From Patescibacteria group bacterium (lineage in GTDB: Bacteria > Patescibacteriota > Minisyncoccia > Phycocordibacterales > SBAW01): a DNA stretch of 64,000 nucleotides. This document shows positions 1 through 64,000 of this stretch, piece by piece. Positions within the stretch are counted from its first letter, which is position 1. Each line of letters begins with the position of its first letter. The DNA is taken from positions 6,120 to 70,119 of the forward strand of contig JAIEMM010000006.1 of the NCBI GenBank assembly GCA_019752125.1, written 5' to 3'. The translations under genes and the position numbers were made by a program. The notes beneath the pieces are model-generated. The model did not search any database and was not told the origin of the DNA. It worked only from the letters and a program-made list of their open reading frames with translations.

Positions 1-402
1 ACTCGCGTTAAAGATATACGCGTATTCGCAGGTGGAGCTAAAAAAGCCGACTGGGACATCGGTCTTGTTATCGACGTTATTGCAATGGCTCAAAAGCTCG
101 ACACCATCATTCTCGCTACAGGCGACGGTGACATGGTCCCGCTTGTTGAATATGTACGCTACACGTACGGCTGCCAGGTTGAAGTTATCGCATTCGGTAA
201 ATCTGCCGCGGGTATACTCCGCGATGCCGCAGATGAATTTATCGACATGGGTGAGAATCCTCGCAATTATTTGATCAACTACCGAGGTGGGGGAGGCAAA
301 GGCTTCTCTATCCCAGGTTTTGGCCATCCAACCAAACCTTCGGAAGATGAAGGCATTGATGTGGGTCAAGAAATCTACGACGATAGTGATCCGGAGGAAT
401 AA
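1..402 (+). CDS. NYN/LabA-like (DUF88) domain protein, 5'-truncated by window edge
   Basis: Frame 1 is open from base 1 and joins ORF 85..402. Translation ...DTIILATGDGDMVPLVEY...QVEVIAFGKSAAGILRDAADEFIDM is typical of the LabA/NYN fold. A hairpin plus T-tract follows at 415-442. Confidence 0.55.
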   Translation, partial: TRVKDIRVFAGGAKKADWDIGLVIDVIAMAQKLDTIILATGDGDMVPLVEYVRYTYGCQVEVIAFGKSAAGILRDAADEFIDMGENPRNYLINYRGGGGKGFSIPGFGHPTKPSEDEGIDVGQEIYDDSDPEE

Positions 403-414
403 AATAGACTTAAA

Positions 415-442
415 ACACCGACTAGAAATAGTCGGTGTTTTG
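415..442 (+). terminator. rho-independent terminator (acaccgact-agaaat-agtcggtgt + TTTG)
   Basis: 9-bp perfect stem, 6-nt loop and T-run directly after the stop at 402. Confidence 0.55.
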
Positions 443-641
443 CATTACAGTGTCTATATATATGAGCAGCTTTGCTCTCATATAATCGTCGCTCGCTCGG
501 AATCAAAAGCAAGCTTTTGTTCTCTCGTTCGCTAGATTATAAGTAAGCGCGAAGGGCGCGGATACGTAGGCCTTTTCGAGAAAGTCCCTCGACGGACTCG
601 GGATAAAGAGACCTAACATTCGCGAACTTCGTCAAAATATT

Positions 642-2858
642 ATGAAGTCAAAGAAGTTCGAAACACAGGTAGGCGGCAAGACATTGTCTGCCGAGTTTAC
701 TGACCTAGCAGAAAACGCCAACGGTTCGGTTATTGTCCGTTATGGCAACACAGCGTTGCTGGCAACTGCTGTTATCTCATCACGCACACGCGATGACATC
801 GACTATTTCCCATTGAGCGTTGAGTTTGAAGAACGCTACTATGCAGCAGGCTCAATCGGAGGCTCCCGCTTTGTCCGCCGTGAAGGTCGCCCATCTGAAA
901 CAGCTATTCTTTCCGGCCGCGTTGTAGACCGCACCATCCGCCCACTATTTCCTCAGCACATGCGCAACGAAGTGCAGGTGATTATCACCATGCTTGCACT
1001 CGATGAAGAGGATCCAGCTGCAGTTGCAGTAAACGCAGCGTCGCTCGCACTCGCAACGTCTGATATCCCATGGGGTGGCCCGGTTGCTGCAGTACGTATT
1101 GGTAAAAAACTCGATGGAGATCTTATCGTCAATCCATCATATAAGGAACGAGAGGATGCAGAAAACATTTTGGACATTCTGGCATGCGGCAAAGACGGCA
1201 CTATAAACATGATCGAGGTAGGCGCAAAGGAAGTTTCTGAAGATGACATCGCTGCAGGCTTTGCTCGTGCCGTAAGCGAACACGACAAAATTTTGGAGTG
1301 GCAGAAGAAAATAATCGCAGAGATAGGCAAACAGAAGCGTGATGCGGAAAAACCAGAAATTCCAGCAGCACTCAGTGAACTGTTTGAAAAAGAATTTAAA
1401 CAAAAATTGAGCGAGGCAGTGTTCTGCGGACTTCCAAGCAAGGACGCGATCCACGAAGTGCAGGATGCGTGGATGGCCAAAATTAAAGAGTTGGCTTCAC
1501 AAAACTCTCCGCTCCAGGGAGATATACCTCGCCCTTCCGCAGAGAGTTTTGTTTCGCCTGGCGTTGCAAAGCGTTTCTTGGAAGATAAAGTAGACGAAGA
1601 AATTCACCGTGGCGCAGTCGAAGAAGGGAAGCGTGCAGACAACCGTGCGTTCGACGAAGTGCGTCCGCTGTTTGCAAAAGCAGGTGGCGTTTCTGACATA
1701 CTCCACGGCTCAGGTATTTTCTACCGTGGGGGCACGCACGTATTTAGTGCACTTACACTCGGCGGCCCTGGCGACTCACAGGTTATTGATTCTATGGAGG
1801 AGCACGATGTTAAAAAACGCTTCATGCACCACTACAACTTTCCACCATACTCTGCCGGAGAAACTGGACGTGTTGGTGGTTTGAATCGTCGCATGATTGG
1901 CCACGGAGCTCTCGCAGAAAAAGCACTCGAAGCAGTGATTCCATCTGCCCAACAATTTCCGTACACGATTCGTGTCGTATCTGAATGTCTCGCAAGCAAC
2001 GGATCAACATCGATGGGTTCTGTCTGCGCATCGACACTCGCACTTATGGATGGAGGTGTTCCATTGAAAGCGCCGGTTGCCGGCATCGCAATGGGCCTCA
2101 TGCTTTCAATGAATGGCGATGGTCGTTACAAAGTTCTCACAGACATCCAGGGACCGGAGGATGAATTTGGCGACATGGACTTTAAAGTCGCAGGCACGCG
2201 CGCAGGAGTTACTGCAATCCAGATGGACATTAAGCTCGACGGCGTGCCGGTACCAATTTTGGTTGAAGCACTCGCGGGCGCAAAGAAAGCACGTGCACAT
2301 ATTCTTGATGTTATCGAGAAAGAAATTTCTGCACCGCGCGCAAACATAAATTCTCGAGCTCCAGAAATTATCACGATGAATGTTCGACCTGACCAAATTG
2401 GTCTGGTCATCGGTGGGGGAGGAAAAACTATAAATGGAATTAAAGATGTAACTAAGGTCAGCGACATCACTATCGAAGATGATGGTTCTATTTTCATCAC
2501 TGGCAAAAACGGCACAGCGCAGATGGCAAAGACAATGATTGAAGCGCTCGTAAAAGAATACAAAGCAGGTGAGATGTACGAAGGTGAAGTAACTCGCATG
2601 ATGGACTTTGGCGCATTCGTACGCATTGGTCCAGGTAAAGATGCCGAGGGCTTGGTGCATGTTTCTGAAGTTGCGCCATTCCGCATCGAAAAGATTGCTG
2701 GCGTACTTTCGGTTGGAGATAAAGTGCGGGTTATGATTAAAGAGATAGACGAGAAAGGCCGTTTAAATCTTTCGATTAAAGCCGCAGATCCTGACTTCGC
2801 AGCACGTAAAGGTCTGACACCGTCTACTCAGCCAAATGGATCAGGACCAAAACTCTAA
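642..2858 (+). CDS. pnp: polynucleotide phosphorylase (PNPase), 738 aa with C-terminal KH and S1 domains
   Basis: Two RNase PH-like repeats (…GGTHVFSALTLGGPGD…, …FGDMDFKVAGTRAGVTAIQMDIKLDG…) followed by a KH motif (LVIGGGGKTI) and an S1 region (GEVTRMMDFGAFV). Confidence 0.95.
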   Translation: MKSKKFETQVGGKTLSAEFTDLAENANGSVIVRYGNTALLATAVISSRTRDDIDYFPLSVEFEERYYAAGSIGGSRFVRREGRPSETAILSGRVVDRTIRPLFPQHMRNEVQVIITMLALDEEDPAAVAVNAASLALATSDIPWGGPVAAVRIGKKLDGDLIVNPSYKEREDAENILDILACGKDGTINMIEVGAKEVSEDDIAAGFARAVSEHDKILEWQKKIIAEIGKQKRDAEKPEIPAALSELFEKEFKQKLSEAVFCGLPSKDAIHEVQDAWMAKIKELASQNSPLQGDIPRPSAESFVSPGVAKRFLEDKVDEEIHRGAVEEGKRADNRAFDEVRPLFAKAGGVSDILHGSGIFYRGGTHVFSALTLGGPGDSQVIDSMEEHDVKKRFMHHYNFPPYSAGETGRVGGLNRRMIGHGALAEKALEAVIPSAQQFPYTIRVVSECLASNGSTSMGSVCASTLALMDGGVPLKAPVAGIAMGLMLSMNGDGRYKVLTDIQGPEDEFGDMDFKVAGTRAGVTAIQMDIKLDGVPVPILVEALAGAKKARAHILDVIEKEISAPRANINSRAPEIITMNVRPDQIGLVIGGGGKTINGIKDVTKVSDITIEDDGSIFITGKNGTAQMAKTMIEALVKEYKAGEMYEGEVTRMMDFGAFVRIGPGKDAEGLVHVSEVAPFRIEKIAGVLSVGDKVRVMIKEIDEKGRLNLSIKAADPDFAARKGLTPSTQPNGSGPKL

Positions 2859-4008
2859 GAATAGTTTAGACCTCAATAATATTCTGCTTCCAAAAAAGGA
2901 CGCTCCTTCTGTCGACTCCGCTCAGCGTGTCGACGCAGGAACTCTCATGCAGCAGGAACAAGCGGCGACTCTTAAGCCCCCGGTTTCTTCTAGTGATTCT
3001 GTTTCACGCTCCTCTGTAACCCCTCCTCCGCAAGAAGGTATCGCCCCTTTGCAGACGTTTCAGGGTGATATCGCGAGCGCAATTGGGAACAAGGGCGTGT
3101 CCGTAGTCTCAATAGCTGCAGCAGAAGCTAATCGACGCGGAACACAACCTGTTTCACAAGACTCACAAATAACAAACACACCAGCGCCTCACACGCTTCG
3201 CAACATCGTCTTCGCACTTATTGGTCTGCTATTTGTAGCTGGCGCTGTCGGCGCTCTTGCCTACATTGTACTATCGAACGCACCGCTTCCGCAACAACAA
3301 GCTGGCGCTACACCGTTCATCTCAATCGACAACACGAATACAATTTCCGTAGAGCCAACTGTTAAAGCACCAGGTCTTATGCAACGGCTTGTTTCGGCAA
3401 AAAATTCGGTTTCGATTTCACTCGGATTAATTGCACAATTGTATGTGGAACAGACAGGAACAACCACCGCTGCAGAACCAACATATATGAGCGCCCAAAC
3501 GCTGCTCTCTACACTAGCCCCAGAACTGTCCGACACCTTCGTGCGCAATGTTTCACCAGTGTATCTTCTTGGCGTACATTCTTTCGGCGTGAATCAGCCG
3601 TTCCTAATTTTGAAAGTCGACTCGTACGAACAAGGGTACGCGGGCATGCTTGCGTGGGAGAAGGGAATAAAAAAAGATCTTGCGCCGCTCTTTACCTACG
3701 TGCCAGCTCCTAAGATTACGAAGCCTGCGCAGAACCCAATTGCAGTTGCAACTTCAACGACCGCTACCTCAACACCGAGCCTCGCCACCTCCACCCCAGA
3801 ACTTCCACCACTCCAAACCGGCTTCACGGACGCCGTAGTACAAAATCATGACGCAAGAGTTACAGTGGACCAGTATGGCACTGTTAATTTTCTGTGGACC
3901 TTCCTCGACAGGCAGACATTGGTTATAACCACAAACCCTGATACGTTGCGTGAAATTATCGCTCGCCTCAAACAGTCGCCCATCCTCTACAAGACAACTT
4001 CTCAATAA
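2836..4008 (+). CDS. hypothetical membrane-anchored protein (one TM, Ser/Thr/Pro-rich stretches)
   Basis: 390-aa ORF overlapping the pnp stop by 23 nt. One hydrophobic helix (IVFALIGLLFVAGAVGALAYIVL) and a low-complexity TSTTATSTPSLATSTP segment. No recognisable catalytic motif. Confidence 0.5.
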   Translation: MDQDQNSKNSLDLNNILLPKKDAPSVDSAQRVDAGTLMQQEQAATLKPPVSSSDSVSRSSVTPPPQEGIAPLQTFQGDIASAIGNKGVSVVSIAAAEANRRGTQPVSQDSQITNTPAPHTLRNIVFALIGLLFVAGAVGALAYIVLSNAPLPQQQAGATPFISIDNTNTISVEPTVKAPGLMQRLVSAKNSVSISLGLIAQLYVEQTGTTTAAEPTYMSAQTLLSTLAPELSDTFVRNVSPVYLLGVHSFGVNQPFLILKVDSYEQGYAGMLAWEKGIKKDLAPLFTYVPAPKITKPAQNPIAVATSTTATSTPSLATSTPELPPLQTGFTDAVVQNHDARVTVDQYGTVNFLWTFLDRQTLVITTNPDTLREIIARLKQSPILYKTTSQ

Positions 4009-4032
4009 CCCGGAGTTTGGTATGATGCATGT

Positions 4033-4407
4033 ATGCTAGAAAACATTTCACATTTTAAACAAAAATTAGAAGACGAGTTGCTCGAGGTTGAAGATCGTTT
4101 GAAAGCAGCGGGCATGCAGAACGAAGCAGGTGAGTGGGAAGTGCGCGACACAGATATTGATGAAACTGCGACTGAGTCTGACGAACTTGGCGACCGCATG
4201 GAAGAATTCGGAGAAAAGAAAGCTGAGGTTGGTGAGATAGAAATCCATTGGCGCAATATTGAACGCGCGATTGAAAAAATTGAACTCGGAACATACGGCA
4301 CCTGCGAAGTATGCGGCGAAGAGATCGAAGAGAATCGTCTCGAAATAAATCCATCTGCTCGCACCTGCAAAACCCACATGGACGAAGAATCTGGGCTCCC
4401 AGCATAA
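4033..4407 (+). CDS. DksA/TraR-family C4 zinc-finger protein
   Basis: N-terminal coiled-coil then C-x2-C…C-x2-H (GTYGTCEVCGEEIEENRLEINPSARTCKTH), the TraR/DksA zinc-finger signature. Confidence 0.7.
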   Translation: MLENISHFKQKLEDELLEVEDRLKAAGMQNEAGEWEVRDTDIDETATESDELGDRMEEFGEKKAEVGEIEIHWRNIERAIEKIELGTYGTCEVCGEEIEENRLEINPSARTCKTHMDEESGLPA

Positions 4408-4436
4408 CTCACAAGCGCAAAATTTATTTTTATTTT

Positions 4437-4471
4437 ATCTCGGGATTAACTTTCCCGAGATATTTGTTTTT
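4437..4471 (+). terminator. rho-independent terminator (atctcggga…tcccgagat + ATTTGTTTTT)
   Basis: 9-bp perfect stem followed by a T-rich tract after the stop at 4407. Confidence 0.6.
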
Positions 4472-4478
4472 ATAGAAT

Positions 4479-6023
4479 GTGCTCATGCAATATGCGCGCG
4501 TATACGGAGCCCAAGTCTCGCTCCTATCACCGCATATTGTGTCGGTAGAAACTGATCTCTCAAGAGGCCTGCATTCGTTTACTATCGTTGGCCTTCCAGA
4601 CAAGGCAGTGGAGGAGAGTCGTGACCGCGTCGCGGCGGCAATTAAACATTCTGGTTTTGATTCACCTAAAAGTAGGAACCAACGAATTGTTATTTCACTC
4701 GCCCCCGCAGATCTGCGTAAAGAAGGTCCGATGTTCGACCTCGCAATCGCGCTTTCGTACTTGCTTGCTGCGGATGATATTCGTTTTGACCCTGAAAACT
4801 ATTTATTTGTTGGAGAACTTTCGCTTGATGGACACTTGCAACCAGTGCGAGGGATTTTGCCATTAGTCGCAGAAGCAAAGCGGAGAGGGAAGAAAGCTAT
4901 CTTTGTTCCAAAGAAAAACGAGAGGGAGGCGGCGCTCGTAAACGGAATTGAAGTATATGGCGTACGTACCTTAGGTGAGGTGGTTGATCATGTGAACGAG
5001 AAAAGGGAATCAGGGAAACGACAACCCATTAAACTTGTACCAGCCCCGCCCACCAAACTTGAGCCGTCACTTCAAGAATCACAGTTTGCGTTTGAAGACA
5101 TTCGCGGGCAGGAAGGCGCAAAGCGAGCAGCAATAATCGCTGCGGCGGGCGGACACAACCTAGGGCTTAGTGGGCCGCCGGGCACTGGCAAAACAATGTT
5201 GGCTAGGGCGCTTGCCTCTGTACTTCCACCCCTGTCATTTGACGAAGTTCTAGAAGTGAATGGCATCCACTCTATTGCAGGCCTACTGCACGACAAACTT
5301 TTGACCGTACCTCCGTTCCGTTCGCCGCACCATACAGCCAGCTATGTTTCCATAGTGGGCGGCGGCGCCAACGTACGCCCAGGCGAAGTTACGCTCGCAC
5401 ATCGCGGTGTTTTGTTTTTAGATGAATTTCCAGAATTTGATAGGCGGCTTATTGAAGCCCTGCGCCAGCCGCTAGAAGATAGAGTCATTGCTGTCGCACG
5501 CGCAAAAGGCACAGCGGTGTATCCCGCCCGCTTTACATTAGTTGCAGCCATGAACCCCTGCCCGTGCGGCAACTATGGCCACCCAGAAGTTGCGTGCACC
5601 TGTAGCCCCATGTCGCTTGAACGGTACAGAAGAAAAATTTCAGGACCAATAGCCGACCGTATTGATCTCTGGATTGTAATGGGGCCTGTCGACTTACCAG
5701 AGCTTGGAAAAAGATCCGTGCAGGGGACAGAGACAGTAGCTGCACGCAGACAAGTGCTTGATGCCCGCACGATGCAGTACTCTCGGTACGGAACAACAAA
5801 AACAAACAGCGACCTTTCACCACGCGAGCTTGAAAATTTCGTCCCGCTTTCAGCTGGGGCTCGAACAGTATTAGAAAAAGCAGGGCAGCGCCTTTCGCTT
5901 TCTCCCCGCGCATTTCACCGTGTCATAAAAGTGGCCCGTACTATCGCCGACCTCGACGCCTCACCCGACATCAATGAGTCACATATCCTCGAAGCGCTGC
6001 AGTATCGACAACGGAAAATGTAA
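4479..6023 (+). CDS. YifB/ComM-family Mg-chelatase-like AAA+ ATPase
   Basis: N-terminal Lon-like domain. Walker A (GLSGPPGTGKT), Walker B (VLFLDEFPEF) and a C4 zinc-ribbon insert (NPCPCGNYGHPEVACTCS) typical of the YifB/ComM family. Confidence 0.9.
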   Translation: MLMQYARVYGAQVSLLSPHIVSVETDLSRGLHSFTIVGLPDKAVEESRDRVAAAIKHSGFDSPKSRNQRIVISLAPADLRKEGPMFDLAIALSYLLAADDIRFDPENYLFVGELSLDGHLQPVRGILPLVAEAKRRGKKAIFVPKKNEREAALVNGIEVYGVRTLGEVVDHVNEKRESGKRQPIKLVPAPPTKLEPSLQESQFAFEDIRGQEGAKRAAIIAAAGGHNLGLSGPPGTGKTMLARALASVLPPLSFDEVLEVNGIHSIAGLLHDKLLTVPPFRSPHHTASYVSIVGGGANVRPGEVTLAHRGVLFLDEFPEFDRRLIEALRQPLEDRVIAVARAKGTAVYPARFTLVAAMNPCPCGNYGHPEVACTCSPMSLERYRRKISGPIADRIDLWIVMGPVDLPELGKRSVQGTETVAARRQVLDARTMQYSRYGTTKTNSDLSPRELENFVPLSAGARTVLEKAGQRLSLSPRAFHRVIKVARTIADLDASPDINESHILEALQYRQRKM

Positions 6024-6075
6024 CTTTGTATAAATTTAAAGAGTAATAAAACAGGATCATCGTACGAAAGGAAAA

Positions 6076-6630
6076 TTGATGGCCTACAACGTGAAGCGTC
6101 GAGCGATATTTTTCGATAGAGACGGTGTCATTAACGAACTCGTCTATCGTGGTGAAAACTTCGTAGTAGCAGACCAAAAGGTGCAGCGTACCGCTCCGTG
6201 GGTTCTACAGGAATTGCGCATTTACGACGGCGCAGCAGCTGTGATCCAACAGGTTCGTGAGAAAGGATACATGGCTATCATCGCAACCAATCAACCCGAT
6301 ATGCGACACGGCCTTATGGAGCAAGCGGCGTTGTTTGCAATCATGAATGCCGTTTGCGCACTTGGTTTCGACGATGCATTCATGTGTACTCATACTCGAG
6401 CTGAAGGTTGCCTTTGCCATAAACCTTTACCTGGCATGCTTCACCAAGCGGAGAAGAAGTGGAATCTAGACATGAGCGATTCGTTCATGCTTGGTGATAT
6501 GGAGACAGATCTCCAAGCAGCCCGAGCTGCAGGATGTACACCAGTTCTTATTGATCGGCCCTACAACATCAACGTGCCCGCCGAACATCGTATCAACACT
6601 CACGCAGAATTGTTGAGGCTCATTAACTGA
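6076..6630 (+). CDS. HAD-IIIA family phosphatase (GmhB / D,D-heptose-1,7-bisphosphate phosphatase-like)
   Basis: HAD motif I (FFDRDGVIN), a Cys-rich Zn site typical of GmhB (CTHTRAEGCLCHKP) and motif III/IV (GDMETD). Confidence 0.75.
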   Translation: MMAYNVKRRAIFFDRDGVINELVYRGENFVVADQKVQRTAPWVLQELRIYDGAAAVIQQVREKGYMAIIATNQPDMRHGLMEQAALFAIMNAVCALGFDDAFMCTHTRAEGCLCHKPLPGMLHQAEKKWNLDMSDSFMLGDMETDLQAARAAGCTPVLIDRPYNINVPAEHRINTHAELLRLIN

Positions 6631-6635
6631 GCAAA

Positions 6636-6669
6636 AGCGTCCTCTCAGTTCAAGAAGGGACGCTTTTTT
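6636..6669. terminator. bidirectional rho-independent terminator between convergent genes
   Basis: agcgtccc…gggacgct stem flanked by an A-run upstream and a T-run downstream. It lies between the stops at 6630 (+) and 6683 (-). Confidence 0.6.
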
Positions 6670-6682
6670 CTATATAAAAATA

Positions 6683-7750
6683 TTAGTTGCTGCTGCCAAC
6701 ACCGAGAGAAGCGAATGGGTTCTTAGCACCACGAACTTCGAAGTGGAGGTGGAAGCCGGTAGATTGGCCAGTAGAACCGACCTTGCCGATTACATCACCT
6801 TGGTCAACCTGGGATCCGGGCGAAGTAAGTACTTTACTCATGTGTGCGTACAGTGTTTGAGTGCCGTTTGAGTGTTGAATAACGACATAACTACCGTACC
6901 CACCATTCCATCCACCGTTGCCGTTTGCAACAATAACAGTACCTCCGGCTGCGGCGTAGATTGATGTTCCTTTAGGTGCGCCGATGTCGACGCCGTTCCA
7001 TCCGTGCAAACCTTGTGTGATGATGCCGTCTGCAACTGGCCATGCATAGTAGCCAGAGATAGCTGGGCCAGAGCCGCCAAGATACGGTTCTGTTGTTTTG
7101 CCGCTCGCAATATTTTTTATCTTAGTTGTATTTGAATTCGATTTGGTCGGAACCGGGGCCGAGAGTACTCCGTTTGGAATCAAAAGTACATCACCAACAG
7201 TAAGCGCTTGTCCGTCCGCCAAATCGTTATATGCCGCAATGCCGTGTGCATCAGAATTGTATTTTTTTGCAAGCGACGCCAGCGTCTCGCCTTTTACAAC
7301 GGTGTGTTGAATACCGGTAATAGGCAAGATAATGAGCGTCTGGCCCGGCTGGATTACGCCTTTTTTAATATCGTTTGCGCCCAAGATAGTGTTAGTCGAC
7401 ACATCAAACATGTCCGCGATGCTCGACAATGTATCGCCCTCGCGTACGGTATAGACGCTGATTTGCTGATTTGTTGGGAGGTTTTCTATATCCGCTGCCG
7501 TTCCAGAAGGCCCCTCCTGAGCGATAAGTGCCGAACCGTTAACCACTGTGATGCCACCACCTCCAACAGAAGGACTCGGGTCGAGGTTTACAGCTGGAGC
7601 AAGAAGGGTCATTCGCTGTGAGTTAGATGCTCCGCCCGCCGCACTGCTTACAGCAGCTGAGCTATTTAGAAGGGAAGAAAAAATACTAGCGGAGGCTAGT
7701 ATAGGCATACAAAAGACAAAAGATGCTCCGCTTAGGGCGAGGGCGATCAT
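6683..7750 (-). CDS. secreted peptidoglycan hydrolase with two LysM domains and a C-terminal M23 peptidase domain
   Basis: Signal peptide. Two LysM repeats (YTVREGDTLSSIADMF…, HTVVKGETLASLAKKY…). M23 signature (HGWNGVDIGAPKGT…GYGSYVVIQH…STGQSTGFHLHFEV). Confidence 0.85.
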   Translation of the reverse strand: MIALALSGASFVFCMPILASASIFSSLLNSSAAVSSAAGGASNSQRMTLLAPAVNLDPSPSVGGGGITVVNGSALIAQEGPSGTAADIENLPTNQQISVYTVREGDTLSSIADMFDVSTNTILGANDIKKGVIQPGQTLIILPITGIQHTVVKGETLASLAKKYNSDAHGIAAYNDLADGQALTVGDVLLIPNGVLSAPVPTKSNSNTTKIKNIASGKTTEPYLGGSGPAISGYYAWPVADGIITQGLHGWNGVDIGAPKGTSIYAAAGGTVIVANGNGGWNGGYGSYVVIQHSNGTQTLYAHMSKVLTSPGSQVDQGDVIGKVGSTGQSTGFHLHFEVRGAKNPFASLGVGSSN

Positions 7751-8074
7751 AGCGAACTTTTTTACCCTTATTGAAGGGTCTGTAGTGGGATGCTTTAAGA
7801 TAAGCCTATTGGGTCCTCGCCCTGCAGTTTCAGCAATTAAATGGCTTTGTTAAGCCACTTCATCTATCGTTCATCTGTTACTAACTAACTATATAAAAGG
7901 AGGGGGGAGGGTCAACTTGACGACCCGTGAACTGTGGACAATGGTTGGGCGGGCCCGGAAATATCCACCTATACAAGGCTATATTTAGATGAAGGAACAC
8001 TATTTACAGGTGTGGAAAGCTGTATTCTAGTGTTATTCCTAGGGGAAATCTGAGTCTCGGGGTACTTTATAGAG

Positions 8075-9973
8075 ATGTCTGTTCACGAAGGCCTAAACGA
8101 AGCTCAAAAGACGGCCGTTACCTCAATTGAAGGACCAGTACTTGTAATCGCAGGAGCTGGGGCAGGGAAAACCCGCGTTATCGCTCACCGAATTCTAGAA
8201 ATCGTACGCAAAGGCACCCCTCCGGAGCAAATTTTAGCTATCACGTTCACCAACAAAGCTGCCTCAGAGATGCGTGAGCGCGTTTTAGGTCTTGTCGGAG
8301 ACGCTGGGGTACCCTTCGTTTCAACTTTTCACTCTCTCGGTCTTCAGATAATCAAAGAAAATGCGAAGCTGCTTGGGTATAAGCGTACGCCTGTTATTTA
8401 TGACAGGGCCGACTCTCTACGCGAGGTAAAAGCAGCGCTCAAACAGATCGGCACTGAAGAAATCGAGCCTCGCTCAGCGTTGGGTACGATTTCCAAACAA
8501 AAAGGGCAGGGGGTTGTCGCCGACGCGTTTGCTGAAAGTGCGGCGACGTCGCGCGACCGGCTTATCGCACAGGTGTGGGTTATATACGAACAGGCACTCA
8601 AAAAAGATGGGGCGGTAGATTTTGATGATCTTTTGCTTCGCTCGATGCGACTACTCCGCGACAACGAGGAAGTTCGAAAACATTACCAACAGCGTTGGAC
8701 CCATATACATATAGACGAATACCAAGACACAAACTCGGTACAGGCCACGATGGCAGAAATGTTAGTAGGGCCGCAAAAAAATATTTGTGCGGTGGGAGAC
8801 ATCGACCAAACTATTTACGGTTGGCGCGGGGCTGAGATCGCAAACATGCTTATGTTTGAAAAAAAGTTTCCTGGTGCAAAAATAATTTTGCTTGAAGAAA
8901 ACTATCGTTCGACCAAAACAATTCTTGCAGCAGCAAACGAGGTTATTGCAAAAAATGTCTATAGGCGCGAAAAAAATCTCTATACAAAAAATATTGATGG
9001 GGAACCTCTTGGCATCTACCAGGCCTTTGATGAAACAGACGAGGCGGGTTTTATTGCGCGAAAAATAAAAGAGGGGGTGAGAGAGGGTAGAAAGCCCAAG
9101 GATTTTTGTGTGCTCTACCGCGCCAACTTCCAGTCACGCGCTATTGAAGAGCAGTTGCTCGCTGCTGATATTCCATACCAAGTGCTGGGCACACGATTCT
9201 TCGAACGTAAAGAGGTTAAAGATGTTTTGTCGTTTATAAAAACTGCGCTGTTTGAAACACCCGCAGACCTCGCTCGTATTGCAAACGTTCCACCGCGAGG
9301 CATAGGGAAGGTAACCCTGCTCAAACTTCTCAGTGGTAAAGAACAGGAACTTACAGGTGCAGTGCGTGAAAAAATTCACTCACTCCATCTACTTATACAA
9401 AAAATAAAAATGGGGGCAGAGGAATTAAAACCATCTGAGCTCGTGCGCTTCGTCATAACAGAGTCTGGGCTTGAGCGAATGATGAAAGAGGACAAACTTG
9501 AAGGGCCGGAACGGCTTGAAAACTTGCGCGAATTAGTTTCACTTGCGGCCAGATATGATCTGGCCGCCCCGAGCAACGTCGAGGGGCTGCATCTATTCTT
9601 AGAAAACGCAGCGCTTCAAAGTGACCAGGATGAACTTAAACAAGATTCAAATGCAGTGCGTTTAATGACTGTCCATGCTTCGAAAGGCCTTGAATTTCCT
9701 TATGTATTTATCACCGGCCTCGAAGAGGGTTTGTTCCCATACGAACGCATGGGTGGAGATGGTGAAGACCGAGATGACGAAGAAGAGCGTCGCTTAATGT
9801 ACGTTGCCATAACTCGCGCAGAAACAAAGGTGTTTCTTACGTTTGCTTCCTACCGCACCGTCTTTGGTTCAAAAAATTCAACCATCCCTTCAAAATTCCT
9901 CTCTGACATTTCAGACAGCCTCGTCTCCTGGGAAGCGCCTGAACGTATTGGCAGAACTATATATTTGGATTAG
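8075..9973 (+). CDS. uvrD: UvrD/PcrA/Rep-family ATP-dependent DNA helicase (compact, 632 aa)
   Basis: Helicase motifs Q/I (LNEAQKTAV…AGAGAGKTRVIAHR), Ia (AITFTNKAASEMRER), II (HIDEYQDTN) and a C-terminal VTRAETKVFL. Confidence 0.9.
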   Translation: MSVHEGLNEAQKTAVTSIEGPVLVIAGAGAGKTRVIAHRILEIVRKGTPPEQILAITFTNKAASEMRERVLGLVGDAGVPFVSTFHSLGLQIIKENAKLLGYKRTPVIYDRADSLREVKAALKQIGTEEIEPRSALGTISKQKGQGVVADAFAESAATSRDRLIAQVWVIYEQALKKDGAVDFDDLLLRSMRLLRDNEEVRKHYQQRWTHIHIDEYQDTNSVQATMAEMLVGPQKNICAVGDIDQTIYGWRGAEIANMLMFEKKFPGAKIILLEENYRSTKTILAAANEVIAKNVYRREKNLYTKNIDGEPLGIYQAFDETDEAGFIARKIKEGVREGRKPKDFCVLYRANFQSRAIEEQLLAADIPYQVLGTRFFERKEVKDVLSFIKTALFETPADLARIANVPPRGIGKVTLLKLLSGKEQELTGAVREKIHSLHLLIQKIKMGAEELKPSELVRFVITESGLERMMKEDKLEGPERLENLRELVSLAARYDLAAPSNVEGLHLFLENAALQSDQDELKQDSNAVRLMTVHASKGLEFPYVFITGLEEGLFPYERMGGDGEDRDDEEERRLMYVAITRAETKVFLTFASYRTVFGSKNSTIPSKFLSDISDSLVSWEAPERIGRTIYLD

Positions 9974-9988
9974 TGTGCATACAACGCT

Positions 9989-10765
9989 ATGTATAAGAAG
10001 AAATCTCTCGGACAGAATTTTTTGAAAAGCCCGGCATATTTGCAGGCTATTGTTGATGCCGCGGGCGTGCAGAAAGGGGACTTGGTGCTTGAGATCGGGC
10101 CAGGGGAGGGCGCTCTTACAAAAGAACTTCTTGAGCGTGGAGCAACGGTGGTTGCGGTTGAAAAAGACCACAGGCTTATTCCTATGCTCCACGTAACATT
10201 TGATACACAAATTTACAGCAAACAACTTCAAGTAATAGAAGGGGATGCTCTAGAACTTAACGCGCACGAATTACTTGGAAAGAAAGAATTTAAACTCGTC
10301 GCAAATATTCCGTACTACATTACGGGAGCACTGCTTAAAAAATTCCTTTCAGAGGAAACTGTCCAGCCAAGCACTCTTGTATTTTTAGTTCAAAAAGAAG
10401 TTGCGGAACGAATCTCTAAAAGTAAAAAGGAGAGTATTTTATCTCTTTCAGTAAAAGTATACGGGGACGTGGTGTATGTAAAAACTGTTCCACGCGGTGC
10501 ATTCAGCCCAGCTCCTGAAGTTGATTCTGCAATTTTGCTCGTTAAAAATGTTTCAAAAAAGAATTTTCAAAACGAAAAAGAAGAGCAGCGTTTTTTTACA
10601 CTTGTACGTGCAGGATTTTCACAAAAACGAAAGAAGTTGAAAAACAATCTTGCGGGGGTGCTTGGTTCAGAAACTGCTGCGCGCATGGAAGCGGCGGGAA
10701 TTCCGCAAGACGCACGTGCTGAAGATGTTGCCTTAGAGCAGTGGCTTACGCTCACTAAGGTCTAG
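9989..10765 (+). CDS. rsmA: 16S rRNA (adenine1518/1519-N6)-dimethyltransferase
   Basis: KsgA signature (LGQNFL…LEIGPGEGALT…NIPYYIT). Confidence 0.9.
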   Translation: MYKKKSLGQNFLKSPAYLQAIVDAAGVQKGDLVLEIGPGEGALTKELLERGATVVAVEKDHRLIPMLHVTFDTQIYSKQLQVIEGDALELNAHELLGKKEFKLVANIPYYITGALLKKFLSEETVQPSTLVFLVQKEVAERISKSKKESILSLSVKVYGDVVYVKTVPRGAFSPAPEVDSAILLVKNVSKKNFQNEKEEQRFFTLVRAGFSQKRKKLKNNLAGVLGSETAARMEAAGIPQDARAEDVALEQWLTLTKV

Positions 10766-11273
10766 GGAGTAGGCTTTGGTTTGCCCACTGCATGCGTTCT
10801 CCAAGAAGTGGGGGAACGGGTATCCAATATGGATAGAAAGGTATCTGGCAGCTAAATGGTGCTGTTGGAATAGAAGGGGGCGGACAGCAGAAGTATGGGA
10901 TGTCTGCTATCCCTAATATTTGTTGCCCCACAATGTATGGGGGAGGATCCGGGTTAGGAGAAGGAGGGTATAGAGGGAGCAACCCAGGAGCCGGGACACC
11001 TCGCAAGGTGGCCGGTGTCCATATATAGAACGTGTTCTTTGTGGCAGGGGCCGGAACAATCGTTACAAACTCTGCAGGTCCAGCAGAGCTTGTACACGGA
11101 ACAAATGCCGCTATTTTGCCTCCAAAGGAGAGGCCGCTCGCAGATGCCGACGCCACGACCGGTGTAACTAAGAGCGTGAGCGAAAAAATTGAGGAAACAA
11201 TGGAACTTAGAATGCTCATATCCATATTATACTGTAGAGAATGGATACGGGCCGATATCTCCCAAGTACGCAA
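10755..11273 (-). CDS. hypothetical Pro-rich secreted/membrane protein (start possibly 11228)
   Basis: ORF convergent with rsmA. Internal Met followed by a hydrophobic signal-like segment (MSILSSIVSSIFSLTLLVTPVVASASA) and a proline-rich C-terminus. Its 5' end overlaps the start of the + strand gene at 11241, so the start is uncertain. Confidence 0.35.
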   Translation of the reverse strand: MRTWEISARIHSLQYNMDMSILSSIVSSIFSLTLLVTPVVASASASGLSFGGKIAAFVPCTSSAGPAEFVTIVPAPATKNTFYIWTPATLRGVPAPGLLPLYPPSPNPDPPPYIVGQQILGIADIPYFCCPPPSIPTAPFSCQIPFYPYWIPVPPLLGERMQWANQSLLPRP

Positions 11274-12134
11274 TTTTCTCTTATAGCCATCTCACTATTT
11301 CTTTCGGCAGGCCTTGTGTTTGCTGCAGAATATATAGGTACGCCTTCCACAAGCTCACTTGCGGTAGGCGCCGCACGTGTACAGACACCAGTAGCCGAAG
11401 GCGACTGGAAGTCTTCACTTGAAACTGTGCAGAAAAATTCTGGTATTTCGCTGCCTGCTGCGCCTGACCAAAATACAGTGGAGGCACTTTTGCAGGCCGC
11501 GCAAAGCAATAATCTCACAGACAGTGTGTCAAAAAGCTTATTTGTAAACTTAGTCAACGCTAAAGGGCAGGGGCTCGGTGCCGACATACCAACACAAGAC
11601 CAAATAGTGGCCCAGGCTCTCTCCCAGGTGCCTTCCTCAGTTGGAACAAAAACCTATTTTTCAGAAGACCTTTCCCTTACGGACAACTCATCTGCGTCAC
11701 TGCACGCCTACGGCAATGCCGTAATGGCAATTCTGCAGAAAAATTCTAACCAAGAATATGCAAAAACACTCGTTATCCTCGACGCCATCACAACTAAAAA
11801 CGATGGGGCACAGCTTGAGCTACTAAAACCTATCCAAAAAACCTATCAACATATAGCAGCCGAGCTATTGGAAACACCTGTACCAAAAATGCTCGTCCCT
11901 TTCCATCTGCAGCTTCTAAACGATTTTGAAAATATAGCCGGAACCTACGATAAGTTTACATCGCTCGTTGGTGACCCCCTCAGTGGAATTGCGGCAATAC
12001 AGCAATATAGAACACTCACGCAGGATGCAGGGCAAATGTTCATAAACATCGCACAAACTTTCCAGAAGAACGATATAATTTTCACTAAGGACGAGCCAGG
12101 AGCGACGTGGGCTATTCTTCTGCAATCGCAGTAA
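11241..12134 (+). CDS. hypothetical N-terminally membrane-anchored protein (first gene of the T4SS-like operon)
   Basis: N-terminal TM (FSLIAISLFLSAGLVFAA) followed by an extracytoplasmic domain. It ends 6 nt before the next gene. Confidence 0.5.
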   Translation: MDTGRYLPSTQFSLIAISLFLSAGLVFAAEYIGTPSTSSLAVGAARVQTPVAEGDWKSSLETVQKNSGISLPAAPDQNTVEALLQAAQSNNLTDSVSKSLFVNLVNAKGQGLGADIPTQDQIVAQALSQVPSSVGTKTYFSEDLSLTDNSSASLHAYGNAVMAILQKNSNQEYAKTLVILDAITTKNDGAQLELLKPIQKTYQHIAAELLETPVPKMLVPFHLQLLNDFENIAGTYDKFTSLVGDPLSGIAAIQQYRTLTQDAGQMFINIAQTFQKNDIIFTKDEPGATWAILLQSQ

Positions 12135-12140
12135 ATCACA

Positions 12141-14291
12141 ATGAATAAAAAATTCGTTTATATCATCCTCATCGCCCTGGCAATCTTTCTTTTAGTTGCG
12201 CTGCTATGGTGGTGGTTTTTGCGGAGGGAAGGGAGTGCAATTCAAAATACCGGCACTTTTGGCACAGCCCAAAATGCTGCACAAAATAAAGGCTCTTCAA
12301 ACGGAACCTCAACCAACGTCGGCACTCCATTGTCTGGACCGGATGTGTCTATGGATGTGGGGCAAACAAACACTCCACTTGGGGGTATTGGGCAAAATAC
12401 AGTAAATGGCCAAATACCGACACAAGATGGTGGGGCCACTACTGTTGGTCCTATCACTGTTGGGAACCCTGTCATAGTCGGCACAGTAGGAGTGCCGGAT
12501 GTTGTGTGGCTTTCAGGTGACCCTGCAAGTACGACACAGGGTGGGACAACAAACGGCGCAGGTACCGTATTTAACCCAACCGCTATAAATCAAATTGCCC
12601 AATCAAACCCAACTGGCAATGGTGGAATTTTGCCTAACATCGGATACAACGGGTACGGACAGCAAACAAACAATAGTGGCTCAGCGCTAGGCTCTATTGG
12701 AATAGCAGCAGGGGTCGGCGTTGTTAGTTGCGCGATAGTTCCTGCACTTCAAGAAGTAGCATCAAAATTATTTGGAGCAAAAGAGGCCGCTCCACAAGCA
12801 ACAGCTCAGGCTTCAGTGACCGCCGGACAAACTGGGGTAGCTGCTTTAAGCGTCTCCACGATTGACCTAGGAGCAAATACACGTTTAGGTTTGGGTTTTA
12901 CAGGACTCACAGCATCTATTGCAGGGAATCAACAAGGTCAACAAACCATCGACCAGTTTATGGGCTGCATTACGCGCAACGTAGCAAAAATTATGTTGCA
13001 GCAAATCACCAGCAGCGTTGTGAACTGGATTAACTCTGGGTTCAACGGCTCTCCAGCATTCGTGCAAAATCCAACACAGTTTATTCAAAAAACTACTGAT
13101 GTCATCGCCGGTCAATATATCCAAAGTAGCGCGCTTTCGTTTTTATGCAGCCCATTTCAGTTGCAGGTGAAGATTGCTATTGCCCAAAGCTATGCAAACC
13201 GCAACGCGGCTTCGTGTACCCTGACACAAGTTTCCAATAACATAACAGGCTTTATGCGAGGATCCTTCAGCTCGGCGGGAGGTTGGCCAGCATTCCTTTC
13301 ATTTACATCTGTCCCTACCAATAACCCGTATGGTGCATTTATGTACGCATCTGCTGGCTTACTTACCGCTCAAAACAAAGCCCAAAACCAAGTACGTACA
13401 GATTTACTGCAGGGCAGCGGATTCCTTTCCTTCCAGCAAAAAGTGGCAGGAAGCTGTGTAACTACGTCTACGCCACCACCACCAAGTCTTAACAAGTCGA
13501 TAACCGCAAAAACCAGCTCTACTCCAAACTCTTCGCAGCAGCTCTATGAGGTGTGTGACTACGTTACTGCAACTCCAGGAAAGGTTATTGCCGACTCTTT
13601 GGGCGCGACACAAAAAAGCACTCTGGACCAACTTACGCTCGCAAAAAGTTTCGATGAAATAATAAGTGCTCTCATTAATCAGCTGATGACACGTACTCTG
13701 CAAAGCGGACTTTCAAATTTGAGTGGACAGAATGGCTACGCAAGTAACTTCTATACAGTCGACCAGCAACAAGCACAGGGCGCACAACAAACACTACTTG
13801 CTCAAATGCAAAGCGACACAGCAACTGCAAGCCAGTACGGTAGTGTGCAGCAGGGAAGTATCCAAGATATACAAAGTGCCCAAAACCAACTTAACAATGC
13901 ATATAACTGCTGGAACAACGTCGCGCAAACAAGTACGAGCACGACGATAACAGCTTCAGTAAAGACACAAGCTCTCACAAACGCAGCAAGTGCATCTACA
14001 ACTCTAGGTTCACTTAACACGACGGTTGACTCATATAACGATAGAATTACAAAGGTTAACGTTGCAATAGTCGCACTTCAACAACTAGAAAGCCGCGTAC
14101 TTTCTGCCTCGTCGGGCTCTGAAGTATCTGCTATCCAAAATGACTACAATGCCGCTAAAGCTTCTGGGCAATTCCCAACTGCAGCTGATGTAACAAATGC
14201 CCAGCAAAACCGCGTAACGTTGCAAAGCCAAATGTCGACCATAAGCTCACAGGCGAACGATTCCCTTCAACAATGCAATGCTATTTTCTAA
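12141..14291 (+). CDS. large membrane-anchored surface protein with extended G/T/N/Q/S-rich low-complexity region
   Basis: 716 aa with an N-terminal TM (FVYIILIALAIFLLVALLWWWFL), about 150 aa of low complexity (GTFGTAQNAAQNKGSSNGTSTNVGTPLSG…) and a Q/N/S-rich C-terminal coiled-coil-like region. It overlaps the downstream gene by 14 nt. Confidence 0.6.
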   Translation: MNKKFVYIILIALAIFLLVALLWWWFLRREGSAIQNTGTFGTAQNAAQNKGSSNGTSTNVGTPLSGPDVSMDVGQTNTPLGGIGQNTVNGQIPTQDGGATTVGPITVGNPVIVGTVGVPDVVWLSGDPASTTQGGTTNGAGTVFNPTAINQIAQSNPTGNGGILPNIGYNGYGQQTNNSGSALGSIGIAAGVGVVSCAIVPALQEVASKLFGAKEAAPQATAQASVTAGQTGVAALSVSTIDLGANTRLGLGFTGLTASIAGNQQGQQTIDQFMGCITRNVAKIMLQQITSSVVNWINSGFNGSPAFVQNPTQFIQKTTDVIAGQYIQSSALSFLCSPFQLQVKIAIAQSYANRNAASCTLTQVSNNITGFMRGSFSSAGGWPAFLSFTSVPTNNPYGAFMYASAGLLTAQNKAQNQVRTDLLQGSGFLSFQQKVAGSCVTTSTPPPPSLNKSITAKTSSTPNSSQQLYEVCDYVTATPGKVIADSLGATQKSTLDQLTLAKSFDEIISALINQLMTRTLQSGLSNLSGQNGYASNFYTVDQQQAQGAQQTLLAQMQSDTATASQYGSVQQGSIQDIQSAQNQLNNAYNCWNNVAQTSTSTTITASVKTQALTNAASASTTLGSLNTTVDSYNDRITKVNVAIVALQQLESRVLSASSGSEVSAIQNDYNAAKASGQFPTAADVTNAQQNRVTLQSQMSTISSQANDSLQQCNAIF

Positions 14292-16881
14292 CTCTCTGAC
14301 ATACCTAAAAGGAAAAAATCTGCGACGCGTCGTAGCGGGGGTTTTACTGTTACTTGTATTTTTATTGCCTGTTCAAAATGTGCTGACTACACCGGTCGTG
14401 TCTGTGGCACATGCCCAGGACGCAGCATTCTGCGACAACGCAAGTACGTGTCTCACCAGTATTGTGTATCTGTTTGCCGTCTATATACCAACAAACTTTG
14501 CGTATGCCGCTGGGTATCTTTTTAACGCTGCCCTCCAACTTGCCTTAAATAGTGCCTCGTATGCATTGAACTTTCTTTCGCTGGGGTGGACAATCGTGCG
14601 TGATATCGCAAATCTGACATTTATCTTCATCCTTATATACATCGCGTACATAATCATCATGCGTGCCGAGAGCTCTGGAACGATGCGCATGCTTGCGTGG
14701 GTTGTTGCGATGGCGCTGCTTATTAACTTCAGCTTCTTTATAACTCGCATAGTTATCGATGCGGGGAATATTCTTTCAGTGCAGTTCTACAATGCCATAA
14801 GTATCCCAAACACAATACCTTCTCCCTTAAGCACTCAACAATGTCCACCAAACTGTATCAAAGACCTCACAGGGGGCATCATGGACGCAGTAAAGGTCCA
14901 AAGTATTTTGGGAGATAAGTCATTTAATGCTTTCATTAATGACCCTAAGCAAAAAGATGGTATCGGCACCTTTAGTACAAACGTGCTTGTGCAAACGCTG
15001 GTATTCGTTTCAGTTGGAATATTTTTGTCACTACTTGGGTTTGTATTCCTTATCGTTGGTATAAAATTCATCGTCCGTGTTGTAGTGCTGTGGCTTACCA
15101 TAGTAGCCTCTCCGCTTGCGTTTGCAGCCCACGCGCTTCCAAGCAACAAAAAAGTTATGGGATATTACCAGATGTGGCAGGACAATCTCATACAGTCGGC
15201 ATTTTACCCCGCAGTATTCTTGTTTTTGTTCTTCATAATGAACCTATTCTTGGTGGCGTTGGCCGGCGACAAGGGCCTTGTACCAAATATTTTCAATTCT
15301 ATTGCCCAGATAAATAACAGTAGCGCGAGCGCCGCCCAAGCTGGCATAAGCGTTATCGCAAACATCGGGGTCCGCATGGGCTTGGTGATAGTGCTTCTGT
15401 ACTTTGCAATGAAAGCATCGGACGCCTTCAGTTCGATGGGGAGCGGAATGGCAAATAGTATTGCGAGCTGGACAGGCAGCAAGGCTGCAAACATGACCGC
15501 TGGAACTTCTTCATGGCTTGCTCGAAACAGCGCTGGGCGGCTTGCAAACGCAGCTGCGCGCAGCGCGACAGTGCGTGACTGGGCAGCCAAAAACCCTCTC
15601 TATGGAGGACGCCTGGTGTCTGGCGCGCTTAACAAAGCCGCAACCTCAAGTCTTGATATACGCGGTATTGGAGGTCTAAAAAGTCTTGTGGGTAAGGCTG
15701 GTTTTGACCTGAGTGGCCCAGGCGGTAAGGGTGGGTATAGGCAGCAAGAGGCTGACAGAGCAAAAGCGGCTGAAAAATTTGCAAAAGGTCTTAAGAGTGA
15801 TGCTATATACATAAAGCAAAATGCATTAGCTGTTGGGAAAGCGGACCAGGAAAGAATTAAAAGAGAGGGAGTTGCAGCTGCAATTCGCGAATACCAAGAA
15901 GCATATGACTCAAAAAGAAAGCCCGGAGAACAGGCGTTCCATGAGCGCATGCAAAATCTTGAGAAGGCTCGGGTCGAAGCTGAGAGAGCTGCTGCTGCTT
16001 TTAAGGCTTCTGGGGATAAAACAGGAGAAGCTGCTGCTCAATCTGCCCTTATGGCTAATAATCGCCAGATAGCCGAGCTGCAGTCGGCGAGTGCTAAAAA
16101 ATATACGGATGCTGAGAAAGCATTGGCCGAACTCGCAGAAAAAGGAGAATCTGCGGCTCTGAAAAAGATTGGTGAAAATAGGATTAAAGACATGGATAAG
16201 AAACGTATCAATGAAGCTGCAGACTACGAAGAGAGCCGCCGTTTTGGAAATATGTACATGCCTTCAGTTGGGAATATTGAGGGCGCGATGAAAATGAGTA
16301 AGGTTGCGAGTGGCAAAACAGATGTGAGTGAGGCGGCAGAGCACCTCTTGCATGCAATACACGAGCAAAATGGAGGTGGACATGGAAAAGGCCATGACGA
16401 AGAAAAAAAGCAGCCAGAAAAGAAAACGGAAAAGAAGGGTGATGCAAAACCTAAAGATGAGCATCCACCTGATCCTCACCACCTGACCTTAAAAGGCATT
16501 CAAGCAGCGGCTCAACACTACGGGAGCAATGAGGCTGCAGGCGATGCAATTATGGAGAAAATCAAACGATTAGATTTGAGAATGAGAAACGTGCAAGAAA
16601 ACACCTCGTCTCAAGGAGCGCAAATGGCCGGCGTTCAGCAGTCTCTAAACAATCTGCAGCGCCAACGACCATCCACACCAACAAGCCCAACAACATTTGA
16701 AACCAGCTCAACTGGGCAAGGAACACTGCGTCCGAAAACAGGCACAACAGTAGTTGGAGGAGCAGATGAAGGAAGAAACCGAAGAATGCCGACTGACAGG
16801 GGAGAACAGGGCGCCCAACGCACAATAGACGAGCTCGCAAATTCAACAAACGACAAACAAAATCCACCTGAAGCTGTATAA
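14278..16881 (+). CDS. VirB6/TrbL-like polytopic membrane protein with ~450-aa C-terminal K/E/A-rich coiled-coil tail
   Basis: Signal-like N-terminus and at least 6 hydrophobic helices in the first ~400 aa, the typical TrbL/VirB6 layout. Then a hydrophilic tail (…KAAEKFAKGLKSD…AERAAAAFKASGDKTGEAAAQ…) ending in a His-rich segment (HGKGHDEEKKQPEKK…HPPDPHH). Confidence 0.55.
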   Translation: MLFSNSLTYLKGKNLRRVVAGVLLLLVFLLPVQNVLTTPVVSVAHAQDAAFCDNASTCLTSIVYLFAVYIPTNFAYAAGYLFNAALQLALNSASYALNFLSLGWTIVRDIANLTFIFILIYIAYIIIMRAESSGTMRMLAWVVAMALLINFSFFITRIVIDAGNILSVQFYNAISIPNTIPSPLSTQQCPPNCIKDLTGGIMDAVKVQSILGDKSFNAFINDPKQKDGIGTFSTNVLVQTLVFVSVGIFLSLLGFVFLIVGIKFIVRVVVLWLTIVASPLAFAAHALPSNKKVMGYYQMWQDNLIQSAFYPAVFLFLFFIMNLFLVALAGDKGLVPNIFNSIAQINNSSASAAQAGISVIANIGVRMGLVIVLLYFAMKASDAFSSMGSGMANSIASWTGSKAANMTAGTSSWLARNSAGRLANAAARSATVRDWAAKNPLYGGRLVSGALNKAATSSLDIRGIGGLKSLVGKAGFDLSGPGGKGGYRQQEADRAKAAEKFAKGLKSDAIYIKQNALAVGKADQERIKREGVAAAIREYQEAYDSKRKPGEQAFHERMQNLEKARVEAERAAAAFKASGDKTGEAAAQSALMANNRQIAELQSASAKKYTDAEKALAELAEKGESAALKKIGENRIKDMDKKRINEAADYEESRRFGNMYMPSVGNIEGAMKMSKVASGKTDVSEAAEHLLHAIHEQNGGGHGKGHDEEKKQPEKKTEKKGDAKPKDEHPPDPHHLTLKGIQAAAQHYGSNEAAGDAIMEKIKRLDLRMRNVQENTSSQGAQMAGVQQSLNNLQRQRPSTPTSPTTFETSSTGQGTLRPKTGTTVVGGADEGRNRRMPTDRGEQGAQRTIDELANSTNDKQNPPEAV

Positions 16882-16901
16882 AATACGTTGGACCGATTTG
16901 G

Positions 16902-17546
16902 TTGCGGTACAATATAGACATGCCTGAGGATTCTACGAACTCAACTCAAAATCAAATAGAGCAGCGACTTGCTGAACTGCCGCAAGACGTGCGAGACGCT
17001 ATGCTTTCTGCACAGCTTGGAGAAAATTTGCGTGCAATAGGCCAAAAACATGGTCTCCATATAGACCAAGTTGGTGTATTGGAAGACGAAACCATGCTTG
17101 TGATGCTTGGGTTTTTTGAGCCCGAAGACTTCAACAACCAACTCATCGCACAACTGAGAATTTCTCCCGCTGACGCAGAGGCCATAACGCAGGAGGTGAC
17201 TCAGCAGGTTTTTCTTCCAATTCGGGAATCTATGAAAGCCTTTACGGAATCTAAACGCAAAATTATGTCTGAACCTGCGCAAGTTCGTCCGATCGGTTCC
17301 GTCGAACCGCGGCCCGATCTTGCTCCGGCATCCGCAACAGTTGGGGCCACTTCTACTAACATTCCGATCAGGATTGAAACGCCGCAGCAGAATCCGGTTG
17401 CGCCGCCCCAAGCGGCGTCAGAGGGTTCTGCGCAGGCAAAACCAACAATGCCTCCGATGCCAAATGCAGAAAAAATGCTGACACAAACGACTGTTACTAA
17501 ACCTATCTACAAAACTGACCCGTATCGTGAGCCAATAGAGCCGTAG
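16902..17546 (+). CDS. hypothetical protein in T4SS-like operon
   Basis: 214-aa ORF tightly spaced between the VirB6-like and PrgI-like genes. Hydrophilic, Pro/Ala-rich C-terminus, no TM. Confidence 0.45.
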   Translation: MRYNIDMPEDSTNSTQNQIEQRLAELPQDVRDAMLSAQLGENLRAIGQKHGLHIDQVGVLEDETMLVMLGFFEPEDFNNQLIAQLRISPADAEAITQEVTQQVFLPIRESMKAFTESKRKIMSEPAQVRPIGSVEPRPDLAPASATVGATSTNIPIRIETPQQNPVAPPQAASEGSAQAKPTMPPMPNAEKMLTQTTVTKPIYKTDPYREPIEP

Positions 17547-17577
17547 CCTCAGAAATTTTGCTATATACTAAAGGGGA

Positions 17578-17979
17578 ATGCGATACCAAGTTCCTCAATT
17601 TATTGAAGTTGAAGATAAAATATTCGGGCCACTAACCCTGAAACAGTTCGTGTATTTGGCAGGCGGAGGAGGTCTCTGTCTCGCATTTTTTACACTGCTT
17701 CCTTTTTTTGTGTTCGTCATACTCGCCATCCCAGTTATGGGCCTCTCGTTGGCTCTTGCGTTTTATCGAGTAAACGACCGCCCTTTTATCACCGCCATAG
17801 AACACGCATTTGGTTTCTACACTAACAGCAAACTCTATTTGTGGAAGCAGCGCCCGCCGGAACTCGTGCAAACACAAGCTACCGCGCAACCAATCACTCA
17901 GGCAATGGTTCCTAAACTTTCAGAAAGCCGCCTCAAAGACCTTGCGTGGTCGTTGAACATTAAAGAGAAAGCGGAGTAA
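17578..17979 (+). CDS. PrgI/VirB3-like small membrane protein
   Basis: 133 aa. Motif (FGPLTLKQFVYLAGGGGLCLAFFTLLP…) and a two-helix topology immediately upstream of VirB4, as seen for PrgI/VirB3 family proteins. Confidence 0.5.
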   Translation: MRYQVPQFIEVEDKIFGPLTLKQFVYLAGGGGLCLAFFTLLPFFVFVILAIPVMGLSLALAFYRVNDRPFITAIEHAFGFYTNSKLYLWKQRPPELVQTQATAQPITQAMVPKLSESRLKDLAWSLNIKEKAE

Positions 17980-17983
17980 TACT

Positions 17984-18649
17984 ATGGCCGACGCACCTAT
18001 AAAAGCACAAGCAACGCAGGATTTCGTACCTATAAAAGAAGTACGGAATGGCATTGTCATACTTAAAGACGGCTCAATGAGAGCGCTTCTTATGGCATCT
18101 TCCATAAACCTTGCGCTTAAATCACAGGATGAGCAAAATGCCATCATCGGCCAGTTCCAAAACTTTTTAAACTCACTTGAGTTCACCGTTCAGTTTTTCG
18201 TCGAGAGTCGCGACCTCGACATCCGTCCCTACCTCGCAATTTTGGAAGAGCGCTATGTTGCAGAACTCGATGACTTGATGAAAATCCAAATCCGAGAATA
18301 CATAAGCTTTATCAAAGATTTCACGGCCCGCTCAAACATCATGTCGAAAAACTTCTTTATCGTAGTTCCATACGACCCAGCGCTTGTTGGAAGAGGGAAG
18401 GGGGTTGCAGGAGCGCTCAGCGCACTCGTTCCATCAAAAAACTCCAGCAACAACGTGCTCACTGACGAACAGTTTGAACAATATCGTACCCAGTTAGAAC
18501 AACGTGTTTCTGTTGTCGAACAAGGTTTGGTGCGCACAGGCGTGCGCGTCGCTCCGCTTGGGACGGAAGAAATTATCGAGTTATTCTATAAGTTGTTTAA
18601 CCCGGGAGAACTTGAGAAGCCTCAGCAGGTAACTCAGATCGTTCACTAA
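17984..18649 (+). CDS. virB4: VirB4/TraE-family conjugal-transfer ATPase, N-terminal domain as a separate ORF
   Basis: The conserved VirB4 N-terminal block (FVPIKEVRNGIVILKDGSMRALLMASSINLALKSQDEQNAIIGQFQNFLNSL) is present. The stop at 18649 is followed 6 nt later by the ATG of the ATPase-domain ORF. Confidence 0.6.
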   Translation: MADAPIKAQATQDFVPIKEVRNGIVILKDGSMRALLMASSINLALKSQDEQNAIIGQFQNFLNSLEFTVQFFVESRDLDIRPYLAILEERYVAELDDLMKIQIREYISFIKDFTARSNIMSKNFFIVVPYDPALVGRGKGVAGALSALVPSKNSSNNVLTDEQFEQYRTQLEQRVSVVEQGLVRTGVRVAPLGTEEIIELFYKLFNPGELEKPQQVTQIVH

Positions 18650-18655
18650 CACTAT

Positions 18656-20482
18656 ATGGCACTTTTTGGACTCATAAAATCAAAAGACGAGGGTCAGGTG
18701 CCTGCAATGGCGCCCGTCATGCCTGAGCAGATCTATCGCCAAGGCGTATTGGAATTGCAGGACGTTATCGCACCTTCAGCGCTTAAAATCACCTCTCGCG
18801 AGCTTAATCTTGGCGACAAAATCGCACGAACATTTTTTGTTATGTCATATCCGCGCACGTTGGTGGATTCGTGGTTTGCTCCAATAATTAACCTCGACCG
18901 CGTTCTCGATATTTCTGTGTTTATCCATCCGATAGACTCAGCTGAAATCTTGAAGAAATTCCAGAAAAAAGTAGCTGAGGTGCAAAGCCAGATTATTTCT
19001 CGTGAAGACAAGGGCCTTGTGCGTGACCCTATCTTGGACACTGCCTACAGAGACTTGGAAGATTTGCGCGACCAGCTCCAACAAGCAGAGGAACGTATTT
19101 TCGATGTTGGCGTTTATATAACGGTATACGGCAAAACAATAGAGGAACTTGATAAGACCGAGAGTGAAATAAAGTCGATGCTTGAGAGCCGTCTTATTTA
19201 TGTAAAACCTGCATTATTCCAACAAGTACAAGGTTTTAGGAGCACTCTCCCGCTTGCAACTGATGAACTAAACGTCAATTCAAAACTAAATTCTTCGCCG
19301 CTCTCCTCTATATTCCCGTTCGTGTCCTTCGATCTCACATCTGACAAAGGCATCTTGTATGGTGTGAACCGCCACAACGCATCACTGGTGTTGTTCGATC
19401 GCTTTAGTTTGGAAAACTATAACTCGGTAATTTTTGCAAAATCAGGTTCTGGTAAATCATACGCAACAAAGCTGGAAATTCTGCGCACACTTATGTTCGA
19501 TACAGAAGTAATTGTTATCGACCCAGAGCGCGAGTACGAATTTTTGAGCCAGACTGTCGGCGGGCGCTACTTCAACATTTCACTTACATCAGAACACCAC
19601 ATTAACCCTTTCGATTTGCCTATACCTCGCGAGGATGAAAACCCTGCAGATATTCTCCGCTCAAATATTGTGTCCCTTGTTGGGCTGTTCCGTATTATGC
19701 TCGGAGGCCTTAGCCCTGAAGAAGATGCGATTATAGACAAAGCGATCACTGAAACCTACGCGCTTAAAGACATTACTGTCGACTCTAACTTCGCTGAAAT
19801 AGAGCCCCCTCTTCTTTCTGACTTCGAAACAGTGCTTTCCGGCATGGATGGCAGCGAATCCTTGGTGCAGCGACTTTCTAAATATACAAAAGGTACGTGG
19901 TCTGGGTTTATTAACCAAGCAACAAACGTCGACATTAATAAAAAGTTCGTTGTGTTCTCCGTTCGTGACATGGAAGACGACCTTAAACCGGTCGCCATGT
20001 ATATCATTACGCACTATATATGGAACGCGGTGCGCAAAAACCTCAAGAAACGTCTCCTTGTTATCGACGAAGCGTGGTGGATGATGAAATCTGAGGACAC
20101 AGCGTCCTTCTTATACAGCATGGCAAAACGCGGTCGTAAATATTACCTAGGCCTTGCAACTATTACCCAAGACGTTGATGACTTCTTAAAGTCTCCGTAC
20201 GGGCTGCCGATGATCACCAACTCATCTATCCAAATATTGCTCAAGCAGTCGCCAACAACAATAGATAACCTTCAAAAAACCTTTAATCTCTCAGATGAGG
20301 AGAAGTATTTGTTGCTTGAGTCGGACGTAGGGGAGGGGATATTCTTTGCTGGCCTTAAACACGTTGCTATAAAAGTGATTGCCTCGTACACAGAGGACCA
20401 GATAATCACCTCCGACCCGTCACAAGTGCTCGCTATCCGCAAACAGCAAGCTGACGCTGCTGAAGGCCGAGGTACAATATAG
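18656..20482 (+). CDS. virB4: VirB4/TraE-family conjugal-transfer ATPase, C-terminal AAA ATPase domain
   Basis: Walker A (FAKSGSGKSYATK), Walker B (LLVIDEAWWMM) and the conserved VirB4 C-terminal blocks (…GLATITQDVDDF…, …IQILLKQ…). Confidence 0.8.
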   Translation: MALFGLIKSKDEGQVPAMAPVMPEQIYRQGVLELQDVIAPSALKITSRELNLGDKIARTFFVMSYPRTLVDSWFAPIINLDRVLDISVFIHPIDSAEILKKFQKKVAEVQSQIISREDKGLVRDPILDTAYRDLEDLRDQLQQAEERIFDVGVYITVYGKTIEELDKTESEIKSMLESRLIYVKPALFQQVQGFRSTLPLATDELNVNSKLNSSPLSSIFPFVSFDLTSDKGILYGVNRHNASLVLFDRFSLENYNSVIFAKSGSGKSYATKLEILRTLMFDTEVIVIDPEREYEFLSQTVGGRYFNISLTSEHHINPFDLPIPREDENPADILRSNIVSLVGLFRIMLGGLSPEEDAIIDKAITETYALKDITVDSNFAEIEPPLLSDFETVLSGMDGSESLVQRLSKYTKGTWSGFINQATNVDINKKFVVFSVRDMEDDLKPVAMYIITHYIWNAVRKNLKKRLLVIDEAWWMMKSEDTASFLYSMAKRGRKYYLGLATITQDVDDFLKSPYGLPMITNSSIQILLKQSPTTIDNLQKTFNLSDEEKYLLLESDVGEGIFFAGLKHVAIKVIASYTEDQIITSDPSQVLAIRKQQADAAEGRGTI

Positions 20483-20484
20483 CC

Positions 20485-21165
20485 ATGCATGCGGTGCGCA
20501 ACACGTTGCTAATTCTCTTTGCAATCCTCTTGGACTTGCTACAGGCAGGCATCTCTGCGGGTTTATTTTTCATGGGTGCTTTCCCAGGCACAGTTGGGGG
20601 CGCCACAGGAGGCTGTATTCTTGGCGCAAAAGTTGCGGGCCAAATCGGCTGCGCAATTGGTGGAGCGGTAGCTGGAGTTGCTGGAACTGCTCTAAACGCT
20701 GCTGCCGCAGCAACCCTTCCTTTTGCAATTGGACTTGGGTTTGCGGTAAATTTTTGCCTCGACGTAACTTTAGGGCTTGTTCTTACAGCATTCCTCATCT
20801 GGCTAGGTATGTATTACAAAGGAATTGGTATCACGGGCTTTATTGTTGAACTTGTCCCAGGGCTTGCTATTGTCCCAGGCTGGACAGCTATGACCATAGC
20901 GTGCGTCGTGCGAAAAACTGCTGAAGAGAAGCTGCTCGCAAGTTCCTCAGGAGGCTTGTTTACTACGTTTATTACAGCTGGGGTAGCGGGAGCTGGCACT
21001 TTTGCAACGTTTGCAATCAATCAGGGCACTGCGCGCAGAGCTCGAGGAATAGATATGTTTGCACAGGAGGAACAAGTCTCCCGTGATTCTGAGAAAAAAC
21101 AATTTGTTTCAACTGAACTGAAAAATATCGATGGTATCCGACCTAAAACATCATATGCAGCGTAA
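20485..21165 (+). CDS. Gly/Ala-rich polytopic membrane protein (T4SS-like operon)
   Basis: 226 aa with 4–5 hydrophobic helices separated by Gly-rich stretches (GGATGGCILGAKVAGQIGCAIGGAVAGVAG). Tight spacing: 3 nt after virB4. Confidence 0.5.
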   Translation: MHAVRNTLLILFAILLDLLQAGISAGLFFMGAFPGTVGGATGGCILGAKVAGQIGCAIGGAVAGVAGTALNAAAAATLPFAIGLGFAVNFCLDVTLGLVLTAFLIWLGMYYKGIGITGFIVELVPGLAIVPGWTAMTIACVVRKTAEEKLLASSSGGLFTTFITAGVAGAGTFATFAINQGTARRARGIDMFAQEEQVSRDSEKKQFVSTELKNIDGIRPKTSYAA

Positions 21166-22186
21166 ATTTTTTATACTTCTTGCAGTACTTTTCTTGAGCG
21201 TAGCTCCGCCAGCTGGCAGAATGCATGCTCAAACCTCGTTACCAGACCCAGTGCAGTACACTGTCATACCCGAGACTCCAGGACCTAACCAACAAGTAAG
21301 TATCGAGGTAAGTGGGGTGGGGACGTTTTTGGGTAATGCCACTATTACCTGGCAAGTGAACGGAAAAACTGTTCCGGGGGCAACGGGCCGAACTTTTACC
21401 TTTACCACTGGAGGTATTGGTACACCTAGCACAATCCATCTGACTATAAATTCAGCGACGCAAGGACTCATCTCTCACGATTTTGTCTTTAACCCTTCTG
21501 TTATTAACTTAGTCTGGGAAGCAGATACCTCTACGCCGCTTTTGTATAAAGGTAAGGCGCTGTATAGCGCAGGCTCTGGCCTGCGTGTTGTGGCTTTCCC
21601 AACAGTGATGATCGGAAAGGCACTTGCGCCTGCAAGCAAACTTTCATTCCAGTGGTCACGAAACGACACCCCGGACCCTTCTTCATCTGGGTTAGGGAAA
21701 AATATATTTTCATTCTCTGGGGATCAGTTAAATACTGAGGAAAATGTTGCAGTTGATGTATATTCCAGCGGAACAAAAGTAGGGCAGGGGCGCATCACAA
21801 TACCGGCCTCAAAACCCGCGGTTATTATGTATTCTGTGGATCCTCTTCGTGGAACATTACTTGGTACAGCATTTCAAACCGGCTTCGCGCTTCCTCAAAC
21901 AGAGACGACTCTGAAAGCAGAACCATACTTCTTTTCAAATACGAGCTTCGCGCGCGGGCAGATAAAATATAACTGGTCATTGGGCGGGCAAGAGACCACG
22001 GGCCCCGATGCCGCAAAAGGTTTACTTACCCTTAGACAAACTGGGTCTGGCAGCGGCTCTGCAAATATTTCTGTAGATGTGCAAAATAATGAGAGTGACA
22101 AACTAGTTCAAGCAGCCAGCATCAACCTCAACCTTCTGTTCGGACCACAAACTGGCTCATCCATCCTTAACCTCTTTGGCTTATGA
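21131..22186 (+). CDS. secreted hypothetical protein (signal peptide, repeat-like Ig-type content)
   Basis: N-terminal signal peptide (FFILLAVLFLSVAPPAGRMHAQ), then all-beta-like Ser/Thr/Gly-rich sequence. Overlaps the upstream gene by 35 nt and the downstream gene by 4 nt. Confidence 0.5.
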   Translation: MVSDLKHHMQRKFFILLAVLFLSVAPPAGRMHAQTSLPDPVQYTVIPETPGPNQQVSIEVSGVGTFLGNATITWQVNGKTVPGATGRTFTFTTGGIGTPSTIHLTINSATQGLISHDFVFNPSVINLVWEADTSTPLLYKGKALYSAGSGLRVVAFPTVMIGKALAPASKLSFQWSRNDTPDPSSSGLGKNIFSFSGDQLNTEENVAVDVYSSGTKVGQGRITIPASKPAVIMYSVDPLRGTLLGTAFQTGFALPQTETTLKAEPYFFSNTSFARGQIKYNWSLGGQETTGPDAAKGLLTLRQTGSGSGSANISVDVQNNESDKLVQAASINLNLLFGPQTGSSILNLFGL

Positions 22187-22869
22187 AAAGAAATTTCCTT
22201 ATAGTAGGCATTCTCACCTTGAGCCTTCTAGGTACTTTTACTGTACCAACAGTGAGTGCCCAAACAGCCCCCGGTTGTTATACAAATGACGAACGTCGTA
22301 CATACCAAGGTATGCCGGACGCAAATGGTTCCTGTGCCAAGTACCCAGACTCATCGCTTATGAGTTCTAGTGGTAGACCTGGGGCTCCTGTAGATAATGG
22401 TCTTTCTTACACGCCCCTGGAACCAATACCCGGCCAAAGTAGTAGTCAACCTAATTTCTGCGAATTGTTAAATATTTTGTTTAAAGTGCTTATCTATCTA
22501 GGAGGGATGGTGGCTGTCTTATTCCTAGTACTTGGTGGTATCGCCTATATGGTTTCAGAAGTGGTGGACAAACGTTCTGCAGCACGCGAGCGAATAAAAT
22601 CATCCGTGATTGGGCTACTTATACTTCTCTCTTCGTATCTCATACTATTCACCGTAAATCCAAATCTCGTAAACGCATGTAATCTTATCAGCCCAACTAC
22701 TACTGGCGTAATATCTGCGACACCTGACCCAGCAACAAGTCTTGTTGCTGGATGCACAAGTAACGGCGGGAGAATATATCTGTACAGTAATTGCGCGGAC
22801 CTAATTAAATATCAGGCTCCTGGGAAAACATGTGAGAACATTTCAACGAACATGTATTGCGTAAAATAA
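22183..22869 (+). CDS. candidate VirB2/TrbC-like pilin with Cys-containing C-terminal extension
   Basis: Signal peptide and a ~60-aa hydrophilic segment, then two hydrophobic helices separated by a short basic loop (…LIYLGGMVAVLFLVLGGIAYMV-SEVVDKRSAARERIKSS-VIGLLILLSSYLILFTV). This is the canonical T4SS pilin topology. It is followed by an ~80-aa C-terminal domain with 4 Cys. Confidence 0.4.
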   Translation: MKRNFLIVGILTLSLLGTFTVPTVSAQTAPGCYTNDERRTYQGMPDANGSCAKYPDSSLMSSSGRPGAPVDNGLSYTPLEPIPGQSSSQPNFCELLNILFKVLIYLGGMVAVLFLVLGGIAYMVSEVVDKRSAARERIKSSVIGLLILLSSYLILFTVNPNLVNACNLISPTTTGVISATPDPATSLVAGCTSNGGRIYLYSNCADLIKYQAPGKTCENISTNMYCVK

Positions 22870-24092
22870 ATATGTTTAAAAAAATTACCATTTATATATT
22901 CTCAGGGCTCGCCTTACTTGCTGTCGGGGTTGGGGTGTTTTTCTTTTTCCAAACAAACAAACAAACCACTGGGCAAACTTCCTCTGGTGGGCTCTTTGGC
23001 TTCGGAAGCACTGTGGCAAATGTTCCGGGCGGGGGAGACACCCCAAATACACCGCAAGCGGGTATATCAACGCTGCAGAATATATTTAAAATCGCAGACG
23101 GCCCTATTGCCGGGGCAGCGTTTACACAAACCTTTAATCCAACAACAACACTGGCTCGCTACGTGCGAGCAGATAACGGCCACGTGCTTGATATACCTAT
23201 AGGAGTATCTGGGGCTGTAGCACGCGCTGTATCGAACGTCACTGTTCCAGGAATTACATCCTCAGTCTGGACAACATTCGGCAGCTCAACAGTTATGCAG
23301 TATGTGGACTCAGGCATTGTTAAAACCATGTATGTGGCCTTTGCCACCACTAGTTCAACCGCCACCAACTCCGCAGTAACTCCATCTCGTATACGTTTCC
23401 TCCCTAACGGCATTGTGTCGCTCGCCCTCGACCCAAAAGATACGCGCGTCGCATATCTACTCTTTAACAGTAGCGGTGGCGTGGATGGATATATTTCTAA
23501 CCTCGACGGTACGAACGTAAAGAATGTATTTTCATTACCTCTATCCCAAGCAACCCTCTCGTGGCCTTCACCGACGACCCTCCTCGTCCAAACAAAAAGC
23601 GCCTTTAGTGTTCCTGGTATTGCGTACTCAGTAAACGTGGCCACTGGTGCACTGTCTCCACTCCTGTACGCACCGGGCCTTTCTTCAACAGCAAATAAAA
23701 CGTTTACAAAAGTTGTGTACCAAACAAGCGCAGGCAATAAAACAACAACCTACTCCCACGACATTGCCACAGGTAAAGACGCACCTCTTGCAAATAATCC
23801 ACTACCTGAAAAATGTGTCTGGAGTACGCTTCCAGCCACCGACGCATACTGTGCATTACCGCTGGATGCAGTTTCTCCAAACTATATAGACCTGTGGCAC
23901 CAAGGCTTGGTCCAAACAGCAGATGCAATTGTTACTCTTGATACAAACACTGGTGTAGGAACTGTTATCACACTGCCAGGAGATGGGGGAGCTAGCGCGG
24001 GCATAGAACAACTTGTGCTCTCGCCAGATGGAAAATACTTAATGTTTATTACACGTGGCGACCAATCTCTCTGGGGAGTAAAGCTGCGCTAA
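22857..24092 (+). CDS. membrane-anchored beta-propeller-like protein (last gene of operon)
   Basis: N-terminal TM (ITIYIFSGLALLAVGVGVFFFF), Gly-rich linker, then beta-rich repeats ending LVLSPDGKYLMFITRGDQSLWGV, which is TolB/WD40-like. Confidence 0.5.
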   Translation: MRKINMFKKITIYIFSGLALLAVGVGVFFFFQTNKQTTGQTSSGGLFGFGSTVANVPGGGDTPNTPQAGISTLQNIFKIADGPIAGAAFTQTFNPTTTLARYVRADNGHVLDIPIGVSGAVARAVSNVTVPGITSSVWTTFGSSTVMQYVDSGIVKTMYVAFATTSSTATNSAVTPSRIRFLPNGIVSLALDPKDTRVAYLLFNSSGGVDGYISNLDGTNVKNVFSLPLSQATLSWPSPTTLLVQTKSAFSVPGIAYSVNVATGALSPLLYAPGLSSTANKTFTKVVYQTSAGNKTTTYSHDIATGKDAPLANNPLPEKCVWSTLPATDAYCALPLDAVSPNYIDLWHQGLVQTADAIVTLDTNTGVGTVITLPGDGGASAGIEQLVLSPDGKYLMFITRGDQSLWGVKLR

Positions 24093-24095
24093 AAA

Positions 24096-24647
24096 CTATT
24101 TCTTGCGAGACGCGAGAACTACGTGGCGGAATTTCCCTTCGCCCTCTGAACGAGTTTCAACTTCAGCGTCATCCGCAAAAAGCTCGTGCACAACAAGACG
24201 TTCGTACGAACTCATAGGTTCCATTTCTACATCATGTTTAAAAAGACGTACACGCTGTGCAAGCGTGCGGGCGTTAGCGCGCACCTGCTCCATCTGCTGT
24301 TCGTGATAGTTGTTGAAGTCTATAAGAAATTGACCTGCGTCCTCTCCATGCTTTTTTTCAACTATGCGACGCGCAAGGACTTGAAGCGAGCGGAGACCTT
24401 CTGCGTTGTTGTTTAAAAGATGTTCAGCTTCAGACGAGGTAACAGAAACGACGGTACGTGCGCCTTGCGATACAGAGATATCGCTAAACGAGAGGCCAAG
24501 ATGGCCGAGGAAGGTTCCTACAAAAGACTTGAGTTCTTCGGCTTGCATAGAGCCACAATACTCCAAATAGCCCTGGCTATCAAACCCGCCTGCCGGACGG
24601 GCAGGTATTATGCTTTCTCGGCTGCCATTTGGCGCTGGATAAGCCAT
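24096..24647 (-). CDS. jag: Jag/SpoIIIJ-associated protein (KH + R3H domains)
   Basis: C-terminal R3H motif (YERLVVHELFADDAEVETRSEGEGKFRHVVL). Located directly downstream of yidC in the rnpA–yidC–jag arrangement. Confidence 0.8.
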   Translation of the reverse strand: MAYPAPNGSRESIIPARPAGGFDSQGYLEYCGSMQAEELKSFVGTFLGHLGLSFSDISVSQGARTVVSVTSSEAEHLLNNNAEGLRSLQVLARRIVEKKHGEDAGQFLIDFNNYHEQQMEQVRANARTLAQRVRLFKHDVEMEPMSSYERLVVHELFADDAEVETRSEGEGKFRHVVLASRKK

Positions 24648-25330
24648 TCTTGGCCCAAAGAGATAACACTGCCAGCAATGAAGTAAATACCAACAGCCGC
24701 CGGAACTGTATACGACACAACACCCATAAGGGTGGGGAGGAAGTAGAGCATCATCTGACGCTGCAGTTTTTGTGCGCGCTGCTTGTCACTTTCTTTTCCT
24801 GAAGACGGAGTGTCCATGCGTGTAAACGAGTATCGGACAACAAGATACTGAAGAACCGCTACAAGCACTGCTATTGGTATATTGTGTTGCGCCATCAAAT
24901 CTACAAGTCCAAAGAAGTTTGTAGCGATAACGGAAGGAGCATGAACGAACGAGTAGAGGAGGTCGGTTGCAATAGGATTAAGTCCTTCGTGGAAAAAAGC
25001 ATAGTAGAGCGCGATGAACACTGGTATCTGCACGAGTAGCGAGAGAAATGCGCTGATTGGGCGAACTTTGTGTTTACGGAACAAGTCCATCGTGAGCTCT
25101 CCGCGCTTTTGTGCATCGTCTTTATATTTTGTATTAATCTCATCAAGCTCACCTTGGAGCGCCTGCATACCCATCTGAGTGCGAATATTTGAAGCAAACA
25201 AAGGATAAAATATGACGCGTATGATCAGCGTCACTGCAATAATCGCAAGACCAACATCACCAGCTGGCATTATGCCGATCAAGAAAATAAATGTGTTGTA
25301 GAACGGGTCGATGAGAAGAGTGTGGAACAT
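24608..25330 (-). CDS. yidC: membrane protein insertase YidC/Oxa1 (short Gram-positive/CPR type)
   Basis: Five-TM YidC core with the conserved (…MQALQGELDEINTKYKDD…KHKVRP…) region. Its start is 4 nt downstream of the rnpA stop. Confidence 0.9.
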   Translation of the reverse strand: MFHTLLIDPFYNTFIFLIGIMPAGDVGLAIIAVTLIIRVIFYPLFASNIRTQMGMQALQGELDEINTKYKDDAQKRGELTMDLFRKHKVRPISAFLSLLVQIPVFIALYYAFFHEGLNPIATDLLYSFVHAPSVIATNFFGLVDLMAQHNIPIAVLVAVLQYLVVRYSFTRMDTPSSGKESDKQRAQKLQRQMMLYFLPTLMGVVSYTVPAAVGIYFIAGSVISLGQEWLIQRQMAAEKA

Positions 25331-25333
25331 AGG

Positions 25334-25642
25334 TTAGTTTTTTAACAATACCACTAAATCGTTTATGAACGCTGGCGTGAGCGGGTCTGCAGGAACTTTC
25401 TGAATAAAAATAACTGCAGTGCCTGTACCTTTATATGAAGACAATGCTCGGTATAGTGCACGACGTAAACGATTTCGCTCTACTGCCTTCTTTGCAACTT
25501 TTTTAGATACCACTGCAGAGGCGCGTAAGGGAGCGTTTCCTGCAACATACTTTGCAGAGAGTAGGGAAGCGCGGCGTGAGCGGCCTGCTGTCATCACATC
25601 TTTAACTTCCCGGGCAGACAAACGCCTGCGTTTTGGGAGCAT
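25334..25642 (-). CDS. rnpA: ribonuclease P protein component
   Basis: 102-aa basic protein with the RNase P RNR motif region (…KKAVERNRLRRALYRAL…). Located between rpmH and yidC. Confidence 0.85.
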   Translation of the reverse strand: MLPKRRRLSAREVKDVMTAGRSRRASLLSAKYVAGNAPLRASAVVSKKVAKKAVERNRLRRALYRALSSYKGTGTAVIFIQKVPADPLTPAFINDLVVLLKN

Positions 25643-25655
25643 AGTAGTAGTTTAA

Positions 25656-25790
25656 TTAAACCGAAACTTTTGAGCGGCCCTTGCGGCGGCGGCGCTGCAT
25701 GGTTTTAACACCTCCTGGGGTAGCCGAGCGTTTTAGGAAACCGTGCGAACGTGCGCGTTTGCGCTTTTTTGGTTGGTAGGTCTGCGACAT
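25656..25790 (-). CDS. rpmH: 50S ribosomal protein L34 (44 aa)
   Basis: Hand translation of the minus strand gives MSQTYQPKKRKRARSHGFLKRSATPGGVKTMQRRRRKGRSKVSV, which matches the L34 consensus pattern. It is absent from the ORF track (<60 aa) and sits 14 nt upstream of rnpA. Confidence 0.8.
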   Translation of the reverse strand: MSQTYQPKKRKRARSHGFLKRSATPGGVKTMQRRRRKGRSKVSV

Positions 25791-25948
25791 AGATAACTAG
25801 GACAATACCACAACTGATTTGATAAGGAAACCCCGCCAAGGTCGGACCTTGTCAAACCACGCTTATGCACAGTTCTTCCACAATGTTCTGCACATATAGT
25901 TTTTTTGACGGCAAGGTCGTGACCGCGTATTCTTACACCACTAACCCC

Positions 25949-27295
25949 ATGACAACCACGAAAGAACTTTGGGAAAATGCGCTGGTTGAACTAGAGCTCA
26001 CCATTTCAAAACCCAATTTCAATACCTGGTTTAAGGATACACACATAGTTAAAGTCGAGGAGGGGACTGTTTACCTAGGAGTTCCGAGCCAATTTGCCCG
26101 TGACTGGCTTTCTACTAAGTTCCATAAGGATATTTTACGCTCACTCCGCAGCCTTTCAGACACGGTACGCTCTGTTGAATACATTATTTCGCGCGGTCCA
26201 AAGAAAAATACCGTTGAAGAAGCTCGTACGGTCCCCCCTCCTCCATCAGAATTACCCCTTGAGAGCATTCATCAAAAGACGAACCTAAACCCTCGTTTTA
26301 CCTTCTCTTCCCTTGTGGTTGGGCCATTTAATGAGCTTGCACACGCTGCAGCCCAAGCTGTTATCAGGAAACCGGGTATTGCGTACAACCCACTTCTTAT
26401 CTATGGGCCTACAGGCCTTGGGAAAACCCACCTTATACAGTCTATAGGGAACCATTTCCGCGTTACGACACCAGACCGAAAAGTTCAATATATGACCTCA
26501 GAGAAGTTCTCTATGGACTACGTTTCTTCGCTTCAGGCAGGAAAAGTCCAGTCTTTTAAGGAGAAATACCGCCAATATGATCTGCTCATCATGGATGATG
26601 TGCAGTTTTTGGCAAAAATGGAGAAGACTAAGGAGGAGTTCTTCCACCTATTCAACTTCCTCCACGATGGAAATAAGCAGCTTATTTTCACCTCCGACCA
26701 GCATCCAAACGTCATCCAAGGTCTTGAAGACCGTATGCGCTCTCGTCTTAACGCAGGAATGATAGTTTCAGTAACCCCACCAGACCACGAGTCTCGTCTT
26801 GCTATAGTTCGCGCAAAAGCGACTGCACACAACGTTATAATGCCTGACGAAGTATTGGAGTACCTTGCAACCACAGTTGAAGGTAACGTCCGCGAACTTG
26901 AAGGGGCATTAAATCTGCTTTTGATCCAGTTTGAGCTTAGAAACAACGAAACCCTTACCTTAAACGACGCAAAAACACTTCTTCGTGGTGCAGCAAGCGC
27001 AACAAAGAAGGCTGTGTCGGTTCAGGAGGTTGTACGCACTATATCTGGCTTCTATGGGGTAGAGGAGCATAGTATTTACGAAAAAACCCGAAGAAAGGAA
27101 GTTGTACGCCCACGCCAAGTCATTATGTTCTTACTCCGCGAAGATTTTAAGATTTCGTTCCCAACAATAGGGGAGAAATTGGGTGGAAGAGATCACACTA
27201 CTGTTATTCACTCGTGCGAAAAAATAAAAAATGACCTCCGCAGCGACAGTGTACTGAGCCAAGAACTCAGTCAGATCCGTCTCATGTTGAAATGA
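25949..27295 (+). CDS. dnaA: chromosomal replication initiator protein DnaA
   Basis: Start chosen at the internal Met (MTTTKELWENALVELE…, the typical DnaA N-terminus) within ORF 25865..27295. AAA+ Walker A (GPTGLGKTHL), Walker B (LLIMDDVQF) and C-terminal HTH (VVRPRQVIMFLLRE…GGRDHTTVIHSCEKI). Confidence 0.9.
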   Translation: MTTTKELWENALVELELTISKPNFNTWFKDTHIVKVEEGTVYLGVPSQFARDWLSTKFHKDILRSLRSLSDTVRSVEYIISRGPKKNTVEEARTVPPPPSELPLESIHQKTNLNPRFTFSSLVVGPFNELAHAAAQAVIRKPGIAYNPLLIYGPTGLGKTHLIQSIGNHFRVTTPDRKVQYMTSEKFSMDYVSSLQAGKVQSFKEKYRQYDLLIMDDVQFLAKMEKTKEEFFHLFNFLHDGNKQLIFTSDQHPNVIQGLEDRMRSRLNAGMIVSVTPPDHESRLAIVRAKATAHNVIMPDEVLEYLATTVEGNVRELEGALNLLLIQFELRNNETLTLNDAKTLLRGAASATKKAVSVQEVVRTISGFYGVEEHSIYEKTRRKEVVRPRQVIMFLLREDFKISFPTIGEKLGGRDHTTVIHSCEKIKNDLRSDSVLSQELSQIRLMLK

Positions 27296-27504
27296 TGTGG
27301 ATATGTGGTTGTATAAGAGGGGGTAAAGCGACTGAATAGCACATGAAGAAGTTCCCCCAGAAGCAGTTGTCCACAAAAGAAGTCCTTTACTACCAACAGG
27401 TAAATAGAATTATGAGTTCCTTGTATGAGCTTATAAAACAACGTTAAATTGAGTTATCCAGATATTCACAGCTATAGTAGTAATAAGGTTTTTATTAAAG
27501 AAAA
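27296..27504. promoter_or_regulatory. candidate oriC: dnaA–dnaN spacer with DnaA-box-like 9-mers and AT-rich stretch
   Basis: TGTGGATAT at 27297-27305 (reverse complement ATATCCACA), TTGTCCACA at 27367-27375, TTATCCAGA at 27455-27463, and an AT-rich run (tttttattaaagaaaaatg) next to the dnaN start. Confidence 0.45.
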
Positions 27505-28602
27505 ATGAAATTTGAGACCAGTACAACAGAATTTCTCTCCGCGGTGGGGACAGCAACACGTTTTGTTGAACGTCGTGCAAACCTCCCTGTACTCGCTGGT
27601 ATTTTGATGGTTGCAGAAGGTGGACGTCTGACGCTCAGGGCAACTAACCTTGAGTGTGGGGTTGAGATCACTGTGCCGGCAAAAATTGCAACTGAAGGTA
27701 TGGTTGTTGTACCAGCAGGAGTGTTGTCCGGATTTTTAAATACAGCGCGAGGTAAGACAGTTTCAATATCTCTTGTTGGTGAGGTGTGTAAGGTGGAGAC
27801 AGAGCGTGCCTCAGCATCAATCAAAACGCTCCCACACGAAGATTTTCCAGTACTCCCACGTGTGTCTGCAGAACGCTCGTTTACAGCAAAGAGTGCGGAC
27901 TTGGCACGAGCTATTCGCAGTGTTGCGTATTGTGCATCACTTTCTGCTACAAAACCTGAACTACAGAGTGTATTACTCAGCGCTGATGGTGGAAAACTTA
28001 CAGCGGCAGCAACAGACTCATTCCGCCTCGCAGAAAAGGTCGTACCTCTTCGTGGCAGTGCATCAACACCACAACTTTTAGTGCCTGCACGTAATGCGGC
28101 AGAGCTTATGCGTATTCTTGATACTGCGGGAGGTGAGGCAGAGATTTATTTCAACGAAAACCAACTCTCAACCCACGTAGGAACTATTTACTACACCAGC
28201 CGCGTTATTGACGCTGCGTTTCCTAACTACAAACAAATTATTCCAAAGACATTTGCAACAGAAGCGCTTGTACTACGAGAAGATCTTGCGGTGGCACTCA
28301 AGTCAATCAGTATTTTTGCAGATAAATTTTCACACGTGTCTGTTTCTCTCGACCCTGTGAAGAAAACTCTTACACTTACGTCTCGTAACCCAGATGTGGG
28401 GGAGCAAGTGTGCACCCTTAAGGCGACCATAAGTGGCGAACCCTTCACAATGTCCTTCAATGGCCGCTATCTTGCCGACAGCCTCCAGTCAGCCCAAGGA
28501 GAAAGCATCAAAATCCAGGCTAATGGCCCCGGTAAGGCTATCCTTATCCGCGATGCGGGCGATGACTCATTCTTCTACCTCGCAATGCCAATGAACCGCT
28601 AA
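27505..28602 (+). CDS. dnaN: DNA polymerase III beta sliding clamp
   Basis: 365 aa with the three-domain beta-clamp pattern. Located directly after dnaA. Confidence 0.9.
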   Translation: MKFETSTTEFLSAVGTATRFVERRANLPVLAGILMVAEGGRLTLRATNLECGVEITVPAKIATEGMVVVPAGVLSGFLNTARGKTVSISLVGEVCKVETERASASIKTLPHEDFPVLPRVSAERSFTAKSADLARAIRSVAYCASLSATKPELQSVLLSADGGKLTAAATDSFRLAEKVVPLRGSASTPQLLVPARNAAELMRILDTAGGEAEIYFNENQLSTHVGTIYYTSRVIDAAFPNYKQIIPKTFATEALVLREDLAVALKSISIFADKFSHVSVSLDPVKKTLTLTSRNPDVGEQVCTLKATISGEPFTMSFNGRYLADSLQSAQGESIKIQANGPGKAILIRDAGDDSFFYLAMPMNR

Positions 28603-29138
28603 TGGCGCTCTACTTCATTACAGGAAGTAAAAACAAAGTCGCTGAGGTTCAGTCAGTGCTGCCTGACATAGAGCAGATGGAAATTAATCTGCCGGAAGTA
28701 CAGGAGCTCGACCCACATACAATACTTGCAGCAAAACTCGCTGAAGCACAAAAACACCATAAGGGAGAATTCATCGTCGAAGACACATCTCTTTATTTTG
28801 AAGGAATGAATGGCTTGCCGGGGCCTTTTGTTAAATGGTTTTTCGAAGCACTGGGTGCGGGAGGGTTAGCCTCCCTCGCAGAGTTCTATGGAGGGAAGGC
28901 GACTGCAAAAACTTTGATTGGGTATGCTGACGAAAAGGGCGAGGTGCAATTTTTTGAAGGGGAGATGAAAGGAATGATAGTGCAACCTAGGACCCCAAGC
29001 GGCTTTGGGTGGGACAATATTTTTGTACCAGAAGGCTACGATAAAACCTTTGGAGAACTCGGACCTGAAATAAAAAATACTATCAGCATGCGTGTCCAAG
29101 CTGCGCGAAAGCTCAAAGAGTATTTAGATACGAAATAA
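28602..29138 (+). CDS. rdgB: non-canonical purine NTP pyrophosphatase (RdgB/Ham1 family)
   Basis: FITGSKNKVAEV N-terminus and the Ham1 motifs (EDTSLYF…GLPGPFVKWF…FGWDNIFVP). Start overlaps the dnaN stop. Confidence 0.85.
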   Translation: MALYFITGSKNKVAEVQSVLPDIEQMEINLPEVQELDPHTILAAKLAEAQKHHKGEFIVEDTSLYFEGMNGLPGPFVKWFFEALGAGGLASLAEFYGGKATAKTLIGYADEKGEVQFFEGEMKGMIVQPRTPSGFGWDNIFVPEGYDKTFGELGPEIKNTISMRVQAARKLKEYLDTK

Positions 29139-29179
29139 AATTAGGCGAGGTCCGACCTCGCCTAATTTTTACTGCGTAG
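29139..29179 (+). repeat. 36-nt hairpin-containing repeat, copy 1 (also an rdgB terminator: aattaggcgagg-tccga-cctcgcctaatt + TTTTT, then actgcgtag)
   Basis: 12-bp stem with a 5-nt loop immediately after the rdgB stop, followed by a T-run. The unit ggcgaggtccgacctcgccTaattTttactgcgtag recurs 554 bp downstream. Confidence 0.7.
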
Positions 29180-29228
29180 AAATAAAAAGCCCAACGGATT
29201 GCTCCGTGGGCTCGTGGAATGTAGGGCT

Positions 29229-29630
29229 TCAGTGAAGCTGGACTTCAGCGGCGGCATAGGCGCGAGCCAGAGCGTCCGTGTAGGAAATTGGAGCTTCACC
29301 GCGTGCGCCGTATATCATGTGCGCGTCGGCGGAATCTTCGTCCGGCCGCCAGAACTTCCAGACGAAGGTCCGAGCGATCTCTGAATTCGGGTGCGCTTCC
29401 CTGATTCGTTCCCAGACCTGCACGAGGCGCTGGCCGGGCACAGAGCGCTCGTCGAACGGCAACGGCAGAAAGTTCGACATGATGCCGCCCTTGAGCGCGA
29501 TGTTCTCCAAGGTCTGGCAGAGTTCGAGGTCTGTACCGGCAATGACGGCCCATAAGACCCGTCCGACTTTGTGATCACACCACCCCAGAACCTGGTTGGC
29601 AGAAACGCATAGCTTCGACAACTCTTGCAT
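29229..29630 (-). CDS. hypothetical 133-aa protein encoded in GC-rich cassette
   Basis: ORF 29229..29786 trimmed to the internal Met at 29630. That Met has a perfect AGGAGG Shine–Dalgarno 7 nt upstream (…accaggaggcaagccATG). The longer N-terminal extension would read through the hairpin repeat and overlap the PBP gene. Local GC is about 60% against about 48% in the surroundings. Confidence 0.5.
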   Translation of the reverse strand: MQELSKLCVSANQVLGWCDHKVGRVLWAVIAGTDLELCQTLENIALKGGIMSNFLPLPFDERSVPGQRLVQVWERIREAHPNSEIARTFVWKFWRPDEDSADAHMIYGARGEAPISYTDALARAYAAAEVQLH

Positions 29631-29691
29631 GGCTTGCCTCCTGGTTATACAGCCACAGGCACAGTACCATAGCTCCAAAAAATATCTAGCT

Positions 29692-29733
29692 ATGATGGGC
29701 GAGGTCCGACCTCGCCCAATTGTTACTGCGTAG
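29692..29733 (+). repeat. 36-nt hairpin-containing repeat, copy 2 (34/36 identical to copy 1; contains last two codons and stop of PBP gene)
   Basis: gggcgagg-tccga-cctcgccCaattGttactgcgtag. The PBP1A gene on the minus strand ends …TQ* inside the ttactgcgtag part. Confidence 0.7.
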
Positions 29734-31825
29734 GGGCAGAGGCGCCGCCGTGGGAGGCGAGCCATTGCTGGACTGAGTAGTCCCAACGGGTGAACTGAGG
29801 GTCATTGGCAGGGTTTGAAGGCTGTGGGCCGTTTGGATTGTCTTTATCTACCCAGTAGAGGATCTCGTGAAGCTGGCCATCACTACCTGGTATCTGCCAC
29901 TGGCCGCGAAGAACTGGCTTAAGGCCACTTTGGTCAACTTCTGTGCGAGTAAATGACACAGTAGGGAGTTTCTGCAGGGCATAAGCCATAAACTCATTCC
30001 ACATAGGACCTACGATAAAGCCTGAAACCTTGCGCACCATAGGGGTATTGTCATTGTTCCCAACCCACATACCTACGACGAGATTTGGTGTATAGCCGAT
30101 AGTCCATGCGTCTTTATAGTCGTTTGTAGTACCTGTTTTAACTGCTACATCGTGCCCAGGGAAGGTGAAGAGATTGTTCTCGCCAAGTGGAGAGCGTGCA
30201 ACAGGGTCTGAAAGGATGTCATTTATTTCCCGAGCAACAGAAGACTCTAATACCTGTGTGCCTGCAGTTTGTGCGTTATCTTCAATCACATTTCCGTTTG
30301 CGTCCTCGATCTTCATAACGCTTATTGGTTGATATTTCACACCATCGGTTGCGAACACCCCGTACGCACTCGACATATCAAGAAGCGTTGCTTCGCCGCC
30401 GCCGAGTACCAGCGTAAGTCCATATTGGTTTGCGTTGCTAAGTGTCGAGATGCCCATAGATTTTGCGAGCTCTAAGCTATTATTGATCCCCGCAAGATAG
30501 AGGGCTTTGATAGCAGGAACGTTGATCGACTGTGCAAGGGCGTCACGTAGAGTCATAGGCCCACGGAACTTGCCGTCATAGTTGTCAGGAGAATAACACG
30601 GCGCAGTTTTGTTTCCTGTATCATACGCAGAGCATGAGGTAGAGAATTGTGTCTGAGTATCAAACACCACTGTGTCGGGTGTGTACCCCTCTTCAAATGC
30701 TTTGGCGTATACAAAAGGTTTAAATGCAGAACCCGGCTGGCGCTGTGCCAACGTAACGTTAAAGTTGCCGCCGATCTCTGTGTCGAAGTAATTACGAGAC
30801 CCAACCATTACAAGAATTTGTCCGTTCGTAGGGTCAAGCGCGATCATGCCGGCATTTGAAGCGTTAAAGTTTGTCTGCTGTGTTGCTGCACGTGCTTGCA
30901 CAACTTCTTCTGCTTTCTGCTGCAAGTCTGCGTCGAGTGTGGTTGTAACCTTCCACCCGCCCTGTTCTGCGGCCTCAGGGCCGTATTTTTGTTCAAGATA
31001 TTGTTGAACATAAAAGACAAAGTGTGGTGCGGAAATAGAAGATGTGCGCTGAGGAACGAACGTAACAACTTCTTTTTCTGCCGCAACTCTCTGTTCTGCC
31101 GTTAGATAGCCATGCTCCTCCATCTTCTCAAGCACCAAATTCTTTCTCGCGTCCAACAGGTCTTTATGGTTTCCATATGGAGAGAAACGAGACGGCGCAG
31201 GCAAAACCGCAGCAAGATATGCGGCTTCAGCAACATCAACATCACTCGCATGTTTCCCAAAGAATGTCTGTGCCGCCTGTTCAACACCATAAATATTTCC
31301 TCCGTACGGTGCGTGGTTAAGGTACAGCTCTAAGATTTGTGACTTAGTGAGTGAGCGTTCTATCTTAAGGGACAGAAGCCACTCTTCGATTTTGCGGATA
31401 GGACTTTTTGCACCCGTAAGAAGTGTAAGTTTGACTACTTGCTGGGTGATGGTTGATCCGCCTTGTGAAGCGGATAGAGTAAGAATGTCCACCATGATTG
31501 CGCGGGCGATAGCTCTAAATTCGATCCCAGGATGTTGGTAGAAGTTTGGATCCTCAATAGAGAGGGTGGCGTTCTGGATGTTCTGGCTTACGGAAGAAAG
31601 GGGGACGACTGTTCTGTTCGTGTTGTTGTTGAGGCTGTAGAGCAGCACGGTGCCAGTGCGGTCATAGATTTTGGTTGATTGTTCAACCTTGCGCGACTCA
31701 AGAGAGGCGAGGTCTGGCACTTTTAGACTAGAAGCCCATAGAAAAATGATGCCAAGCAAAAAGAACCCTAAACCGAAGAGCCAGACGAGGGTTACACGCC
31801 AATGCTTTCGCAAATAACGCCACAT
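29723..31825 (-). CDS. class A penicillin-binding protein (PBP1A-type transglycosylase/transpeptidase)
   Basis: N-terminal TM. GT51 motifs (…SIEDPNFYQHPGIEFRAI…GGSTITQQVVK…). Transpeptidase SxxK (SAFKPF), SxN and KTG(T) (KTGTTND). Confidence 0.9.
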   Translation of the reverse strand: MWRYLRKHWRVTLVWLFGLGFFLLGIIFLWASSLKVPDLASLESRKVEQSTKIYDRTGTVLLYSLNNNTNRTVVPLSSVSQNIQNATLSIEDPNFYQHPGIEFRAIARAIMVDILTLSASQGGSTITQQVVKLTLLTGAKSPIRKIEEWLLSLKIERSLTKSQILELYLNHAPYGGNIYGVEQAAQTFFGKHASDVDVAEAAYLAAVLPAPSRFSPYGNHKDLLDARKNLVLEKMEEHGYLTAEQRVAAEKEVVTFVPQRTSSISAPHFVFYVQQYLEQKYGPEAAEQGGWKVTTTLDADLQQKAEEVVQARAATQQTNFNASNAGMIALDPTNGQILVMVGSRNYFDTEIGGNFNVTLAQRQPGSAFKPFVYAKAFEEGYTPDTVVFDTQTQFSTSCSAYDTGNKTAPCYSPDNYDGKFRGPMTLRDALAQSINVPAIKALYLAGINNSLELAKSMGISTLSNANQYGLTLVLGGGEATLLDMSSAYGVFATDGVKYQPISVMKIEDANGNVIEDNAQTAGTQVLESSVAREINDILSDPVARSPLGENNLFTFPGHDVAVKTGTTNDYKDAWTIGYTPNLVVGMWVGNNDNTPMVRKVSGFIVGPMWNEFMAYALQKLPTVSFTRTEVDQSGLKPVLRGQWQIPGSDGQLHEILYWVDKDNPNGPQPSNPANDPQFTRWDYSVQQWLASHGGASAPTQ

Positions 31826-31854
31826 TGGTGTTAGTATAGCAGGTATAACCTTAT

Positions 31855-33027
31855 ATGGGACTTTTTTCGAAAAGGCAGGCGGTTATAACCGACGAAACAA
31901 AAATAAATGAACTTTTAACGCGCGGCGTTGAAAATCTCGTGCCGCGCGAACTTGCGGTAAAGAAGCTTCGCTCAGGCGACCGTCTGCGCGTGTACTGGGG
32001 GATAGACCCAACAGGTACCAAGATCCATCTTGGACATACGCTTTCGCTACGAAAGCTAAAAGCGTTTAGCGATCTTGGCCACGAAGTCATTTTGGTTATA
32101 GGAAGCTTTACGGCGATGATCGGCGACCCAACCGGCCGCGATGCTCAGCGTGCTCCACTTACAAAAGAGCAGGTAGAAGAAAATTTCCAAGACTACAAAC
32201 GCCAAGCGCAGAAGATTCTAGATTTTTCTAAGATCGAAATCCGTAAAAACGGCGACTGGCTTTCACCACTCAATTTCTCTGAAATAATCAAACTTGCAAG
32301 CAACTTTACGGTCCAACAGATGTTGAAGCGCGATATGTTCCAGCGCCGTATAGAAGAAGATAAGCCAATTTCGCTCCATGAGTTTCTCTACCCTTTGATG
32401 GTTGGGTACGACTCTGTCGTGCTTGATGTGGACTGTGAACTTGGCGGCAGCGATCAAGAGTTCAATATGCTCGCAGGGCGGCACTTGCAGCAGGCTATGG
32501 GCAAGCGCGATAAGTTTGTGCTCACAACTAAGCTTTTGGAAGGCACAGATGGCCGCAAGATGAGCAAGTCTTTCAACAACTGCGTGTACCTCGATGACGC
32601 ACCTTCAGATATGTACGGCAAGCTTATGTCTGTTAAGGATGAATTGCTTCCGGTCTACTTCGAATCTGCTACAGATATACCAATGGAAGAAGCGGCAGAA
32701 ATTCTCAAGGGCCACCCTAAAGAAGCAAAGATGCGCCTTGCCCGCGAGATTGTGACTATGTATCACAACCGCGCCGCTGCAGAAAAAGCAGAAGCCGATT
32801 GGACTAACACATTCAGCGACGGGGGAGTGCCAGAAAATATTCCTACAGTGTCTGCTGGGAAACTACGCGACCTTGTTGAAGGTGTCTCTATGAGTGAGCT
32901 TCGTCGTTTAGTAGAACAGGGTGCAGTCTCTTCCGTTATCTCTGGAAATAAAATAGAAAGCATTGAAGCAGAAATCAAAAACGATACTCTCCGTATCGGA
33001 AAGCATCGCTTTTTAAAGGTGAACTAA
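31855..33027 (+). CDS. tyrS: tyrosine–tRNA ligase
   Basis: Class I HIGH (IHLGHTLS) and KMSKS (KMSKSFNN) motifs, plus a C-terminal S4-like domain. The annotated start is only 29 nt from the divergent PBP start, so the true start codon may differ. Confidence 0.88.
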   Translation: MGLFSKRQAVITDETKINELLTRGVENLVPRELAVKKLRSGDRLRVYWGIDPTGTKIHLGHTLSLRKLKAFSDLGHEVILVIGSFTAMIGDPTGRDAQRAPLTKEQVEENFQDYKRQAQKILDFSKIEIRKNGDWLSPLNFSEIIKLASNFTVQQMLKRDMFQRRIEEDKPISLHEFLYPLMVGYDSVVLDVDCELGGSDQEFNMLAGRHLQQAMGKRDKFVLTTKLLEGTDGRKMSKSFNNCVYLDDAPSDMYGKLMSVKDELLPVYFESATDIPMEEAAEILKGHPKEAKMRLAREIVTMYHNRAAAEKAEADWTNTFSDGGVPENIPTVSAGKLRDLVEGVSMSELRRLVEQGAVSSVISGNKIESIEAEIKNDTLRIGKHRFLKVN

Positions 33028-33030
33028 ACT

Positions 33031-33186
33031 TTATTCCTCGGGTTCTTCGCCGAAGCCAGCTGAGAAGTCATCATCATCTTCTCCTTCTAGGTCTTCGTCG
33101 CCCTCGAGTTCTTCATCCTCGGTGGCAGTTTCGGTTTCTTCTTCCTCCTCATCGAGCAAGAACTCTTCTGCAAACTCTTCACTCAT
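33031..33186 (-). CDS. possible very acidic 51-aa protein (MSEEFAEEFLLDEEEEETETATEDEELEGDEDLEGEDDDDFSAGFGEEPEE)
   Basis: Uninterrupted minus-strand reading frame between tyrS and ruvC, more than 55% Asp/Glu. Not in the ORF track (<60 aa). The ribosome-binding site is weak. Confidence 0.3.
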   Translation of the reverse strand: MSEEFAEEFLLDEEEEETETATEDEELEGDEDLEGEDDDDFSAGFGEEPEE

Positions 33187-33244
33187 ACTTCGTTTCTTAA
33201 CTTAATAATTTTAAGCAATGGAATAACTAACAATGAGATTTGTA

Positions 33245-33721
33245 TCAAGAAAACCTATTTGATGCAAGGCATGTAAGTCCAACTGCAATGGCGTCCATCT
33301 CATCATCCAGGCGCTTCTTTTCAGGGATGGTTATAAGGCGAGGAACCATGGCTGCAATTGCGGCTTTATCGCCCTTGCCATAGCCTGTAATAGCTACTTT
33401 TACCTGTAAGGGAGTGTATTCGTGTACAGGAAGCCCTACGGAGCTCGCTATATAGAGAAGCATGCCACGTACGCCCGCCACATCCATGGCGGTCTTGGCG
33501 TTCTTTTCAAAGAAGATACTTTCTACTGCAACACAGCCTGGCTGCCAGAGATCAATGGTTGCTTGCACCGCAACACCAAGTTCTGCGAGACGCTGAGGAA
33601 AGGTGAGTTTAGCGGATGTTCGTACGCATTCAGAATGAAGCAAGACTTCCTTACCTTTAATTTTTTCTACAACAGCAATACCGAGGCGTTCGAAGCCGGG
33701 GTCAAATGCGAGTACTCTCAT
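33245..33721 (-). CDS. ruvC: crossover junction endodeoxyribonuclease RuvC
   Basis: MRVLAFDPGFERLGIAVVE N-terminus and the RuvC catalytic Asp/Glu pattern. 158 aa. Confidence 0.9.
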   Translation of the reverse strand: MRVLAFDPGFERLGIAVVEKIKGKEVLLHSECVRTSAKLTFPQRLAELGVAVQATIDLWQPGCVAVESIFFEKNAKTAMDVAGVRGMLLYIASSVGLPVHEYTPLQVKVAITGYGKGDKAAIAAMVPRLITIPEKKRLDDEMDAIAVGLTCLASNRFS

Positions 33722-33733
33722 AGCACGATTGTA

Positions 33734-34258
33734 CTACGCTGCGCTTGTATAGACTTCGCTCACGTCGTCGTGCTCTTCAAGGGCGTCAGAAAGGTCGGCC
33801 ATTTTTTGAGAATCTTCGTCCGAGAGTTCAATAGGGGAAAGAGGCTCTAGTTTGCCTTCAGCATTTTTCTGGAAGGCCCACATAGCTGCGCCTGGTGTTG
33901 CAATACTGCCACCATGTTCGCTCAAGAGGTGTTTAAGTTCCTGCACAGTGCGATTTTTTGAGTCTGTGTAGCCTTCGATGATAAGCGCACAGCCTCCTGG
34001 GCCATATGCTTCATATATAACGTGCTCGAGCTCTTTCCCGTCAGCCTTAGCCAATGCGCGTTCAATATTGTCGCTGGGCATGTTTGCAGCCTTGGCCTTT
34101 TCAATTGCCACACGCACACCGGGCGCAGTCTTGTCGCCTTTAGCCTGCTTGAGTTCGCTGCTGATAATTTTTACCAACTTACTGAAAAGCTTCGACTTCT
34201 GTGCGTCGGTTTTACCCTTAGTATGTTTTAATTTCGCCCATTTACTATGTCCTGCCAT
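33734..34258 (-). CDS. yebC: YebC/PmpR-family protein (short form, 174 aa)
   Basis: MAGHSKWAKLKHTKGK N-terminus is the YebC signature. It is shorter than the ~240-aa canonical form. Located between ruvC and ruvB. Confidence 0.8.
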   Translation of the reverse strand: MAGHSKWAKLKHTKGKTDAQKSKLFSKLVKIISSELKQAKGDKTAPGVRVAIEKAKAANMPSDNIERALAKADGKELEHVIYEAYGPGGCALIIEGYTDSKNRTVQELKHLLSEHGGSIATPGAAMWAFQKNAEGKLEPLSPIELSDEDSQKMADLSDALEEHDDVSEVYTSAA

Positions 34259-34267
34259 AAAGGGATT

Positions 34268-35290
34268 TTACAAAAGTTTTTCGTTCAAGTCAGCAGGAGG
34301 AGTTCTGCCCACGTGTCTGTAGGCAGCAGCAGTAGCAACGCGCCCACGAGGAGTGCGTTCGATAAGGCCAAGCTGCAAGAGGAATGGTTCATGCACATCA
34401 GCAATGGTTGAAGGCTCTTCAGAAAGCGCTGCGCCAAGTGCTCCAACGCCAGCGGGCCCGCCATTAAAGCGGTCTATAAGTGCAATAAGAAGTTTACGGT
34501 CGATAGGTGTAAGGCCAAGCACATCAACTTCAAGTAAGTTAAGTGCCTCAGTTACCATTTTTTCAGAAAGAGGTTCACGTTTAAGCTGTGCGTAGTCGCG
34601 GGCGCGTTTCAAAAGGTAGTTTGCGGTGCGGGGAGTAGAGCGGCTGCGGCGAGCAATTTCACGAATGCCACTTTCTTCGACATCAACACCTAAGATTTTT
34701 CCTGAGCGGCGAACGATGTCAGCAATGTTGTCTTCTGAATAAAATTCCAAACGATATACGCCGCCAGAGAATCGTGAGCGAAGTGGTGCAGACAGATCTG
34801 CTACTCGTGTAGTTGCGGCAATTAGTGTAAATGGCGGCAACGGCAAATCCAGCGTTCGTGCCGAAGGGCCTTTACCTATAATGATATTAAGAGAGCCCGA
34901 CTCCATAGCAGGGTAGAGGACTTCTTCAATAGAACGAGAAAGACGATGGATTTCATCGATAAACAAAATATCGCCAGGTGCAAGGTTGGTAAGAAGTGCT
35001 GCTAAGTCGCCAACACGTTCAATAGCAGGGCCTGATGTTGAACGAAGCGTGCTGCCAAGTTCGTTTGCAATGAGGTGTGCAAGAGTTGTTTTCCCAAGAC
35101 CTGGTGGCCCGTAAAAAAGGATGTGTTCAGGTGGGTTTTGACGCTCTTTTGCAGCACCTAAAAGGATTTTTAAATTGTTTTTGATTGTTTCTTGCCCGAT
35201 ATATTCGTCAAATGTGGCTGGGCGTAAGGATGTATCTAAAAAGGCATCATTCCGGGGCTGGACAAGTGGTTCCTCGGATGTGCTTGACAT
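34268..35290 (-). CDS. ruvB: Holliday junction branch-migration helicase RuvB
   Basis: [13 protein letters not shown]…, Walker A ([11 protein letters not shown]), Walker B ([10 protein letters not shown]) and a C-terminal winged helix. Confidence 0.95.
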
Positions 35291-35324
35291 ACAATAAGTA
35301 CTATGCTAGGATATATTCAGTTCG

Positions 35325-35465
35325 GGCTACAGAGATCTCTAAGCAAACTCGGCGTCGCGATAAGGACGTTTCGGCTTTTACTTTACGTAAATAGCGGAGG
35401 CTATCCTCAACTGCGACACGCTTTTCGACTTGATTGAAATGTTGCTTAGAGATCTCTTGGCCCGA
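35325..35465. repeat. ~140-nt imperfect inverted repeat (27-nt arms ttcgggctacagagatctctaagcaaac / gttgcttagagatctcttggcccgaa) enclosing an inner stem
   Basis: Arms at about 35325-35352 and 35438-35465 are reverse complements with 2–3 mismatches. The inner gcgtcgcg…gcgacacgc is also self-complementary. It lies in the divergent region upstream of ruvB. Confidence 0.45.
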
Positions 35466-35561
35466 ACCTACTCTAACTCTACTCCTACCCTTAAAACCCG
35501 CAACGTTGACCGCGGGTTTTGTTGTGTTAGTGTTTTCGAGGACAAAACGAAAGGGACCAAG

Positions 35562-35936
35562 ATGTCAACAATCGTTGTTTCGTTCCGGCCTTTGAGCCGG
35601 AATCGCTACCAGCCGCAAGTGTGGCGCGGTGAGTACAGGTTGAGTCCTAAAAACGGGAAGCCAACGAGGGTCAAGGTATTGAAATGTTACCCGGCAATCC
35701 CGCAACCACAGCTCAACGCGTTCCGTAACCGCTTCGCGCCGAAGCGGCCCAAGAAGGAGCCTGTCACGTACCCGGCGCAGCGCCCGGCATGGCAGCCAAG
35801 CAGGCATTTCCTTTCCGACGGCTATTATAAAATAACGTGTGGCTGTGGTGTGGGTGTTCCTGTTCCGCGTGATGCTGAGAAGGTCACGTGTGCAAGCTGC
35901 GGTGCTCGCACGCCAATCAAACGCGATTATCGCTAA
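35562..35936 (+). CDS. hypothetical basic protein with C-terminal CxC…CxxC zinc-ribbon (GC-rich)
   Basis: ORF 35430..35936 trimmed to Met-45 (MSTIVVSF…), because the upstream part overlaps the inverted repeat. C-terminus …ITCGCGVGVPVPRDAEKVTCASCGARTP. Followed by a hairpin terminator at 35952-35978. Confidence 0.4.
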   Translation: MSTIVVSFRPLSRNRYQPQVWRGEYRLSPKNGKPTRVKVLKCYPAIPQPQLNAFRNRFAPKRPKKEPVTYPAQRPAWQPSRHFLSDGYYKITCGCGVGVPVPRDAEKVTCASCGARTPIKRDYR

Positions 35937-35951
35937 CGCCGCGCGCTCTTC

Positions 35952-35978
35952 AACCTCACCTCTTGGTGAGGTTTTTCT
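35952..35978 (+). terminator. rho-independent terminator (aacctcac…gtgaggtt + TTTTC)
   Basis: 8-bp perfect stem, 6-nt loop and a T-run after the stop at 35936. Confidence 0.55.
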
Positions 35979-36042
35979 TTCTTCGCTCTACGTAGCTTTA
36001 CTGTGTCCTCCATAGCTTTAGCGAAGGAGGAGCGAAGTGGGG

Positions 36043-37728
36043 TTATATACCCGTATTCAGATCAACCACACGCCCTAATTCTTCAAGAGAGGTGACGCCG
36101 CGGAGAACTTTAAGAATGCCGTCTTCTTGCATCGTAGGGACTCCTTGTGCGCGGGCAGCCATGGCAACTTCACGTTCAGATGGTTTGCTGCGCAAGATTT
36201 CTTCGACAGGCCCATCCATAAAGATTGCTTCAAAGACGCCAATACGGCCTTTGTAGCCGCGGTTGTGGCAGGCTTCGCACCCGTGTTCGTTTGCGACCGA
36301 CACTGTCGAGCGGTTCGGTGGCACAAGAGATTTATCAACGATGTTTGTAAGATACGAATCAATTATTTTTTGTTCCTCAGGAGTCGCTTGGCGCACTTGT
36401 TTACACTTCACACACAGTTTTCTAAGAAGACGCTGTGCCATCGCAACACTCACCGCGGAGCTCAAGACTTTTTCGCTAATACCTAGGTCGATAAGGCGGG
36501 GGAATGAGCCTGCCGCATCGTTTGTATGCAGTGTAGAAAATACCAAGTGGCCAGTAAGTGCGGCGTTGATTGCCACTTCTGCTACTTCGCCATCACGGAT
36601 TTCACCCACCATGATAATGTCGGGGTCTTGTCGGAGCGCACTGCGTAGGCCTGCGGCAAAACTGTAATTTTTCTTATCAACCTGGGTTTGGACAATACCG
36701 TTCAAGTGATATTCCACAGGATCTTCAATCGTAATGATCTTGGTTTGAGGTGAATTTACTTTACGCATAAAAGCGTAGAGCGTAGTAGTTTTACCAGAAC
36801 CGGTAGGGCCGGTGGTCAAAATCATACCGTTTGGTTTTGCAACTTCACGCTCAATGCGCGCAAGCAGCTTTGGTTCAATACCGAGCTCTTCAAGCGGTAC
36901 TGAAATTGCTGATGGATTCAAAATACGCATCACCATCGTTTCTGAATAGTTGCCTGGCAATACCGATGAGCGTATTTCGATTTCTTCGCCTTTGATTTTG
37001 ATGCTGAAGCGCCCATCTTGTGCGTCTGCGACGATGTTGAGCTTGAGCCCAGAGAGAAGTTTTAGGCGCGAAAGTAACAGACGATAGGTTTCTTGATCGA
37101 GAGTGAGCACGTCGATGAGCACGCCGTCGAGGCGGTACCGTAGACGTACCTGTGTCTCCTCTGGTTCAAGGTGGATGTCAGACGCGCCTGTCGCCATGGC
37201 TCCCGCCAAGATAACTTCAAGAATACGAGTAATGCGGTAGGTATGTTTTGTTGATTTCACCGCTTCCTCAATAAGAGCGCCAATATCTGCCAAGCTAGTG
37301 ACTTTAGTAAGCAAAGACTCGAGTTCTTCGTTGGAGAGGTTGAACACACCTGCTTTTGATTCTGTTGCGTAGGAAAGTTCTGCGTAGCGGTCGTATGCAC
37401 GCTTCAAACTTTCTCCTGACGCCATAAAAAGGACGGGGCTGTACCCAGCTTCAGTAAGGCGCTGTATCTCTGTTTTTACTTTCGGGTTTTCAGGGGAGCG
37501 AACTGCAACGCTGATGCGTTTGCCAACTTGGCCAAACACGGCCATTTCCGCTTCACGTGCCGTAGATTCAGGAATGATACGTAGCGCATCGGCGCTTACT
37601 GCCACCAAAGACAAGTCTATGTACTCCACGCCGTATTTTTGCGAGAGCATCTGCGCGAGTTCTTCCTCCTCACGTTTTCTGAGGAAATCTAAACGCTTGT
37701 TTTGTTCGCCATCTGCAAAGACAACCAT
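36043..37728 (-). CDS. pilB: type IV pilus assembly / type II secretion ATPase (PilB/GspE family)
   Basis: Walker A (TGPTGSGKTTTL), Asp box, Walker B (IIMVGEIRD), His box (LVFSTLHTNDAAG) and a C-terminal tetracysteine motif (CVKC…CEAC). Confidence 0.85.
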   Translation of the reverse strand: MVVFADGEQNKRLDFLRKREEEELAQMLSQKYGVEYIDLSLVAVSADALRIIPESTAREAEMAVFGQVGKRISVAVRSPENPKVKTEIQRLTEAGYSPVLFMASGESLKRAYDRYAELSYATESKAGVFNLSNEELESLLTKVTSLADIGALIEEAVKSTKHTYRITRILEVILAGAMATGASDIHLEPEETQVRLRYRLDGVLIDVLTLDQETYRLLLSRLKLLSGLKLNIVADAQDGRFSIKIKGEEIEIRSSVLPGNYSETMVMRILNPSAISVPLEELGIEPKLLARIEREVAKPNGMILTTGPTGSGKTTTLYAFMRKVNSPQTKIITIEDPVEYHLNGIVQTQVDKKNYSFAAGLRSALRQDPDIIMVGEIRDGEVAEVAINAALTGHLVFSTLHTNDAAGSFPRLIDLGISEKVLSSAVSVAMAQRLLRKLCVKCKQVRQATPEEQKIIDSYLTNIVDKSLVPPNRSTVSVANEHGCEACHNRGYKGRIGVFEAIFMDGPVEEILRSKPSEREVAMAARAQGVPTMQEDGILKVLRGVTSLEELGRVVDLNTGI

Positions 37729-37831
37729 ATCTATATTCTACAACGAAGTTCTTACCGAGGACTGTCCTCGGCGTCAGAAATCTTATTTCAGTTTTAAATA
37801 AATTTTATCAATTCTGCTACACTACCCAAAT

Positions 37832-38275
37832 ATGAAGGTGAAAAGGGAGGGGTTATCAAAAATTGCTCAAGAAGTATTAAAAGAAGCTTCCATGGCGAGG
37901 TCCGACCTTGCCAGCCGCGCTGTTATTGTTGCCTTGAGGGGGGACTTAGGTGCAGGAAAGACAACCTTTACTCAGGCTCTTGCGAGGGAGTTGGGCATTG
38001 AAGATGCAGTGCAAAGTCCTACCTATGTTTTGATGAAATCGTACCCGATTAATTTTGAGGGTTTCAAAAAACTCATCCACATAGACGCATACCGTCTCGA
38101 CAAACCAGAAGAATTTTCTGCACTTGCGCCAGACACCTTTTTACATGATTCAGAAAATCTCGTAGTAATAGAGTGGCCAGAGAGGGTAGAGAGCGTTCTT
38201 CCAACCCCAGACCTCCTTTTAAATTTCAAACATACAGATTCAGAAGAGGAGCGACATATAGAGATAGAAAAATAA
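37832..38275 (+). CDS. tsaE: tRNA threonylcarbamoyladenosine biosynthesis protein TsaE
   Basis: P-loop (RGDLGAGKTTFTQALAREL) and the conserved (…PTYVLMKSY…IHIDAYRL…) blocks. 147 aa. Confidence 0.8.
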   Translation: MKVKREGLSKIAQEVLKEASMARSDLASRAVIVALRGDLGAGKTTFTQALARELGIEDAVQSPTYVLMKSYPINFEGFKKLIHIDAYRLDKPEEFSALAPDTFLHDSENLVVIEWPERVESVLPTPDLLLNFKHTDSEEERHIEIEK

Positions 38276-38317
38276 GCGATTTTTGCCTAAAAACACGCAT
38301 AAAGCGCAAGTGTTACA

Positions 38318-40693
38318 ATGGCAGAAATGAAGGAGAGGAAGAAATTGGTCTTATTGGACACTCACGCGATTTTGCACCGTGCGTATCATGCGCTGCCAGA
38401 CTTTGCCTCTAAAAAGGGGGAGCCAACAGGGGCACTCTACGGCGTGGTTTCTATGCTTCTGAAAATCATCTCAGATTTTAAGCCAGACTATATTATTGCG
38501 GCGGGGGATTTGCCTGGGCAAACACTGCGGCACGCAGCCTTTGAAAACTACAAAGCACAGCGTAAAGAAACAGATGAGGCGCTTGTGTCGCAGATTGTTC
38601 GTTCGCGCGACCTTTTAGCTGCCTTCGGCATACCACTTTATGAAATGGAAGGATACGAGGCCGACGATGTTATTGGTACTGTAGCAAAAAAACTAAAGGA
38701 AGAAGTTGATGTGGTTATCGCGTCGGGCGACATGGACATGCTCCAGCTGGTTGATGACGACCGCGTCACTGTCTTTACGTTTAAGAAGGGTATAAACGAC
38801 ACAATCGTATACAACGAAGCAGCAGTACAAGAGCGCTTCGGCTTCGGCCCAACACGTATTCCAGACTACAAAGGTCTGCGCGGCGACCCATCAGACAACA
38901 TTCCAGGCGTAAAAGGTATTGGTGAAAAAACCGCGAGCGTACTTATACAACAGTTTGGCAGCGTCGAAGATATATATAAAACCCTTAAGAAAGATCCAGA
39001 AAAACTTGCTGAGGCAGGTGTTAAAGAGGGGATGATAAAGAAATTGGAGAGCCAGGAGGAAGAGGCGCTGTTTTCTAAAGAGCTGGCAACCATACACACA
39101 GCGGTACCAATCCGATTTACGCTTCCTAAAGAAGAATTCCGCAGCAATCTCTCAGAGAAAAAGATTATCGCAATGCTTGAAGAGTTTGATTTTCGCTCGC
39201 TTGTGCCACGTGCGCGAAAACTGCTCGACTCTTCTGTTCGAAATGAAGAGCTTTTTGGAGAAGAGGCGCCTAGAGAAGAAATTGATGCAACAGAATTTCA
39301 CAAGACAGCGCTCGCTGTTTCTGTCCTTGATGCAACTAACAGCGAACCGACGCTCGAGGACATATATCGAATGGGGGAGAGCGAAAATTTTGAAACTGCT
39401 TCGAAGAATATTTTTGAACAGATCAAAAAAGAGAAGTTGGATTTTGTATACGACAAGATAGAAGCGCCACTTTCTCCTGTGCTGCGACGCATGGAAGCTC
39501 GTGGTGTGCTTGTAGATAAAGAATTTTTAGCGAAGCTTTCTAAGGAGTATCACAAAGAGTTGGAAAAACTCGCAGCTCGTATTTATGAGGCGGCAGGCGG
39601 CGAGTTTAATATCAATTCTCCAAAACAACTTGGCGACATTCTTTTCGACAAACTTGGGCTTGCAGTTAAGAACCAGAAAAAGACGGCAGGTGGACAGCGT
39701 TCAACGCGCGAGTCTGAGCTTGAGAAGATGCGAGAGTTGCACCCAATAGTGGATGATATTTTGAAACACCGTGAACTGCAGAAACTTCTCTCCACCTACA
39801 TCGACAGTATTCCAACATTGCTGGATAACGAAAATCGTCTGCACACATCCTATATACAAATAGGTGCAGGTACTGGGCGCATGGCATCGAAGAATCCGAA
39901 CCTGCAGAACATCCCTATTAAGAGCGATCTTGGCCGCGCTATCCGCCACGCCTTTGTCGCAAGCCCTGGTATGGAGCTTGTCACTTTCGACTATTCGCAG
40001 ATAGAGCTTCGTGTCGCAGCATTTCTTTCTAAAGATCCAACACTTACAGAAATTTTTAAGAATGGGGGAGATGTCCATACAGAAGTTGCGACACGAGTCT
40101 TCCACGTTAAACCTGAAGATGTTACGTACGAAATGCGCCGCCGTGCAAAGGTTATTAACTTCGGCATCATTTACGGCATGGGTGTGAACGCGCTTCGCGA
40201 AGCGCTTGGTACAACGCGCGCAGAGGCGCAGGAATTTTATGACCAATACTTTGCTGCGTTCCCACGACTCGCAAAATATTTGGAAGAAATAAAAGCAGAT
40301 GCAACGCGAACAGGGTATACAGAAACGCACTTTGGGCGCATACGATATTTTGAAGGCCTGAAGTCGCCGATCCCATATATCCGCGCAGCGTCTGAACGTG
40401 CCGCGGTGAATGCGCCGTTCCAAGGCACTGCAGCTGATTTGCTCAAACTCGCGATGGTAGGAATCGGCGCATGGGTAGAAAAAGAAAAATTGGAGGACGA
40501 TGTATACATGCTTCTCCAAGTACACGACGAACTAGTGTTTGAAATTAAGAAAGACGAAGTTGAAGCCGCTGCAAAGCAAATCAAGAAACTGATGGAAGGT
40601 GTGCTTTCAGAAAAAGAGACGGGAGGTATTCCGTTTCTTGCTGAAGGGAAGATTGGAAAAGACTGGGGCGATATGAAACCGTTGAAAGTATGA
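38318..40693 (+). CDS. polA: DNA polymerase I (5'-3' exonuclease + polymerase domains; 3'-5' exonuclease domain vestigial/absent)
   Basis: N-terminal FEN-like domain (LLDTHAILHRAYHA…EADDVIGT). Polymerase motifs A (…LVTFDYSQIELRV), B (RRAKVINFGIIYGMG) and C (QVHDELVFE). At 791 aa there is only a ~70-aa linker where the 3'-5' exonuclease domain would be. Confidence 0.9.
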   Translation: MAEMKERKKLVLLDTHAILHRAYHALPDFASKKGEPTGALYGVVSMLLKIISDFKPDYIIAAGDLPGQTLRHAAFENYKAQRKETDEALVSQIVRSRDLLAAFGIPLYEMEGYEADDVIGTVAKKLKEEVDVVIASGDMDMLQLVDDDRVTVFTFKKGINDTIVYNEAAVQERFGFGPTRIPDYKGLRGDPSDNIPGVKGIGEKTASVLIQQFGSVEDIYKTLKKDPEKLAEAGVKEGMIKKLESQEEEALFSKELATIHTAVPIRFTLPKEEFRSNLSEKKIIAMLEEFDFRSLVPRARKLLDSSVRNEELFGEEAPREEIDATEFHKTALAVSVLDATNSEPTLEDIYRMGESENFETASKNIFEQIKKEKLDFVYDKIEAPLSPVLRRMEARGVLVDKEFLAKLSKEYHKELEKLAARIYEAAGGEFNINSPKQLGDILFDKLGLAVKNQKKTAGGQRSTRESELEKMRELHPIVDDILKHRELQKLLSTYIDSIPTLLDNENRLHTSYIQIGAGTGRMASKNPNLQNIPIKSDLGRAIRHAFVASPGMELVTFDYSQIELRVAAFLSKDPTLTEIFKNGGDVHTEVATRVFHVKPEDVTYEMRRRAKVINFGIIYGMGVNALREALGTTRAEAQEFYDQYFAAFPRLAKYLEEIKADATRTGYTETHFGRIRYFEGLKSPIPYIRAASERAAVNAPFQGTAADLLKLAMVGIGAWVEKEKLEDDVYMLLQVHDELVFEIKKDEVEAAAKQIKKLMEGVLSEKETGGIPFLAEGKIGKDWGDMKPLKV

Positions 40694-41388
40694 TTTTGGT
40701 TATTGTTGGAAATACTCCGGAACAGAAACCAAGTTTATCCGGAATGCACGCAGGCGCGACGGCGCCGAAGGTAGGAGAATTTTTAGCAGAAAATTCTCCG
40801 CGTTCCGGGAAGCTTGGTTTTGTGCAGGTTGAGGATCTTAAATGGGAAGATATTTCTATTGAAGAGATCGCGAACATTGCTTCAACCCCTGCTTTGTTTG
40901 GCGGTTCACAAACCTACAGACTCACTGGCGCACTTGCGGGCGAGAGGGGAGACGAGTTTTTAGATTTGGTAGATGGTCTAGTTGAGTCTCCACACACATT
41001 TATTTTCGAAGAAGAAAAACTTCTCAAGAGGCCAACTGACATTTTAAAAAAGGCTGGAGCTACGCTTGAAATACACGAGCATCCGCCAGCTGGCGGAAAG
41101 AAAGAGGAGAGCTTTAATATGTTCGCGCTCGCAACTGTGTTTGGCACACGCGACCGCAAAAAGTTGTGGCTAATGCTCGCCAAGGCGTCTCGCGCAGGCG
41201 CTGCGCCTGAGGCAGTGGCCGGTATGATGCACTGGAAAGTGCGCGACATGTTGGCAAAAGGCAGCTCTGCATACACAAAAGAAGAATTGAGGAAGATCTC
41301 CCGAACCCTCGTGGCTCTGTATCATGACTCTCATCGCGGAGCAGGGGATCTTGAGCTTTTGCTTGAACGTTTCGCCCTCAGGCTATAA
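40690..41388 (+). CDS. hypothetical protein (possibly divergent DNA polymerase III delta-like)
   Basis: 232-aa ORF overlapping the polA stop by 4 nt. Alpha-helical C-terminus (…ELRKISRTLVALYHDSHRGAGDLELLLERFAL). Assignment is tentative. Confidence 0.35.
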   Translation: MILVIVGNTPEQKPSLSGMHAGATAPKVGEFLAENSPRSGKLGFVQVEDLKWEDISIEEIANIASTPALFGGSQTYRLTGALAGERGDEFLDLVDGLVESPHTFIFEEEKLLKRPTDILKKAGATLEIHEHPPAGGKKEESFNMFALATVFGTRDRKKLWLMLAKASRAGAAPEAVAGMMHWKVRDMLAKGSSAYTKEELRKISRTLVALYHDSHRGAGDLELLLERFALRL

Positions 41389-41436
41389 TTTTCCTGTACG
41401 CTGTGATAAAGTGCTCAAATCGCGCTTGTGCGTAAT

Positions 41437-41512
41437 GCGCCCATAGCTCAGTCGGTAGAGCGGCTCCCTTTTAAGGAGATGGTCCCAGGTTCGAATCCTG
41501 GTGGGCGCACCA
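41437..41512 (+). tRNA. tRNA-Lys (anticodon TTT), CCA encoded
   Basis: Hand-folded cloverleaf: acceptor gcgccca/tgggcgc, D-loop agtcggta, anticodon loop cTTTTaa, T-arm ccagg-ttcgaat-cctgg, 3' ACCA. Confidence 0.85.
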
Positions 41513-41668
41513 AGACATGTTTTGTTACCTTTTCTGAACTCCGAAGTTCTAATGAGTGTCAGAAATAACTAAACAAAAAGTATGAAAAATAAGGTGCTGG
41601 GACTAGCCGGGGAGGCCGCTCCGATGGAGTAAGGCCTCCCCGGCGTTTACCTGCCGGCGGGCAGGTAT

Positions 41669-42139
41669 TTACTTAAGAAGGGTATACATCGCCACCCCGG
41701 CCGCTACAGACACGTTCAGCGACTCTTTCTTGCCCCGCATAGGTATATCAACAATCACATCGCACTGTTTGAGCGTCGCTTTTGATACCCCTTCAACTTC
41801 ATTCCCCAGTACAAGCGCGAGCTTCTCATCTTTCTTTGGCTTGTATTTAAATAGAGATATAGATTTTTTATCCAGCTCTACCGCAACGATAGTAAAGCCT
41901 TCTTTTTTAAGCTGCCGTATTGCTGTGCCGATAGTTTTTGTCTGCGACCACGCAACCATCTTTCCCGCTCCAAGCGCGACTTTTTCAAAATCTTTACGCG
42001 GCTGTCCTGCCGTATCAACAGGGGTAGGGGAATATCCCGACAAAATTATCTTAGAAACGCCAGCGCCGTCCGCCGTGCGGAATATAGAGCCAACGTTATG
42101 AACACTACGGATGTTATGAAGTATGACTGCTGATTCCAT
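41669..42139 (-). CDS. SpoU-family RNA 2'-O-methyltransferase (TrmL/TrmH-like)
   Basis: SPOUT motifs (…LVLGNEVEGVS…IPMRGKKESLNVSVAAGVAMY). Confidence 0.8.
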   Translation of the reverse strand: MESAVILHNIRSVHNVGSIFRTADGAGVSKIILSGYSPTPVDTAGQPRKDFEKVALGAGKMVAWSQTKTIGTAIRQLKKEGFTIVAVELDKKSISLFKYKPKKDEKLALVLGNEVEGVSKATLKQCDVIVDIPMRGKKESLNVSVAAGVAMYTLLK

Positions 42140-42156
42140 TTTGCCACTCTAACAAA

Positions 42157-42555
42157 CTAGAGCGGTAAATCCATCGCCAAGGCACCTGCGCCGCTTGCAA
42201 GAAGCGAGAGTGCGATAGCGAGCACAAGCAGCGCTGCTGTGCGGGAGAGTACGAAGTATGAAGGATATTTGCCCGTCCAGAAAGCGTGCTTAATTCCAAC
42301 AAGAGCTGTAAGTATTGCGGCAATTTGCGTGTGGTACCCAAAGAGAAGGGCTAAACCTACCGCGACTTCTAGAATGACAGAAAACCACGCTACCCATGCG
42401 CGTGCGCCGATAACAGGAAACTTCTCCTGGTTTATCGCATCTTTGTTTTTAAAATGACAATATGCGAGGTACAACATCACAAGCGCGACAGCACATCGTA
42501 ATAGTGCAGGCGCGTAAAAACCATACGACAAAAATTGTGGGAATGTATTAAGCAT
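42157..42555 (-). CDS. DoxX-family membrane protein
   Basis: 132 aa with four hydrophobic helices and the DoxX-like pattern (…LLRCAVALVMLYLAYCHF…LEVAVGLALLFG…). Confidence 0.65.
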   Translation of the reverse strand: MLNTFPQFLSYGFYAPALLRCAVALVMLYLAYCHFKNKDAINQEKFPVIGARAWVAWFSVILEVAVGLALLFGYHTQIAAILTALVGIKHAFWTGKYPSYFVLSRTAALLVLAIALSLLASGAGALAMDLPL

Positions 42556-42559
42556 GCAT

Positions 42560-43804
42560 TTATACTACCGCGTTTAAAAGTTTATCCAATTCTTCCTCCG
42601 CAACCTTTTTGTCGCTCCATACTTGTTTTGAACCGCGCGGCCCCATGATATAAGGGTCTGTGCCTTTGCCGGTGATAAGTACAACAGAGCCCTTGTGTGC
42701 AAGGCGCAGTGCCGCTGCAATGGCTTCTCGGCGGTCGAGGATAACCTGTGGTTTATGAACTACAAAACCAGAAGCAATCTCATTTACGATTTTATTTGGA
42801 TCTTCGTCGTACGGATCCTCATTGGTGAGTATGGCAGCAGAAGCACGTTCGTCAGCAATTTTACCCATCTGTGGACGTTTCCACTGGTCACGGCCGCCAC
42901 CTGTTGAGCCCATCACGCAGATAATGTCTTTTCCTCTATACGCCTCAAGCAACGCTTCAAGCGAGTCTGGAGTGTGGGCATAGTCCACAATGACGCGGAA
43001 GTCCTGTCCGCGCCCAACGCTTTCTGCGCGGCCGGCAACTGCAGGCACATGTTCAAGCGCTTTGCGCATCACCTCGTGTGGGACACCCATCGCATCACAC
43101 AAAGTTATTGCTGCCAGAATATTTTTTAAATTGAATAACCCTGGCATTGGTGCGGTAAAGAGAGTGCCGCCTTTGTATACAAAACGTACACTGGTGTCGT
43201 CGACGGTGTATGGTTGTGCATCTGCAAGAGAGAAGGGGAGATGTTTTTCTACATCAATGTTAAGAAAATCTTTACCGTATGTGTCATCAAAATTTGCGAC
43301 TATGTAGCGAGGTCTTTTTTTAGATTCCTCTAGGTGGTGCGCCAGTTTTAATTTTGCCGCTACGTACGCTTCCATGCTGCCGTGAGACTCAATATGTTCT
43401 GGCTGGAGGTTGGTAAAGATGAGCGCATCGAGTTCTATGCCTTTGTGACGAAATTGTCGTGCGCCTTCTGATGTCATTTCGATAACGGCGTGTGTGCACC
43501 CGGCGTCAACAGCCTTGCGCAAGAATTTTTGCAAATACGCGCGGCCAGGCATTGTCATCTTGAACAAGTTCGGCTCGCTCTCGTTTCCGATCTTAAATTG
43601 TACGGTTGATGCAAGTGCGACTTTGTAGCCCGCAGCTGTTAGCAGGCCACGCACAAGCTCTGATGTTGTTGATTTGCCCTTGGTGCCAGTTACCGCAATG
43701 ACAAAAAGCTTTTTAGAAGGGAAGCGGCAGACAAAGGCGCCTGCATAGGCAAAGGCGAGGTGGTACCAGCCGATCATTTTTTCTGGAATAAGGTCGCGGA
43801 GCAT
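42560..43804 (-). CDS. Mur ligase family protein (MurE-like, lacks canonical N-terminal domain)
   Basis: Central ATP-binding domain (VTGTKGKSTT) and Mur ligase middle/C-terminal blocks (…DYAHTPDSLEALL…). The enzyme subfamily is not certain from sequence alone. Confidence 0.7.
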   Translation of the reverse strand: MLRDLIPEKMIGWYHLAFAYAGAFVCRFPSKKLFVIAVTGTKGKSTTSELVRGLLTAAGYKVALASTVQFKIGNESEPNLFKMTMPGRAYLQKFLRKAVDAGCTHAVIEMTSEGARQFRHKGIELDALIFTNLQPEHIESHGSMEAYVAAKLKLAHHLEESKKRPRYIVANFDDTYGKDFLNIDVEKHLPFSLADAQPYTVDDTSVRFVYKGGTLFTAPMPGLFNLKNILAAITLCDAMGVPHEVMRKALEHVPAVAGRAESVGRGQDFRVIVDYAHTPDSLEALLEAYRGKDIICVMGSTGGGRDQWKRPQMGKIADERASAAILTNEDPYDEDPNKIVNEIASGFVVHKPQVILDRREAIAAALRLAHKGSVVLITGKGTDPYIMGPRGSKQVWSDKKVAEEELDKLLNAVV

Positions 43805-43806
43805 AT

Positions 43807-44394
43807 TTATGTGTGTTTTACAGCCCCTAGATATTTAAGTGCCGTGGCCAACCGTTCGTTAACAGATTCGCCCTGCGCTTCTTTGGCTGCGCCGCGCGCT
43901 TCGTCCGCACGGTAGCCAAGTGCCATCAGTGCTTCTACAACTTCGGCATCGTTCGACGATGCCGCTCCGAGCGTAGTCGAGGAGCTGATCATAACTATCT
44001 TGTCCCGAAGCTCGACAACCAAACGTTCTGCGCTTTTCTTGCCGATACCGAACACTTTTGTGAGCATCACTGAGTCGCTGGCAGCGATAGCGCGCTTAAG
44101 CGATGTTACATCTGCGACATTTAGAATGCCGAGTGCGGTTTTTGGGCCAATGCCAGAAACGCTCATGAGTTGTTTGAAGAAGGCGAGCTCTTCTTCTGTA
44201 GGGAAGCCGTAGAGGTCGAGTGCATCTTCTGCCACGCGTGTATATATAAATAGAGAGACCTCCGAGCCTGTGTTTTTAAGGAGATCGAGGGCAAGAAGGG
44301 GAGTTCGGACACAGTACCCGACGCCGCCGACTTCAATAAGCACCTCGCCTGGAGTGGCGGTGCTGCTGAGTCGCCCCGTCAATTTGCCAATCAT
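43807..44394 (-). CDS. ruvA: Holliday junction DNA helicase RuvA
   Basis: Only the C-terminal 195 aa of ORF 43807..45000, starting MIGKLTGRL…, is RuvA-like (OB fold, two HhH with GIGPKTA, C-terminal domain III). The upstream part is antisense to rpsT. Confidence 0.85.
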   Translation of the reverse strand: MIGKLTGRLSSTATPGEVLIEVGGVGYCVRTPLLALDLLKNTGSEVSLFIYTRVAEDALDLYGFPTEEELAFFKQLMSVSGIGPKTALGILNVADVTSLKRAIAASDSVMLTKVFGIGKKSAERLVVELRDKIVMISSSTTLGAASSNDAEVVEALMALGYRADEARGAAKEAQGESVNERLATALKYLGAVKHT

Positions 44395-44467
44395 ACAATA
44401 ATCATACTCCAAGTTGGAGATGTTCAGGAAGTTGCTTTTTAAGGAAATATTGCGTAGTATCTTGTGC

Positions 44468-44710
44468 ATGGCAATCACAAAAGGAGCAAAGAAGGCCCTC
44501 CGCCAGTCTGCACGTAAGCAGGCTATGAATCGTGTCCGCAAGGATGCGATGCGCGAGGCTACGAAGGCAGTACGCACTGCCCCTAAGGGGGACAAGGCAG
44601 CGCTCGCTGCAGCGTACAAGGCGATAGATAAAGCACTTAAGCGCGGCATCTTGAAGAAGAACACCGCAGCTCGCCGCAAGGCAAAAGTTGCTAAAGCTCT
44701 CGCAAAATAA
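44468..44710 (+). CDS. rpsT: 30S ribosomal protein S20
   Basis: Start chosen at the internal Met of ORF 44414..44710, giving MAITKGAKKALRQSARKQAMNRVRKDAMREA…, which fits the S20 pattern. Confidence 0.8.
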   Translation: MAITKGAKKALRQSARKQAMNRVRKDAMREATKAVRTAPKGDKAALAAAYKAIDKALKRGILKKNTAARRKAKVAKALAK

Positions 44711-44716
44711 AGAAAA

Positions 44717-44744
44717 AGACCGCCTGATGAGGGTGGTCTTTTTA
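44717..44744. terminator. bidirectional rho-independent terminator (agaccgcc-tgatgag-ggtggtct + TTTTT)
   Basis: 8-bp stem (one G·U) followed by a T-run, directly after rpsT. The stop of the convergent minus-strand ORF lies in the T-tract. Confidence 0.6.
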
Positions 44745-45116
44745 CTTCTTTACTGGGAAGAATACAATGGGCGGCGCCCAAAAAAACAAGAAGTGCACCT
44801 TCCCTGAAAGAACCTCTCCATGGCGGCGCACGACAAGCCGGTAGGTTGTGTCGTCGTCCGGGTCTGTATAGTAGATGGTGATTGTTCCATCGGGCTGCAA
44901 TGTGGCTTTCCCATTGGCCATCCGTCCTCGAGCTCCGATCTTGTAGCTGCAGTCGGCAGCCATCTCTAGGTCGATCACCACATCGTAGGGATTGTTCCAC
45001 CTCCCAACGATTCCAGAGCAGTCCTTGATAGGTGCGGCTGGTACTACAGCTTTCTGTGCGTGGGCGGTGGTTACAGAGACGAGGAACGCGAATAGCGCCA
45101 GTACATAAGTACGCAT
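44742..45116 (-). CDS. small secreted hypothetical protein
   Basis: Signal peptide (MRTYVLALFAFLVSVTTAHAQ) and two Cys pairs. 124 aa. Confidence 0.5.
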   Translation of the reverse strand: MRTYVLALFAFLVSVTTAHAQKAVVPAAPIKDCSGIVGRWNNPYDVVIDLEMAADCSYKIGARGRMANGKATLQPDGTITIYYTDPDDDTTYRLVVRRHGEVLSGKVHFLFFWAPPIVFFPVKK

Positions 45117-45205
45117 CAGGTCACTCCATGTAAAAGGGTTCAGCTAACAGTATTTAACCAGATAACCTTTACTAAAACTACTATTTACCGTAGTGTGTGT
45201 TAATC

Positions 45206-45277
45206 GCTCCCGTCGTTCAATGGATAGGACGCAAGCTTGCGGAGTTTGTAATGTAGGTTCGATTCCTACCGGGAGCA
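45206..45277 (+). tRNA. tRNA-Arg with apparent anticodon GCG (needs confirmation)
   Basis: Hand-folded cloverleaf: acceptor gctcccg/cgggagc, D-arm gttc-aatggata-ggac, anticodon stem caagc/gtttg with loop tTGCGga, T-arm gtagg-ttcgatt-cctac, discriminator A, no CCA. Confidence 0.65.
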
Positions 45278-45805
45278 CTAAAGTCCAAAAATTTCAGCTA
45301 GATGTTCGATCAAAAAAGGCTTCCTGTCTTCCTCTTCGGCTTCTTTCGCATATTTCAAACACAGCGCACGTACTTGTTCACCGTGGTCTGCACTGTCGAG
45401 CGGGATTATGATGCGCGGCATAAGGAGAGAGTGGGTGGTGAGATAGAGTCGTGGATTTTCTGGATCCGTAGCCTGCTTTCCGCTAGGTAGGTGTATCCAG
45501 AACGCATCCACCGACTTCCATGCATACATAGTGCCGTCGAGAGTCGCTCCACGAGAGTCGAGTTTTACTTGATGTTCTCGTGGTCCACGAATGTTGAGTA
45601 CGCCGATGGAAATACCACCGATGAGCAAAATAATGCCCAGCAATAGATTCCCAAAAAAGATGGATAGCGCAGCGCCAACCACAGTTACGAGGCCGAGCGT
45701 CCAGTACCAGTCGGGTGAATGATCTTTATGTTCGTGCGTAAGCACGTGCCAAACTATTTCTTCCTGCCCAGGCATGTGTAAAGTATACACCTGGCCGTGC
45801 GGCAA
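45278..45805 (-). CDS. hypothetical membrane protein (two TM helices)
   Basis: 175 aa with a central hydrophobic pair (WYWTLGLVTVVGAALSIFFGNLLLGIILLIGGISIGVL). Confidence 0.45.
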   Translation of the reverse strand: MPHGQVYTLHMPGQEEIVWHVLTHEHKDHSPDWYWTLGLVTVVGAALSIFFGNLLLGIILLIGGISIGVLNIRGPREHQVKLDSRGATLDGTMYAWKSVDAFWIHLPSGKQATDPENPRLYLTTHSLLMPRIIIPLDSADHGEQVRALCLKYAKEAEEEDRKPFLIEHLAEIFGL

Positions 45806-45862
45806 GCTTCACTTCATAAAATCTTTGTAATCGCTGTACTACTATGAACGTCTTCACATACT

Positions 45863-46540
45863 ATGCACTTACTTATTGTTGAGGACGAAGAAAAGTTGGC
45901 GAAAGCGCTAAAGAAAGGTCTTGAAATGCGCGGCTACGCCGTGGACTGGCTTCCTGATGCTGAGAAAGCACGTTCTCGTATCATTATGTATCGCAATGAA
46001 TACGATCTTGTGTTGATGGACTTAATGATGCCAGGCCTCGACGGCGCGGCATTGACCCAAGCAGTGCGTGCAGAGGGGGTTACAACCCCCATCATTATCC
46101 TGACCGCAAAAAATGAGACAGAACATAAAGTAGATTTGCTCAACAAAGGGGCAGACGACTATATCGTTAAACCATTTTCATTTGAAGAATTAATTGCCCG
46201 CATTAACTCCGTGCTGCGCCGCCCTACAGAATCGAAGGCAGTTGTTATGAAAGTAGGTCCTATCGAGATGGATGCCGCTACGCGCACAGTGAAGGTTGAT
46301 GAAAAAGAAGTTAATCTAACTCTGAAAGAATTCTCACTGCTGGAATGTTTTATGCGCGAACCAAACATCGTGCTTACGCGCGAAAAACTCTTCGACCACG
46401 TGTGGGACTTTAACTTGCTGTCGTGGAGCAATGTACTGGATGTGCATATGAAAAATCTCCGCAAGAAACTCGCAACAAAAAAGAAAGATACGTACTTCGA
46501 AACCGTCCGCGGGGTGGGGTACAAACTGGTGGCGGGGTAA
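45863..46540 (+). CDS. OmpR-family response regulator (receiver + winged-helix DNA-binding domain)
   Basis: Receiver Asp pocket (LLIVEDE…DLVLMDLMMPGLDG…ILTAK) and C-terminal trans_reg_C domain (…VGYKLV). No histidine kinase is adjacent in this window. Confidence 0.85.
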   Translation: MHLLIVEDEEKLAKALKKGLEMRGYAVDWLPDAEKARSRIIMYRNEYDLVLMDLMMPGLDGAALTQAVRAEGVTTPIIILTAKNETEHKVDLLNKGADDYIVKPFSFEELIARINSVLRRPTESKAVVMKVGPIEMDAATRTVKVDEKEVNLTLKEFSLLECFMREPNIVLTREKLFDHVWDFNLLSWSNVLDVHMKNLRKKLATKKKDTYFETVRGVGYKLVAG

Positions 46541-46563
46541 CCCCAGTACTAGTAAAGAAAAAC

Positions 46564-46582
46564 GCCGACTTTTTCAGTCGGC
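46564..46582. terminator. hairpin (gccgact-ttttc-agtcggc) acting as terminator for the minus-strand gene and after the response regulator
   Basis: 7-bp perfect stem. On the minus strand it is followed by GTTTTTCTTT. Confidence 0.5.
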
Positions 46583-47428
46583 GGCTGTCCGTTGAGGGAC
46601 GTTTTGTACTTCTGCTTCAGGTTCTTCCGGCGGCCAGTGCTCCGAAGGTGGAAGCTCTACCTTGTAATGCTTACAGAGCGTCCTAAGCTCCACAAGTTGC
46701 CTCTTTTCCAGCTCGCCGGCCTGCTTGCTACTCCTAGTGACTCCGTATCTGAGAACGGATGACAGCTTACGGTTTGCGTATAGGCAGCTCGTGTGATGGA
46801 AATTAATGAGCTTAGCGATAGTCGGCAAGTTGCAGCCTGTGTTACGCAACACGAAGTAGATGATCACTTGCCGAGGTCCTGAGATCCTCGACATGCGTTG
46901 GTTGCTAAGAAGGTCCTCCATTTTTAGACCTAGGAGGGAGGCGGAAGCTTCCACGATGTGCTGAGGGTTCAAGTGTGCGAGCGGAGGGTTGCCCGTTATG
47001 TTCGCCTCTGTCGTGGACGACAGTGTCCCAGGGATAGGGAACCTTGTCTGGATAGCCGAGTGGTTCCACTGTGATGGCTTGGGGGCACTCCTAACACCAT
47101 CGAGTGCGAGTGGGCGCAGTGGGAGAGTACTTTGTCCGACCTTCGCTTTCCCTTGCGACTCCTTCCGCTTCTTCTCGTCTTCAGCTTTCTTTGCCGCCAA
47201 TATGTTCGGGTTAACGTATGAACCTCCGACATACGGCGGCAACTCGGTTGTCCCTCGTGGGAACATTTCCTTGAGTCGATCCGTGCCTGTCATCTCCTTC
47301 TTCGGTTGGGCCTGAGGAGCGGGAGTGGTCGTAGTGCCGTTATCTACCGTTGAGGTCATTTCTGCTCTCCACGTTGCTGTGTTTGGTACCAACTGCCCAC
47401 ACAATACTGTTGCGCCCCAATTTTGCAA
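46574..47428 (-). CDS. orphan protein with DnaA C-terminal-like helix-turn-helix domain
   Basis: The C-terminal ~70 aa (…MSRISGPRQVIIYFVLRNTGCNLPTIAKLINFHHTSCLYANRKL…) parallel the DnaA domain IV in this window (VVRPRQVIMFLLRE…TIGEKLGGRDHTTVIHSCEKI). The N-terminal 200 aa are hydrophilic and low-complexity. There is no AAA+ domain. Confidence 0.55.
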   Translation of the reverse strand: MQNWGATVLCGQLVPNTATWRAEMTSTVDNGTTTTPAPQAQPKKEMTGTDRLKEMFPRGTTELPPYVGGSYVNPNILAAKKAEDEKKRKESQGKAKVGQSTLPLRPLALDGVRSAPKPSQWNHSAIQTRFPIPGTLSSTTEANITGNPPLAHLNPQHIVEASASLLGLKMEDLLSNQRMSRISGPRQVIIYFVLRNTGCNLPTIAKLINFHHTSCLYANRKLSSVLRYGVTRSSKQAGELEKRQLVELRTLCKHYKVELPPSEHWPPEEPEAEVQNVPQRTAAD

Positions 47429-47534
47429 TAGGGGATTTGTCTTTTTATTTTTATAAATCTTGCGCTATTTTGGCTTTTTCGGTACCCTCACCGTGAACTA
47501 GGTCTTTTGCACAAACCGGAGAAAGGAACGCCCC

Positions 47535-48191
47535 GTGTCGAACAAATCGGTTGTCGTTTTGACTGGCAATACTGGCAAGAAATTCTTCTACGGCGAGACC
47601 GAACAGGCCGATGTTACGCCCTTCGTCGGTCAGGACAATATGGGCCAGTTCGGCATCGGCATCGCCGTAACTCGCCCCAATGGTACCAAGCAAGGTTGGA
47701 TATGGGGGCTTGTCATGCCGCGTCACTTAATCCAGTCTTGGCGGGCAATGAAATTGCTCGAAGAAATGCCGCGCATTAAACTCCCTGGCACACTAAGCCA
47801 CTGCTGGAGCTTGGCGAAGGAAAAATTACAGGGCTACGATTACAAATACCTCGATGAGGAAGGAGCTGTGTGGGGCAGCTACGAGAAATTCCGTGAAGCT
47901 CGCGCGAAAGTGCTCGCGATGTTTCCGACCGACGACGAACTCAAAGCGATGCTCGCCATCGTCAATGAGCAAGGGCTCAATATTCGCGTCGAAGAAATCG
48001 AAGAGCAACGGGAAAAACTTTCCTCGGCCGACGGAATCCTCAAACGGCTCATCGTCGCTGATGATGTTTGGCGCGAACGGGATCGACTCGAAGCCGAATC
48101 TCGTGCAAAACGTGAATCGGAGCGGGTCAAAGCTTCCGATCCGGCGAGCTTGCCCGGGCGCAAGGGATTCTTTCGCCAACTTTTTGGCTAA
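47535..48191 (+). CDS. hypothetical protein (GTG start, good RBS)
   Basis: 218-aa ORF with GGAGAAAGGAA 6 nt upstream of GTG. No recognisable motifs. Confidence 0.5.
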   Translation: MSNKSVVVLTGNTGKKFFYGETEQADVTPFVGQDNMGQFGIGIAVTRPNGTKQGWIWGLVMPRHLIQSWRAMKLLEEMPRIKLPGTLSHCWSLAKEKLQGYDYKYLDEEGAVWGSYEKFREARAKVLAMFPTDDELKAMLAIVNEQGLNIRVEEIEEQREKLSSADGILKRLIVADDVWRERDRLEAESRAKRESERVKASDPASLPGRKGFFRQLFG

Positions 48192-48304
48192 CTCTCCCGC
48201 GACTGTTCCATGCCGACCACTGCACAAGTGGTCGGCATTTTCCTTGGCTTCGAGGCCGAAAAAGTGTATTGTTTGCCTCATTGGAGACCCAGGTCCCCAT
48301 ATAC

Positions 48305-48389
48305 GGAGGAGTGGCAGAGTGGTCTATCGCACTTGTCTTGAAAACAAGAGTACCGCAAGGTACCGTGAGTTCGAATCTCACCTCCTCCG
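48305..48389 (+). tRNA. tRNA-Ser (anticodon TGA), long variable arm
   Basis: ggaggag acceptor, D-loop with GG, anticodon loop cTTGAAa, variable arm ~16 nt, T-arm gtgag-ttcgaat-ctcac, discriminator G. Confidence 0.85.
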
Positions 48390-48403
48390 CATCTGCAAAA
48401 CGA

Positions 48404-48427
48404 GTCGCCCACCAGGGCGGCTTTTTT
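48404..48427 (+). terminator. rho-independent terminator after tRNA-Ser (gtcgccc-acca-gggcggc + TTTTTT)
   Basis: 7-bp stem with a tetraloop, followed by six T. Confidence 0.6.
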
Positions 48428-48557
48428 GCTGACTGGGTTAGAGTGAGATTCGAACAGGGAAGGGGTCGGGAAACGGGAGTTTCCCGTGGCGGAATTATTC
48501 AAACCGAGGGGTTTGAAAGCGCAGGCTTTAGCCGAGCAGTGAGGTTCTCACCTCCTC

Positions 48558-48586
48558 CGCAAAAGTCTTCAGATCTGATAGTGTTG
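48558..48586 (+). repeat. degenerate direct repeat of tRNA-Ser 3' end (cagtgaggttctcacctcctccgca)
   Basis: Matches tRNA-Ser positions 48364-48389 (cgtgagttcgaatctcacctcctccgca) apart from a 5-nt deletion in the T-loop. A second weaker T-arm-like piece (gagtgagattcgaac) lies at 48437-48451. Confidence 0.45.
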
Positions 48587-48596
48587 TAAATATACT

Positions 48597-50099
48597 ATGA
48601 GTGAAGACCTAAAAGAACTCGAGCAGAAACTTTGGCAGTCGGCGGACAAGCTACGCAACAACATGAGTCCGAGTGAGTACAAGTTCGTTGTACTTGGACT
48701 TATTTTCCTTAAGTATATTTCTGATGCCTTCGACGAACGCTACGCAAAAGCCGAGGCAGAAAACTACGACCCTGAAGATAAGGACTGGTATTTAGCAGAG
48801 AATGTTTTTTGGGTGCCAAAGGAGGCTCGTTGGAAAACACTCCAAGACAAAGCCAAGCAGGCTGACATCGGCGTCGTGGTTGATGACGCGATGGATTCTA
48901 TAGAGCGTGAAAATCCGATACTTAAAGGGGTGCTTCCGAAAGACTTTGCGAAAGAAGCACTGGATAAGCGTCGCCTCGGTGAACTTATCGATATCTTCAG
49001 TTCGCTCTCAATGCACGACGGTAAACACAGTGGAAAGGACCTGCTCGGCCAAGTGTATGAATATTTCATTGGCATGTTTGCCGATGCAGAAGGGCAACGG
49101 GGCGGTGAGTTTTATACACCACAAAGTATCGTCAAACTTCTTGTTGAAATGCTTGAGCCATATAAGGGTCGTATTTATGACCCATGCTGTGGATCAGGCG
49201 GCATGTTTGTGCAGAGTGAGAAATTCGTCGAGGCACATAAAGGCCGCATCGGCGACATTGCGGTATATGGCCAAGAGTCCAATCAGACGACTTGGAAGCT
49301 CGCCAAAATGAACATGGCTATTCGCGGTATCGACGCTAAGATTGAGTTTGGTGACACTCTCCACAACGACAAACACAAAGACCTTAAAGCCGACTTCGTT
49401 ATAGCAAACCCTCCCTTCAACGTCTCTGACTGGGGTGGAGAACTGCTACAAGACGACGTTCGATGGAAGTTTGGTATTCCACCAAAAGGCAATGCAAACT
49501 TTGCTTGGATGCAACACTTTATCTACCACCTCTCACCTAAAGGTACTGCCGGTTTCGTACTTGCGAACGGAGCCATGTCGAGCCAGTCGAGCGGCGAGGG
49601 AGATATCCGCAAAGCAATAGTCAGAGCGGGTCTTGTCGACTGTATCATTTCGCTTCCAGGGCAACTTTTCTTTAACACAGGCATACCAGCGACTCTGTGG
49701 TTTATCTCTCGTGATCGTGCCAACCGTGGCGACAAAACGTTATTTATCGACGCACGCGAGATGGGCGAGATGATCAGTCGCCGCAACAAACAACTCACTG
49801 GTGCAGAAATCACGCGTATTACAGAAAAATACAGACAGTTTAAAAAACAAGACAATAGTTATGAGGATGTTGCCGGATTTGCAAAAGTAGCCTCTCTTGA
49901 GGAGATAGAGAAGAACGACTTCGTGCTGACCCCGGGTCGGTATGTCGGCGTTGCCGAGGTCGAAGAAGACGATGAAGTTTTTGAGGAAAAAATGCAGCGT
50001 CTCACCAAAGAGCTCGGCGAGCAGTTTGTTGAGAGCGCGAAGCTGGAGAAAGATATTAGAGCCAATTTAAAAAAGATTGGGTATGAGATAGCAGATTAG
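48597..50099 (+). CDS. hsdM: type I restriction–modification system methyltransferase subunit
   Basis: N6-adenine MTase motifs (…[15 protein letters not shown]…[12 protein letters not shown]…NPPFN). Confidence 0.9.
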
Positions 50100-50100
50100 T

Positions 50101-51264
50101 TTGCCCATGAGTGTTGATAAAAAGACGAAAACAGTTAGATTGGGAGATATTGCCGAGGTAATCCCTGGGTACGCTTTTAAGAGTACAGATTTTGTCGAAA
50201 CTAAAGGAGTTCCAGTAATTAAGATAAAAAACATTACCAATGATTACCGGGTTTCAATAGACGATGTAATTTACATTCCAGAATCCTTGCTTACCAAAAA
50301 ACTTGAAAAGTTTATTGTGATTAAAGATGATTTTTTGGTTGCAATGACTGGCGCTACAGCGGGAAAGATGGGAAGGGTATTTCCTAAGACCAAAGCTGTG
50401 TTAAACCAGCGTGTTGCTAAAATTCAACCAAAAAATATCGATAAGGAGTATCTATGGTCTTTGTTGGCGCGTGAAGATTTTACTCAAAAACTATACAAGT
50501 TAGCCGATGGCGCGGCTCAACCAAATATGAGTGGTTCTCAGATAGAGAACGTGCTGCTTGAAATTTTACCACCAGAAACTCAAGCTAAGATTGGAGCAAT
50601 TCTTTCTTCCCTAAATCAAAAAATCGAGCTCAATCGGAAAATGAACAAAACCCTGGAGGAAATGGGTCAGGCGCTTTTTAAGCATTACTTTATAGACAAT
50701 CCAGATGCGAAAGGATGGGAAAAGAAATCGATTAAAGAGTTCGCGACAATTCAATATGGATATGCTTTTAAATCAAATTTATTTAATGAAAACGCAGAAG
50801 GGCAAAAGATAATACGAATCAGAAATATAAGGGATGGAGATTCAGGGTCTTATACGACTGAGCAAGCTGACTCGAGTTACTTAGTCAAAAATGGAGACGT
50901 ACTTGTTGGAATGGACGGAGACTTTCATATCAATTATTGGGGAGGTGGAGATGCATATCTAGTGCAACGCGTAGCACGATTCAGGGCAAAAGAAAGCTAC
51001 TCAAATGTTTTTGTAAAAAACATTCTAATGGATCCAATTGCTATTTTTGATAAGCGTGAGGCAAGAACCACTGTTGCACACTTGAGTGCGAAAGAGATAA
51101 ATGAGATATCTTTACCTTTTGACGTGGGTGTATACGATAATTTGTCCGGTAGCTTCGAGTATATCTTTAAGAACCATTTTCTTTTGAATAGAGAAATACG
51201 TATTTTAACGAATATGCGAGATTCGCTTCTTCCGCGTTTAATGTCTGGAAAAATTCAGGTATGA
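50101..51264 (+). CDS. hsdS: type I restriction–modification system specificity subunit
   Basis: Two target-recognition-domain halves separated by the conserved central repeat (…LPPETQAKIGAILSSLNQKIELNRKMNKTLEEMGQALFK…), with the motif repeated at the C-terminus (…LLPRLMSGKI). Confidence 0.85.
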   Translation: MPMSVDKKTKTVRLGDIAEVIPGYAFKSTDFVETKGVPVIKIKNITNDYRVSIDDVIYIPESLLTKKLEKFIVIKDDFLVAMTGATAGKMGRVFPKTKAVLNQRVAKIQPKNIDKEYLWSLLAREDFTQKLYKLADGAAQPNMSGSQIENVLLEILPPETQAKIGAILSSLNQKIELNRKMNKTLEEMGQALFKHYFIDNPDAKGWEKKSIKEFATIQYGYAFKSNLFNENAEGQKIIRIRNIRDGDSGSYTTEQADSSYLVKNGDVLVGMDGDFHINYWGGGDAYLVQRVARFRAKESYSNVFVKNILMDPIAIFDKREARTTVAHLSAKEINEISLPFDVGVYDNLSGSFEYIFKNHFLLNREIRILTNMRDSLLPRLMSGKIQV

Positions 51265-52277
51265 GAAATAACATTAAAGTTATTTTTGATACAAATTTGT
51301 TACGATCTGAACCCGAGCGAGCAGTCTTCTTCGGCTTCCGCTCAGATCTAGAGAAGTTTGCGGCAATTGCTGAAATAGTTGTTCCCGACATGGTTATCGA
51401 TGAGATAAAATGTCAGAAGCGAGAACATTTTACTAGTAAAAGAGACGCGTTTGCTAGTAACCCATTTCACGATATTTTTTCACTTGATAAATCGAGTACA
51501 AAATTTTTTGACGTGCATACACATGTTAATGGTATATATGCTCAGGAACCAATTTCTCATTCTGTTATATATCTAACAAAGCCTGATGCGCTCGAAAGAA
51601 TTAAAGAGCTTTGCAATAAACGCTTACCACCATTCGAAAGCGGAGGGGATAAGGGTTTTAAAGATGCTTATATTTATTTGACTGTTCTTGAATATTTGGA
51701 AGGAATTACGGATGAACAAGTATTTTTTGTTTCAGGCGATGGGAAGCTCAAGGAAGCTATTAAACAGCTTAAGGGCATCATAATTGTTTCTAATTTTGAA
51801 GAGTTTGAAGAATTTAATATCTCAGTATTTAAAGAGGAATATTTCATAAATAAATTAAAAGAAGAAATTTCTGACCAGATCACTCCCGAAAGTATAGTCG
51901 ATGTTTCTTCAAATATAGATGGGAATTGGATACTTAAGATTGACGGTGTGGAATATGTTGATCGAATACTCGTTGATTTTAAATCTAGAGAAATTCTGGA
52001 CCCTCGAGGTGATTTTGATCCATTTCTGAATCGACTAATTAATGCCGGAAGTTTTCAAACAGTTCACGAGATGATTGGAGAATTAACCCATTATAGAGGT
52101 TTTTTCTCAGATAAAGAGGTTTTGAAGTTATTAAGTTCAGCGATAACTAATGATCAGATCTATCAAATTGCCCAAGATGAAGATGTTCGTGCATTTTTTC
52201 TAGATCTGTATAGTATCAAGAAACAACTCTTGAACACCGAAGAACAAGAAGAATTTGAAGCTTATTTTCTAAAGTAA
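51261..52277 (+). CDS. PIN-like domain protein embedded between hsdS and hsdR (AT-rich)
   Basis: N-terminal (KVIFDTNLL) is the hallmark first strand and Asp of PIN nucleases. Further acidic positions follow (MVIDEIK, GGDKGFKDAYIY, FFVSGDGK). About 35% GC against about 50% in hsdR. The start ATG overlaps the hsdS stop (ATGA), and hsdR starts 4 nt after its stop. Confidence 0.5.
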   Translation: MRNNIKVIFDTNLLRSEPERAVFFGFRSDLEKFAAIAEIVVPDMVIDEIKCQKREHFTSKRDAFASNPFHDIFSLDKSSTKFFDVHTHVNGIYAQEPISHSVIYLTKPDALERIKELCNKRLPPFESGGDKGFKDAYIYLTVLEYLEGITDEQVFFVSGDGKLKEAIKQLKGIIIVSNFEEFEEFNISVFKEEYFINKLKEEISDQITPESIVDVSSNIDGNWILKIDGVEYVDRILVDFKSREILDPRGDFDPFLNRLINAGSFQTVHEMIGELTHYRGFFSDKEVLKLLSSAITNDQIYQIAQDEDVRAFFLDLYSIKKQLLNTEEQEEFEAYFLK

Positions 52278-52280
52278 CAT

Positions 52281-55379
<3,099 letters not shown>

Positions 55380-55462
55380 GAGTAATACATAGGTCGCTTT
55401 GCGGACCCGGTTAATTCTTAAAGTTCTGTTTTCTTTTTATATAGATACGCTATATTCAACAT

Positions 55463-55900
55463 ATGAAATATTTGGGCATTGATTATGGAACCAGACGCAT
55501 AGGCGTGGCGGTGTCGGACGAAAGCGCGACGCTGGCTTTTCCTTTGGGTGTAGTAGCCGCTGGCACAACCGCCCTTAAAGAGGTGTGTGATATCGCGAAA
55601 GAGAACGCGGTTGTTGGGGTGGTGATGGGGGAGTCGAAGAATTATGGCGGTGAGGCGAACCCTGTTATGAAAGAAGTTGAGAAATTTAAAGAAGCTCTTG
55701 AAGCAGAAGGTTTGAATGTAATGTACGAACCGGAGTTTATGAGCAGTATGGCTGCGGCGCGACAATTTGCTCCATCGGAAAGCAGGGAAGATGGTCGTAA
55801 GAAGAATCCGAACCAGGAACTTTTGGACGCATCGGCTGCGGCGCTTATTTTGCAGAACTTTTTGGATCGGAACAGAAAGCGGGAGTTTGAAGTTGAATAA
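55463..55900 (+). CDS. ruvX: Holliday-junction resolvase-like nuclease YqgF/RuvX
   Basis: [20 protein letters not shown]-terminus, which is the RNase H-fold YqgF signature. Confidence 0.85.
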
Positions 55901-55901
55901 G

Positions 55902-56528
55902 ATGAACGACGATTTAAAAAATACATACAACAAAATTGCTGAAGATTGGTTTTCAGACCACAACAGCGATACGTGGTGGATTGAGGGAACGGACCACCTG
56001 GCTTCTCTTTTGCCGCAAGGCGCGTCAGTTCTTGATATTGGCTGCGGCGCAGGACATAAATCAAAATATCTTTCTGAGAAAGGATTCAAAGTTACAGGAG
56101 GCGACTTCTCAGAAGAGATGGTCAAGATCGCGAAGAGGGAAGTTCCAGGCGTTAATTTCCAGGTTTTGGATTTGTATAATCTCGCGGTTCTTAGCGAGAA
56201 GAATGAAAAGTTTGATTGCGTATTTGCGCAGGCAGTACTTCTGCATATTCCAAAGAGTGATGTTCAGCAAATTATCTCCAATATGGGGAGTCTCTTGAAT
56301 CAAAACGGACTGCTCTATGTTGCAGTAAAAGAAATATGGGATGGCAATACGGACGAGGAGACTTTGACTGAGAATGATTACGGTTATGAGTACAAACGAT
56401 TTTTCAGTTATTACACAACGGAAGAACTCGAAGGCTATTTTAAGAATGCAGGACTAGAGGTGGTATATAAAAACGTAAATAAGGTAGGCAGAACCAACTG
56501 GATACAAATTATTGGAAAGAAAGTGTAG
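55902..56528 (+). CDS. class I SAM-dependent methyltransferase
   Basis: Start at the internal Met of ORF 55767..56528, immediately after the ruvX stop. Motif I ([15 protein letters not shown]) and post-I acidic residue. Confidence 0.75.
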
Positions 56529-56538
56529 ACTTCGATAT

Positions 56539-56868
56539 ATGCCAGAAATTTCAATTGATGATTTTAAGAAAGTAGAGATCCGCGTTGGAGAGATCGTGAG
56601 CGTGGAAAGAGTAGAGGGAAGCGAGAAGCTTCTTAAGTTGAAGGTAAATTTTGGTGAAGCGGGCGAACGCCAAGTGCTTTCAGGTATTGCCGCGTATTTT
56701 CCAGACGAACAGGTGTTGGTAGGGAAGCGATATCCTTTTGTTACAAACTTGGCCCCACGCAAAATGATGGGGATGGAAAGCCAGGCCATGATTATGGCAA
56801 CCGGCGGCGGCGACCAGCCTTTGTGTCTTTTCCCAAGCGAAGCCGCGCCTGGTTCAATAGTTAGATAA
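56539..56868 (+). CDS. tRNA-binding (Myf/EMAP/CsaA-type OB-fold) domain protein
   Basis: Start at the internal Met (MPEISIDDFKKVEIRVGEIVSVE…). The pattern DF.K.D.RVG.I is typical of tRNA-binding Trbp111/CsaA domains. Confidence 0.7.
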   Translation: MPEISIDDFKKVEIRVGEIVSVERVEGSEKLLKLKVNFGEAGERQVLSGIAAYFPDEQVLVGKRYPFVTNLAPRKMMGMESQAMIMATGGGDQPLCLFPSEAAPGSIVR

Positions 56869-56989
56869 ATCTACGCAGAACTAAAGCTCCACAAGCGCTT
56901 CGCAAAAAGCTTCTTTCGAAAAGGTCCTCGGGTCTCCTCGCAGAGCCTCGGCCAGACCATTTTCTCAAGAACTATTTTGCTTCGCTAAT

Positions 56990-57583
56990 CTACCTCCCTT
57001 TTCTCCACTCCCACATAACAGGAAGGAATGAGACGATGATGACAACTGCGACGATGGGGAGAATATAATTTTCCAAGTTGGGGATTGCGCGGCCAAGGAA
57101 GTAGCCAGCGAGGAGGAAGGTGTCGGCCCAGAGAAAACCTCCGACTATGTTGTAGGCAAGGAACTTTGTATATTTCATTTCACCAACCCCGGCGATGATA
57201 GGGACAAAGGTGCGCACGACGGGTATAAAGCGCGCAATCAACACGGCTTTTGCGCCGTGCTTTTCATAAAATTGTTTCGATTTCTCGATGTGTTTTTTAT
57301 TGAACCAAAATGAATCCTCTTTTGTGAACAAGCGCGGGCCGATGTAGCGGCCGAAGGAATACCCAACACTGTCGCCCAAGATTGCAGCGACGGGCACGAT
57401 AAGCAGCAACCACCATATAGAAAGTGCGCCTTGTGTTGCCAGTAGTCCTGCGGTGAGAAGAAGGGAATCGCCGGGCAAGAAGAAGCCGATGAATATACCA
57501 GACTCTGCCAGGACAATACAAAAAATACCAATGTAGCCGAGGGTTTCTATTATATGAAGTGGGTCAATGTGAAAAATACTCAT
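56990..57583 (-). CDS. DedA/SNARE-associated family membrane protein
   Basis: DedA signature (…GFFLPGDSLLLTAGLL…FGRYIGPRLF…VLIARFIPVVRTF…). Confidence 0.8.
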   Translation of the reverse strand: MSIFHIDPLHIIETLGYIGIFCIVLAESGIFIGFFLPGDSLLLTAGLLATQGALSIWWLLLIVPVAAILGDSVGYSFGRYIGPRLFTKEDSFWFNKKHIEKSKQFYEKHGAKAVLIARFIPVVRTFVPIIAGVGEMKYTKFLAYNIVGGFLWADTFLLAGYFLGRAIPNLENYILPIVAVVIIVSFLPVMWEWRKGR

Positions 57584-58086
57584 GCTGTATGTTCGTTATG
57601 GTGATGCCGTTTATGTAATTGGTACCTGTACTCATGCCATGTGAGATATATAAAGACGATATCAAATATAGTTATGCAAAGGAGAATAATAGAATGGGTG
57701 TGGAAGAGTCGGTAGCCTTGGTACACCAGAAAGATACCAGTGATGCCCATCGAGACAGGGTAGGCCCACAAGCGGTTTTTATACAGGTTGTAGGAAAGAA
57801 ACATGTTAAGTAGCCCGTGGAAGAGCAGGTACAGCCCGACAAAGTTTTTTGTGCTGACAGAAAGCTGGTTGAGATGGTCGGCAATGAAGCGGAATATAAA
57901 GTCATCGTGGCCGCCTAGAAATTCTTCCCGGCTGAAAAATACAAAACCGCTTCGAATAAGAGGGTGCACGCTCCAAAGGAGATATAGCCCGGCAGCTGTT
58001 TCCCAGACGCTGTTGAGGGCCTTGAGCAAAATACCCGCTTCAAACAGTTCGTGCCAGAATTTTTGAGTAAATACGCGACGAATCAT
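57580..58086 (-). CDS. hypothetical polytopic membrane protein
   Basis: 168 aa with 4 hydrophobic helices and a His-rich C-terminus (HKRHHHNEH). Confidence 0.45.
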   Translation of the reverse strand: MIRRVFTQKFWHELFEAGILLKALNSVWETAAGLYLLWSVHPLIRSGFVFFSREEFLGGHDDFIFRFIADHLNQLSVSTKNFVGLYLLFHGLLNMFLSYNLYKNRLWAYPVSMGITGIFLVYQGYRLFHTHSIILLCITIFDIVFIYLTWHEYRYQLHKRHHHNEHTA

Positions 58087-58138
58087 TATGTATAGTATAT
58101 GCTACGCAGTATAGCCCTCGGCCATAGCCACGGGCGAG

Positions 58139-58210
58139 GCCCCTGTAGTTAAACGGATATAACTGCGGACTTCTAAGCCGCTATTCGAGGTTCGATTCCT
58201 CGCGGGGGCA
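58139..58210 (+). tRNA. tRNA-Arg (anticodon TCT)
   Basis: Acceptor gcccctg/cgggggc (one G·U), D-arm gtta-aacggata-taac, anticodon loop cTTCTaa, T-arm cgagg-ttcgatt-cctcg, discriminator A. Confidence 0.8.
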
Positions 58211-58460
58211 CAAAAAGAAAAGCGACTCGGGAGAGTCGCTTGGTGGAGCTAGTTGGGCACCCGCGCGTAGGCTTGCTCATGCGTTGCGGGCTTACCATTG
58301 CAGTGGGGCACCTTCACGCGTCCGAAGTTCCTGAGCTCGCATCCAGGCCGTAGGACCTCATTGTCTCCCGACATTGGTCCGAGTGTCATAAGGCCGATGC
58401 CTAATAGGCAGGATCCAACAAGAATTATTAAAGGACTAGGAAACATCTCTTTCTCTCGTG

Positions 58461-58835
58461 TTACGGTGCGACCCAGTTCGCGAGGACGATGATGATGAAC
58501 CCGCGAGGGCCTGTCGCCGTCAGAACATCCCAGCCCTTACGCCACTTCACTCGGTGCTCGGCCTGGGTGGGGTACTGCGACGCCGGGATGCTGTCGATCA
58601 GCTTCTGCGCCACCTCTTCGCTCGAGAGCGGCTTGGAGAGATGGTGCTCGTGCGCAGCGAAGGCGGTCGACGCATAGAGTACGCTTCCCGTAATGGGTGC
58701 CTGTTCGATGGGCTCCAGTGCATGGAAGTACATGGAGTAGCCCTGCTTGGCCCTTTCCAGCAGTTCGGTAAGGCACCAGGTGTCGGCCGCGCTCCCGACC
58801 ATCTTCGACCCAGCAGGTAGTCGTTCGTAGTGCAT
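58461..58835 (-). CDS. hypothetical 124-aa protein in GC-rich islet next to tRNA-Arg(TCT)
   Basis: Longest of several overlapping ORFs in a ~60% GC stretch (58230-58860). No recognisable motif. The printed text and the ORF-track frame differ by 1 nt in this stretch. Confidence 0.3.
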   Translation of the reverse strand: MHYERLPAGSKMVGSAADTWCLTELLERAKQGYSMYFHALEPIEQAPITGSVLYASTAFAAHEHHLSKPLSSEEVAQKLIDSIPASQYPTQAEHRVKWRKGWDVLTATGPRGFIIIVLANWVAP

Positions 58836-59997
58836 GTCTGTTTACCTCCCAATCTGCGGCCATCCTAACGAAGAGAGAAATTTTTGTCCATATACTAGAT
58901 GGATGCGACAGAAGTTATTTATGTGGGCGGGGAGTTTACTTTTGCTCATCGCTGTTGGTGTCACGGTCTCAGGTGACTTTTTTACGCACTACAGTTCAGC
59001 GCTTAGGCATGAATCCTTTCGACAAGCTCAGGACAAGCAGGCTGCAGTCGGGCAATTGGTTTCGCCGCTGGAGATAAAACAGGTACCGCCTGAATATTTT
59101 TCTTTACTTATTGAACCAGACGCAGGAATCACTCCCGTTCTGTCTCGCATAGAACATGCGCAGAAATCTATCGACTTGGTGATGTATACGCTTAGTGATG
59201 ATCAAGTGGTACAAGCGTTGGGCGATGCAGTAACTCGCGGTGTTTCTGTTCGCGTACTTTTAAACGGTGGGTATTACAGCAAAAAAGAATCATCCAACGA
59301 TGCATCGTATGCAGCACTGCAAAAACTACACGTGCCCGTAAAATGGACGCCAACGAGTTTTGCGCTGACACACCAAAAGACATTGGTTGTTGATGGAAAG
59401 GAAGCCTTGGTGATGACGTTTAACTTACAGTCGAAGTATTACAAAACTGGCCGAGACTTTGCGATTGCTGATACAGATCCAAATGACATCGCTGCGATAG
59501 AGAAAGTTTTCGCAGCCGACTTCGCTGGAAGCTACGTCGAGCCACAGCAAGGGGATACTCTTTTGTGGAGCCCAGGCTCTGAAGATGAGCTTCTGTATCT
59601 AATAAAATCTGCTAGCTCGACACTAGATATCTACAATGAAGAAATGGCAGACAAAGATATAACAGAAGCGCTTGTTGTAGCTGCAAAGCGCGGCGTGAAA
59701 GTCCGAGTTGATATGACCTACGCGACAAACTGGAAACCGGCATTTATTAAACTCCGAGATGGCGGAGTTGCTGTGCGCACATTCCCATCTTCATCGAAAA
59801 CACTATATATACACGCCAAAGTAATAATCGCAGACGGTACAACTGCGTTCATGGGGTCTGAGAATTTTTCAGAAACCTCCCTCAATAAGAATAGGGAATT
59901 GGGGGTGGTGACCAGCGCTCCTCAAATAGTGGGAGGCTTACAACATATCTTTGATATAGACTGGGCAAAATCGCGCCCATTTACGGCAAGTAAATGA
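58834..59997 (+). CDS. phospholipase D-family protein (cardiolipin-synthase-like, two HKD motifs)
   Basis: N-terminal TM. HKD motif 1 (LTHQKTLVVDG) and HKD motif 2 (YIHAKVIIADG…GSENFS). Confidence 0.8.
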   Translation: MSVYLPICGHPNEERNFCPYTRWMRQKLFMWAGSLLLLIAVGVTVSGDFFTHYSSALRHESFRQAQDKQAAVGQLVSPLEIKQVPPEYFSLLIEPDAGITPVLSRIEHAQKSIDLVMYTLSDDQVVQALGDAVTRGVSVRVLLNGGYYSKKESSNDASYAALQKLHVPVKWTPTSFALTHQKTLVVDGKEALVMTFNLQSKYYKTGRDFAIADTDPNDIAAIEKVFAADFAGSYVEPQQGDTLLWSPGSEDELLYLIKSASSTLDIYNEEMADKDITEALVVAAKRGVKVRVDMTYATNWKPAFIKLRDGGVAVRTFPSSSKTLYIHAKVIIADGTTAFMGSENFSETSLNKNRELGVVTSAPQIVGGLQHIFDIDWAKSRPFTASK

Positions 59998-60017
59998 TGC
60001 GGTATTGTGTGTTCATC

Positions 60018-60093
60018 GCGCGCTTAGCTCAGTTGGTAGAGCAACTCATTTACACTGAGAAGGTCGGGGGTTCAAGTCCCTCAGCGCGCACCA
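60018..60093 (+). tRNA. tRNA-Val (anticodon TAC), CCA encoded
   Basis: Acceptor gcgcgct/agcgcgc, D-arm gctc-agttggta-gagc, anticodon loop tTTACac, T-arm ggggg-ttcaagt-ccctc, 3' ACCA. Confidence 0.85.
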
Positions 60094-60171
60094 AAATAGA
60101 CCTTCTAATTAATATATTGGCGCTGCACTATTCTCCAGCAGCGCTACAATTAAGAAACAACCGTTTTAGTC

Positions 60172-61503
60172 ATGACCCGTACAAATTTACTATTCAGAAG
60201 GGGTTGGGGCAGTGGGGAAGACGATGGCAGAGAAGGCCATCGTTCCATCAACATTCCTCGTGGCGGACACTGGCTTTGGAAGCTACTCGCGTTTTCAGGC
60301 CCAGGCTACATGGTGGCCGTTGGCTACATGGACCCAGGTAATTGGGCAACCGACCTCGTCGGCGGCTCGGCCTTCGGCTACGCACTGCTTTCAGTTATCC
60401 TGCTCTCAAGTCTCTCAGCAATTCTCCTGCAATATCTTTCTGCAAAGCTTGGTATCGCAACTGGCCGTGACTTGGCAGAGATGACAAAGCAGAACGTCTC
60501 TAAACCAATTGCAATTTTCTTGTGGGTGATGGCAGAAATAATGATCATTGCCTGCGACTTGGCAGAGGTCATCGGTACCGCAGTTGCACTCTTACTCCTC
60601 TTTCACATCCCGATCGTCTGGGGCGTATGCATTACAGCGCTCGACGTCTTCCTGCTTCTCTACTTGCAGAAGAAAGGCATGCGCCTCTTGGAAGCGCTCG
60701 TGGTCTGCCTTATTGCCATCATTGGGGTATGTTTGGGTATCGATGTGGTGATGGCAAACCCTTCACTCCTCGGCATATTCAGCGGCTTGGTTCCAACACC
60801 AGCACTGTTTGCCAGCACCGATATGCTCTATGTCGCTATCGGCATCATCGGCGCAACGGTTATGCCACACAACCTCTACCTGCACTCATCGCTTTCACAG
60901 ACGCGCGCGTATGAAGAAACAGAGGTGGGGAAGAGGGAGGCAATAAAATATAGCGGTATTGATTCTGGCATCGCCCTCTCCTTCGCCTTCTGCATCAACG
61001 CAGCAATTCTTATTCTCTCGGCAGCAGCGTTTCATTCAAACGGACTTAACGATGTTGCAGATATAGATCAAGCGTACCTACTACTTTCACCCGTGCTTGG
61101 TATAGGGTTTGGGTCAGCGTTGTTTGCAATCGCACTTCTTGCCGCCGGACAGAACTCTACGCTCACCGGCACTATGGCGGGGCAGATAATTATGGAAGGG
61201 TTCTTGAATATTCGTTTGGCGCCATGGTTGCGCCGCATTATCACGCGAGGTCTCGCTATCATTCCGGCACTACTCTTTGTTGTCTACATCGGCGGGGAAG
61301 AGGTTACAAAACTACTCGTATTTTCACAGGTGGTGCTGTCCATACAGCTACCGTTCGCAATGATTCCGCTCGTATACTTCACCAGCCGCAAAAAGTTTAT
61401 GGGCGTGTTTACTAATTCATGGCCTATCAAGGCGTTGGCCATACTTATCGCAACCGTTATTACCGGTCTTAATGTATGGTTGGTTTGGCAGGTTTTCGTG
61501 TAA
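60172..61503 (+). CDS. mntH: NRAMP-family divalent metal (Mn2+/Fe2+) transporter
   Basis: NRAMP consensus (LAFSGPGYMVAVGYMDPGNWATDLVGG), 11 predicted TM helices and (…GATVMPHNLYLHSSL…). Confidence 0.85.
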   Translation: MTRTNLLFRRGWGSGEDDGREGHRSINIPRGGHWLWKLLAFSGPGYMVAVGYMDPGNWATDLVGGSAFGYALLSVILLSSLSAILLQYLSAKLGIATGRDLAEMTKQNVSKPIAIFLWVMAEIMIIACDLAEVIGTAVALLLLFHIPIVWGVCITALDVFLLLYLQKKGMRLLEALVVCLIAIIGVCLGIDVVMANPSLLGIFSGLVPTPALFASTDMLYVAIGIIGATVMPHNLYLHSSLSQTRAYEETEVGKREAIKYSGIDSGIALSFAFCINAAILILSAAAFHSNGLNDVADIDQAYLLLSPVLGIGFGSALFAIALLAAGQNSTLTGTMAGQIIMEGFLNIRLAPWLRRIITRGLAIIPALLFVVYIGGEEVTKLLVFSQVVLSIQLPFAMIPLVYFTSRKKFMGVFTNSWPIKALAILIATVITGLNVWLVWQVFV

Positions 61504-61512
61504 AGTAAAAAT

Positions 61513-62190
61513 ATGAAAGAACCGGTAGTGCTATACGAAGATCAGGACATTATTGTTGTCGACAAGCCGTCGGGGATGATTGTGTACCCAGATGGCATCC
61601 ACGACTATCCGGCGCTTGATGCGTGGCTTGTAAAAAAATATGGGGGTCCGCCAGCTGGCGGATTCCATTTCGTGCACCGCCTCGACAGAGAGACATCGGG
61701 CGTGCTTCTCCTTGCCCGTACTCCAGAAGTGTATGAGTTTATGAAAGAGCAGTTTCAGGAAAGGGAAGTGCGAAAGGTGTATCGCGCCTTTGTGCACGGA
61801 CTCATTCGCGACGACCGTGGCATTATCGACAAGCCGATAGGGAACTCGCGCGGCGGCAAAGGGCCACGTTCTGTAAAAAGCCCGCACGGTACATTGCGTG
61901 ATGCGCTTACTGCGTACCGGGTCATTAAGCGTAGCCCGGAAGCGACATACGTTGAGGTGTTTCCTAAAACTGGCCGCACGCACCAAATTCGTGTCCACTT
62001 TTCTTCTATCCAGCGCCCTATTATCTGCGACCAGCTCTATGGCCCAGACCGCCCTGATGTCCTAGGGTTAGGCCGCCTTGCTCTCCACGCCTATTCGCTC
62101 ACAGTTCAGCACCCAAATGGTAAAGAAATGACCTTTACCTCGCCTCTGCCGCCGGAATTCGTTACAGCAGAAGGAAAATTGCGCGAGTAG
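61513..62190 (+). CDS. RluA-family 23S rRNA/tRNA pseudouridine synthase
   Basis: Catalytic motif (HRLDRETSGVLLLART) and (KVYRAFVHG). Confidence 0.85.
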   Translation: MKEPVVLYEDQDIIVVDKPSGMIVYPDGIHDYPALDAWLVKKYGGPPAGGFHFVHRLDRETSGVLLLARTPEVYEFMKEQFQEREVRKVYRAFVHGLIRDDRGIIDKPIGNSRGGKGPRSVKSPHGTLRDALTAYRVIKRSPEATYVEVFPKTGRTHQIRVHFSSIQRPIICDQLYGPDRPDVLGLGRLALHAYSLTVQHPNGKEMTFTSPLPPEFVTAEGKLRE

Positions 62191-62197
62191 AAACAAT

Positions 62198-62698
62198 GTG
62201 TTAAAGTCTCCAGACATGAAATCGGCAGTCAAAGTAAGCCCAGTAAACATGAAACAGCGCGCGGCGCTCGGTATTCGCTCTGGCGACACCGTCCGCGTTT
62301 GGCAAAACATTGTTGAACTCAAAAAAGGTAAGGCAGCCAACAAAAAAGAGGTAACGACGAAGAACGTTCGTCGCCAGGCTTTTGAAGGCATCGTTATCGC
62401 TGTGAAGCACGGTAATGAAACCGGCGGTACCTTTACAGTACGCAAGGTTGCTTCAGGTGTGGGTGTTGAAAGAATCTTCCCTATATACGCTCCAATGATT
62501 GATGAAATTGAGGTGCTCCGCCGCGCACGTACTCGCCGCGCGAAGCTCTACTTCATCCGCCGCAAAGCAACATCTGAGATTAAGCGTGCAATGCGTAAAC
62601 AGATCCGCTTCACTCCAAAAGGCACTGCCGAAGATGAGGCTCCAGTAGAAGCAGAAGAGCCAGTCGTTGACTCAGCTCCAGAAGAAGCAACAGTTTAG
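62198..62698 (+). CDS. rplS: 50S ribosomal protein L19 with extended termini
   Basis: Core (RSGDTVRVWQNIVE…FEGIVIAVKHGNETGGTFTVRKVASGVGVERIFPIYAPMIDEIEVLRRARTRRAKLYFIR) is L19. A ~30-aa acidic C-terminal tail follows. The true start may be an internal Met. Confidence 0.85.
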   Translation: MLKSPDMKSAVKVSPVNMKQRAALGIRSGDTVRVWQNIVELKKGKAANKKEVTTKNVRRQAFEGIVIAVKHGNETGGTFTVRKVASGVGVERIFPIYAPMIDEIEVLRRARTRRAKLYFIRRKATSEIKRAMRKQIRFTPKGTAEDEAPVEAEEPVVDSAPEEATV

Positions 62699-62708
62699 TA
62701 CGCTTCAC

Positions 62709-62766
62709 AAAAAGGCCTTGCTTTGGGGAGATATACCTCGCCCCTACGCAAGGCCTTTTTGTTTTG
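62709..62766. terminator. long bidirectional terminator hairpin (aaaaaggccttgc…gcaaggccttttt)
   Basis: 13-nt arms flanking a ~26-nt loop, with an A-run upstream and a T-run downstream. Located after the rplS stop. Confidence 0.6.
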
Positions 62767-62809
62767 CTAAAACCACGCAGGTTCGCTATAGTGCACGTGT
62801 ACGCCTGAT

Positions 62810-62893
62810 GCCCAGGTGGCGAAATTGGTAGACGCACTACCTTGAGGTGGTAGCCCCCGCAAGGGGTTGGAGGTTCGAGTCCTCTCCTGGGCA
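62810..62893 (+). tRNA. tRNA-Leu (anticodon GAG), long variable arm
   Basis: Acceptor gcccagg/cctgggc, D-loop with GG, anticodon loop cTTGAGGt read as U33-GAG, variable stem-loop gtagcccccgcaaggggtt, T-arm ggagg-ttcgagt-cctct, discriminator A. Confidence 0.85.
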
Positions 62894-63078
62894 CAACAAA
62901 CGAAAAACTAGGCATTACCGTCACCCAGAGGCAGCCAAAGAGGACTCCTCGAACTCGGATGCCTAATCATGGACACCCAATGCTATTTATGGTTGAGTGT
63001 CCACAGACACCTCTCCTGTTCGGAGGGACCCCCGCCACATAATTATATGGTTGGGTCTTCCCGCAACAGGAGGGCCGC

Positions 63079-63645
63079 ATGCCCAGCATCATAAAGTTCA
63101 AGGATTTCGTGAGCATCAGCGGAGACACTCTCACTATCGATCCCGGACTGAAGCCGAAGCCAGACATCGGCGTCCAAGTTCTCTTCAGGTTCGCGTTCAG
63201 GGGGGATGTGATCAGGCATCTCGTCGGCGATGCGTCGCTCTTGAATAATTGGGACACCGAACCAACTCCGTACGACGCTGAAATGGAATCCTACCTCAGC
63301 GGCCTCTGCAATCTTGGCGACAGCCGTGGCGAACAGATTAATCTCGAGCGTCTCAGTCTAGGTGACACCGTCGTCGAGCTTCGCCTCGACCGCCTCGCCA
63401 AGATTCTATTCGGCCACGAGGAGAACTGGATGGAGGGCATCGACAACGTCTTCATTAGAGCAGCCATGAAGACGCTCGTCGAGACACACACCGTGACCGC
63501 AGCGATCGATAGGACTGCTGACGGGGTCGGCATCATGGTCGTCTTCAAAAAGCTCAACGAGGTCAAGTTCTCCTTCCTCTTCGAGATCGACCGAGCTGCT
63601 GCCGAGAAGATCTTCATGTTCCAGGATGTCGAGAGTGTCGTCTGA
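63079..63645 (+). CDS. hypothetical protein (GC-richer, after tRNA-Leu)
   Basis: 188-aa ORF at about 56% GC. No recognisable motif. A strong terminator follows. Confidence 0.45.
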   Translation: MPSIIKFKDFVSISGDTLTIDPGLKPKPDIGVQVLFRFAFRGDVIRHLVGDASLLNNWDTEPTPYDAEMESYLSGLCNLGDSRGEQINLERLSLGDTVVELRLDRLAKILFGHEENWMEGIDNVFIRAAMKTLVETHTVTAAIDRTADGVGIMVVFKKLNEVKFSFLFEIDRAAAEKIFMFQDVESVV

Positions 63646-63660
63646 CATTCCTCAACGGAG

Positions 63661-63689
63661 CGCCGACCGATTCCTGGGTCGGCGTTTTT
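63661..63689 (+). terminator. rho-independent terminator (cgccgacc-gattcctg-ggtcggcg + TTTTT)
   Basis: 8-bp perfect GC-rich stem followed by a T-run. Confidence 0.65.
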
Positions 63690-63848
63690 CTATATCCATT
63701 GGGTCATGCAAGGCATCATTGTCGTTCGCCGCTTTGAGCTGCGCTCTGATATATTTCTTGATGATCTGTGCGATCACTAAAGTTCGAGGTTTGCCTCGCG
63801 TGGGCGCACAAAGCGTTTTGTATATTTGTCCTGCTATAATATCCAGCA

Positions 63849-64000
63849 ATGTTGAAAATGTTTATTGCTCCGATAGCTGTCTCTGTTTTGGCCTTAGCGG
63901 CCGTGGGTTGGTGGGGTGGGGTAGCGGCATTTCTTTTGACGGCGATGCTGGCAGTTCTTGAAGTCACTCTTTCCTTCGACAACGCAGTGGTCAATGCCAA
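63849..64000 (+). CDS. TerC/Alx(DUF475)-like integral membrane protein, 3'-truncated by window edge
   Basis: Hand translation MLKMFIAPIAVSVLALAAVGWWGGVAAFLLTAMLAVLEVTLSFDNAVVNA. The E…LS.DN..V motif is characteristic of TerC-family transporters. The ORF runs off the window. Confidence 0.45.
   Translation, partial: MLKMFIAPIAVSVLALAAVGWWGGVAAFLLTAMLAVLEVTLSFDNAVVNA

Follow-up and report, generated by a model that had tools for sequence, protein, structure and literature searches.

A large part of the diversity of uncultivated bacteria belongs to the Patescibacteria, which appear to live attached to other microbes. Patescibacterial type IV secretion systems (T4SSs) are described to comprise a VirB6-like protein, PrgI, TrsD, VirB4 and a PF18895 pilin, encoded beside ksgA, rnpA, dnaA and dnaN, with no relaxase or coupling protein (T4CP) nearby (Quinonero-Coronel et al. 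2025, Microb Genom, PMC12102498). The T4SS of Southlakia epibionticum ML1 corresponds to SEML1_0006-0019 (Wang et al. 2023, Cell, PMC10633639), and the T4SS and pilin genes are essential for epibiotic growth, which was shown only for Southlakia (PMC10633639; PMC12857230). The Patescibacteria T4SSs are MPF_FATA-derived; the monoderm conjugation systems of this type are represented by the CD1110-type VirB4 of Clostridioides difficile CTn2, TrsD/TrsE of the S. aureus plasmid pGO1, PrgH-PrgI-PrgJ of E. faecalis pCF10 and Mbov_0395-0397 of the Mycoplasma ICE.

The gene cluster described here lies in a window of 64,000 nucleotides, which is the whole stretch of DNA that was analysed. We assign it, with a probability of roughly 85%, to the chromosomal, origin-proximal T4SSs of Patescibacteria, serving host attachment or exchange rather than conjugation. 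The preliminary description had read it as a chromosomal, nonconjugative T4SS-like cluster of CPR/Patescibacteria, and this reading is supported by the VirB4 relatives, all of which are from Patescibacteria, and by a gene set and location matching those in PMC12102498. Like the Paceibacteria arrangement described there, the cluster combines VirB4 and a separate TrsD with PrgI/VirB3, a putative VirB6 and a VirB2-like PF18895 pilin, is chromosomal, neighbors ksgA, rnpA, dnaA and dnaN and has no relaxase or T4CP nearby. There is no difference in kind; the system is already described in the literature and is not a new one. What sets the window apart is a putative VirB6 protein that escapes a standard single-sequence HMM search, and a text search of PMC12102498 shows no mention of TolB or a propeller.

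The co-directional plus strand cluster occupies exactly the previously indicated window positions 11241-24092, as confirmed by the ORF coordinates. It is composed of 11 tightly packed ORFs, all intact (Table 1), and not of twelve genes as first counted; every gap is too small for another one. Intergenic gaps range from -35 to +31 nt, with four overlaps, which retains the lower bound of the earlier range (-35 to +32 nt) and corrects the upper one. Transmembrane (TM) segments were called with a Kyte-Doolittle hydrophobicity scan, and the three products g4, g6 and g7 lack a hydrophobic segment, contradicting the statement that all but one are membrane or signal peptide proteins. Seven of the 11 products cannot be assigned to a family when the window sequence is searched by itself (Pfam, NCBIfam). 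For one cluster protein, NCBI contains a 100% identical entry from a “Patescibacteria group bacterium”.

Table 1. Genes of the T4SS cluster, with window positions and the basis of each description
Gene	Description	Position	Strand	Basis
g1	Bitopic membrane protein	11241..12134	+	N-terminal TM segment (residues 9-33); predicted structure
g2	Protein with N-terminal TM segment	12141..14291	+	Domain layout; predicted structure
g3	Putative extended VirB6-like polytopic membrane protein	14278..16881	+	TM scan; family profile
g4	Soluble DPYRE-tail protein	16902..17546	+	No TM segment
g5	PrgI/VirB3-like small membrane protein	17578..17979	+	Pfam; TM scan
g6	TrsD-like, detached N-terminal VirB4 segment	17984..18649	+	NCBIfam; no hydrophobic segment
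g7	VirB4 ATPase, MPF_FATA (CD1110) type	18656..20482	+	NCBIfam; Pfam; Walker motifs
g8	Gly-rich polytopic membrane protein	20485..21165	+	TM scan
g9	Secreted beta-rich protein with Ig-like domain(s)	21131..22186	+	Signal peptide; Pfam matches of homologues
g10	VirB2-like T4SS pilin	22183..22869	+	Pfam; NCBIfam; TM scan
g11	Membrane-anchored TolB-like beta-propeller, last gene	22857..24092	+	TM segment (residues 7-33); family profile

The cluster is flanked by uvrD-ksgA on one side, with ksgA 475 nt upstream, and directly downstream by jag, yidC, rnpA, dnaA and dnaN, where g11 and jag are convergent with 3 nt between them. The order uvrD-ksgA-[cluster]-jag-yidC-rnpA-dnaA-dnaN is common to the roughly 30 related Paceibacteria-type MAG loci listed. 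Transcription as one 13-kb operon is plausible. Conserved -10-like boxes sit immediately before the start codons of g1 and g5, hinting at two transcription units or start points; before g5 this is TATACT at 17564-17569, 8 nt upstream of the ATG, with a similar box in 37 of 72 orthologues. The boxes suggest, from sequence, that the cluster may be transcribed as two units starting at g1 and g5.

The best supported component is the VirB4 ATPase g7, the only ATPase motor found within the cluster. It matches the NCBIfam model conju_CD1110 (E value 3.3e-116, 389 bits, curated cutoff 325) over model positions 185-733 of 752, and it is the sole P-loop_TraG match in the window (Pfam, 1.3e-27). The Walker A and Walker B motifs reported earlier are found at residues 260-272 (FAKSGSGKSYATK) and 471-477 (DEAWWMM). 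Its relatives, at least 560, are all from Patescibacteria MAGs, and the closest ones (the best 80 of at least 560) are 75-91% identical; the clade placement was judged by these nearest relatives. The preceding g6 ends 6 nt upstream of virB4 and matches NCBIfam TrsD with an E value of 7.5e-10, scoring below the curated cutoff of that model, as well as positions 101-233 of VirB4_plasma and 2-116 of conju_CD1110 (NCBIfam). Since g6 and g7 cover different parts of the CD1110 model, the proposed split of VirB4 is borne out, and the TrsD-like ORF (209-227 amino acids [aa]) is separate in 77 of the 80 related loci that are best by VirB4 similarity. The mean column identity of g6 is 65%.

Two further core components are recognized by Pfam, in line with the preliminary description. 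The PrgI/VirB3-like g5 reaches 38.3 bits against the PrgI family (cutoff 27; E value 1.9e-9), with a TM hairpin at residues 23-66. In other T4SSs, PrgI/VirB3 anchors VirB4 to the membrane. The pilin g10, proposed before from a signal peptide and two TM helices, matches T4SS_pilin (Pfam ID PF18895; E value 3.2e-9, 37.2 bits, cutoff 26.6) over residues 94-154 and the NCBIfam Mbov_0395 pilin-like model with 2.7e-4. The signal peptide is present, the TM segments span residues 92-129 and 137-161, and the N- and C-terminal extensions are Cys-rich, with 8 Cys residues.

The VirB6 assignment of g3 is made more weakly. Residues 1-420 contain about six TM segments, behind which comes a tail of some 440 residues that is charged and of low complexity; both topology and position fit VirB6. 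The window protein itself has no Pfam match at an E value of 0.1 or lower, leaving the VirB6/TrbL call to its homologues: the profile of 46 of them has R388 TrwI (VirB6, PDB ID 7o3v_F) as its best PDB match, with a marginal E value of 8.3e-4 over 218 residues, and Pfam TrbL is matched by 5 of the 46, also marginally (best E value 1.4e-4). We describe g3 as putatively VirB6-like by family profile.

Beside the conserved core of cytoplasmic and membrane parts, the envelope proteins g1, g2, g9 and g11 are fast-evolving and lineage-specific; identity is 26-35% for the surface proteins and 25-35% for the accessory proteins across loci. For g1, an extracytoplasmic four-helix bundle is predicted, and its family is restricted to Patescibacteria and has no Pfam match. 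In g2, the TM segment precedes a spacer rich in Gly, Thr and Asn; a conserved domain with Cys follows at about residues 280-530, and the C terminus forms a long helical bundle. The protein may be a VirB5/TraI-like surface protein. Directly after virB4, g8 has no match in Pfam or NCBIfam; about half of the related loci carry an ORF with 2 to 5 TM segments in this position, suggesting a variable component, and these ORFs are linked to one another by Jackhmmer but unrelated to the pilin family. The secreted g9 (hydrophobic N terminus at residues 13-31) is the most consistently present accessory gene, with a tblastn match in 77 of the best 80 loci by VirB4 similarity. Among 45 of its homologues, 10 match BiPBP_C, an Ig-like beta-sandwich, and 4 match Ig_3; internal repeats in g9 have no statistical support. 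Searched against the PDB, the profile of the g11 family picks up TolB propellers (best E value 9.1e-5); the gene has a tblastn match in 66 of the same 80 loci, and the family shares two invariant Cys residues, C320 and C332. A VirB8-like (NTF2-fold) or VirB1-like fold, considered earlier for these genes, was not found in the cluster, as judged from g1, g2, g9 and g11: the models of g1 and g2 are helical bundles, g9 is Ig-like and g11 TolB-like. An M23/LysM peptidase at 6683-7750 lies outside the cluster.

The soluble protein g4 has no match in Pfam, NCBIfam or the PDB. Its N-terminal domain, about 110 aa long, is helical and conserved, and a linker rich in Pro and Ala connects it to an invariant C-terminal DPYRE tail; in over 60 related loci, DPYRE lies 2 to 4 residues from the stop codon. 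The tail ..YKxDPY[RH]EPxE terminates 140 of the 150 best cluster representatives, and in a distant locus the g4 gene occupies the same slot. The protein may be an adaptor or a substrate.

In comparison with Southlakia (PMC10633639), both loci share the core order VirB6-like (putative in the window), PrgI, TrsD-like and VirB4, contain PF18895 pilins and are without a recognizable coupling protein or relaxase; the Southlakia locus lies near the chromosome start, and an Ig-like exported protein adjoins its T4SS, a further feature in common. The Southlakia locus differs in its six tandem pilin genes and in possessing a lysozyme/peptidase as well as an NTF2-like (VirB8-like) protein; the window cluster has one pilin, no hydrolase or NTF2-like protein, and additionally the TolB-like propeller and the DPYRE-tail protein. 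With the MPF_FATA systems it shares a monoderm architecture without VirB7, VirB9 and VirB10; its VirB4 exceeds the CD1110 cutoff, and TrsD, PrgI and the Mbov_0395 pilin-like family are the best NCBIfam/Pfam matches. Those systems, in contrast, transfer DNA and reside on mobile elements with a relaxase, T4CP, VirB1 hydrolase and VirB8-like proteins, none of which were found in the window cluster. The diderm R388 Trw and A. tumefaciens VirB systems have the functional core of VirB2, VirB3, VirB4 and, putatively, VirB6 in common with the cluster, TrwI being the solved structure that the g3 family matches best, but the cluster is without their outer membrane core (VirB7, VirB9 and VirB10), VirB11, VirD4, VirB8 and a clear VirB5.

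The closeness of VirB4, TrsD, PrgI and the pilin to the MPF_FATA conjugation proteins of Firmicutes and Mycoplasma ICEs, and the few Patescibacteria that carry relaxases (PMC12102498), raise the alternative that the cluster is left over from an ICE, as a conjugative element that has decayed or become cryptic and has its relaxase, coupling protein and integrase lost or located elsewhere. In a domain scan of essentially all nonoverlapping window ORFs of at least 110 aa, no domain of a VirD4/TcpA coupling protein, a relaxase or an integrase came up, and none for plasmid replication, in agreement with the absence noted earlier. The cluster borders show no integrase, repeats or tRNA, the GC content equals that of the flanks, and the site between ksgA and yidC-dnaA is fixed in the listed loci of about 30 species. 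Decay would also be the opposite of what is observed: all 11 ORFs are intact, and VirB4 identity exceeds DnaA identity in all 54 loci that hold both (medians, 78% versus 54%), although the loci were picked by VirB4 similarity, which inflates the apparent conservation of VirB4. With no T4CP, relaxase or integrase in the window ORFs scanned, and with flank-like GC content and fixed synteny, the cluster is not a mobile element, and we consider an ICE remnant very improbable. Beyond the 64 kb, the genome may still have a T4CP gene; VirD4 homologues are encoded elsewhere in most Patescibacteria genomes (PMC12102498).

The same absence of a nearby relaxase and T4CP would also suit a dedicated, competence-like DNA import machine resembling H. 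pylori ComB or crenarchaeal Ced, working with ComM and a PilB-driven pilus and taking up host DNA for its nucleotides. In PMC12102498, the system is proposed to import DNA or other macromolecules; the window contains a ComM-like ATPase as well as a PilB gene, and VirB4 weakly matches CedB (2.2e-10). This match reaches only 39.8 bits against a cutoff of 700, and that to CedD 18 bits against 600 (NCBIfam), far from the score of the conjugative CD1110 model, and ComB-type VirB7, VirB9 and VirB10 are missing. The link to ComM and PilB drawn in the preliminary description finds no support, as neither gene adjoins the cluster and housekeeping genes lie between: ComM (4479-6023) is separated by a HAD hydrolase, the M23/LysM peptidase, UvrD and KsgA, and PilB (36043-37728, minus strand) lies by itself between ruvB and tsaE, unaccompanied by further pilus genes. 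Moreover, the Southlakia T4SS is essential independently of ComEC competence, the ComEC-dependent DNA uptake being dispensable (PMC12857230), which indicates that the T4SS is uncoupled from the competence pathway. A dedicated DNA import machine is unlikely in our view. That the cluster is not one system, but a small VirB4/PrgI/TrsD module beside unrelated envelope genes, could be argued from the products without a family and from the -10-like boxes suggesting at least two transcription starts. Against this, the order g1 to g11 is retained across loci despite the low identity of the accessory proteins, and also in one still more divergent genome, the genes are tightly spaced and overlapping, and the pilin gene sits among the unassigned genes, making chance neighborhood extremely improbable.

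For the preferred reading as an origin-proximal Patescibacteria T4SS, we infer a function in host contact and exchange and, likewise, the formation of a pilus. VirB4/TrsD hexamers would dock onto PrgI and VirB6 in the single membrane, and ATP hydrolysis would pull the VirB2-like pilin from the membrane to polymerize a short pilus or conduit across the wall. Its extracellular scaffold or host-binding tip could be formed by the accessory proteins, both secreted and anchored, and the machine would serve host cell contact and macromolecule exchange, not conjugation.

A more speculative proposal, to which we give a low chance, is that g4 is an unrecognized universal component of the Paceibacteria-type T4SS, either an adaptor that replaces the coupling protein and docks its C-terminal peptide on VirB4/TrsD or the VirB6 tail, or a translocated substrate with a C-terminal export signal. 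If true, g4 together with the TolB-like propeller, the Ig-like and the helical-bundle proteins would amount to a T4SS envelope design not seen in any solved structure.

Essentiality for the attached lifestyle has been shown for few machines, the origin-proximal T4SS being one of them, so far in one Saccharibacterium. The locus described here is a clean and complete example of the Paceibacteria arrangement and provides a parts list for its family-less genes, of which the DPYRE-tail protein, the TolB-like propeller and the Ig-like secreted protein offer experimental handles on a T4SS without a coupling protein.

The gene cluster at 11241-24092 re-identifies the published type IV secretion system (T4SS) of Patescibacteria, with whose accounts (PMC12102498, PMC10633639, and PMC12857230) it agrees; the preliminary description had read it as a T4SS-like cluster of this kind, which is correct and already known. 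A VirB4 homologue was described in 2,417 of 3,035 Patescibacteria genomes; almost all such homologues fall into one monophyletic clade nested in MPF_FATA, with TrsD, PrgI/VirB3, VirB6, and VirB2-like (PF18895) genes near virB4, rare relaxases, T4CPs mostly encoded elsewhere, and dnaA, dnaN, rnpA, and ksgA as neighbours in Paceibacteria (PMC12102498). The T4SS of Southlakia, which lacks recognisable coupling and relaxase proteins and is, together with a pilin array, essential for epibiotic growth by Tn-seq, shows the same core order as the window cluster (PMC10633639 and its supplement). In a review, the Patescibacteria system forms a new branch within the superfamily of T4SSs (PMC12857230).

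The cluster is composed of 11 ORFs (g1 to g11), with spacings between -35 and +31 nt and four overlaps, and its GC content of 0.45-0.48 is the same as that of the flanks. Twelve genes had been counted, one too many, and a twelfth is ruled out because no gap is larger than 31 nt. A Kyte-Doolittle scan found hydrophobic segments in 8 of the 11 products and none in those of g4, g6, and g7, so the claim that only one product is neither a membrane nor a secreted protein is wrong.

Features of the cluster and its surroundings. Median identity is that of homologues in related loci to the window protein; 26-35% is the range over g1, g2, g3, g9, g10, and g11. Loci L001-L080 are the best 80 by VirB4 similarity.
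Feature	Position	Strand	Product	Evidence or occurrence	Median identity
M23 gene	6683-7750	-	M23 peptidase with two LysM domains	3.5 kb upstream of cluster	
Divergent gene	10755-11219	-	Secreted, Pro/Cys-rich, 154 aa		
g1	11241-12134	+	Accessory protein		26-35%
g2	12141-14291	+	Accessory protein		26-35%
g3	14278-16881	+	Extended VirB6, weakly supported	Family profile, topology	26-35%
g4	16902-17546	+	Soluble protein with DPYRE tail	Also in L001-L080 and in L082 (8001-8843)	
g5	17578-17979	+	PrgI/VirB3	Pfam PrgI above cut-off	52%
g6	17984-18649	+	TrsD-like N-terminal VirB4 piece	NCBIfam TrsD 7.5e-10; CD1110 positions 2-116, VirB4_plasma 101-233	61%
g7	18656-20482	+	VirB4 ATPase	Pfam P-loop_TraG/AAA_10 1.3e-27; NCBIfam conju_CD1110 389 bits (cut-off 325), positions 185-733 of 752	78%
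g8	20485-21165	+	Gly-rich polytopic membrane protein	About half of related loci	
g9	21131-22186	+	Secreted protein	tblastn match in 77/80 loci	26-35%
g10	22183-22869	+	VirB2-like pilin	Pfam T4SS_pilin PF18895 above cut-off	26-35%
g11	22857-24092	+	Membrane-anchored protein	Family profile matches TolB beta-propellers, 9e-5	26-35%
dnaA	25865-27295		DnaA		54%
dnaN			DnaN		39%
pilB	36043-37728	-	PilB-type ATPase	Alone between ruvB and tsaE	
ruvA	43807-45000	-	RuvA, 397 aa	RuvA_N begins at residue 203	
DnaA_C gene	46574-47428	-	284 aa, solely the DnaA C-terminal helix-turn-helix domain	Bac_DnaA_C, 1.9e-11	
hsdM, hsdS, hsdR	48597-55379	+	Type I restriction-modification system	PIN-domain gene between hsdS and hsdR	

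The Walker A and Walker B motifs quoted in the preliminary description lie in the g7 product, at residues 260-272 and 471-477, and the split of VirB4 that it proposed is real and ancestral. The split was demonstrated with the NCBIfam models, g6 matching N-terminal positions of two VirB4 models and g7 positions 185-733 of CD1110, while the search of the g6 profile against PDB VirB4 structures gave zero matches; a separate g6-type ORF of 209-227 aa is found in 77 related loci. The VirB6/TrbL assignment of g3 has some support at the family level, where a profile of the membrane domain from 46 homologues has R388 TrwI (VirB6) as its top PDB match (E = 8.3e-4) and five homologues match Pfam TrbL, but the window protein alone matches neither Pfam nor NCBIfam. 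Its topology, with about six TM segments and then a charged tail some 440 residues long, is that expected of the "extended VirB6" type (PMC12857230), which g3 may represent, an assignment weaker than those of the other core parts.

One cluster protein is 100% identical to NCBI K2Q00_01525 ("Patescibacteria group bacterium"), and among named relatives a Candidatus Adlerbacteria MAG is the closest. At least 560 loci encoding a VirB4 relative were found in a scan that used a single genome for each species; the best 80 of them share 75-91% identity and are all located in Patescibacteria MAGs. The gene order recurring among these loci is uvrD-ksgA-[g1..g11]-jag-yidC-rnpA-dnaA-dnaN. Conservation across the cluster proteins is sharply bimodal, and in 54 of 54 loci VirB4 shows higher conservation than DnaA, a contrast that is somewhat inflated because similarity to VirB4 decided the ranking of the loci. 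Even with this sampling, a frozen motor combined with fast-evolving surface parts is clear from the identities, a pattern that speaks against the cluster being a decaying mobile element. VirD4/TcpA, relaxase, integrase, and plasmid replication domains were absent from the window ORFs scanned with Pfam, bearing out, for these genes, the absences reported from the sequence.

It is also possible that the cluster is a dedicated DNA-import machine, a reading to which nothing specific points. The ComM and PilB ATPases had been proposed as a DNA-uptake link, which we reject, as adjacency and a conserved association are lacking and the genes only co-occur within 64 kb. No pilin, pilC, or pilM gene is adjacent to pilB. 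The data establish the cluster's identity, make-up, genomic context, and conservation. For the published system that we recognise here, the VirB4/TrsD motor would dock on PrgI and VirB6, extract the VirB2-like pilin, and polymerise it through the monoderm wall, and the accessory surface proteins might provide a scaffold or a tip for contact with the host.

The 5' boundary of the cluster is real and is marked by a conserved divergent gene, whose start codon lies 21 nt from that of g1; it is kept in three close relatives (L003, L008, and L002), and its product has zero family matches. According to Pfam scans, the other large window ORFs are housekeeping genes (pnp, dksA, comM/yifB, M23/LysM peptidase, uvrD, ksgA, jag, yidC, rnpA, dnaA, dnaN, PBP1, tyrS or trpS [class Ib aminoacyl-tRNA synthetase], ruvABC, pilB, polA, and murein ligase), plus one type I restriction-modification system. 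For Paceibacteria, the literature treats M23/LysM-type proteins as virB4-associated wall hydrolases of the VirB1-like kind. The restriction-modification region is possibly an acquired island; the 50-52 kb bin, in which most of hsdS lies together with part of the PIN gene, is markedly low in GC (0.37), and the GC skew over 50-58 kb is strongly positive. The DnaA_C gene, which is separated from the true dnaA by about 20 kb, encodes a putative DnaA-box-binding paralogue, and the RuvA ORF either carries some 200 extra residues at its N-terminus or has been given a wrong GTG start. Rfam and ARAGORN located six tRNAs, none within or bordering the cluster, and the Rfam scan of the window yielded tRNAs only.

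The consensus sigma-70 promoter scan was uninformative, with 10 sites vs 21 in shuffled sequence and zero at the cluster start. TATACT -10-like boxes precede the start codons of g1 (at 11228-11233, by 7 nt) and g5 (at 17564-17569, by 8 nt). Among orthologues in L001-L080, 43% for g1 and 51% for g5 have a TATA[ACT]T hexamer that begins 11-15 nt upstream of the start codon, compared with 1-6% for g2, g3, g4, g10, and g11. This retention suggests two promoters giving leaderless mRNAs, one for g1-g4 and one for g5-g11, as far as can be judged from sequence.

For the accessory genes, a VirB8-like fold in g1 and a VirB5-like fold in g2 were both rejected, the AF2 models being a four-helix bundle and a long helical bundle, respectively. 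The g2 protein has a conserved domain containing Cys and, at its C-terminus, a long helical bundle, and its fold searches returned non-specific matches. DUF4141, which we take to be TraI of Bacteroides conjugative transposons, is matched by 11 of 72 g2 homologues only through a short signal-proximal N-terminal motif of about 40 residues, and the relationship to VirB5/TraI is therefore a lead rather than a result. A second pilin was considered for g8 and dismissed, as similarity to the g10 pilin family is absent. Homologues of g9 match Ig-like families (BiPBP_C in 10 of 45), and internal repeats were ruled out, with pairwise scores not above the level of shuffles (z ≤ 1.5).

The g4 family comprises 4305 cluster representatives in an exhaustive search, and it matches neither Pfam nor PDB families. 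An invariant DPYRE stands 2-4 residues short of the stop in more than 60 loci, and among the best 150 representatives, 140 end in ...YKxDPY[RH]EPxE, preceded by a Pro/Ala-rich linker. A 32%-identical member in another genome occupies the same slot (VirB6-like, g4, PrgI, TrsD, VirB4 ... yidC, rnpA, dnaA). A literature search on the DPYRE motif retrieved nothing relevant. The tail has the look of a docking or export peptide at the C-terminus. Of the cluster's parts, only this undescribed DPYRE-tail protein and the TolB-like component stand out as leads.

Follow-up and report, generated by a model that had tools for sequence, protein, structure and literature searches.

A compositionally foreign orphan gene bracketed by REP-type palindromes between rdgB and a PBP1A gene in a Patescibacteria group bacterium

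Results

The rdgB/PBP1A junction and its direct repeat

The window, i.e., the whole 64-kb stretch of DNA from a Patescibacteria group bacterium that was analysed here, carries rdgB and a gene for a penicillin-binding protein of the PBP1A family in convergent, tail-to-tail arrangement, with their stop codons 584 nt apart (Table 1). The gap is occupied by a cassette of one GC-rich gene, hereafter the cargo gene, within 518 nt that are enclosed by the two copies of a 36-nt direct repeat, and the immediate neighbours of the cassette are the genes for the RNase P protein, dnaA, dnaN, rdgB, PBP1A and tyrS. The PBP1A closest to that of the window belongs to Candidatus Adlerbacteria RIFOXYC1_FULL_48_26 (92% identity); RdgB, PBP1A and TsaE each form a singleton cluster at 90% identity, and a closer strain with an intermediate state was not found.

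The repeat unit reads GGCGAGGTCCGACCTCGCC[T/C]AATT[T/G]TTACTGCGTAG, and its copies lie in the same orientation at a spacing of 554 nt with 34/36 identity, just as an earlier note on this DNA had described them. The pair is the best non-tRNA direct repeat of the window, in which the chance expectation for such a pair is about 2.8e-9, and the longest exact stretch common to both copies is 19 nt. There are no further copies near the two; the ends of the 518-nt segment carry no inverted repeats, and Rfam gave no match within 28900-29900.

The core of the repeat is a 9+1+9 palindrome, i.e., two 9-nt arms separated by a single base, whose fold has 8 bp and a 3-nt loop, and the folding energies of the repeat hairpins range from -23 to -25 kcal/mol (z -3.3 to -5.6). 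A hairpin had been proposed before with a stem of 7 bp, extended to 12 bp in copy 1; the hairpin is there, and it is stronger than these stem sizes imply, with 9-nt arms and, in copy 1, 16-nt arms. As previously claimed, copy 1 directly follows the rdgB stop, whose last bases are included in its palindrome, and is followed by a T-run; its hairpin is terminator-like on both strands (-23.8/-23.9 kcal/mol, z about -5.5). Copy 2 has a stem of 10 bp (29696-29718) and contains the last two codons and the stop of the PBP1A gene, also as claimed, plus 2 nt more; it has no T-tract on the PBP1A strand, where it is thus a poor terminator. Copy 1 possesses both palindrome arms (AATTA...TAATT), while copy 2 begins exactly at the hairpin foot.

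Table 1. Genes, repeat units, signals and hairpin-family members in the window, in order of position
Feature	Position	Strand	Remarks
Degenerate hairpin-family member (GACAAGGTCCGACCTTGGC)	25835-25853	-	Upstream of dnaA; kept in related locus L004 (position 10391)
dnaA	25865-27295		Upstream of the rdgB/PBP1A region
dnaN	27505-28602		Between dnaA and rdgB
rdgB/Ham1-type non-canonical purine NTP pyrophosphatase	28602-29138	+	Pfam Ham1p_like, E = 5.9e-39; name from NCBI; left flank, convergent with PBP1A
Hairpin copy 1, full 33-nt perfect palindrome AAAATTA-GGCGAGGTC-C-GACCTCGCC-TAATTTT	29137-29169	both	Inverted repeat, 16-nt arms, 100% complementary
Direct-repeat unit 1	29144-29179	+	Hairpin core 29144-29162, 6-nt linker, 11-nt duplicate of the PBP1A 3' end (TTACTGCGTAG)
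Predicted intrinsic terminator of the cargo gene, GC stem-loop GAGCCCACGGAGCAATCCGTTGGGC then TTTTTATTT	29187-29213	-	-17.7 kcal/mol, z -3.5
Cargo gene, 133 aa	29229-29630	-	NCBI hypothetical protein K2Q00_01615; rare unannotated family
Shine-Dalgarno AGGAGG	29637-29642	-	6 nt upstream of the cargo ATG
Direct-repeat unit 2	29698-29733	+	Hairpin core 29698-29716, linker CAATTG, genuine final 11 nt of PBP1A with its stop codon
PBP1A-family penicillin-binding protein	29723-31825	-	Pfam Transgly and Transpeptidase; name from NCBI; right flank, shares its strand with the cargo gene
Variant palindrome CCGAGGAC-T-GTCCTCGG	37755-37771		Gap upstream of tsaE; core matches the in-frame tsaE palindrome of related locus L130
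Third hairpin copy, 18/19	37894-37912	+	In-frame inside tsaE, encodes MARSDLA

Composition and expression signals of the cargo gene

The cargo ORF is compositionally foreign, with a GC content of 0.595 and a GC3 of 0.716 against 0.476 and 0.462 +/- 0.077 in 44 host ORFs (z about 3.3); in the non-coding parts of the insert, the GC is host-like (0.46-0.51). The earlier estimate of about 60% GC for the cargo against about 48% elsewhere therefore stands as to its GC-rich and foreign character, while the figure for the 518-nt segment as a whole is slightly lower, at 0.569. Two further GC-rich ORFs of the window (58461-58835 and 63079-63645) have no relation to the cargo family. Both the Shine-Dalgarno sequence and the ATG start reported earlier are present, one nucleotide closer to each other than the stated 7 nt.

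A promoter scan detected no sigma-70-like site between the Shine-Dalgarno sequence and copy 2. Since the cargo gene lies on the PBP1A strand, on which copy 2 lacks a T-tract, its transcription most likely results from PBP1A read-through. In the best-supported picture, copy 1 would now serve as a predicted bidirectional terminator for rdgB and the cargo gene.

A rare protein family

The product of the cargo gene had not been recognised in the earlier note, and the profile search suggested there has now revealed relatives, none of them of an annotated family. An exact-protein look-up gave no match and a word-indexed protein search retrieved the cargo protein alone, so that a full HMMER scan of 1.84 billion representatives was needed to find the family, which comprises 16 distant homologues (E 4e-26 to 3e-5). 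Homologues that reach E = 4e-26 indicate a real gene. The family shares the motifs FLPLPFTxDSxxGxRL and FxWKFWxPxxDxxDA; searches of Pfam, NCBIfam, PHROGs and PADLOC gave no match for the cargo protein nor for any of the 17 family members, and a PDB sequence profile search gave none either. Structure prediction, likewise suggested earlier, yielded a confident alpha-rich fold with few short strands (AlphaFold, AF2, with the family alignment; pLDDT 93.7, pTM 0.85), for which Foldseek found nothing comparable in PDB and BFVD (best E > 1).

The homologues lie in other Patescibacteria contigs, one of them annotated as Adlerbacteria, where they are solitary genes in differing housekeeping neighbourhoods of small genomes, two of them just after tRNA genes, and their GC3 is mildly raised. 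No conserved gene partner was found for the family, the upstream ORFs in two of the loci (L081 and L086) being unrelated, and the flanks of the homologues contain neither this hairpin nor direct repeats. The solitary occurrence without flanking hairpins suggests that the gene family travels independently of the hairpin. Judged from its sequence, the cargo is a horizontally acquired gene of a rare, uncharacterised protein family, and it most likely encodes a stand-alone accessory or "hitch-hiker" protein.

Comparison of the junction with relatives

Comparison of 80 related Patescibacteria PBP loci (about 0.9 Mb) identified three that keep the convergence of PBP1A and rdgB. The spacer between the two genes is 2 nt in L004, whose PBP1A is 92% identical to that of the window, and -4 nt in L005, where the stop codons overlap, while in L001 it is 302 nt long and holds an unrelated small membrane ORF. 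Set against these values, the spacer of 584 nt is on comparative grounds a lineage-specific single-gene insertion, and the short or different spacers of the relatives suggest that the ancestral junction was tight and that the gap has been invaded more than once. A comparison of this kind had been proposed to see whether relatives have a junction with a single repeat copy and no insert; insert-free junctions were indeed found in L004 and L005, but these closest relatives have no hairpin at the PBP1A/rdgB junction and hence no single copy of the repeat. The opposite finding, i.e., the same ORF at this junction in relatives and with uniform GC, was not made, as the small ORF of L001 is a different one and the cargo gene departs from the host in GC3.

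The PBP1A of L004 ends in ...CCTACGCAGTAG, and the tail CTACGCAGTA that is present there is hence ancestral. It follows that TTACTGCGTAG at the right end of both repeats is target sequence and the copy beside hairpin 1 its duplicate, so that part of the target, the 11-nt tail of PBP1A, was duplicated. The 17-nt flank of this locus occurs in none of the 41 metagenome stretches that share the hairpin, which indicates a duplication in situ and not an element-borne attachment site. The earlier picture of a foreign single-gene cassette with a duplicated target is thus supported by the spacers of the relatives, by the composition of the cargo and by the PBP1A tail in L004. A single feature, the complete 33-nt palindrome of copy 1, suggests that a complete hairpin unit may have been resident first and that 29144-29179 was then duplicated.

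The hairpin family inside and outside the window

The window contains three occurrences of the 13-nt core GAGG[AT]CNG[AT]CCTC, where 0.01 would be expected. At the site of the third copy in tsaE, the palindrome is kept in relatives through compensatory changes. Together with the variant upstream of tsaE and the degenerate member upstream of dnaA, there are five copies or variants in 64 kb (at 25835, 29144, 29698, 37755 and 37894). The 13-nt core is absent from all 80 Patescibacteria PBP loci compared (about 0.9 Mb), and tblastn detected no Y1 transposase gene in the window. A protein encoded at 46574-47428 was considered as a RAYT candidate and rejected; it has a DnaA C-terminal HTH domain, which is carried by some Y1 transposase subclasses, but no HUH motif.

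The search for the 19-nt hairpin that the earlier note had advised disclosed a dispersed family, with the exact 19-mer in 41 stretches of JGI metagenomes (exact search) besides the three cores in the window. About 25 of the exact matches lie in contigs with a GC of at least 0.57 and are plausibly due to chance or coding. In about 11 distinct low-GC loci, the hairpin is intergenic with unrelated flanks and often present in several copies, including compensated variants (e.g., GACGAGG...CCTCGTC, GGTGAGG...CCTCACC and CCCGAGG...CCTCGGG). The family consensus is T-GGCGAGGTC-[C/G]-GACCTCGCC-A, and over 14 copies the flanks have only T-hairpin-A(G) in common. The hairpin was not found in viral contigs.

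Four of the approximately 11 low-GC loci (L109, L118/L123, L125 and L129) have the hairpin 3-61 nt from a Pfam Y1_Tnp gene (8-61 nt in L109, L118/L123 and L129), the encoded proteins scoring 25-46 bits against a cut-off of 23. The best match of all four in NCBIfam is NF047646, the REP-associated tyrosine transposase, with scores below its 80-bit cut-off (34-50 bits for three of them and 16.5 bits, E = 0.0058, for L125), and HYH/HIH/HFH and YIxxNP-type motifs are visible in these Y1 sequences. The Y1 gene of L125 is flanked by inverted hairpin copies (22/22), and in L129 hairpin variants flank the Y1 catalytic core, with copies inside the coding sequence; in L054 and L045, two Parcubacteria loci, homologous Y1 genes have flanking palindromes of their own. 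The suggestion that the insertion is REP-associated thus gains support from the same hairpin flanking Y1 (IS200/RAYT-like) genes in other contigs.

The hairpin also encloses accessory genes elsewhere. In L091, a YafQ-type toxin-antitoxin pair lies between 62-nt direct repeats with the identical hairpin and a nucleotidyltransferase gene comes next, in L111 a methyltransferase and a YafQ/RelB pair are separated by hairpins at 137, 1033 and 1684, and L122 and L119 hold hairpin-bracketed cassettes similar to those of L111, so the architecture seen in the window is not unique. The difference in repeat length, 36 nt here and 62 nt in L091, argues against a transposase with a fixed stagger and is compatible with cuts that would fall at variable distances from the hairpin.

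An analysis of covariation in 26 copies revealed that 8 of 10 stem pairs change on both sides and that 96.7% of the cells are paired, which was reached by none of 500 shuffles, although the variants were found by similarity to the palindrome and the figures therefore carry an ascertainment bias. Taken as comparative evidence, these data show structural selection on the hairpin and a dispersed family with an association with predicted transposases elsewhere.

Discussion

Relation to known systems

Judged by the hallmarks of REP/RAYT systems (PMC3333891, PMC6006769, PMC8266576), the hairpin comes closest, among REPtrons, i.e., REPs with a RAYT or TnpA-REP Y1 enzyme, to the group 3 type found in Stenotrophomonas, whose perfect stem has 8 bp and whose loop has 3 nt (PMC8266576, PMC3333891, PMC6006769, PMC3733652). 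The hairpin shares with REPs a short perfect palindrome with a stable stem-loop (8-9 bp stem; core of 19 nt, 33 nt in copy 1), the location of copies at 3' ends of convergent or tandem genes, occasional in-frame intragenic copies and the compensatory evolution of the stem; REPs gather at about 20 bp or less from the 3' ends of ORFs in convergent or tandem arrangement, and typically a few copies are intragenic (PMC3733652). A Y1 HUH gene flanked by inverted palindromes, as in REPtrons, occurs in other contigs only (L125). The hairpin departs from canonical REPs in having no GT[AG]G or CGTC foot, its consensus flank being T...A(G); the GTAG at 29176-29179 and 29730-29733 lies at a distance of 13 nt from the stem and belongs to PBP1A coding sequence. 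Moreover, the hairpin-associated proteins score below the NCBIfam RAYT cut-off, and two same-orientation copies with 17 nt of duplicated flank that bracket a captured gene are unlike the described arrangements of REPs, REPINs or BIMEs. Because the canonical GT[AG]G foot is missing, we call the hairpin REP-type and do not assign it to a described REP family. In the literature that we searched, REPs were not reported from Patescibacteria.

The locus resembles IS200/IS605 elements and their non-autonomous derivatives in its same-orientation hairpins at both ends, in the cargo between them without terminal inverted repeats, and in the relatives of the transposase family that adjoin the same hairpin elsewhere. 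However, it contains no tnpA or tnpB but only a 133-aa orphan ORF, its left and right hairpins are identical and not distinct, and 36 nt including target sequence are duplicated, whereas IS200/IS605 insertion causes no target duplication. The in-frame palindrome of tsaE, tolerated in a permissive N-terminal linker of this essential gene and conserved in relatives, recalls Rickettsia palindromic elements and intragenic REPs, although it is much shorter (19-21 nt, 6-7 codons) and the likeness is limited to the tsaE copy and does not extend to the cassette.

With its single promoterless ORF of about 0.5 kb between hairpin-forming repeats, the locus is also reminiscent of integron gene cassettes, and the hairpins that separate toxin-antitoxin and other accessory cassettes in L091 and L111 are reminiscent of chromosomal integron arrays. 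Integron attC sites are about 55-140 nt long and consist of R''-L''/L'-R' arms with extrahelical bases and a GTTRRRY core. The hairpin falls far short of this length and is perfectly paired, the GTTACTG of the repeat disagrees with GTTRRRY, neither an integrase nor attI or Pc is nearby, and elsewhere the hairpin is associated with an HUH Y1 transposase and not with a tyrosine recombinase. The integron-type reading offered in the earlier note consequently finds no support, given a perfect palindrome of 19-33 nt without attC architecture, a single cassette and no integrase among the immediate neighbours.

Several other candidates, among them a Cas1-type repeat duplication, were rejected on architecture. 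A CRISPR array would have at least three repeats with 25-50-nt spacers and not two copies 554 nt apart; a dif/Xer module would require dif-like half-sites, of which there are none. A cut-and-paste transposon or MITE does not agree with the lack of terminal inverted repeats at the cargo ends nor with the 36-nt duplication, which is far longer than any target-site duplication known to us.

Origin of the cassette

We regard it as an even call that the locus represents a horizontally captured orphan gene bracketed by REP-type palindromes, which was inserted with target duplication at a resident hairpin, and this is the explanation that we prefer. The order of events, the enzyme and the mechanism of insertion that we infer are the following. 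A complete REP of 29-33 nt would first have settled in the tight rdgB/PBP1A junction, where it would have served as a bidirectional terminator. The gene would then have been captured at this hairpin in an event that duplicated a stretch beginning at the hairpin foot and ending 17 nt past the hairpin, possibly through a staggered break or through cutting and joining at the hairpin by a hairpin-specific single-strand nuclease or transposase acting in trans. By this duplication, the final 11 nt of PBP1A with its stop codon would have been recreated. Counting against this explanation are the missing Y1 gene in the 64 kb, the missing GT[AG]G foot, the number of only about five copies or variants in the window, the lack of the 13-nt core in the 80 PBP loci, and the junctions of relatives and the cargo homologues without hairpins. 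In addition, we know of no Y1 enzyme that produces a 36-nt target duplication.

The hairpins need not have taken part in the capture at all. The gene could have arrived by an unrelated route, e.g., illegitimate recombination, and a REP could have landed later by the PBP1A stop and then been copied with its 17-nt flank across the gene, a course of events that would agree with the known gathering of REPs near the 3' ends of convergent and tandem ORFs (PMC3733652) and with the insertion of the cargo homologues elsewhere without hairpins. TnpA-REP cuts in vitro at dinucleotides in variable positions 5' and 3' of the hairpin (PMC8266576), so a flank could be co-mobilised, and the direct repeats do differ in length between this locus and L091. 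We nevertheless think this order of events somewhat unlikely, for it needs three independent events in one 584-nt gap, and the complete palindrome of copy 1 has its left arm outside the duplicated segment; as this arm is missing from copy 2, copy 2 should derive from a unit of the copy-1 type and not the reverse. That the hairpins are ordinary immobile intrinsic terminators is improbable in our judgement. In that case, the repeat would be a local slippage or repair duplication made while foreign DNA was patched in, and the resemblance to hairpins elsewhere a convergence on a good GC stem. The canonical terminator features of copy 1 on both strands, the cargo's own terminator, the few copies in 64 kb and the roughly 25 exact matches in GC-rich contigs that may be chance or coding would all be understandable on these terms, but convergence does not lead one to expect that about 11 low-GC loci without relation to each other have an identical 19-mer, often in multiple copies, nor its position beside Y1 transposase genes in four of them, nor copies that lie inside genes (tsaE, L129) and show compensatory changes; moreover, a T-tract is missing from copy 2 on the PBP1A strand.

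A miniature integrative cassette, i.e., a 554-nt circle with a 36-nt attachment site that was inserted by a tyrosine or serine recombinase in trans (integron-like or Xer-like) and left the repeats as attL and attR, would account for a promoterless single gene between direct repeats, for the reconstituted 3' end of the target gene, and for the two mismatches lying together in the PBP1A-side copy, as expected from a crossover in the last 11 nt. Such a circle must, however, have carried the PBP1A tail, and the 17-nt flank stands beside the hairpin in no other contig; the 19-33-nt perfect palindrome offers neither attC-type bulges nor GTTRRRY cores nor dif-like half-sites, there is one cassette only, and none of the neighbours (dnaA, dnaN, rdgB, PBP1A, tyrS) is an integrase gene, all of which makes this origin very improbable. 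That a GC-rich fragment of another organism was spliced in at a shared repeat during assembly is conceivable in a metagenome-assembled genome, considering the atypical GC of the cargo and the presence of the hairpin in several community members. It is also extremely improbable, as the longest exact stretch shared by the copies, 19 nt, is under the usual k-mers of assemblers and two perfectly placed joins that restore both gene ends would be needed, while the insert has host-like non-coding GC, a host-style Shine-Dalgarno sequence and terminator, and homologues of its gene in other Patescibacteria contigs, including the Adlerbacteria one.

A broader proposition, which is speculative and on the whole unlikely, is that REP-type hairpins and a RAYT-like Y1 (HUH) enzyme of some Patescibacteria together form a system of gene capture or cassette shuffling, a single-strand-DNA analogue of the integron. 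Small accessory genes, i.e., orphans such as the cargo, toxin-antitoxin pairs and methylases, would enter at resident hairpins, the hairpin and part of its flank would be duplicated in the process, and the hairpins would afterwards act as terminators or insulators.

Significance

The cargo gene defines a rare protein family whose confident predicted fold is unmatched in PDB and BFVD, and is a candidate for studies of structure and function. REP/RAYT systems are mostly seen as a property of Proteobacteria and a few other phyla, and there is no agreed mechanism of their dissemination. A REP-like family in the ultra-small, recombination-poor genomes of Patescibacteria would widen this range, and a family without the canonical GTAG foot, with tolerated in-frame copies and with accessory cassettes repeatedly enclosed by its hairpins could provide compact natural substrates for studies of DNA movement by Y1 enzymes. 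If it is true that the hairpins mediate gene capture, they would represent a new route of gene gain in genomes that are poor in classical mobile elements.

Hairpin-family palindromes at tsaE and dnaA

A palindrome of the hairpin family lies in-frame within tsaE of the window, where it is translated as MARSDLA in the N-terminal linker of TsaE, and it has counterparts at the loci of relatives (L130 and L133). The tsaE of a relative with 84% identity retains the palindrome as GCGAGGTC-G-GACCTCGC, and in that of a relative with 83% identity it reads CAGAGGAC-T-GTCCTCTG, all changes being compensated. At the linker position, remoter TsaE proteins either lack an insert or carry different ones. Some 120 nt before the in-frame palindrome there is a second one, CCGAGGAC-T-GTCCTCGG, and the pair encloses the tsaE start; the upstream palindrome is also found in a relative. 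Immediately upstream of dnaA there is a degenerate family member, GACAAGGTCCGACCTTGGC, and its identity in the window and in L004, a relative whose PBP1A is 92% identical, raises the possibility of a conserved element belonging to the origin or the dnaA promoter region.

Coordinates of the features
Feature	Sequence	Coordinates	Location or strand
Degenerate hairpin	window	25835-25853	immediately upstream of dnaA
Degenerate hairpin	L004	10391-10409	
Upstream palindrome	window	37755-37771	between T2SS/T4P ATPase gene and tsaE
Upstream palindrome	L133	476-488	upstream of tsaE
tsaE	window	37832-38275	
In-frame palindrome	window	37894-37912	tsaE
In-frame palindrome	L133	586-598	tsaE
In-frame palindrome	L130	5596-5608	tsaE
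284-aa protein	window	46574-47428	minus strand
Low-GC island	window	50101-52277	
tRNA-Arg(tct)	window	58139-58211	
GC-rich patch	window	58250-58835	directly after tRNA-Arg(tct)
tRNA-Leu	window	62810-62894	
188-aa ORF	window	63079-63645	~185 nt after tRNA-Leu
48-nt repeats	L123	1236-1283, 1909-1956	flank Y1 gene
48-nt repeats	L118	963-1010, 1636-1683	flank Y1 gene
Hairpin variants	L129	3736-3767, 4273-4304	within Y1 ORF
PBP1A/rdgB gap	L001	7086-7387	holds the small gene

Hairpins at Y1 transposase loci

On two metagenome contigs (L118 and L123), the Y1 transposase gene is flanked by copies of a distinct 48-nt repeat, and this repeat contains a hairpin (CACCCTTGCAGGG...CCCTGCAAGGGTG) that differs from the GGCGAGGTC hairpin. 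The latter stands immediately outside the repeat, so that one REPtron-like locus carries members of two hairpin families. On a third contig (L129), compensated variants (CCCGAGGTCGGACCTCGGG) fall within the longest ORF containing the Y1 domain; either translation includes the hairpins or the actual gene is not as long as this ORF.

Other regions of unusual composition and the PBP1A/rdgB junction

The 284-aa protein contains a DnaA C-terminal helix-turn-helix and no other recognisable domain. Low-complexity sequence makes up its N-terminal half, the GC3 of its gene is elevated at 0.60, and an HUH motif is absent. A second GC-rich patch (GC 0.61 over 400 nt), with two minus-strand ORFs of 124 and 65 aa that have no Pfam matches and no relationship to the cargo family, looks like another small foreign insert. 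The 188-aa ORF, whose GC3 of 0.741 is the top value of the window, matches nothing in Pfam or NCBIfam. A low-GC island (0.33-0.40) carries genes for a PIN_12-domain protein and for the specificity subunit of a type I restriction-modification system.

In the relative L001, the gap between PBP1A and rdgB holds a different small gene, encoding a hydrophobic protein of about 54 aa (MLHWALVFLVVALVAATFGFGP...), and the PBP1A/rdgB junction thus seems to be a place where insertions land repeatedly.

Follow-up and report, generated by a model that had tools for sequence, protein, structure and literature searches.

Why should the operon of a type I restriction-modification (R-M) system carry a predicted nuclease gene between the genes for its specificity and restriction subunits? 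The question is raised by a locus in a 64,000-nucleotide stretch of DNA from a Patescibacteria group bacterium (the window), in which a gene here termed X occupies this position. To our knowledge, PrrC is essentially the sole well-studied case of a nuclease that is built into a type I operon and stands guard over the restriction enzyme. X represents a second nuclease family, unrelated to PrrC, that displays the same genomic behavior, namely a fixed position, confinement to the operon in the loci examined, and co-inheritance across phyla, and it bears on whether cells guard their restriction enzymes as a general strategy. We consider X a good candidate for a back-up anti-phage nuclease.

Operon structure and the host restriction system

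The open reading frames and the sequence of the window define the gene order hsdM–hsdS–X–hsdR, with all genes, and hence all coordinates given below, on the forward strand. Pfam and PADLOC identify the host operon as a type I R-M system comprising a methyltransferase, a specificity subunit with two TRDs, and a restriction subunit that combines an HSDR_N nuclease with an SF2 motor. Specifically, hsdM (48597..50099) codes for a 500-aa methyltransferase subunit with HsdM_N and N6_Mtase domains (E = 1.6e-113; PADLOC MTase_I), and hsdS (50101..51264), which begins with a TTG start codon, codes for a 387-aa specificity subunit matched by Methylase_S in two stretches (PADLOC Specificity_I). These are followed by X (51261..52277), coding for a 338-aa protein of the PIN_12/DUF4935 family, and by hsdR (52281..55379), whose 1032-aa product is a restriction/translocase subunit of the HindI-like family with HSDR_N, SWI2_SNF2, T1R_D3-like, and T1RH-like_C domains (E = 5e-119; PADLOC REase_I). 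The hsdM and hsdR of the window are, respectively, 53-69% and 47-63% identical to their counterparts from X-bearing loci (all such loci in the case of hsdR), and its hsdR is only distantly related to EcoR124I HsdR.

The initial annotation had described this order as translationally coupled on both sides of X, and the sequence agrees: the TGA of hsdS (51262-51264) overlaps the ATG of X (51261-51263) as ATGA, an overlap of 4 nt, and the TAA of X ends at 52277, leaving a 3-nt spacer (cat) before the ATG of hsdR at 52281. Predicted internal promoters and terminators around X do not exceed the counts expected from shuffled sequence. X would be translated from the hsdM-hsdS message through its start/stop overlap with hsdS. 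A 16-nt repeat of the 3' end of a tRNA-Ser gene sits just upstream of hsdM; because no matching copy was found downstream of hsdR, we claim no island boundary.

The operon of X was found to contain no ORF resembling an antitoxin, no RNA family, and no repeat array, and a small ORF that might serve as a partner for X is absent from the window and from related loci. In the operon region the tRNA was the sole Rfam hit and tandem repeats of any significance were lacking; the idea of an RNA antitoxin or other structured RNA in the operon was accordingly dropped.

X is a predicted PIN_12 nuclease with an intact active site

X matches the Pfam family PIN_12/DUF4935 (PF16289) with 53.7 bits (E = 4.4e-14; gathering threshold 32), the match spanning residues 7-162 of the protein and positions 1-170 of the 172 in the model. 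Each of the four PIN-type motifs that had been read from the sequence, the amino-terminal signature included, proved to contain an invariant acidic residue: D10 in KVIFDTN (codon 51288-51290), E48 in VIDEIK (51402-51404), D135 in DKGFKD (51663-51665), and D160 in SGDGK (51738-51740). This tetrad, which corresponds to the metal site of PIN domains, is invariant across 61 database homologues and also across 47 genomic copies, some with as little as 26% identity. The protein database holds 183 full-length homologues, and NCBI lists a protein identical to X under the name [quoted passage not shown]

In the AF2 model of X (pLDDT 91.5), a PIN domain resembling VapC is followed by a small β-sheet and then by a helical bundle. 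In the PIN domain (residues 1-190; 51261..51830), delimited from the Pfam match, the model, and Foldseek, the four acidic residues come after strands 5-9, 38-42, 100-103, and 153-157, and a set of helices (43-94) is inserted after strand 38-42. Foldseek matches X to the VapC/PIN structures 3zvk, 1y82, and 4chg with probabilities of 0.95-0.97, albeit with weak E-values of 0.04-0.1. The PIN fold that had been surmised for X is therefore also what Pfam, the model, and the structural matches predict. In BFVD, one Siphoviridae "PIN like domain" protein matches X structurally (E = 1e-5).

X is a predicted and apparently active nuclease, most likely a metal-dependent VapC-like PIN endonuclease, presumably with RNA as its substrate. 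It shares the PIN fold and the four acidic residues with VapC proteins, which supply its best structural matches, but differs from them in that strand 2 is followed by a long helical insert and the carboxy terminus is extended by some 150 residues. It also differs in setting: VapBC is a two-gene toxin-antitoxin module, whereas X lies in an R-M operon without a VapB gene, its upstream and downstream neighbors being hsdS and hsdR. X fits the description of DUF4935 proteins by Matelska et al. 2017 (PMC5499597) as having about 350 aa, an amino-terminal PIN domain of the VapC group that contains a long helical insert, and a carboxy-terminal α/β region without known structure.

The PIN-like superfamily also includes DNA flap nucleases (PMC5499597), and X is co-inherited with hsdR, as shown below; one could thus envisage X as an auxiliary DNA nuclease acting on flaps, ssDNA, or R-loops that arise from translocation or cleavage by HsdR. 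We regard this as very improbable: X groups with the VapC-like rather than the FEN-like PIN domains (PMC5499597), HsdR has a nuclease domain of its own, and related type I operons, such as the arrangement at locus L055, work without X.

The carboxy-terminal module

The region following the PIN domain consists of a four-stranded β-sheet subdomain (approximately residues 205-250; 51873..52010), delineated from AF2 models, and a helical bundle (residues 253-338; 52017..52274; pLDDT 94.5) that carries an invariant N297-x-Q-I300 motif. The initial annotation had assigned about 150 aa here to a domain of unknown function, and sequence and fold searches agree that a region of this size has no known relative: a family-profile sequence search of the PDB (E ≤ 10) retrieved no relative of X, and neither the helical bundle nor the carboxy-terminal region as a whole has a structural relative there. 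An exhaustive HMMER search with a profile of residues 196-338 retrieved 1028 cluster representatives, many of which match only the helical part (approximately 250-338). All ten of the distant hits that were checked have an amino-terminal PIN_12 domain.

The distribution of the two subdomains is uneven. The β subdomain was detected in most of the R-M-embedded clade, including short variants of 248-263 aa; it was undetected in a Saccharibacteria subclade (L049-L051 and L053) and in 42 of the 82 full-length hits of the carboxy-terminal profile. Since the clade also includes short variants that lack the helical domain, and since the Saccharibacteria subclade has no detectable β domain, neither subdomain is shared throughout the clade as a single candidate module for docking or sensing. 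When profiles of the PIN, β, and helical domains and of the whole carboxy-terminal region were compared with those of HsdR, HsdM, and HsdS, hhalign probabilities remained below 1%, and homology to Hsd subunits thus gives no clue to docking of X. A distant PIN_12 protein at locus L055 has a carboxy-terminal module homologous to the carboxy terminus of HsdR (hhalign probability 86%, E = 5e-6).

X is a fixed and co-inherited gene of one type I operon family

Relatives of X were surveyed at about 50 loci from many phyla, drawn from 5 metagenome or genome contigs and 44 species-representative genomes. The arrangement hsdM..hsdS-X..hsdR is present in all five contigs and at every informative locus of the 44 genomes, with the same HsdR family downstream of X across the roughly 50 loci; the recurrence between hsdS and hsdR that the initial annotation had proposed to look for is thus near-obligate. 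At 41 of 46 loci X starts between -35 and +24 nt from the hsdS stop, the junction being interrupted at only five. The distance to hsdR is more variable, with hsdR following X within 26 nt at 24 of 47 loci and cargo of 1-4.4 kb separating the two at the others. This variable defense cargo in the vicinity of the hsdS-X pair includes GmrSD, RhuM, DUF3800, OLD-like, and AlbA_2 genes, which are inserted in the gap between X and hsdR or that between hsdM and hsdS and only rarely between hsdS and X. No member of the X clade was found outside type I operons among the loci examined, and tblastn recovered no homologues on plasmids or phages. The X clade thus provides a constant fourth gene to a single family of type I R-M operons.

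Matelska et al. found DUF4935 genes to be mostly monocistronic and reported no link to type I R-M (PMC5499597). X, embedded in an R-M operon at every locus examined, differs in this respect, and the earlier view of the family as mostly monocistronic and of unknown context stands corrected. Stand-alone proteins combining PIN_12 with the helical domain do exist in the wider family. Because that family includes stand-alone genes (PMC5499597), the coupling to R-M is not intrinsic to the PIN_12 fold. The initial annotation had listed the lack of a PIN fold, the loss of the acidic residues in homologues, and housekeeping contexts as outcomes that would speak against its reading; what emerges is a predicted PIN fold, a conserved tetrad, and restriction operons.

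The place of X at the boundary between hsdMS and hsdR, which is also an insertion site for cargo, could be taken to reflect a function within the operon itself, either as an addiction toxin that stabilizes the operon, with the methyltransferase as its antidote, or as an RNase that processes the polycistronic hsd mRNA such that HsdR is expressed later or at a lower level once the operon has entered a new host. The lack of an antitoxin gene for X is in line with this, and links between PIN toxins and R-M have been discussed earlier (PMC5499597, section 17). Nevertheless, we think it improbable: no target site or structured RNA is evident in the operon, the arrangement is retained where several kilobases of cargo separate X from hsdR, and PIN_12 relatives outside R-M operons could not have such a role.

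The composition of X had initially been read as a sign of independent acquisition. X is indeed AT-rich in comparison to hsdR (34.2% GC versus 49.6%), but hsdS, at 37.6%, is AT-rich as well, which that reading had left out. Moreover, X has the lowest GC content of the operon genes at every locus examined, with hsdS next, and pairwise distances between X proteins correlate with those of HsdR (r = 0.84) and HsdM (r = 0.85; Mantel p ≤ 0.0005, n = 32). The divergence of X thus tracks that of HsdM and HsdR, which indicates that X has long belonged to this operon type and been inherited with it. A recent and independent acquisition, as read from the low GC content, is not supported.

A candidate second line of anti-phage defense

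The reading that we favor, with a probability of roughly 0.55, is that X is a latent second-line anti-phage RNase that works alongside the restriction enzyme and forms the fixed, co-inherited fourth gene of its operon family. X would be silent in healthy cells; on an infection that gets past restriction or disables it, X would cut RNA, and translation, and hence phage growth, would stop. Genes embedded in type I R-M systems are enriched for defense functions (bioRxiv 10.1101/2024.01.29.577857; PMC12707154), and a PIN_12-domain protein has been shown to act against a phage: the integron cassette Cosus (Brc24) confers complete resistance to T7, dependent on its predicted PIN residues (bioRxiv 10.1101/2024.07.02.601719). 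Cosus shares the PIN_12 domain with X by the domain assignment of that paper only, and it differs from X in being a stand-alone cassette rather than an R-M-embedded gene.

Two proposals can be made as to how such an RNase might be activated. The first, the strict form of an analogy that the initial annotation drew from position, takes its lead from PrrC, whose activation by anti-restriction has been demonstrated. Under this proposal, the M2S1 or R2M2S1 complex would bind X and keep it inactive until a phage anti-restriction protein frees the PIN RNase, resulting in abortive infection. Like PrrC of EcoprrI (type IC) and RloC, X is a candidate latent RNase whose gene follows hsdS and precedes hsdR in a type I operon, hardly ever occurs elsewhere, and comes without a dedicated antitoxin gene. 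Its position is that of prrC in the ecoprrI locus (PMC12707154), PrrC being the precedent for near-exclusive embedding in type I R-M (bioRxiv 10.1101/2024.01.29.577857; PMC12707154), and its near-obligate, co-inherited embedding resembles that of PrrC and is unlike that of ordinary cargo (Payne 2024, bioRxiv 10.1101/2024.01.29.577857). The translational coupling of X to hsdS would favor co-assembly, and the HsdR-like module of the L055 protein hints at a sharing of parts between PIN_12 and type I proteins. However, the AAA_13-like ATPase and anticodon nuclease domains of PrrC/RloC were not found in X by Pfam, NCBIfam, or PADLOC. PrrC combines an ABC-ATPase-like regulatory domain with its anticodon nuclease and occurs with type IC systems, whereas X pairs a PIN domain with a nonhomologous β/helical module and occurs with HindI-like HsdR proteins of the T1RH-like_C type. 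Furthermore, the domains of X are not homologous to those of Hsd proteins, and neither its stand-alone relatives nor Cosus depend on an R-M partner for their function (bioRxiv 10.1101/2024.07.02.601719). We therefore advance this proposal tentatively, and still more so the specific version in which X, as a nonhomologous analogue of PrrC, docks on the type I complex through its β/helical module and is unleashed by a DNA mimic or another anti-restriction protein.

The second proposal follows from the stand-alone relatives and from Cosus acting alone, in that X could sense infection by itself: its own carboxy-terminal module would be the sensor, and the operon would provide only co-expression and co-transfer. 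The helical domain always accompanies PIN_12, stand-alone proteins included; Cosus is protective as a single cassette; and TgvAB, likewise embedded, works without HsdR (PMC11411939). On the other side, autonomous cargo in the same operons comes and goes and changes place, but X keeps its position after hsdS and diverges in step with hsdM and hsdR, and at the loci examined no member of its clade was found outside a type I operon. Autonomous action of X is accordingly a possibility, no firmer than release from the restriction complex.

The two proposals differ in what they would imply. Were X released from the restriction complex, the operon would amount to a four-component system of restriction plus guardian that is widespread, with representatives in Patescibacteria, Bacteroidota, Campylobacterota, Gammaproteobacteria, and other lineages. 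Were it to act only autonomously, the result would be more modest, adding one more PIN_12 defense protein beside Cosus.

A partial match to a phage defense candidate

Neither the X clade nor any of the distant PIN_12 clades tested is covered by a PADLOC model, and X would give defense-annotation tools a gene family so far unmodelled. The sole PADLOC hit of X is to PDC-S34 (model PDLC05001, PADLOC-DB v2.0.0), a phage defense candidate with a carboxy-terminal helical domain like that of X, which is presumably one of the guilt-by-embedding candidates of Payne et al. 2024. Residues 255-322 of X align to positions 306-372 of the 384 in this model (31 bits, E = 3e-8); because the match is limited to the last 67 model positions at 31 bits, X is not detected as PDC-S34. 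The same partial match recurs in ten other PIN_12 proteins.

A PIN_12 nuclease encoded within a type I RM operon

Within the type I restriction-modification (RM) operon of the window, hsdM (48597-50099; 500 aa, with Pfam HsdM_N and N6_Mtase domains), hsdS (50101-51264; 387 aa, Methylase_S), X (51261-52277; 338 aa, from the ORF table and sequence) and hsdR (52281-55379; 1032 aa, HSDR_N, SWI2_SNF2, T1R_D3-like and T1RH-like_C) lie co-directionally on the + strand, and the identities of the three flanking genes are unambiguous by both Pfam and PADLOC. The ATG of X overlaps the hsdS TGA in the tetranucleotide ATGA, and 3 nt separate its TAA from the hsdR ATG; the ORF table and the sequence thus bear out the gene order, the start-stop overlap and the close spacing of hsdR described in the initial annotation. 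A short way upstream of hsdM lies a tRNA-Ser(tga) gene (48305-48390), whose last 16 nt (48376-48391) are exactly duplicated 170 nt on, directly before hsdM (48546-48561), with an inverted T-arm-like fragment (48424-48455) between the two copies and no third copy downstream of hsdR. Old integrations at the tRNA may have left these remnants.

X is a genuine gene, well conserved, whose product belongs to the PIN_12 family (PF16289, formerly DUF4935) by every defining feature that we tested; it is also an RM-embedded defense candidate. It matches the Pfam profile over residues 7-162 with 53.7 bits (curated threshold 32), and a public entry of exactly the same sequence bears the title [quoted passage not shown]. 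At E<=1e-3, a search of the protein database yields 183 homologues, almost all of them 333-360 aa long and matching X over its full length. When X is aligned with 60 homologues (36-62% identity), D10, E48, D135 and D160 are invariant, as are P124-F125, G132-F133-K134, N297 and I300; the acidic tetrad is likewise retained in all 47 genomic copies, including C-terminally short variants, and even in a Saccharibacteria sub-clade only 26-27% identical to X. The predicted PIN active site, first proposed from conserved-looking acidic positions, is intact and under strong purifying selection. The AlphaFold2 model built on the same alignment (pLDDT 91.5) divides into a PIN α/β/α domain (residues 1-190), in which a long helical insert follows strand 2, a β-sheet of four strands (about 212-249) and a five-helix bundle (253-336). 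Foldseek against the PDB recovers VapC/PIN structures (3zvk, 1y82, 1w8i and 4chg) with probabilities of 0.9-0.97, albeit with weak E-values, in agreement with the PIN fold anticipated earlier; a PDB search with the family sequence profile gave no match. The substrate is probably RNA, given this VapC-like affinity, and a role as an auxiliary DNA nuclease is less likely.

Genomic context and history of X

In all five homologues looked up on long contigs (38-42% identity), the order is hsdM..hsdS-X..hsdR, with the HsdR domain architecture seen in the window. Searching a single genome from each GTDB species yielded 80 loci, of which the 44 with close relatives of X (the X clade, L010-L053) were examined by tblastn and at the ORF level. 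The recurrent embedding between hsdS and hsdR on which the initial annotation had called for a survey is pervasive: X starts -35 to +24 nt from the stop of hsdS, or of an hsdM-hsdS fusion, in 41 of 46 evaluable loci, and a same-strand hsdR, 47-63% identical to that of the window, lies downstream in all 47 loci with enough flank. In 24 of the 47, no more than 26 nt separate the X stop from this hsdR, and in the other 23 the gap holds 1-4.4 kb of inserted genes. The inserts are typical defense cargo (GmrSD, RhuM, DUF3800, OLD-like ATPase-TOPRIM, AlbA_2/Schlafen-like and HTH-M78 peptidase), located at the X-hsdR or hsdM-hsdS junction; genes intervene between hsdS and X only in L024 and L030, and direct adjacency is also missing in L018 and L034, which are fragmented, and in L050 (141-nt gap). 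X, co-translated with HsdS, forms a stable part of the hsdM-hsdS unit, with cargo going around this unit rather than into it. The hosts span Patescibacteria, Saccharibacteria, Bacteroidota, Gammaproteobacteria, Campylobacterota, Desulfobacterota, Nitrospinota, Actinomycetota, Bdellovibrionota and one Nanoarchaeia bin; the plasmid and phage collections searched contain no X homologue.

The two junctions are cargo hotspots in their own right (e.g., L003:9026-12138, L006:9123-10136, L007:3776-5446 and L008:5019-6431). GmrSD occurs in at least eight loci, the DUF3800 cargo comes with a 163-aa partner, and several inserted ORFs have no family assignment (e.g., L024/L030 8452-9988 and L047 11002-14134). 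On the 556-kb contig of the homologue P0040, the operon adjoins a CRISPR-associated effector gene, encoding a very large protein (>1850 aa, Pfam Csx12) directly after hsdR (L001:12249-17017). In L018 (Peribacteria) and L034, table 11 breaks hsdM, X and hsdR each into numerous short ORFs, a pattern that fits an alternative genetic code, with a stop codon read as sense, better than decay.

The low GC content of X had been taken as a sign of independent acquisition. The contrast with hsdR holds (34.2% versus 49.6%), but the AT-rich stretch comprises hsdS (37.6%) as well, which had been left out of the comparison; hsdM stands at 47.4% and the window mean at 47.8%. Moreover, X has the lowest GC of all operon genes at every locus, with hsdS intermediate and hsdM and hsdR highest, irrespective of host GC, and this bias is therefore a property of the family. 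Pairwise protein distances between X copies also track the HsdR (r=0.84) and HsdM (r=0.85) distances across 32 operons (Mantel p<=0.0005), even as X evolves faster (mean identity 43%, versus 63% for HsdR and 68% for HsdM). We accordingly reject independent acquisition: both lines of evidence mark X as a long-term companion of this restriction system.

Proposed role of X

The occurrence of defense genes, PIN nucleases among them, inside or close to type I RM operons is already established (PMC5499597, section 17; Payne et al. 2024), and the genes embedded within type I RM, BREX and DISARM loci have proved rich in defense systems (bioRxiv 10.1101/2024.01.29.577857). The anticodon nuclease PrrC is “almost exclusively” embedded in type I RM loci (bioRxiv 10.1101/2024.01.29.577857) and is switched on by T4 Stp through its inhibition of EcoprrI (PMC12707154). 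The genomic behavior of X is unusually PrrC-like, and the likeness ends there: lacking the ATPase and anticodon-nuclease domains of PrrC and its relative RloC, X belongs to neither. Matelska et al. (2017) found DUF4935 contexts to be mostly monocistronic (PMC5499597), and the searchable literature on DUF4935 reports no link to type I RM; strict hsdS-PIN_12 coupling hence appears to be undescribed.

We infer that X is a latent defense nuclease, probably an RNase, with its activity tied to the type I system. Under one of two sub-models, favored by its fixed position, obligate embedding and co-inheritance, the restriction complex would restrain X and anti-restriction proteins would release it, as with PrrC. 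Under the other, X would sense infection through its own C-terminal module; this one is favored by the existence of stand-alone relatives and by Cosus/Brc24, a PIN12-domain integron cassette conferring complete T7 resistance, which drops >10^5-fold with T12A, D14A or D96A (bioRxiv 10.1101/2024.07.02.601719). An addiction toxin or a regulator of hsd mRNA is less likely. Neither the ORF list nor the Rfam and repeat searches revealed an antitoxin-like ORF, an Rfam family or a repeat array within the operon, and without an antitoxin X does not constitute a VapBC module. X is a candidate, easily put to the test, for a second restriction “guardian”, unrelated to PrrC.

The C-terminal module

The C-terminal part, which the initial annotation described as a ~150-aa domain of unknown function, has no recognizable relative of known structure: Foldseek with the whole model gave no PDB match to it, and when modeled separately (pLDDT 94.5) it had no significant structural neighbor, only a faint TPR/Fis1/PPR-like resemblance. 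Together with the VapC-type PIN domain, this fits the description of DUF4935 as a VapC-group PIN with an uncharacterized α/β C-terminal region of unknown function (Matelska et al. 2017, PMC5499597). A profile of residues 196-338, run exhaustively against 1.84 billion cluster representatives, matched 1028 proteins at E<=1e-3. Outside the X clade, the match is limited to the helical part (residues about 250-338), which sits at variable distance from the N-terminus (protein lengths 316-481 aa). The ten of these proteins that were scanned all carry an N-terminal PIN_12 domain, which makes the helical bundle a constant companion of PIN_12 nucleases. The same ten match the PADLOC model PDC-S34 (384 positions) only over its last 70-150 positions, and residues 255-322 of X match it likewise only C-terminally (E 3e-8). 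Given this partial match, X is not a member of PDC-S34, a sister family at most, and neither X nor the more distant PIN_12 clades that were scanned are covered by any PADLOC model.

Short X variants of 248-263 aa (L044:9983-10744, L045:5991-6740, L046:9992-10738, L048:9989-10774 and L052:9989-10780) keep the PIN domain and β-sheet without the helical bundle, still directly behind hsdS. In L058, an insertion of about 7.3 kb interrupts the homologue (1810-2556 and 9893-10687), with hsdS still directly upstream and hsdR far downstream. Among viral structures, the X model significantly matches only BFVD A0A8S5M7Q9, a 366-aa “PIN like domain” protein of Siphoviridae sp. ctPAi1 (Foldseek E 1e-5, probability 1.0, 260 columns); proteins of X-like size and build may therefore be phage- or prophage-encoded.

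Distant PIN_12 relatives

The more distant PIN_12 proteins (within L054-L089), mostly from Firmicutes, resemble X only N-terminally and have a different C-terminal region. Their genes often occur in operons with the HsdM family of the window, usually directly after hsdM in the order hsdM-PIN-hsdS-hsdR, as in L056 (9989-11026), L061 (9968-11065), L062, L064, L072 (9923-11035), L073 and L081; for other members of this set, no RM neighbor was detected. Relatives with the common helical domain can also stand alone, and one of them, P0234, adjoins a reverse-transcriptase gene.

Comparison of X with every Hsd subunit domain by hhalign gave no homology. In Gottfriedia endophytica (NZ_JAGIYQ010000001.1; L055:9989-11509), the gene immediately following hsdR encodes a PIN_12 protein of 506 aa, whose long acidic E/V-rich linker leads into a terminal stretch of ~70 aa. 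This stretch is homologous to residues 956-1023, at the very C-terminal end, of the window-type HsdR (hhalign probability 86%, E 5e-6). The PADLOC model PDC-S15 is matched by both proteins. This nuclease may be borrowing the tail module of HsdR, a homology that bears on a possible physical coupling of PIN_12 nucleases to the type I system.
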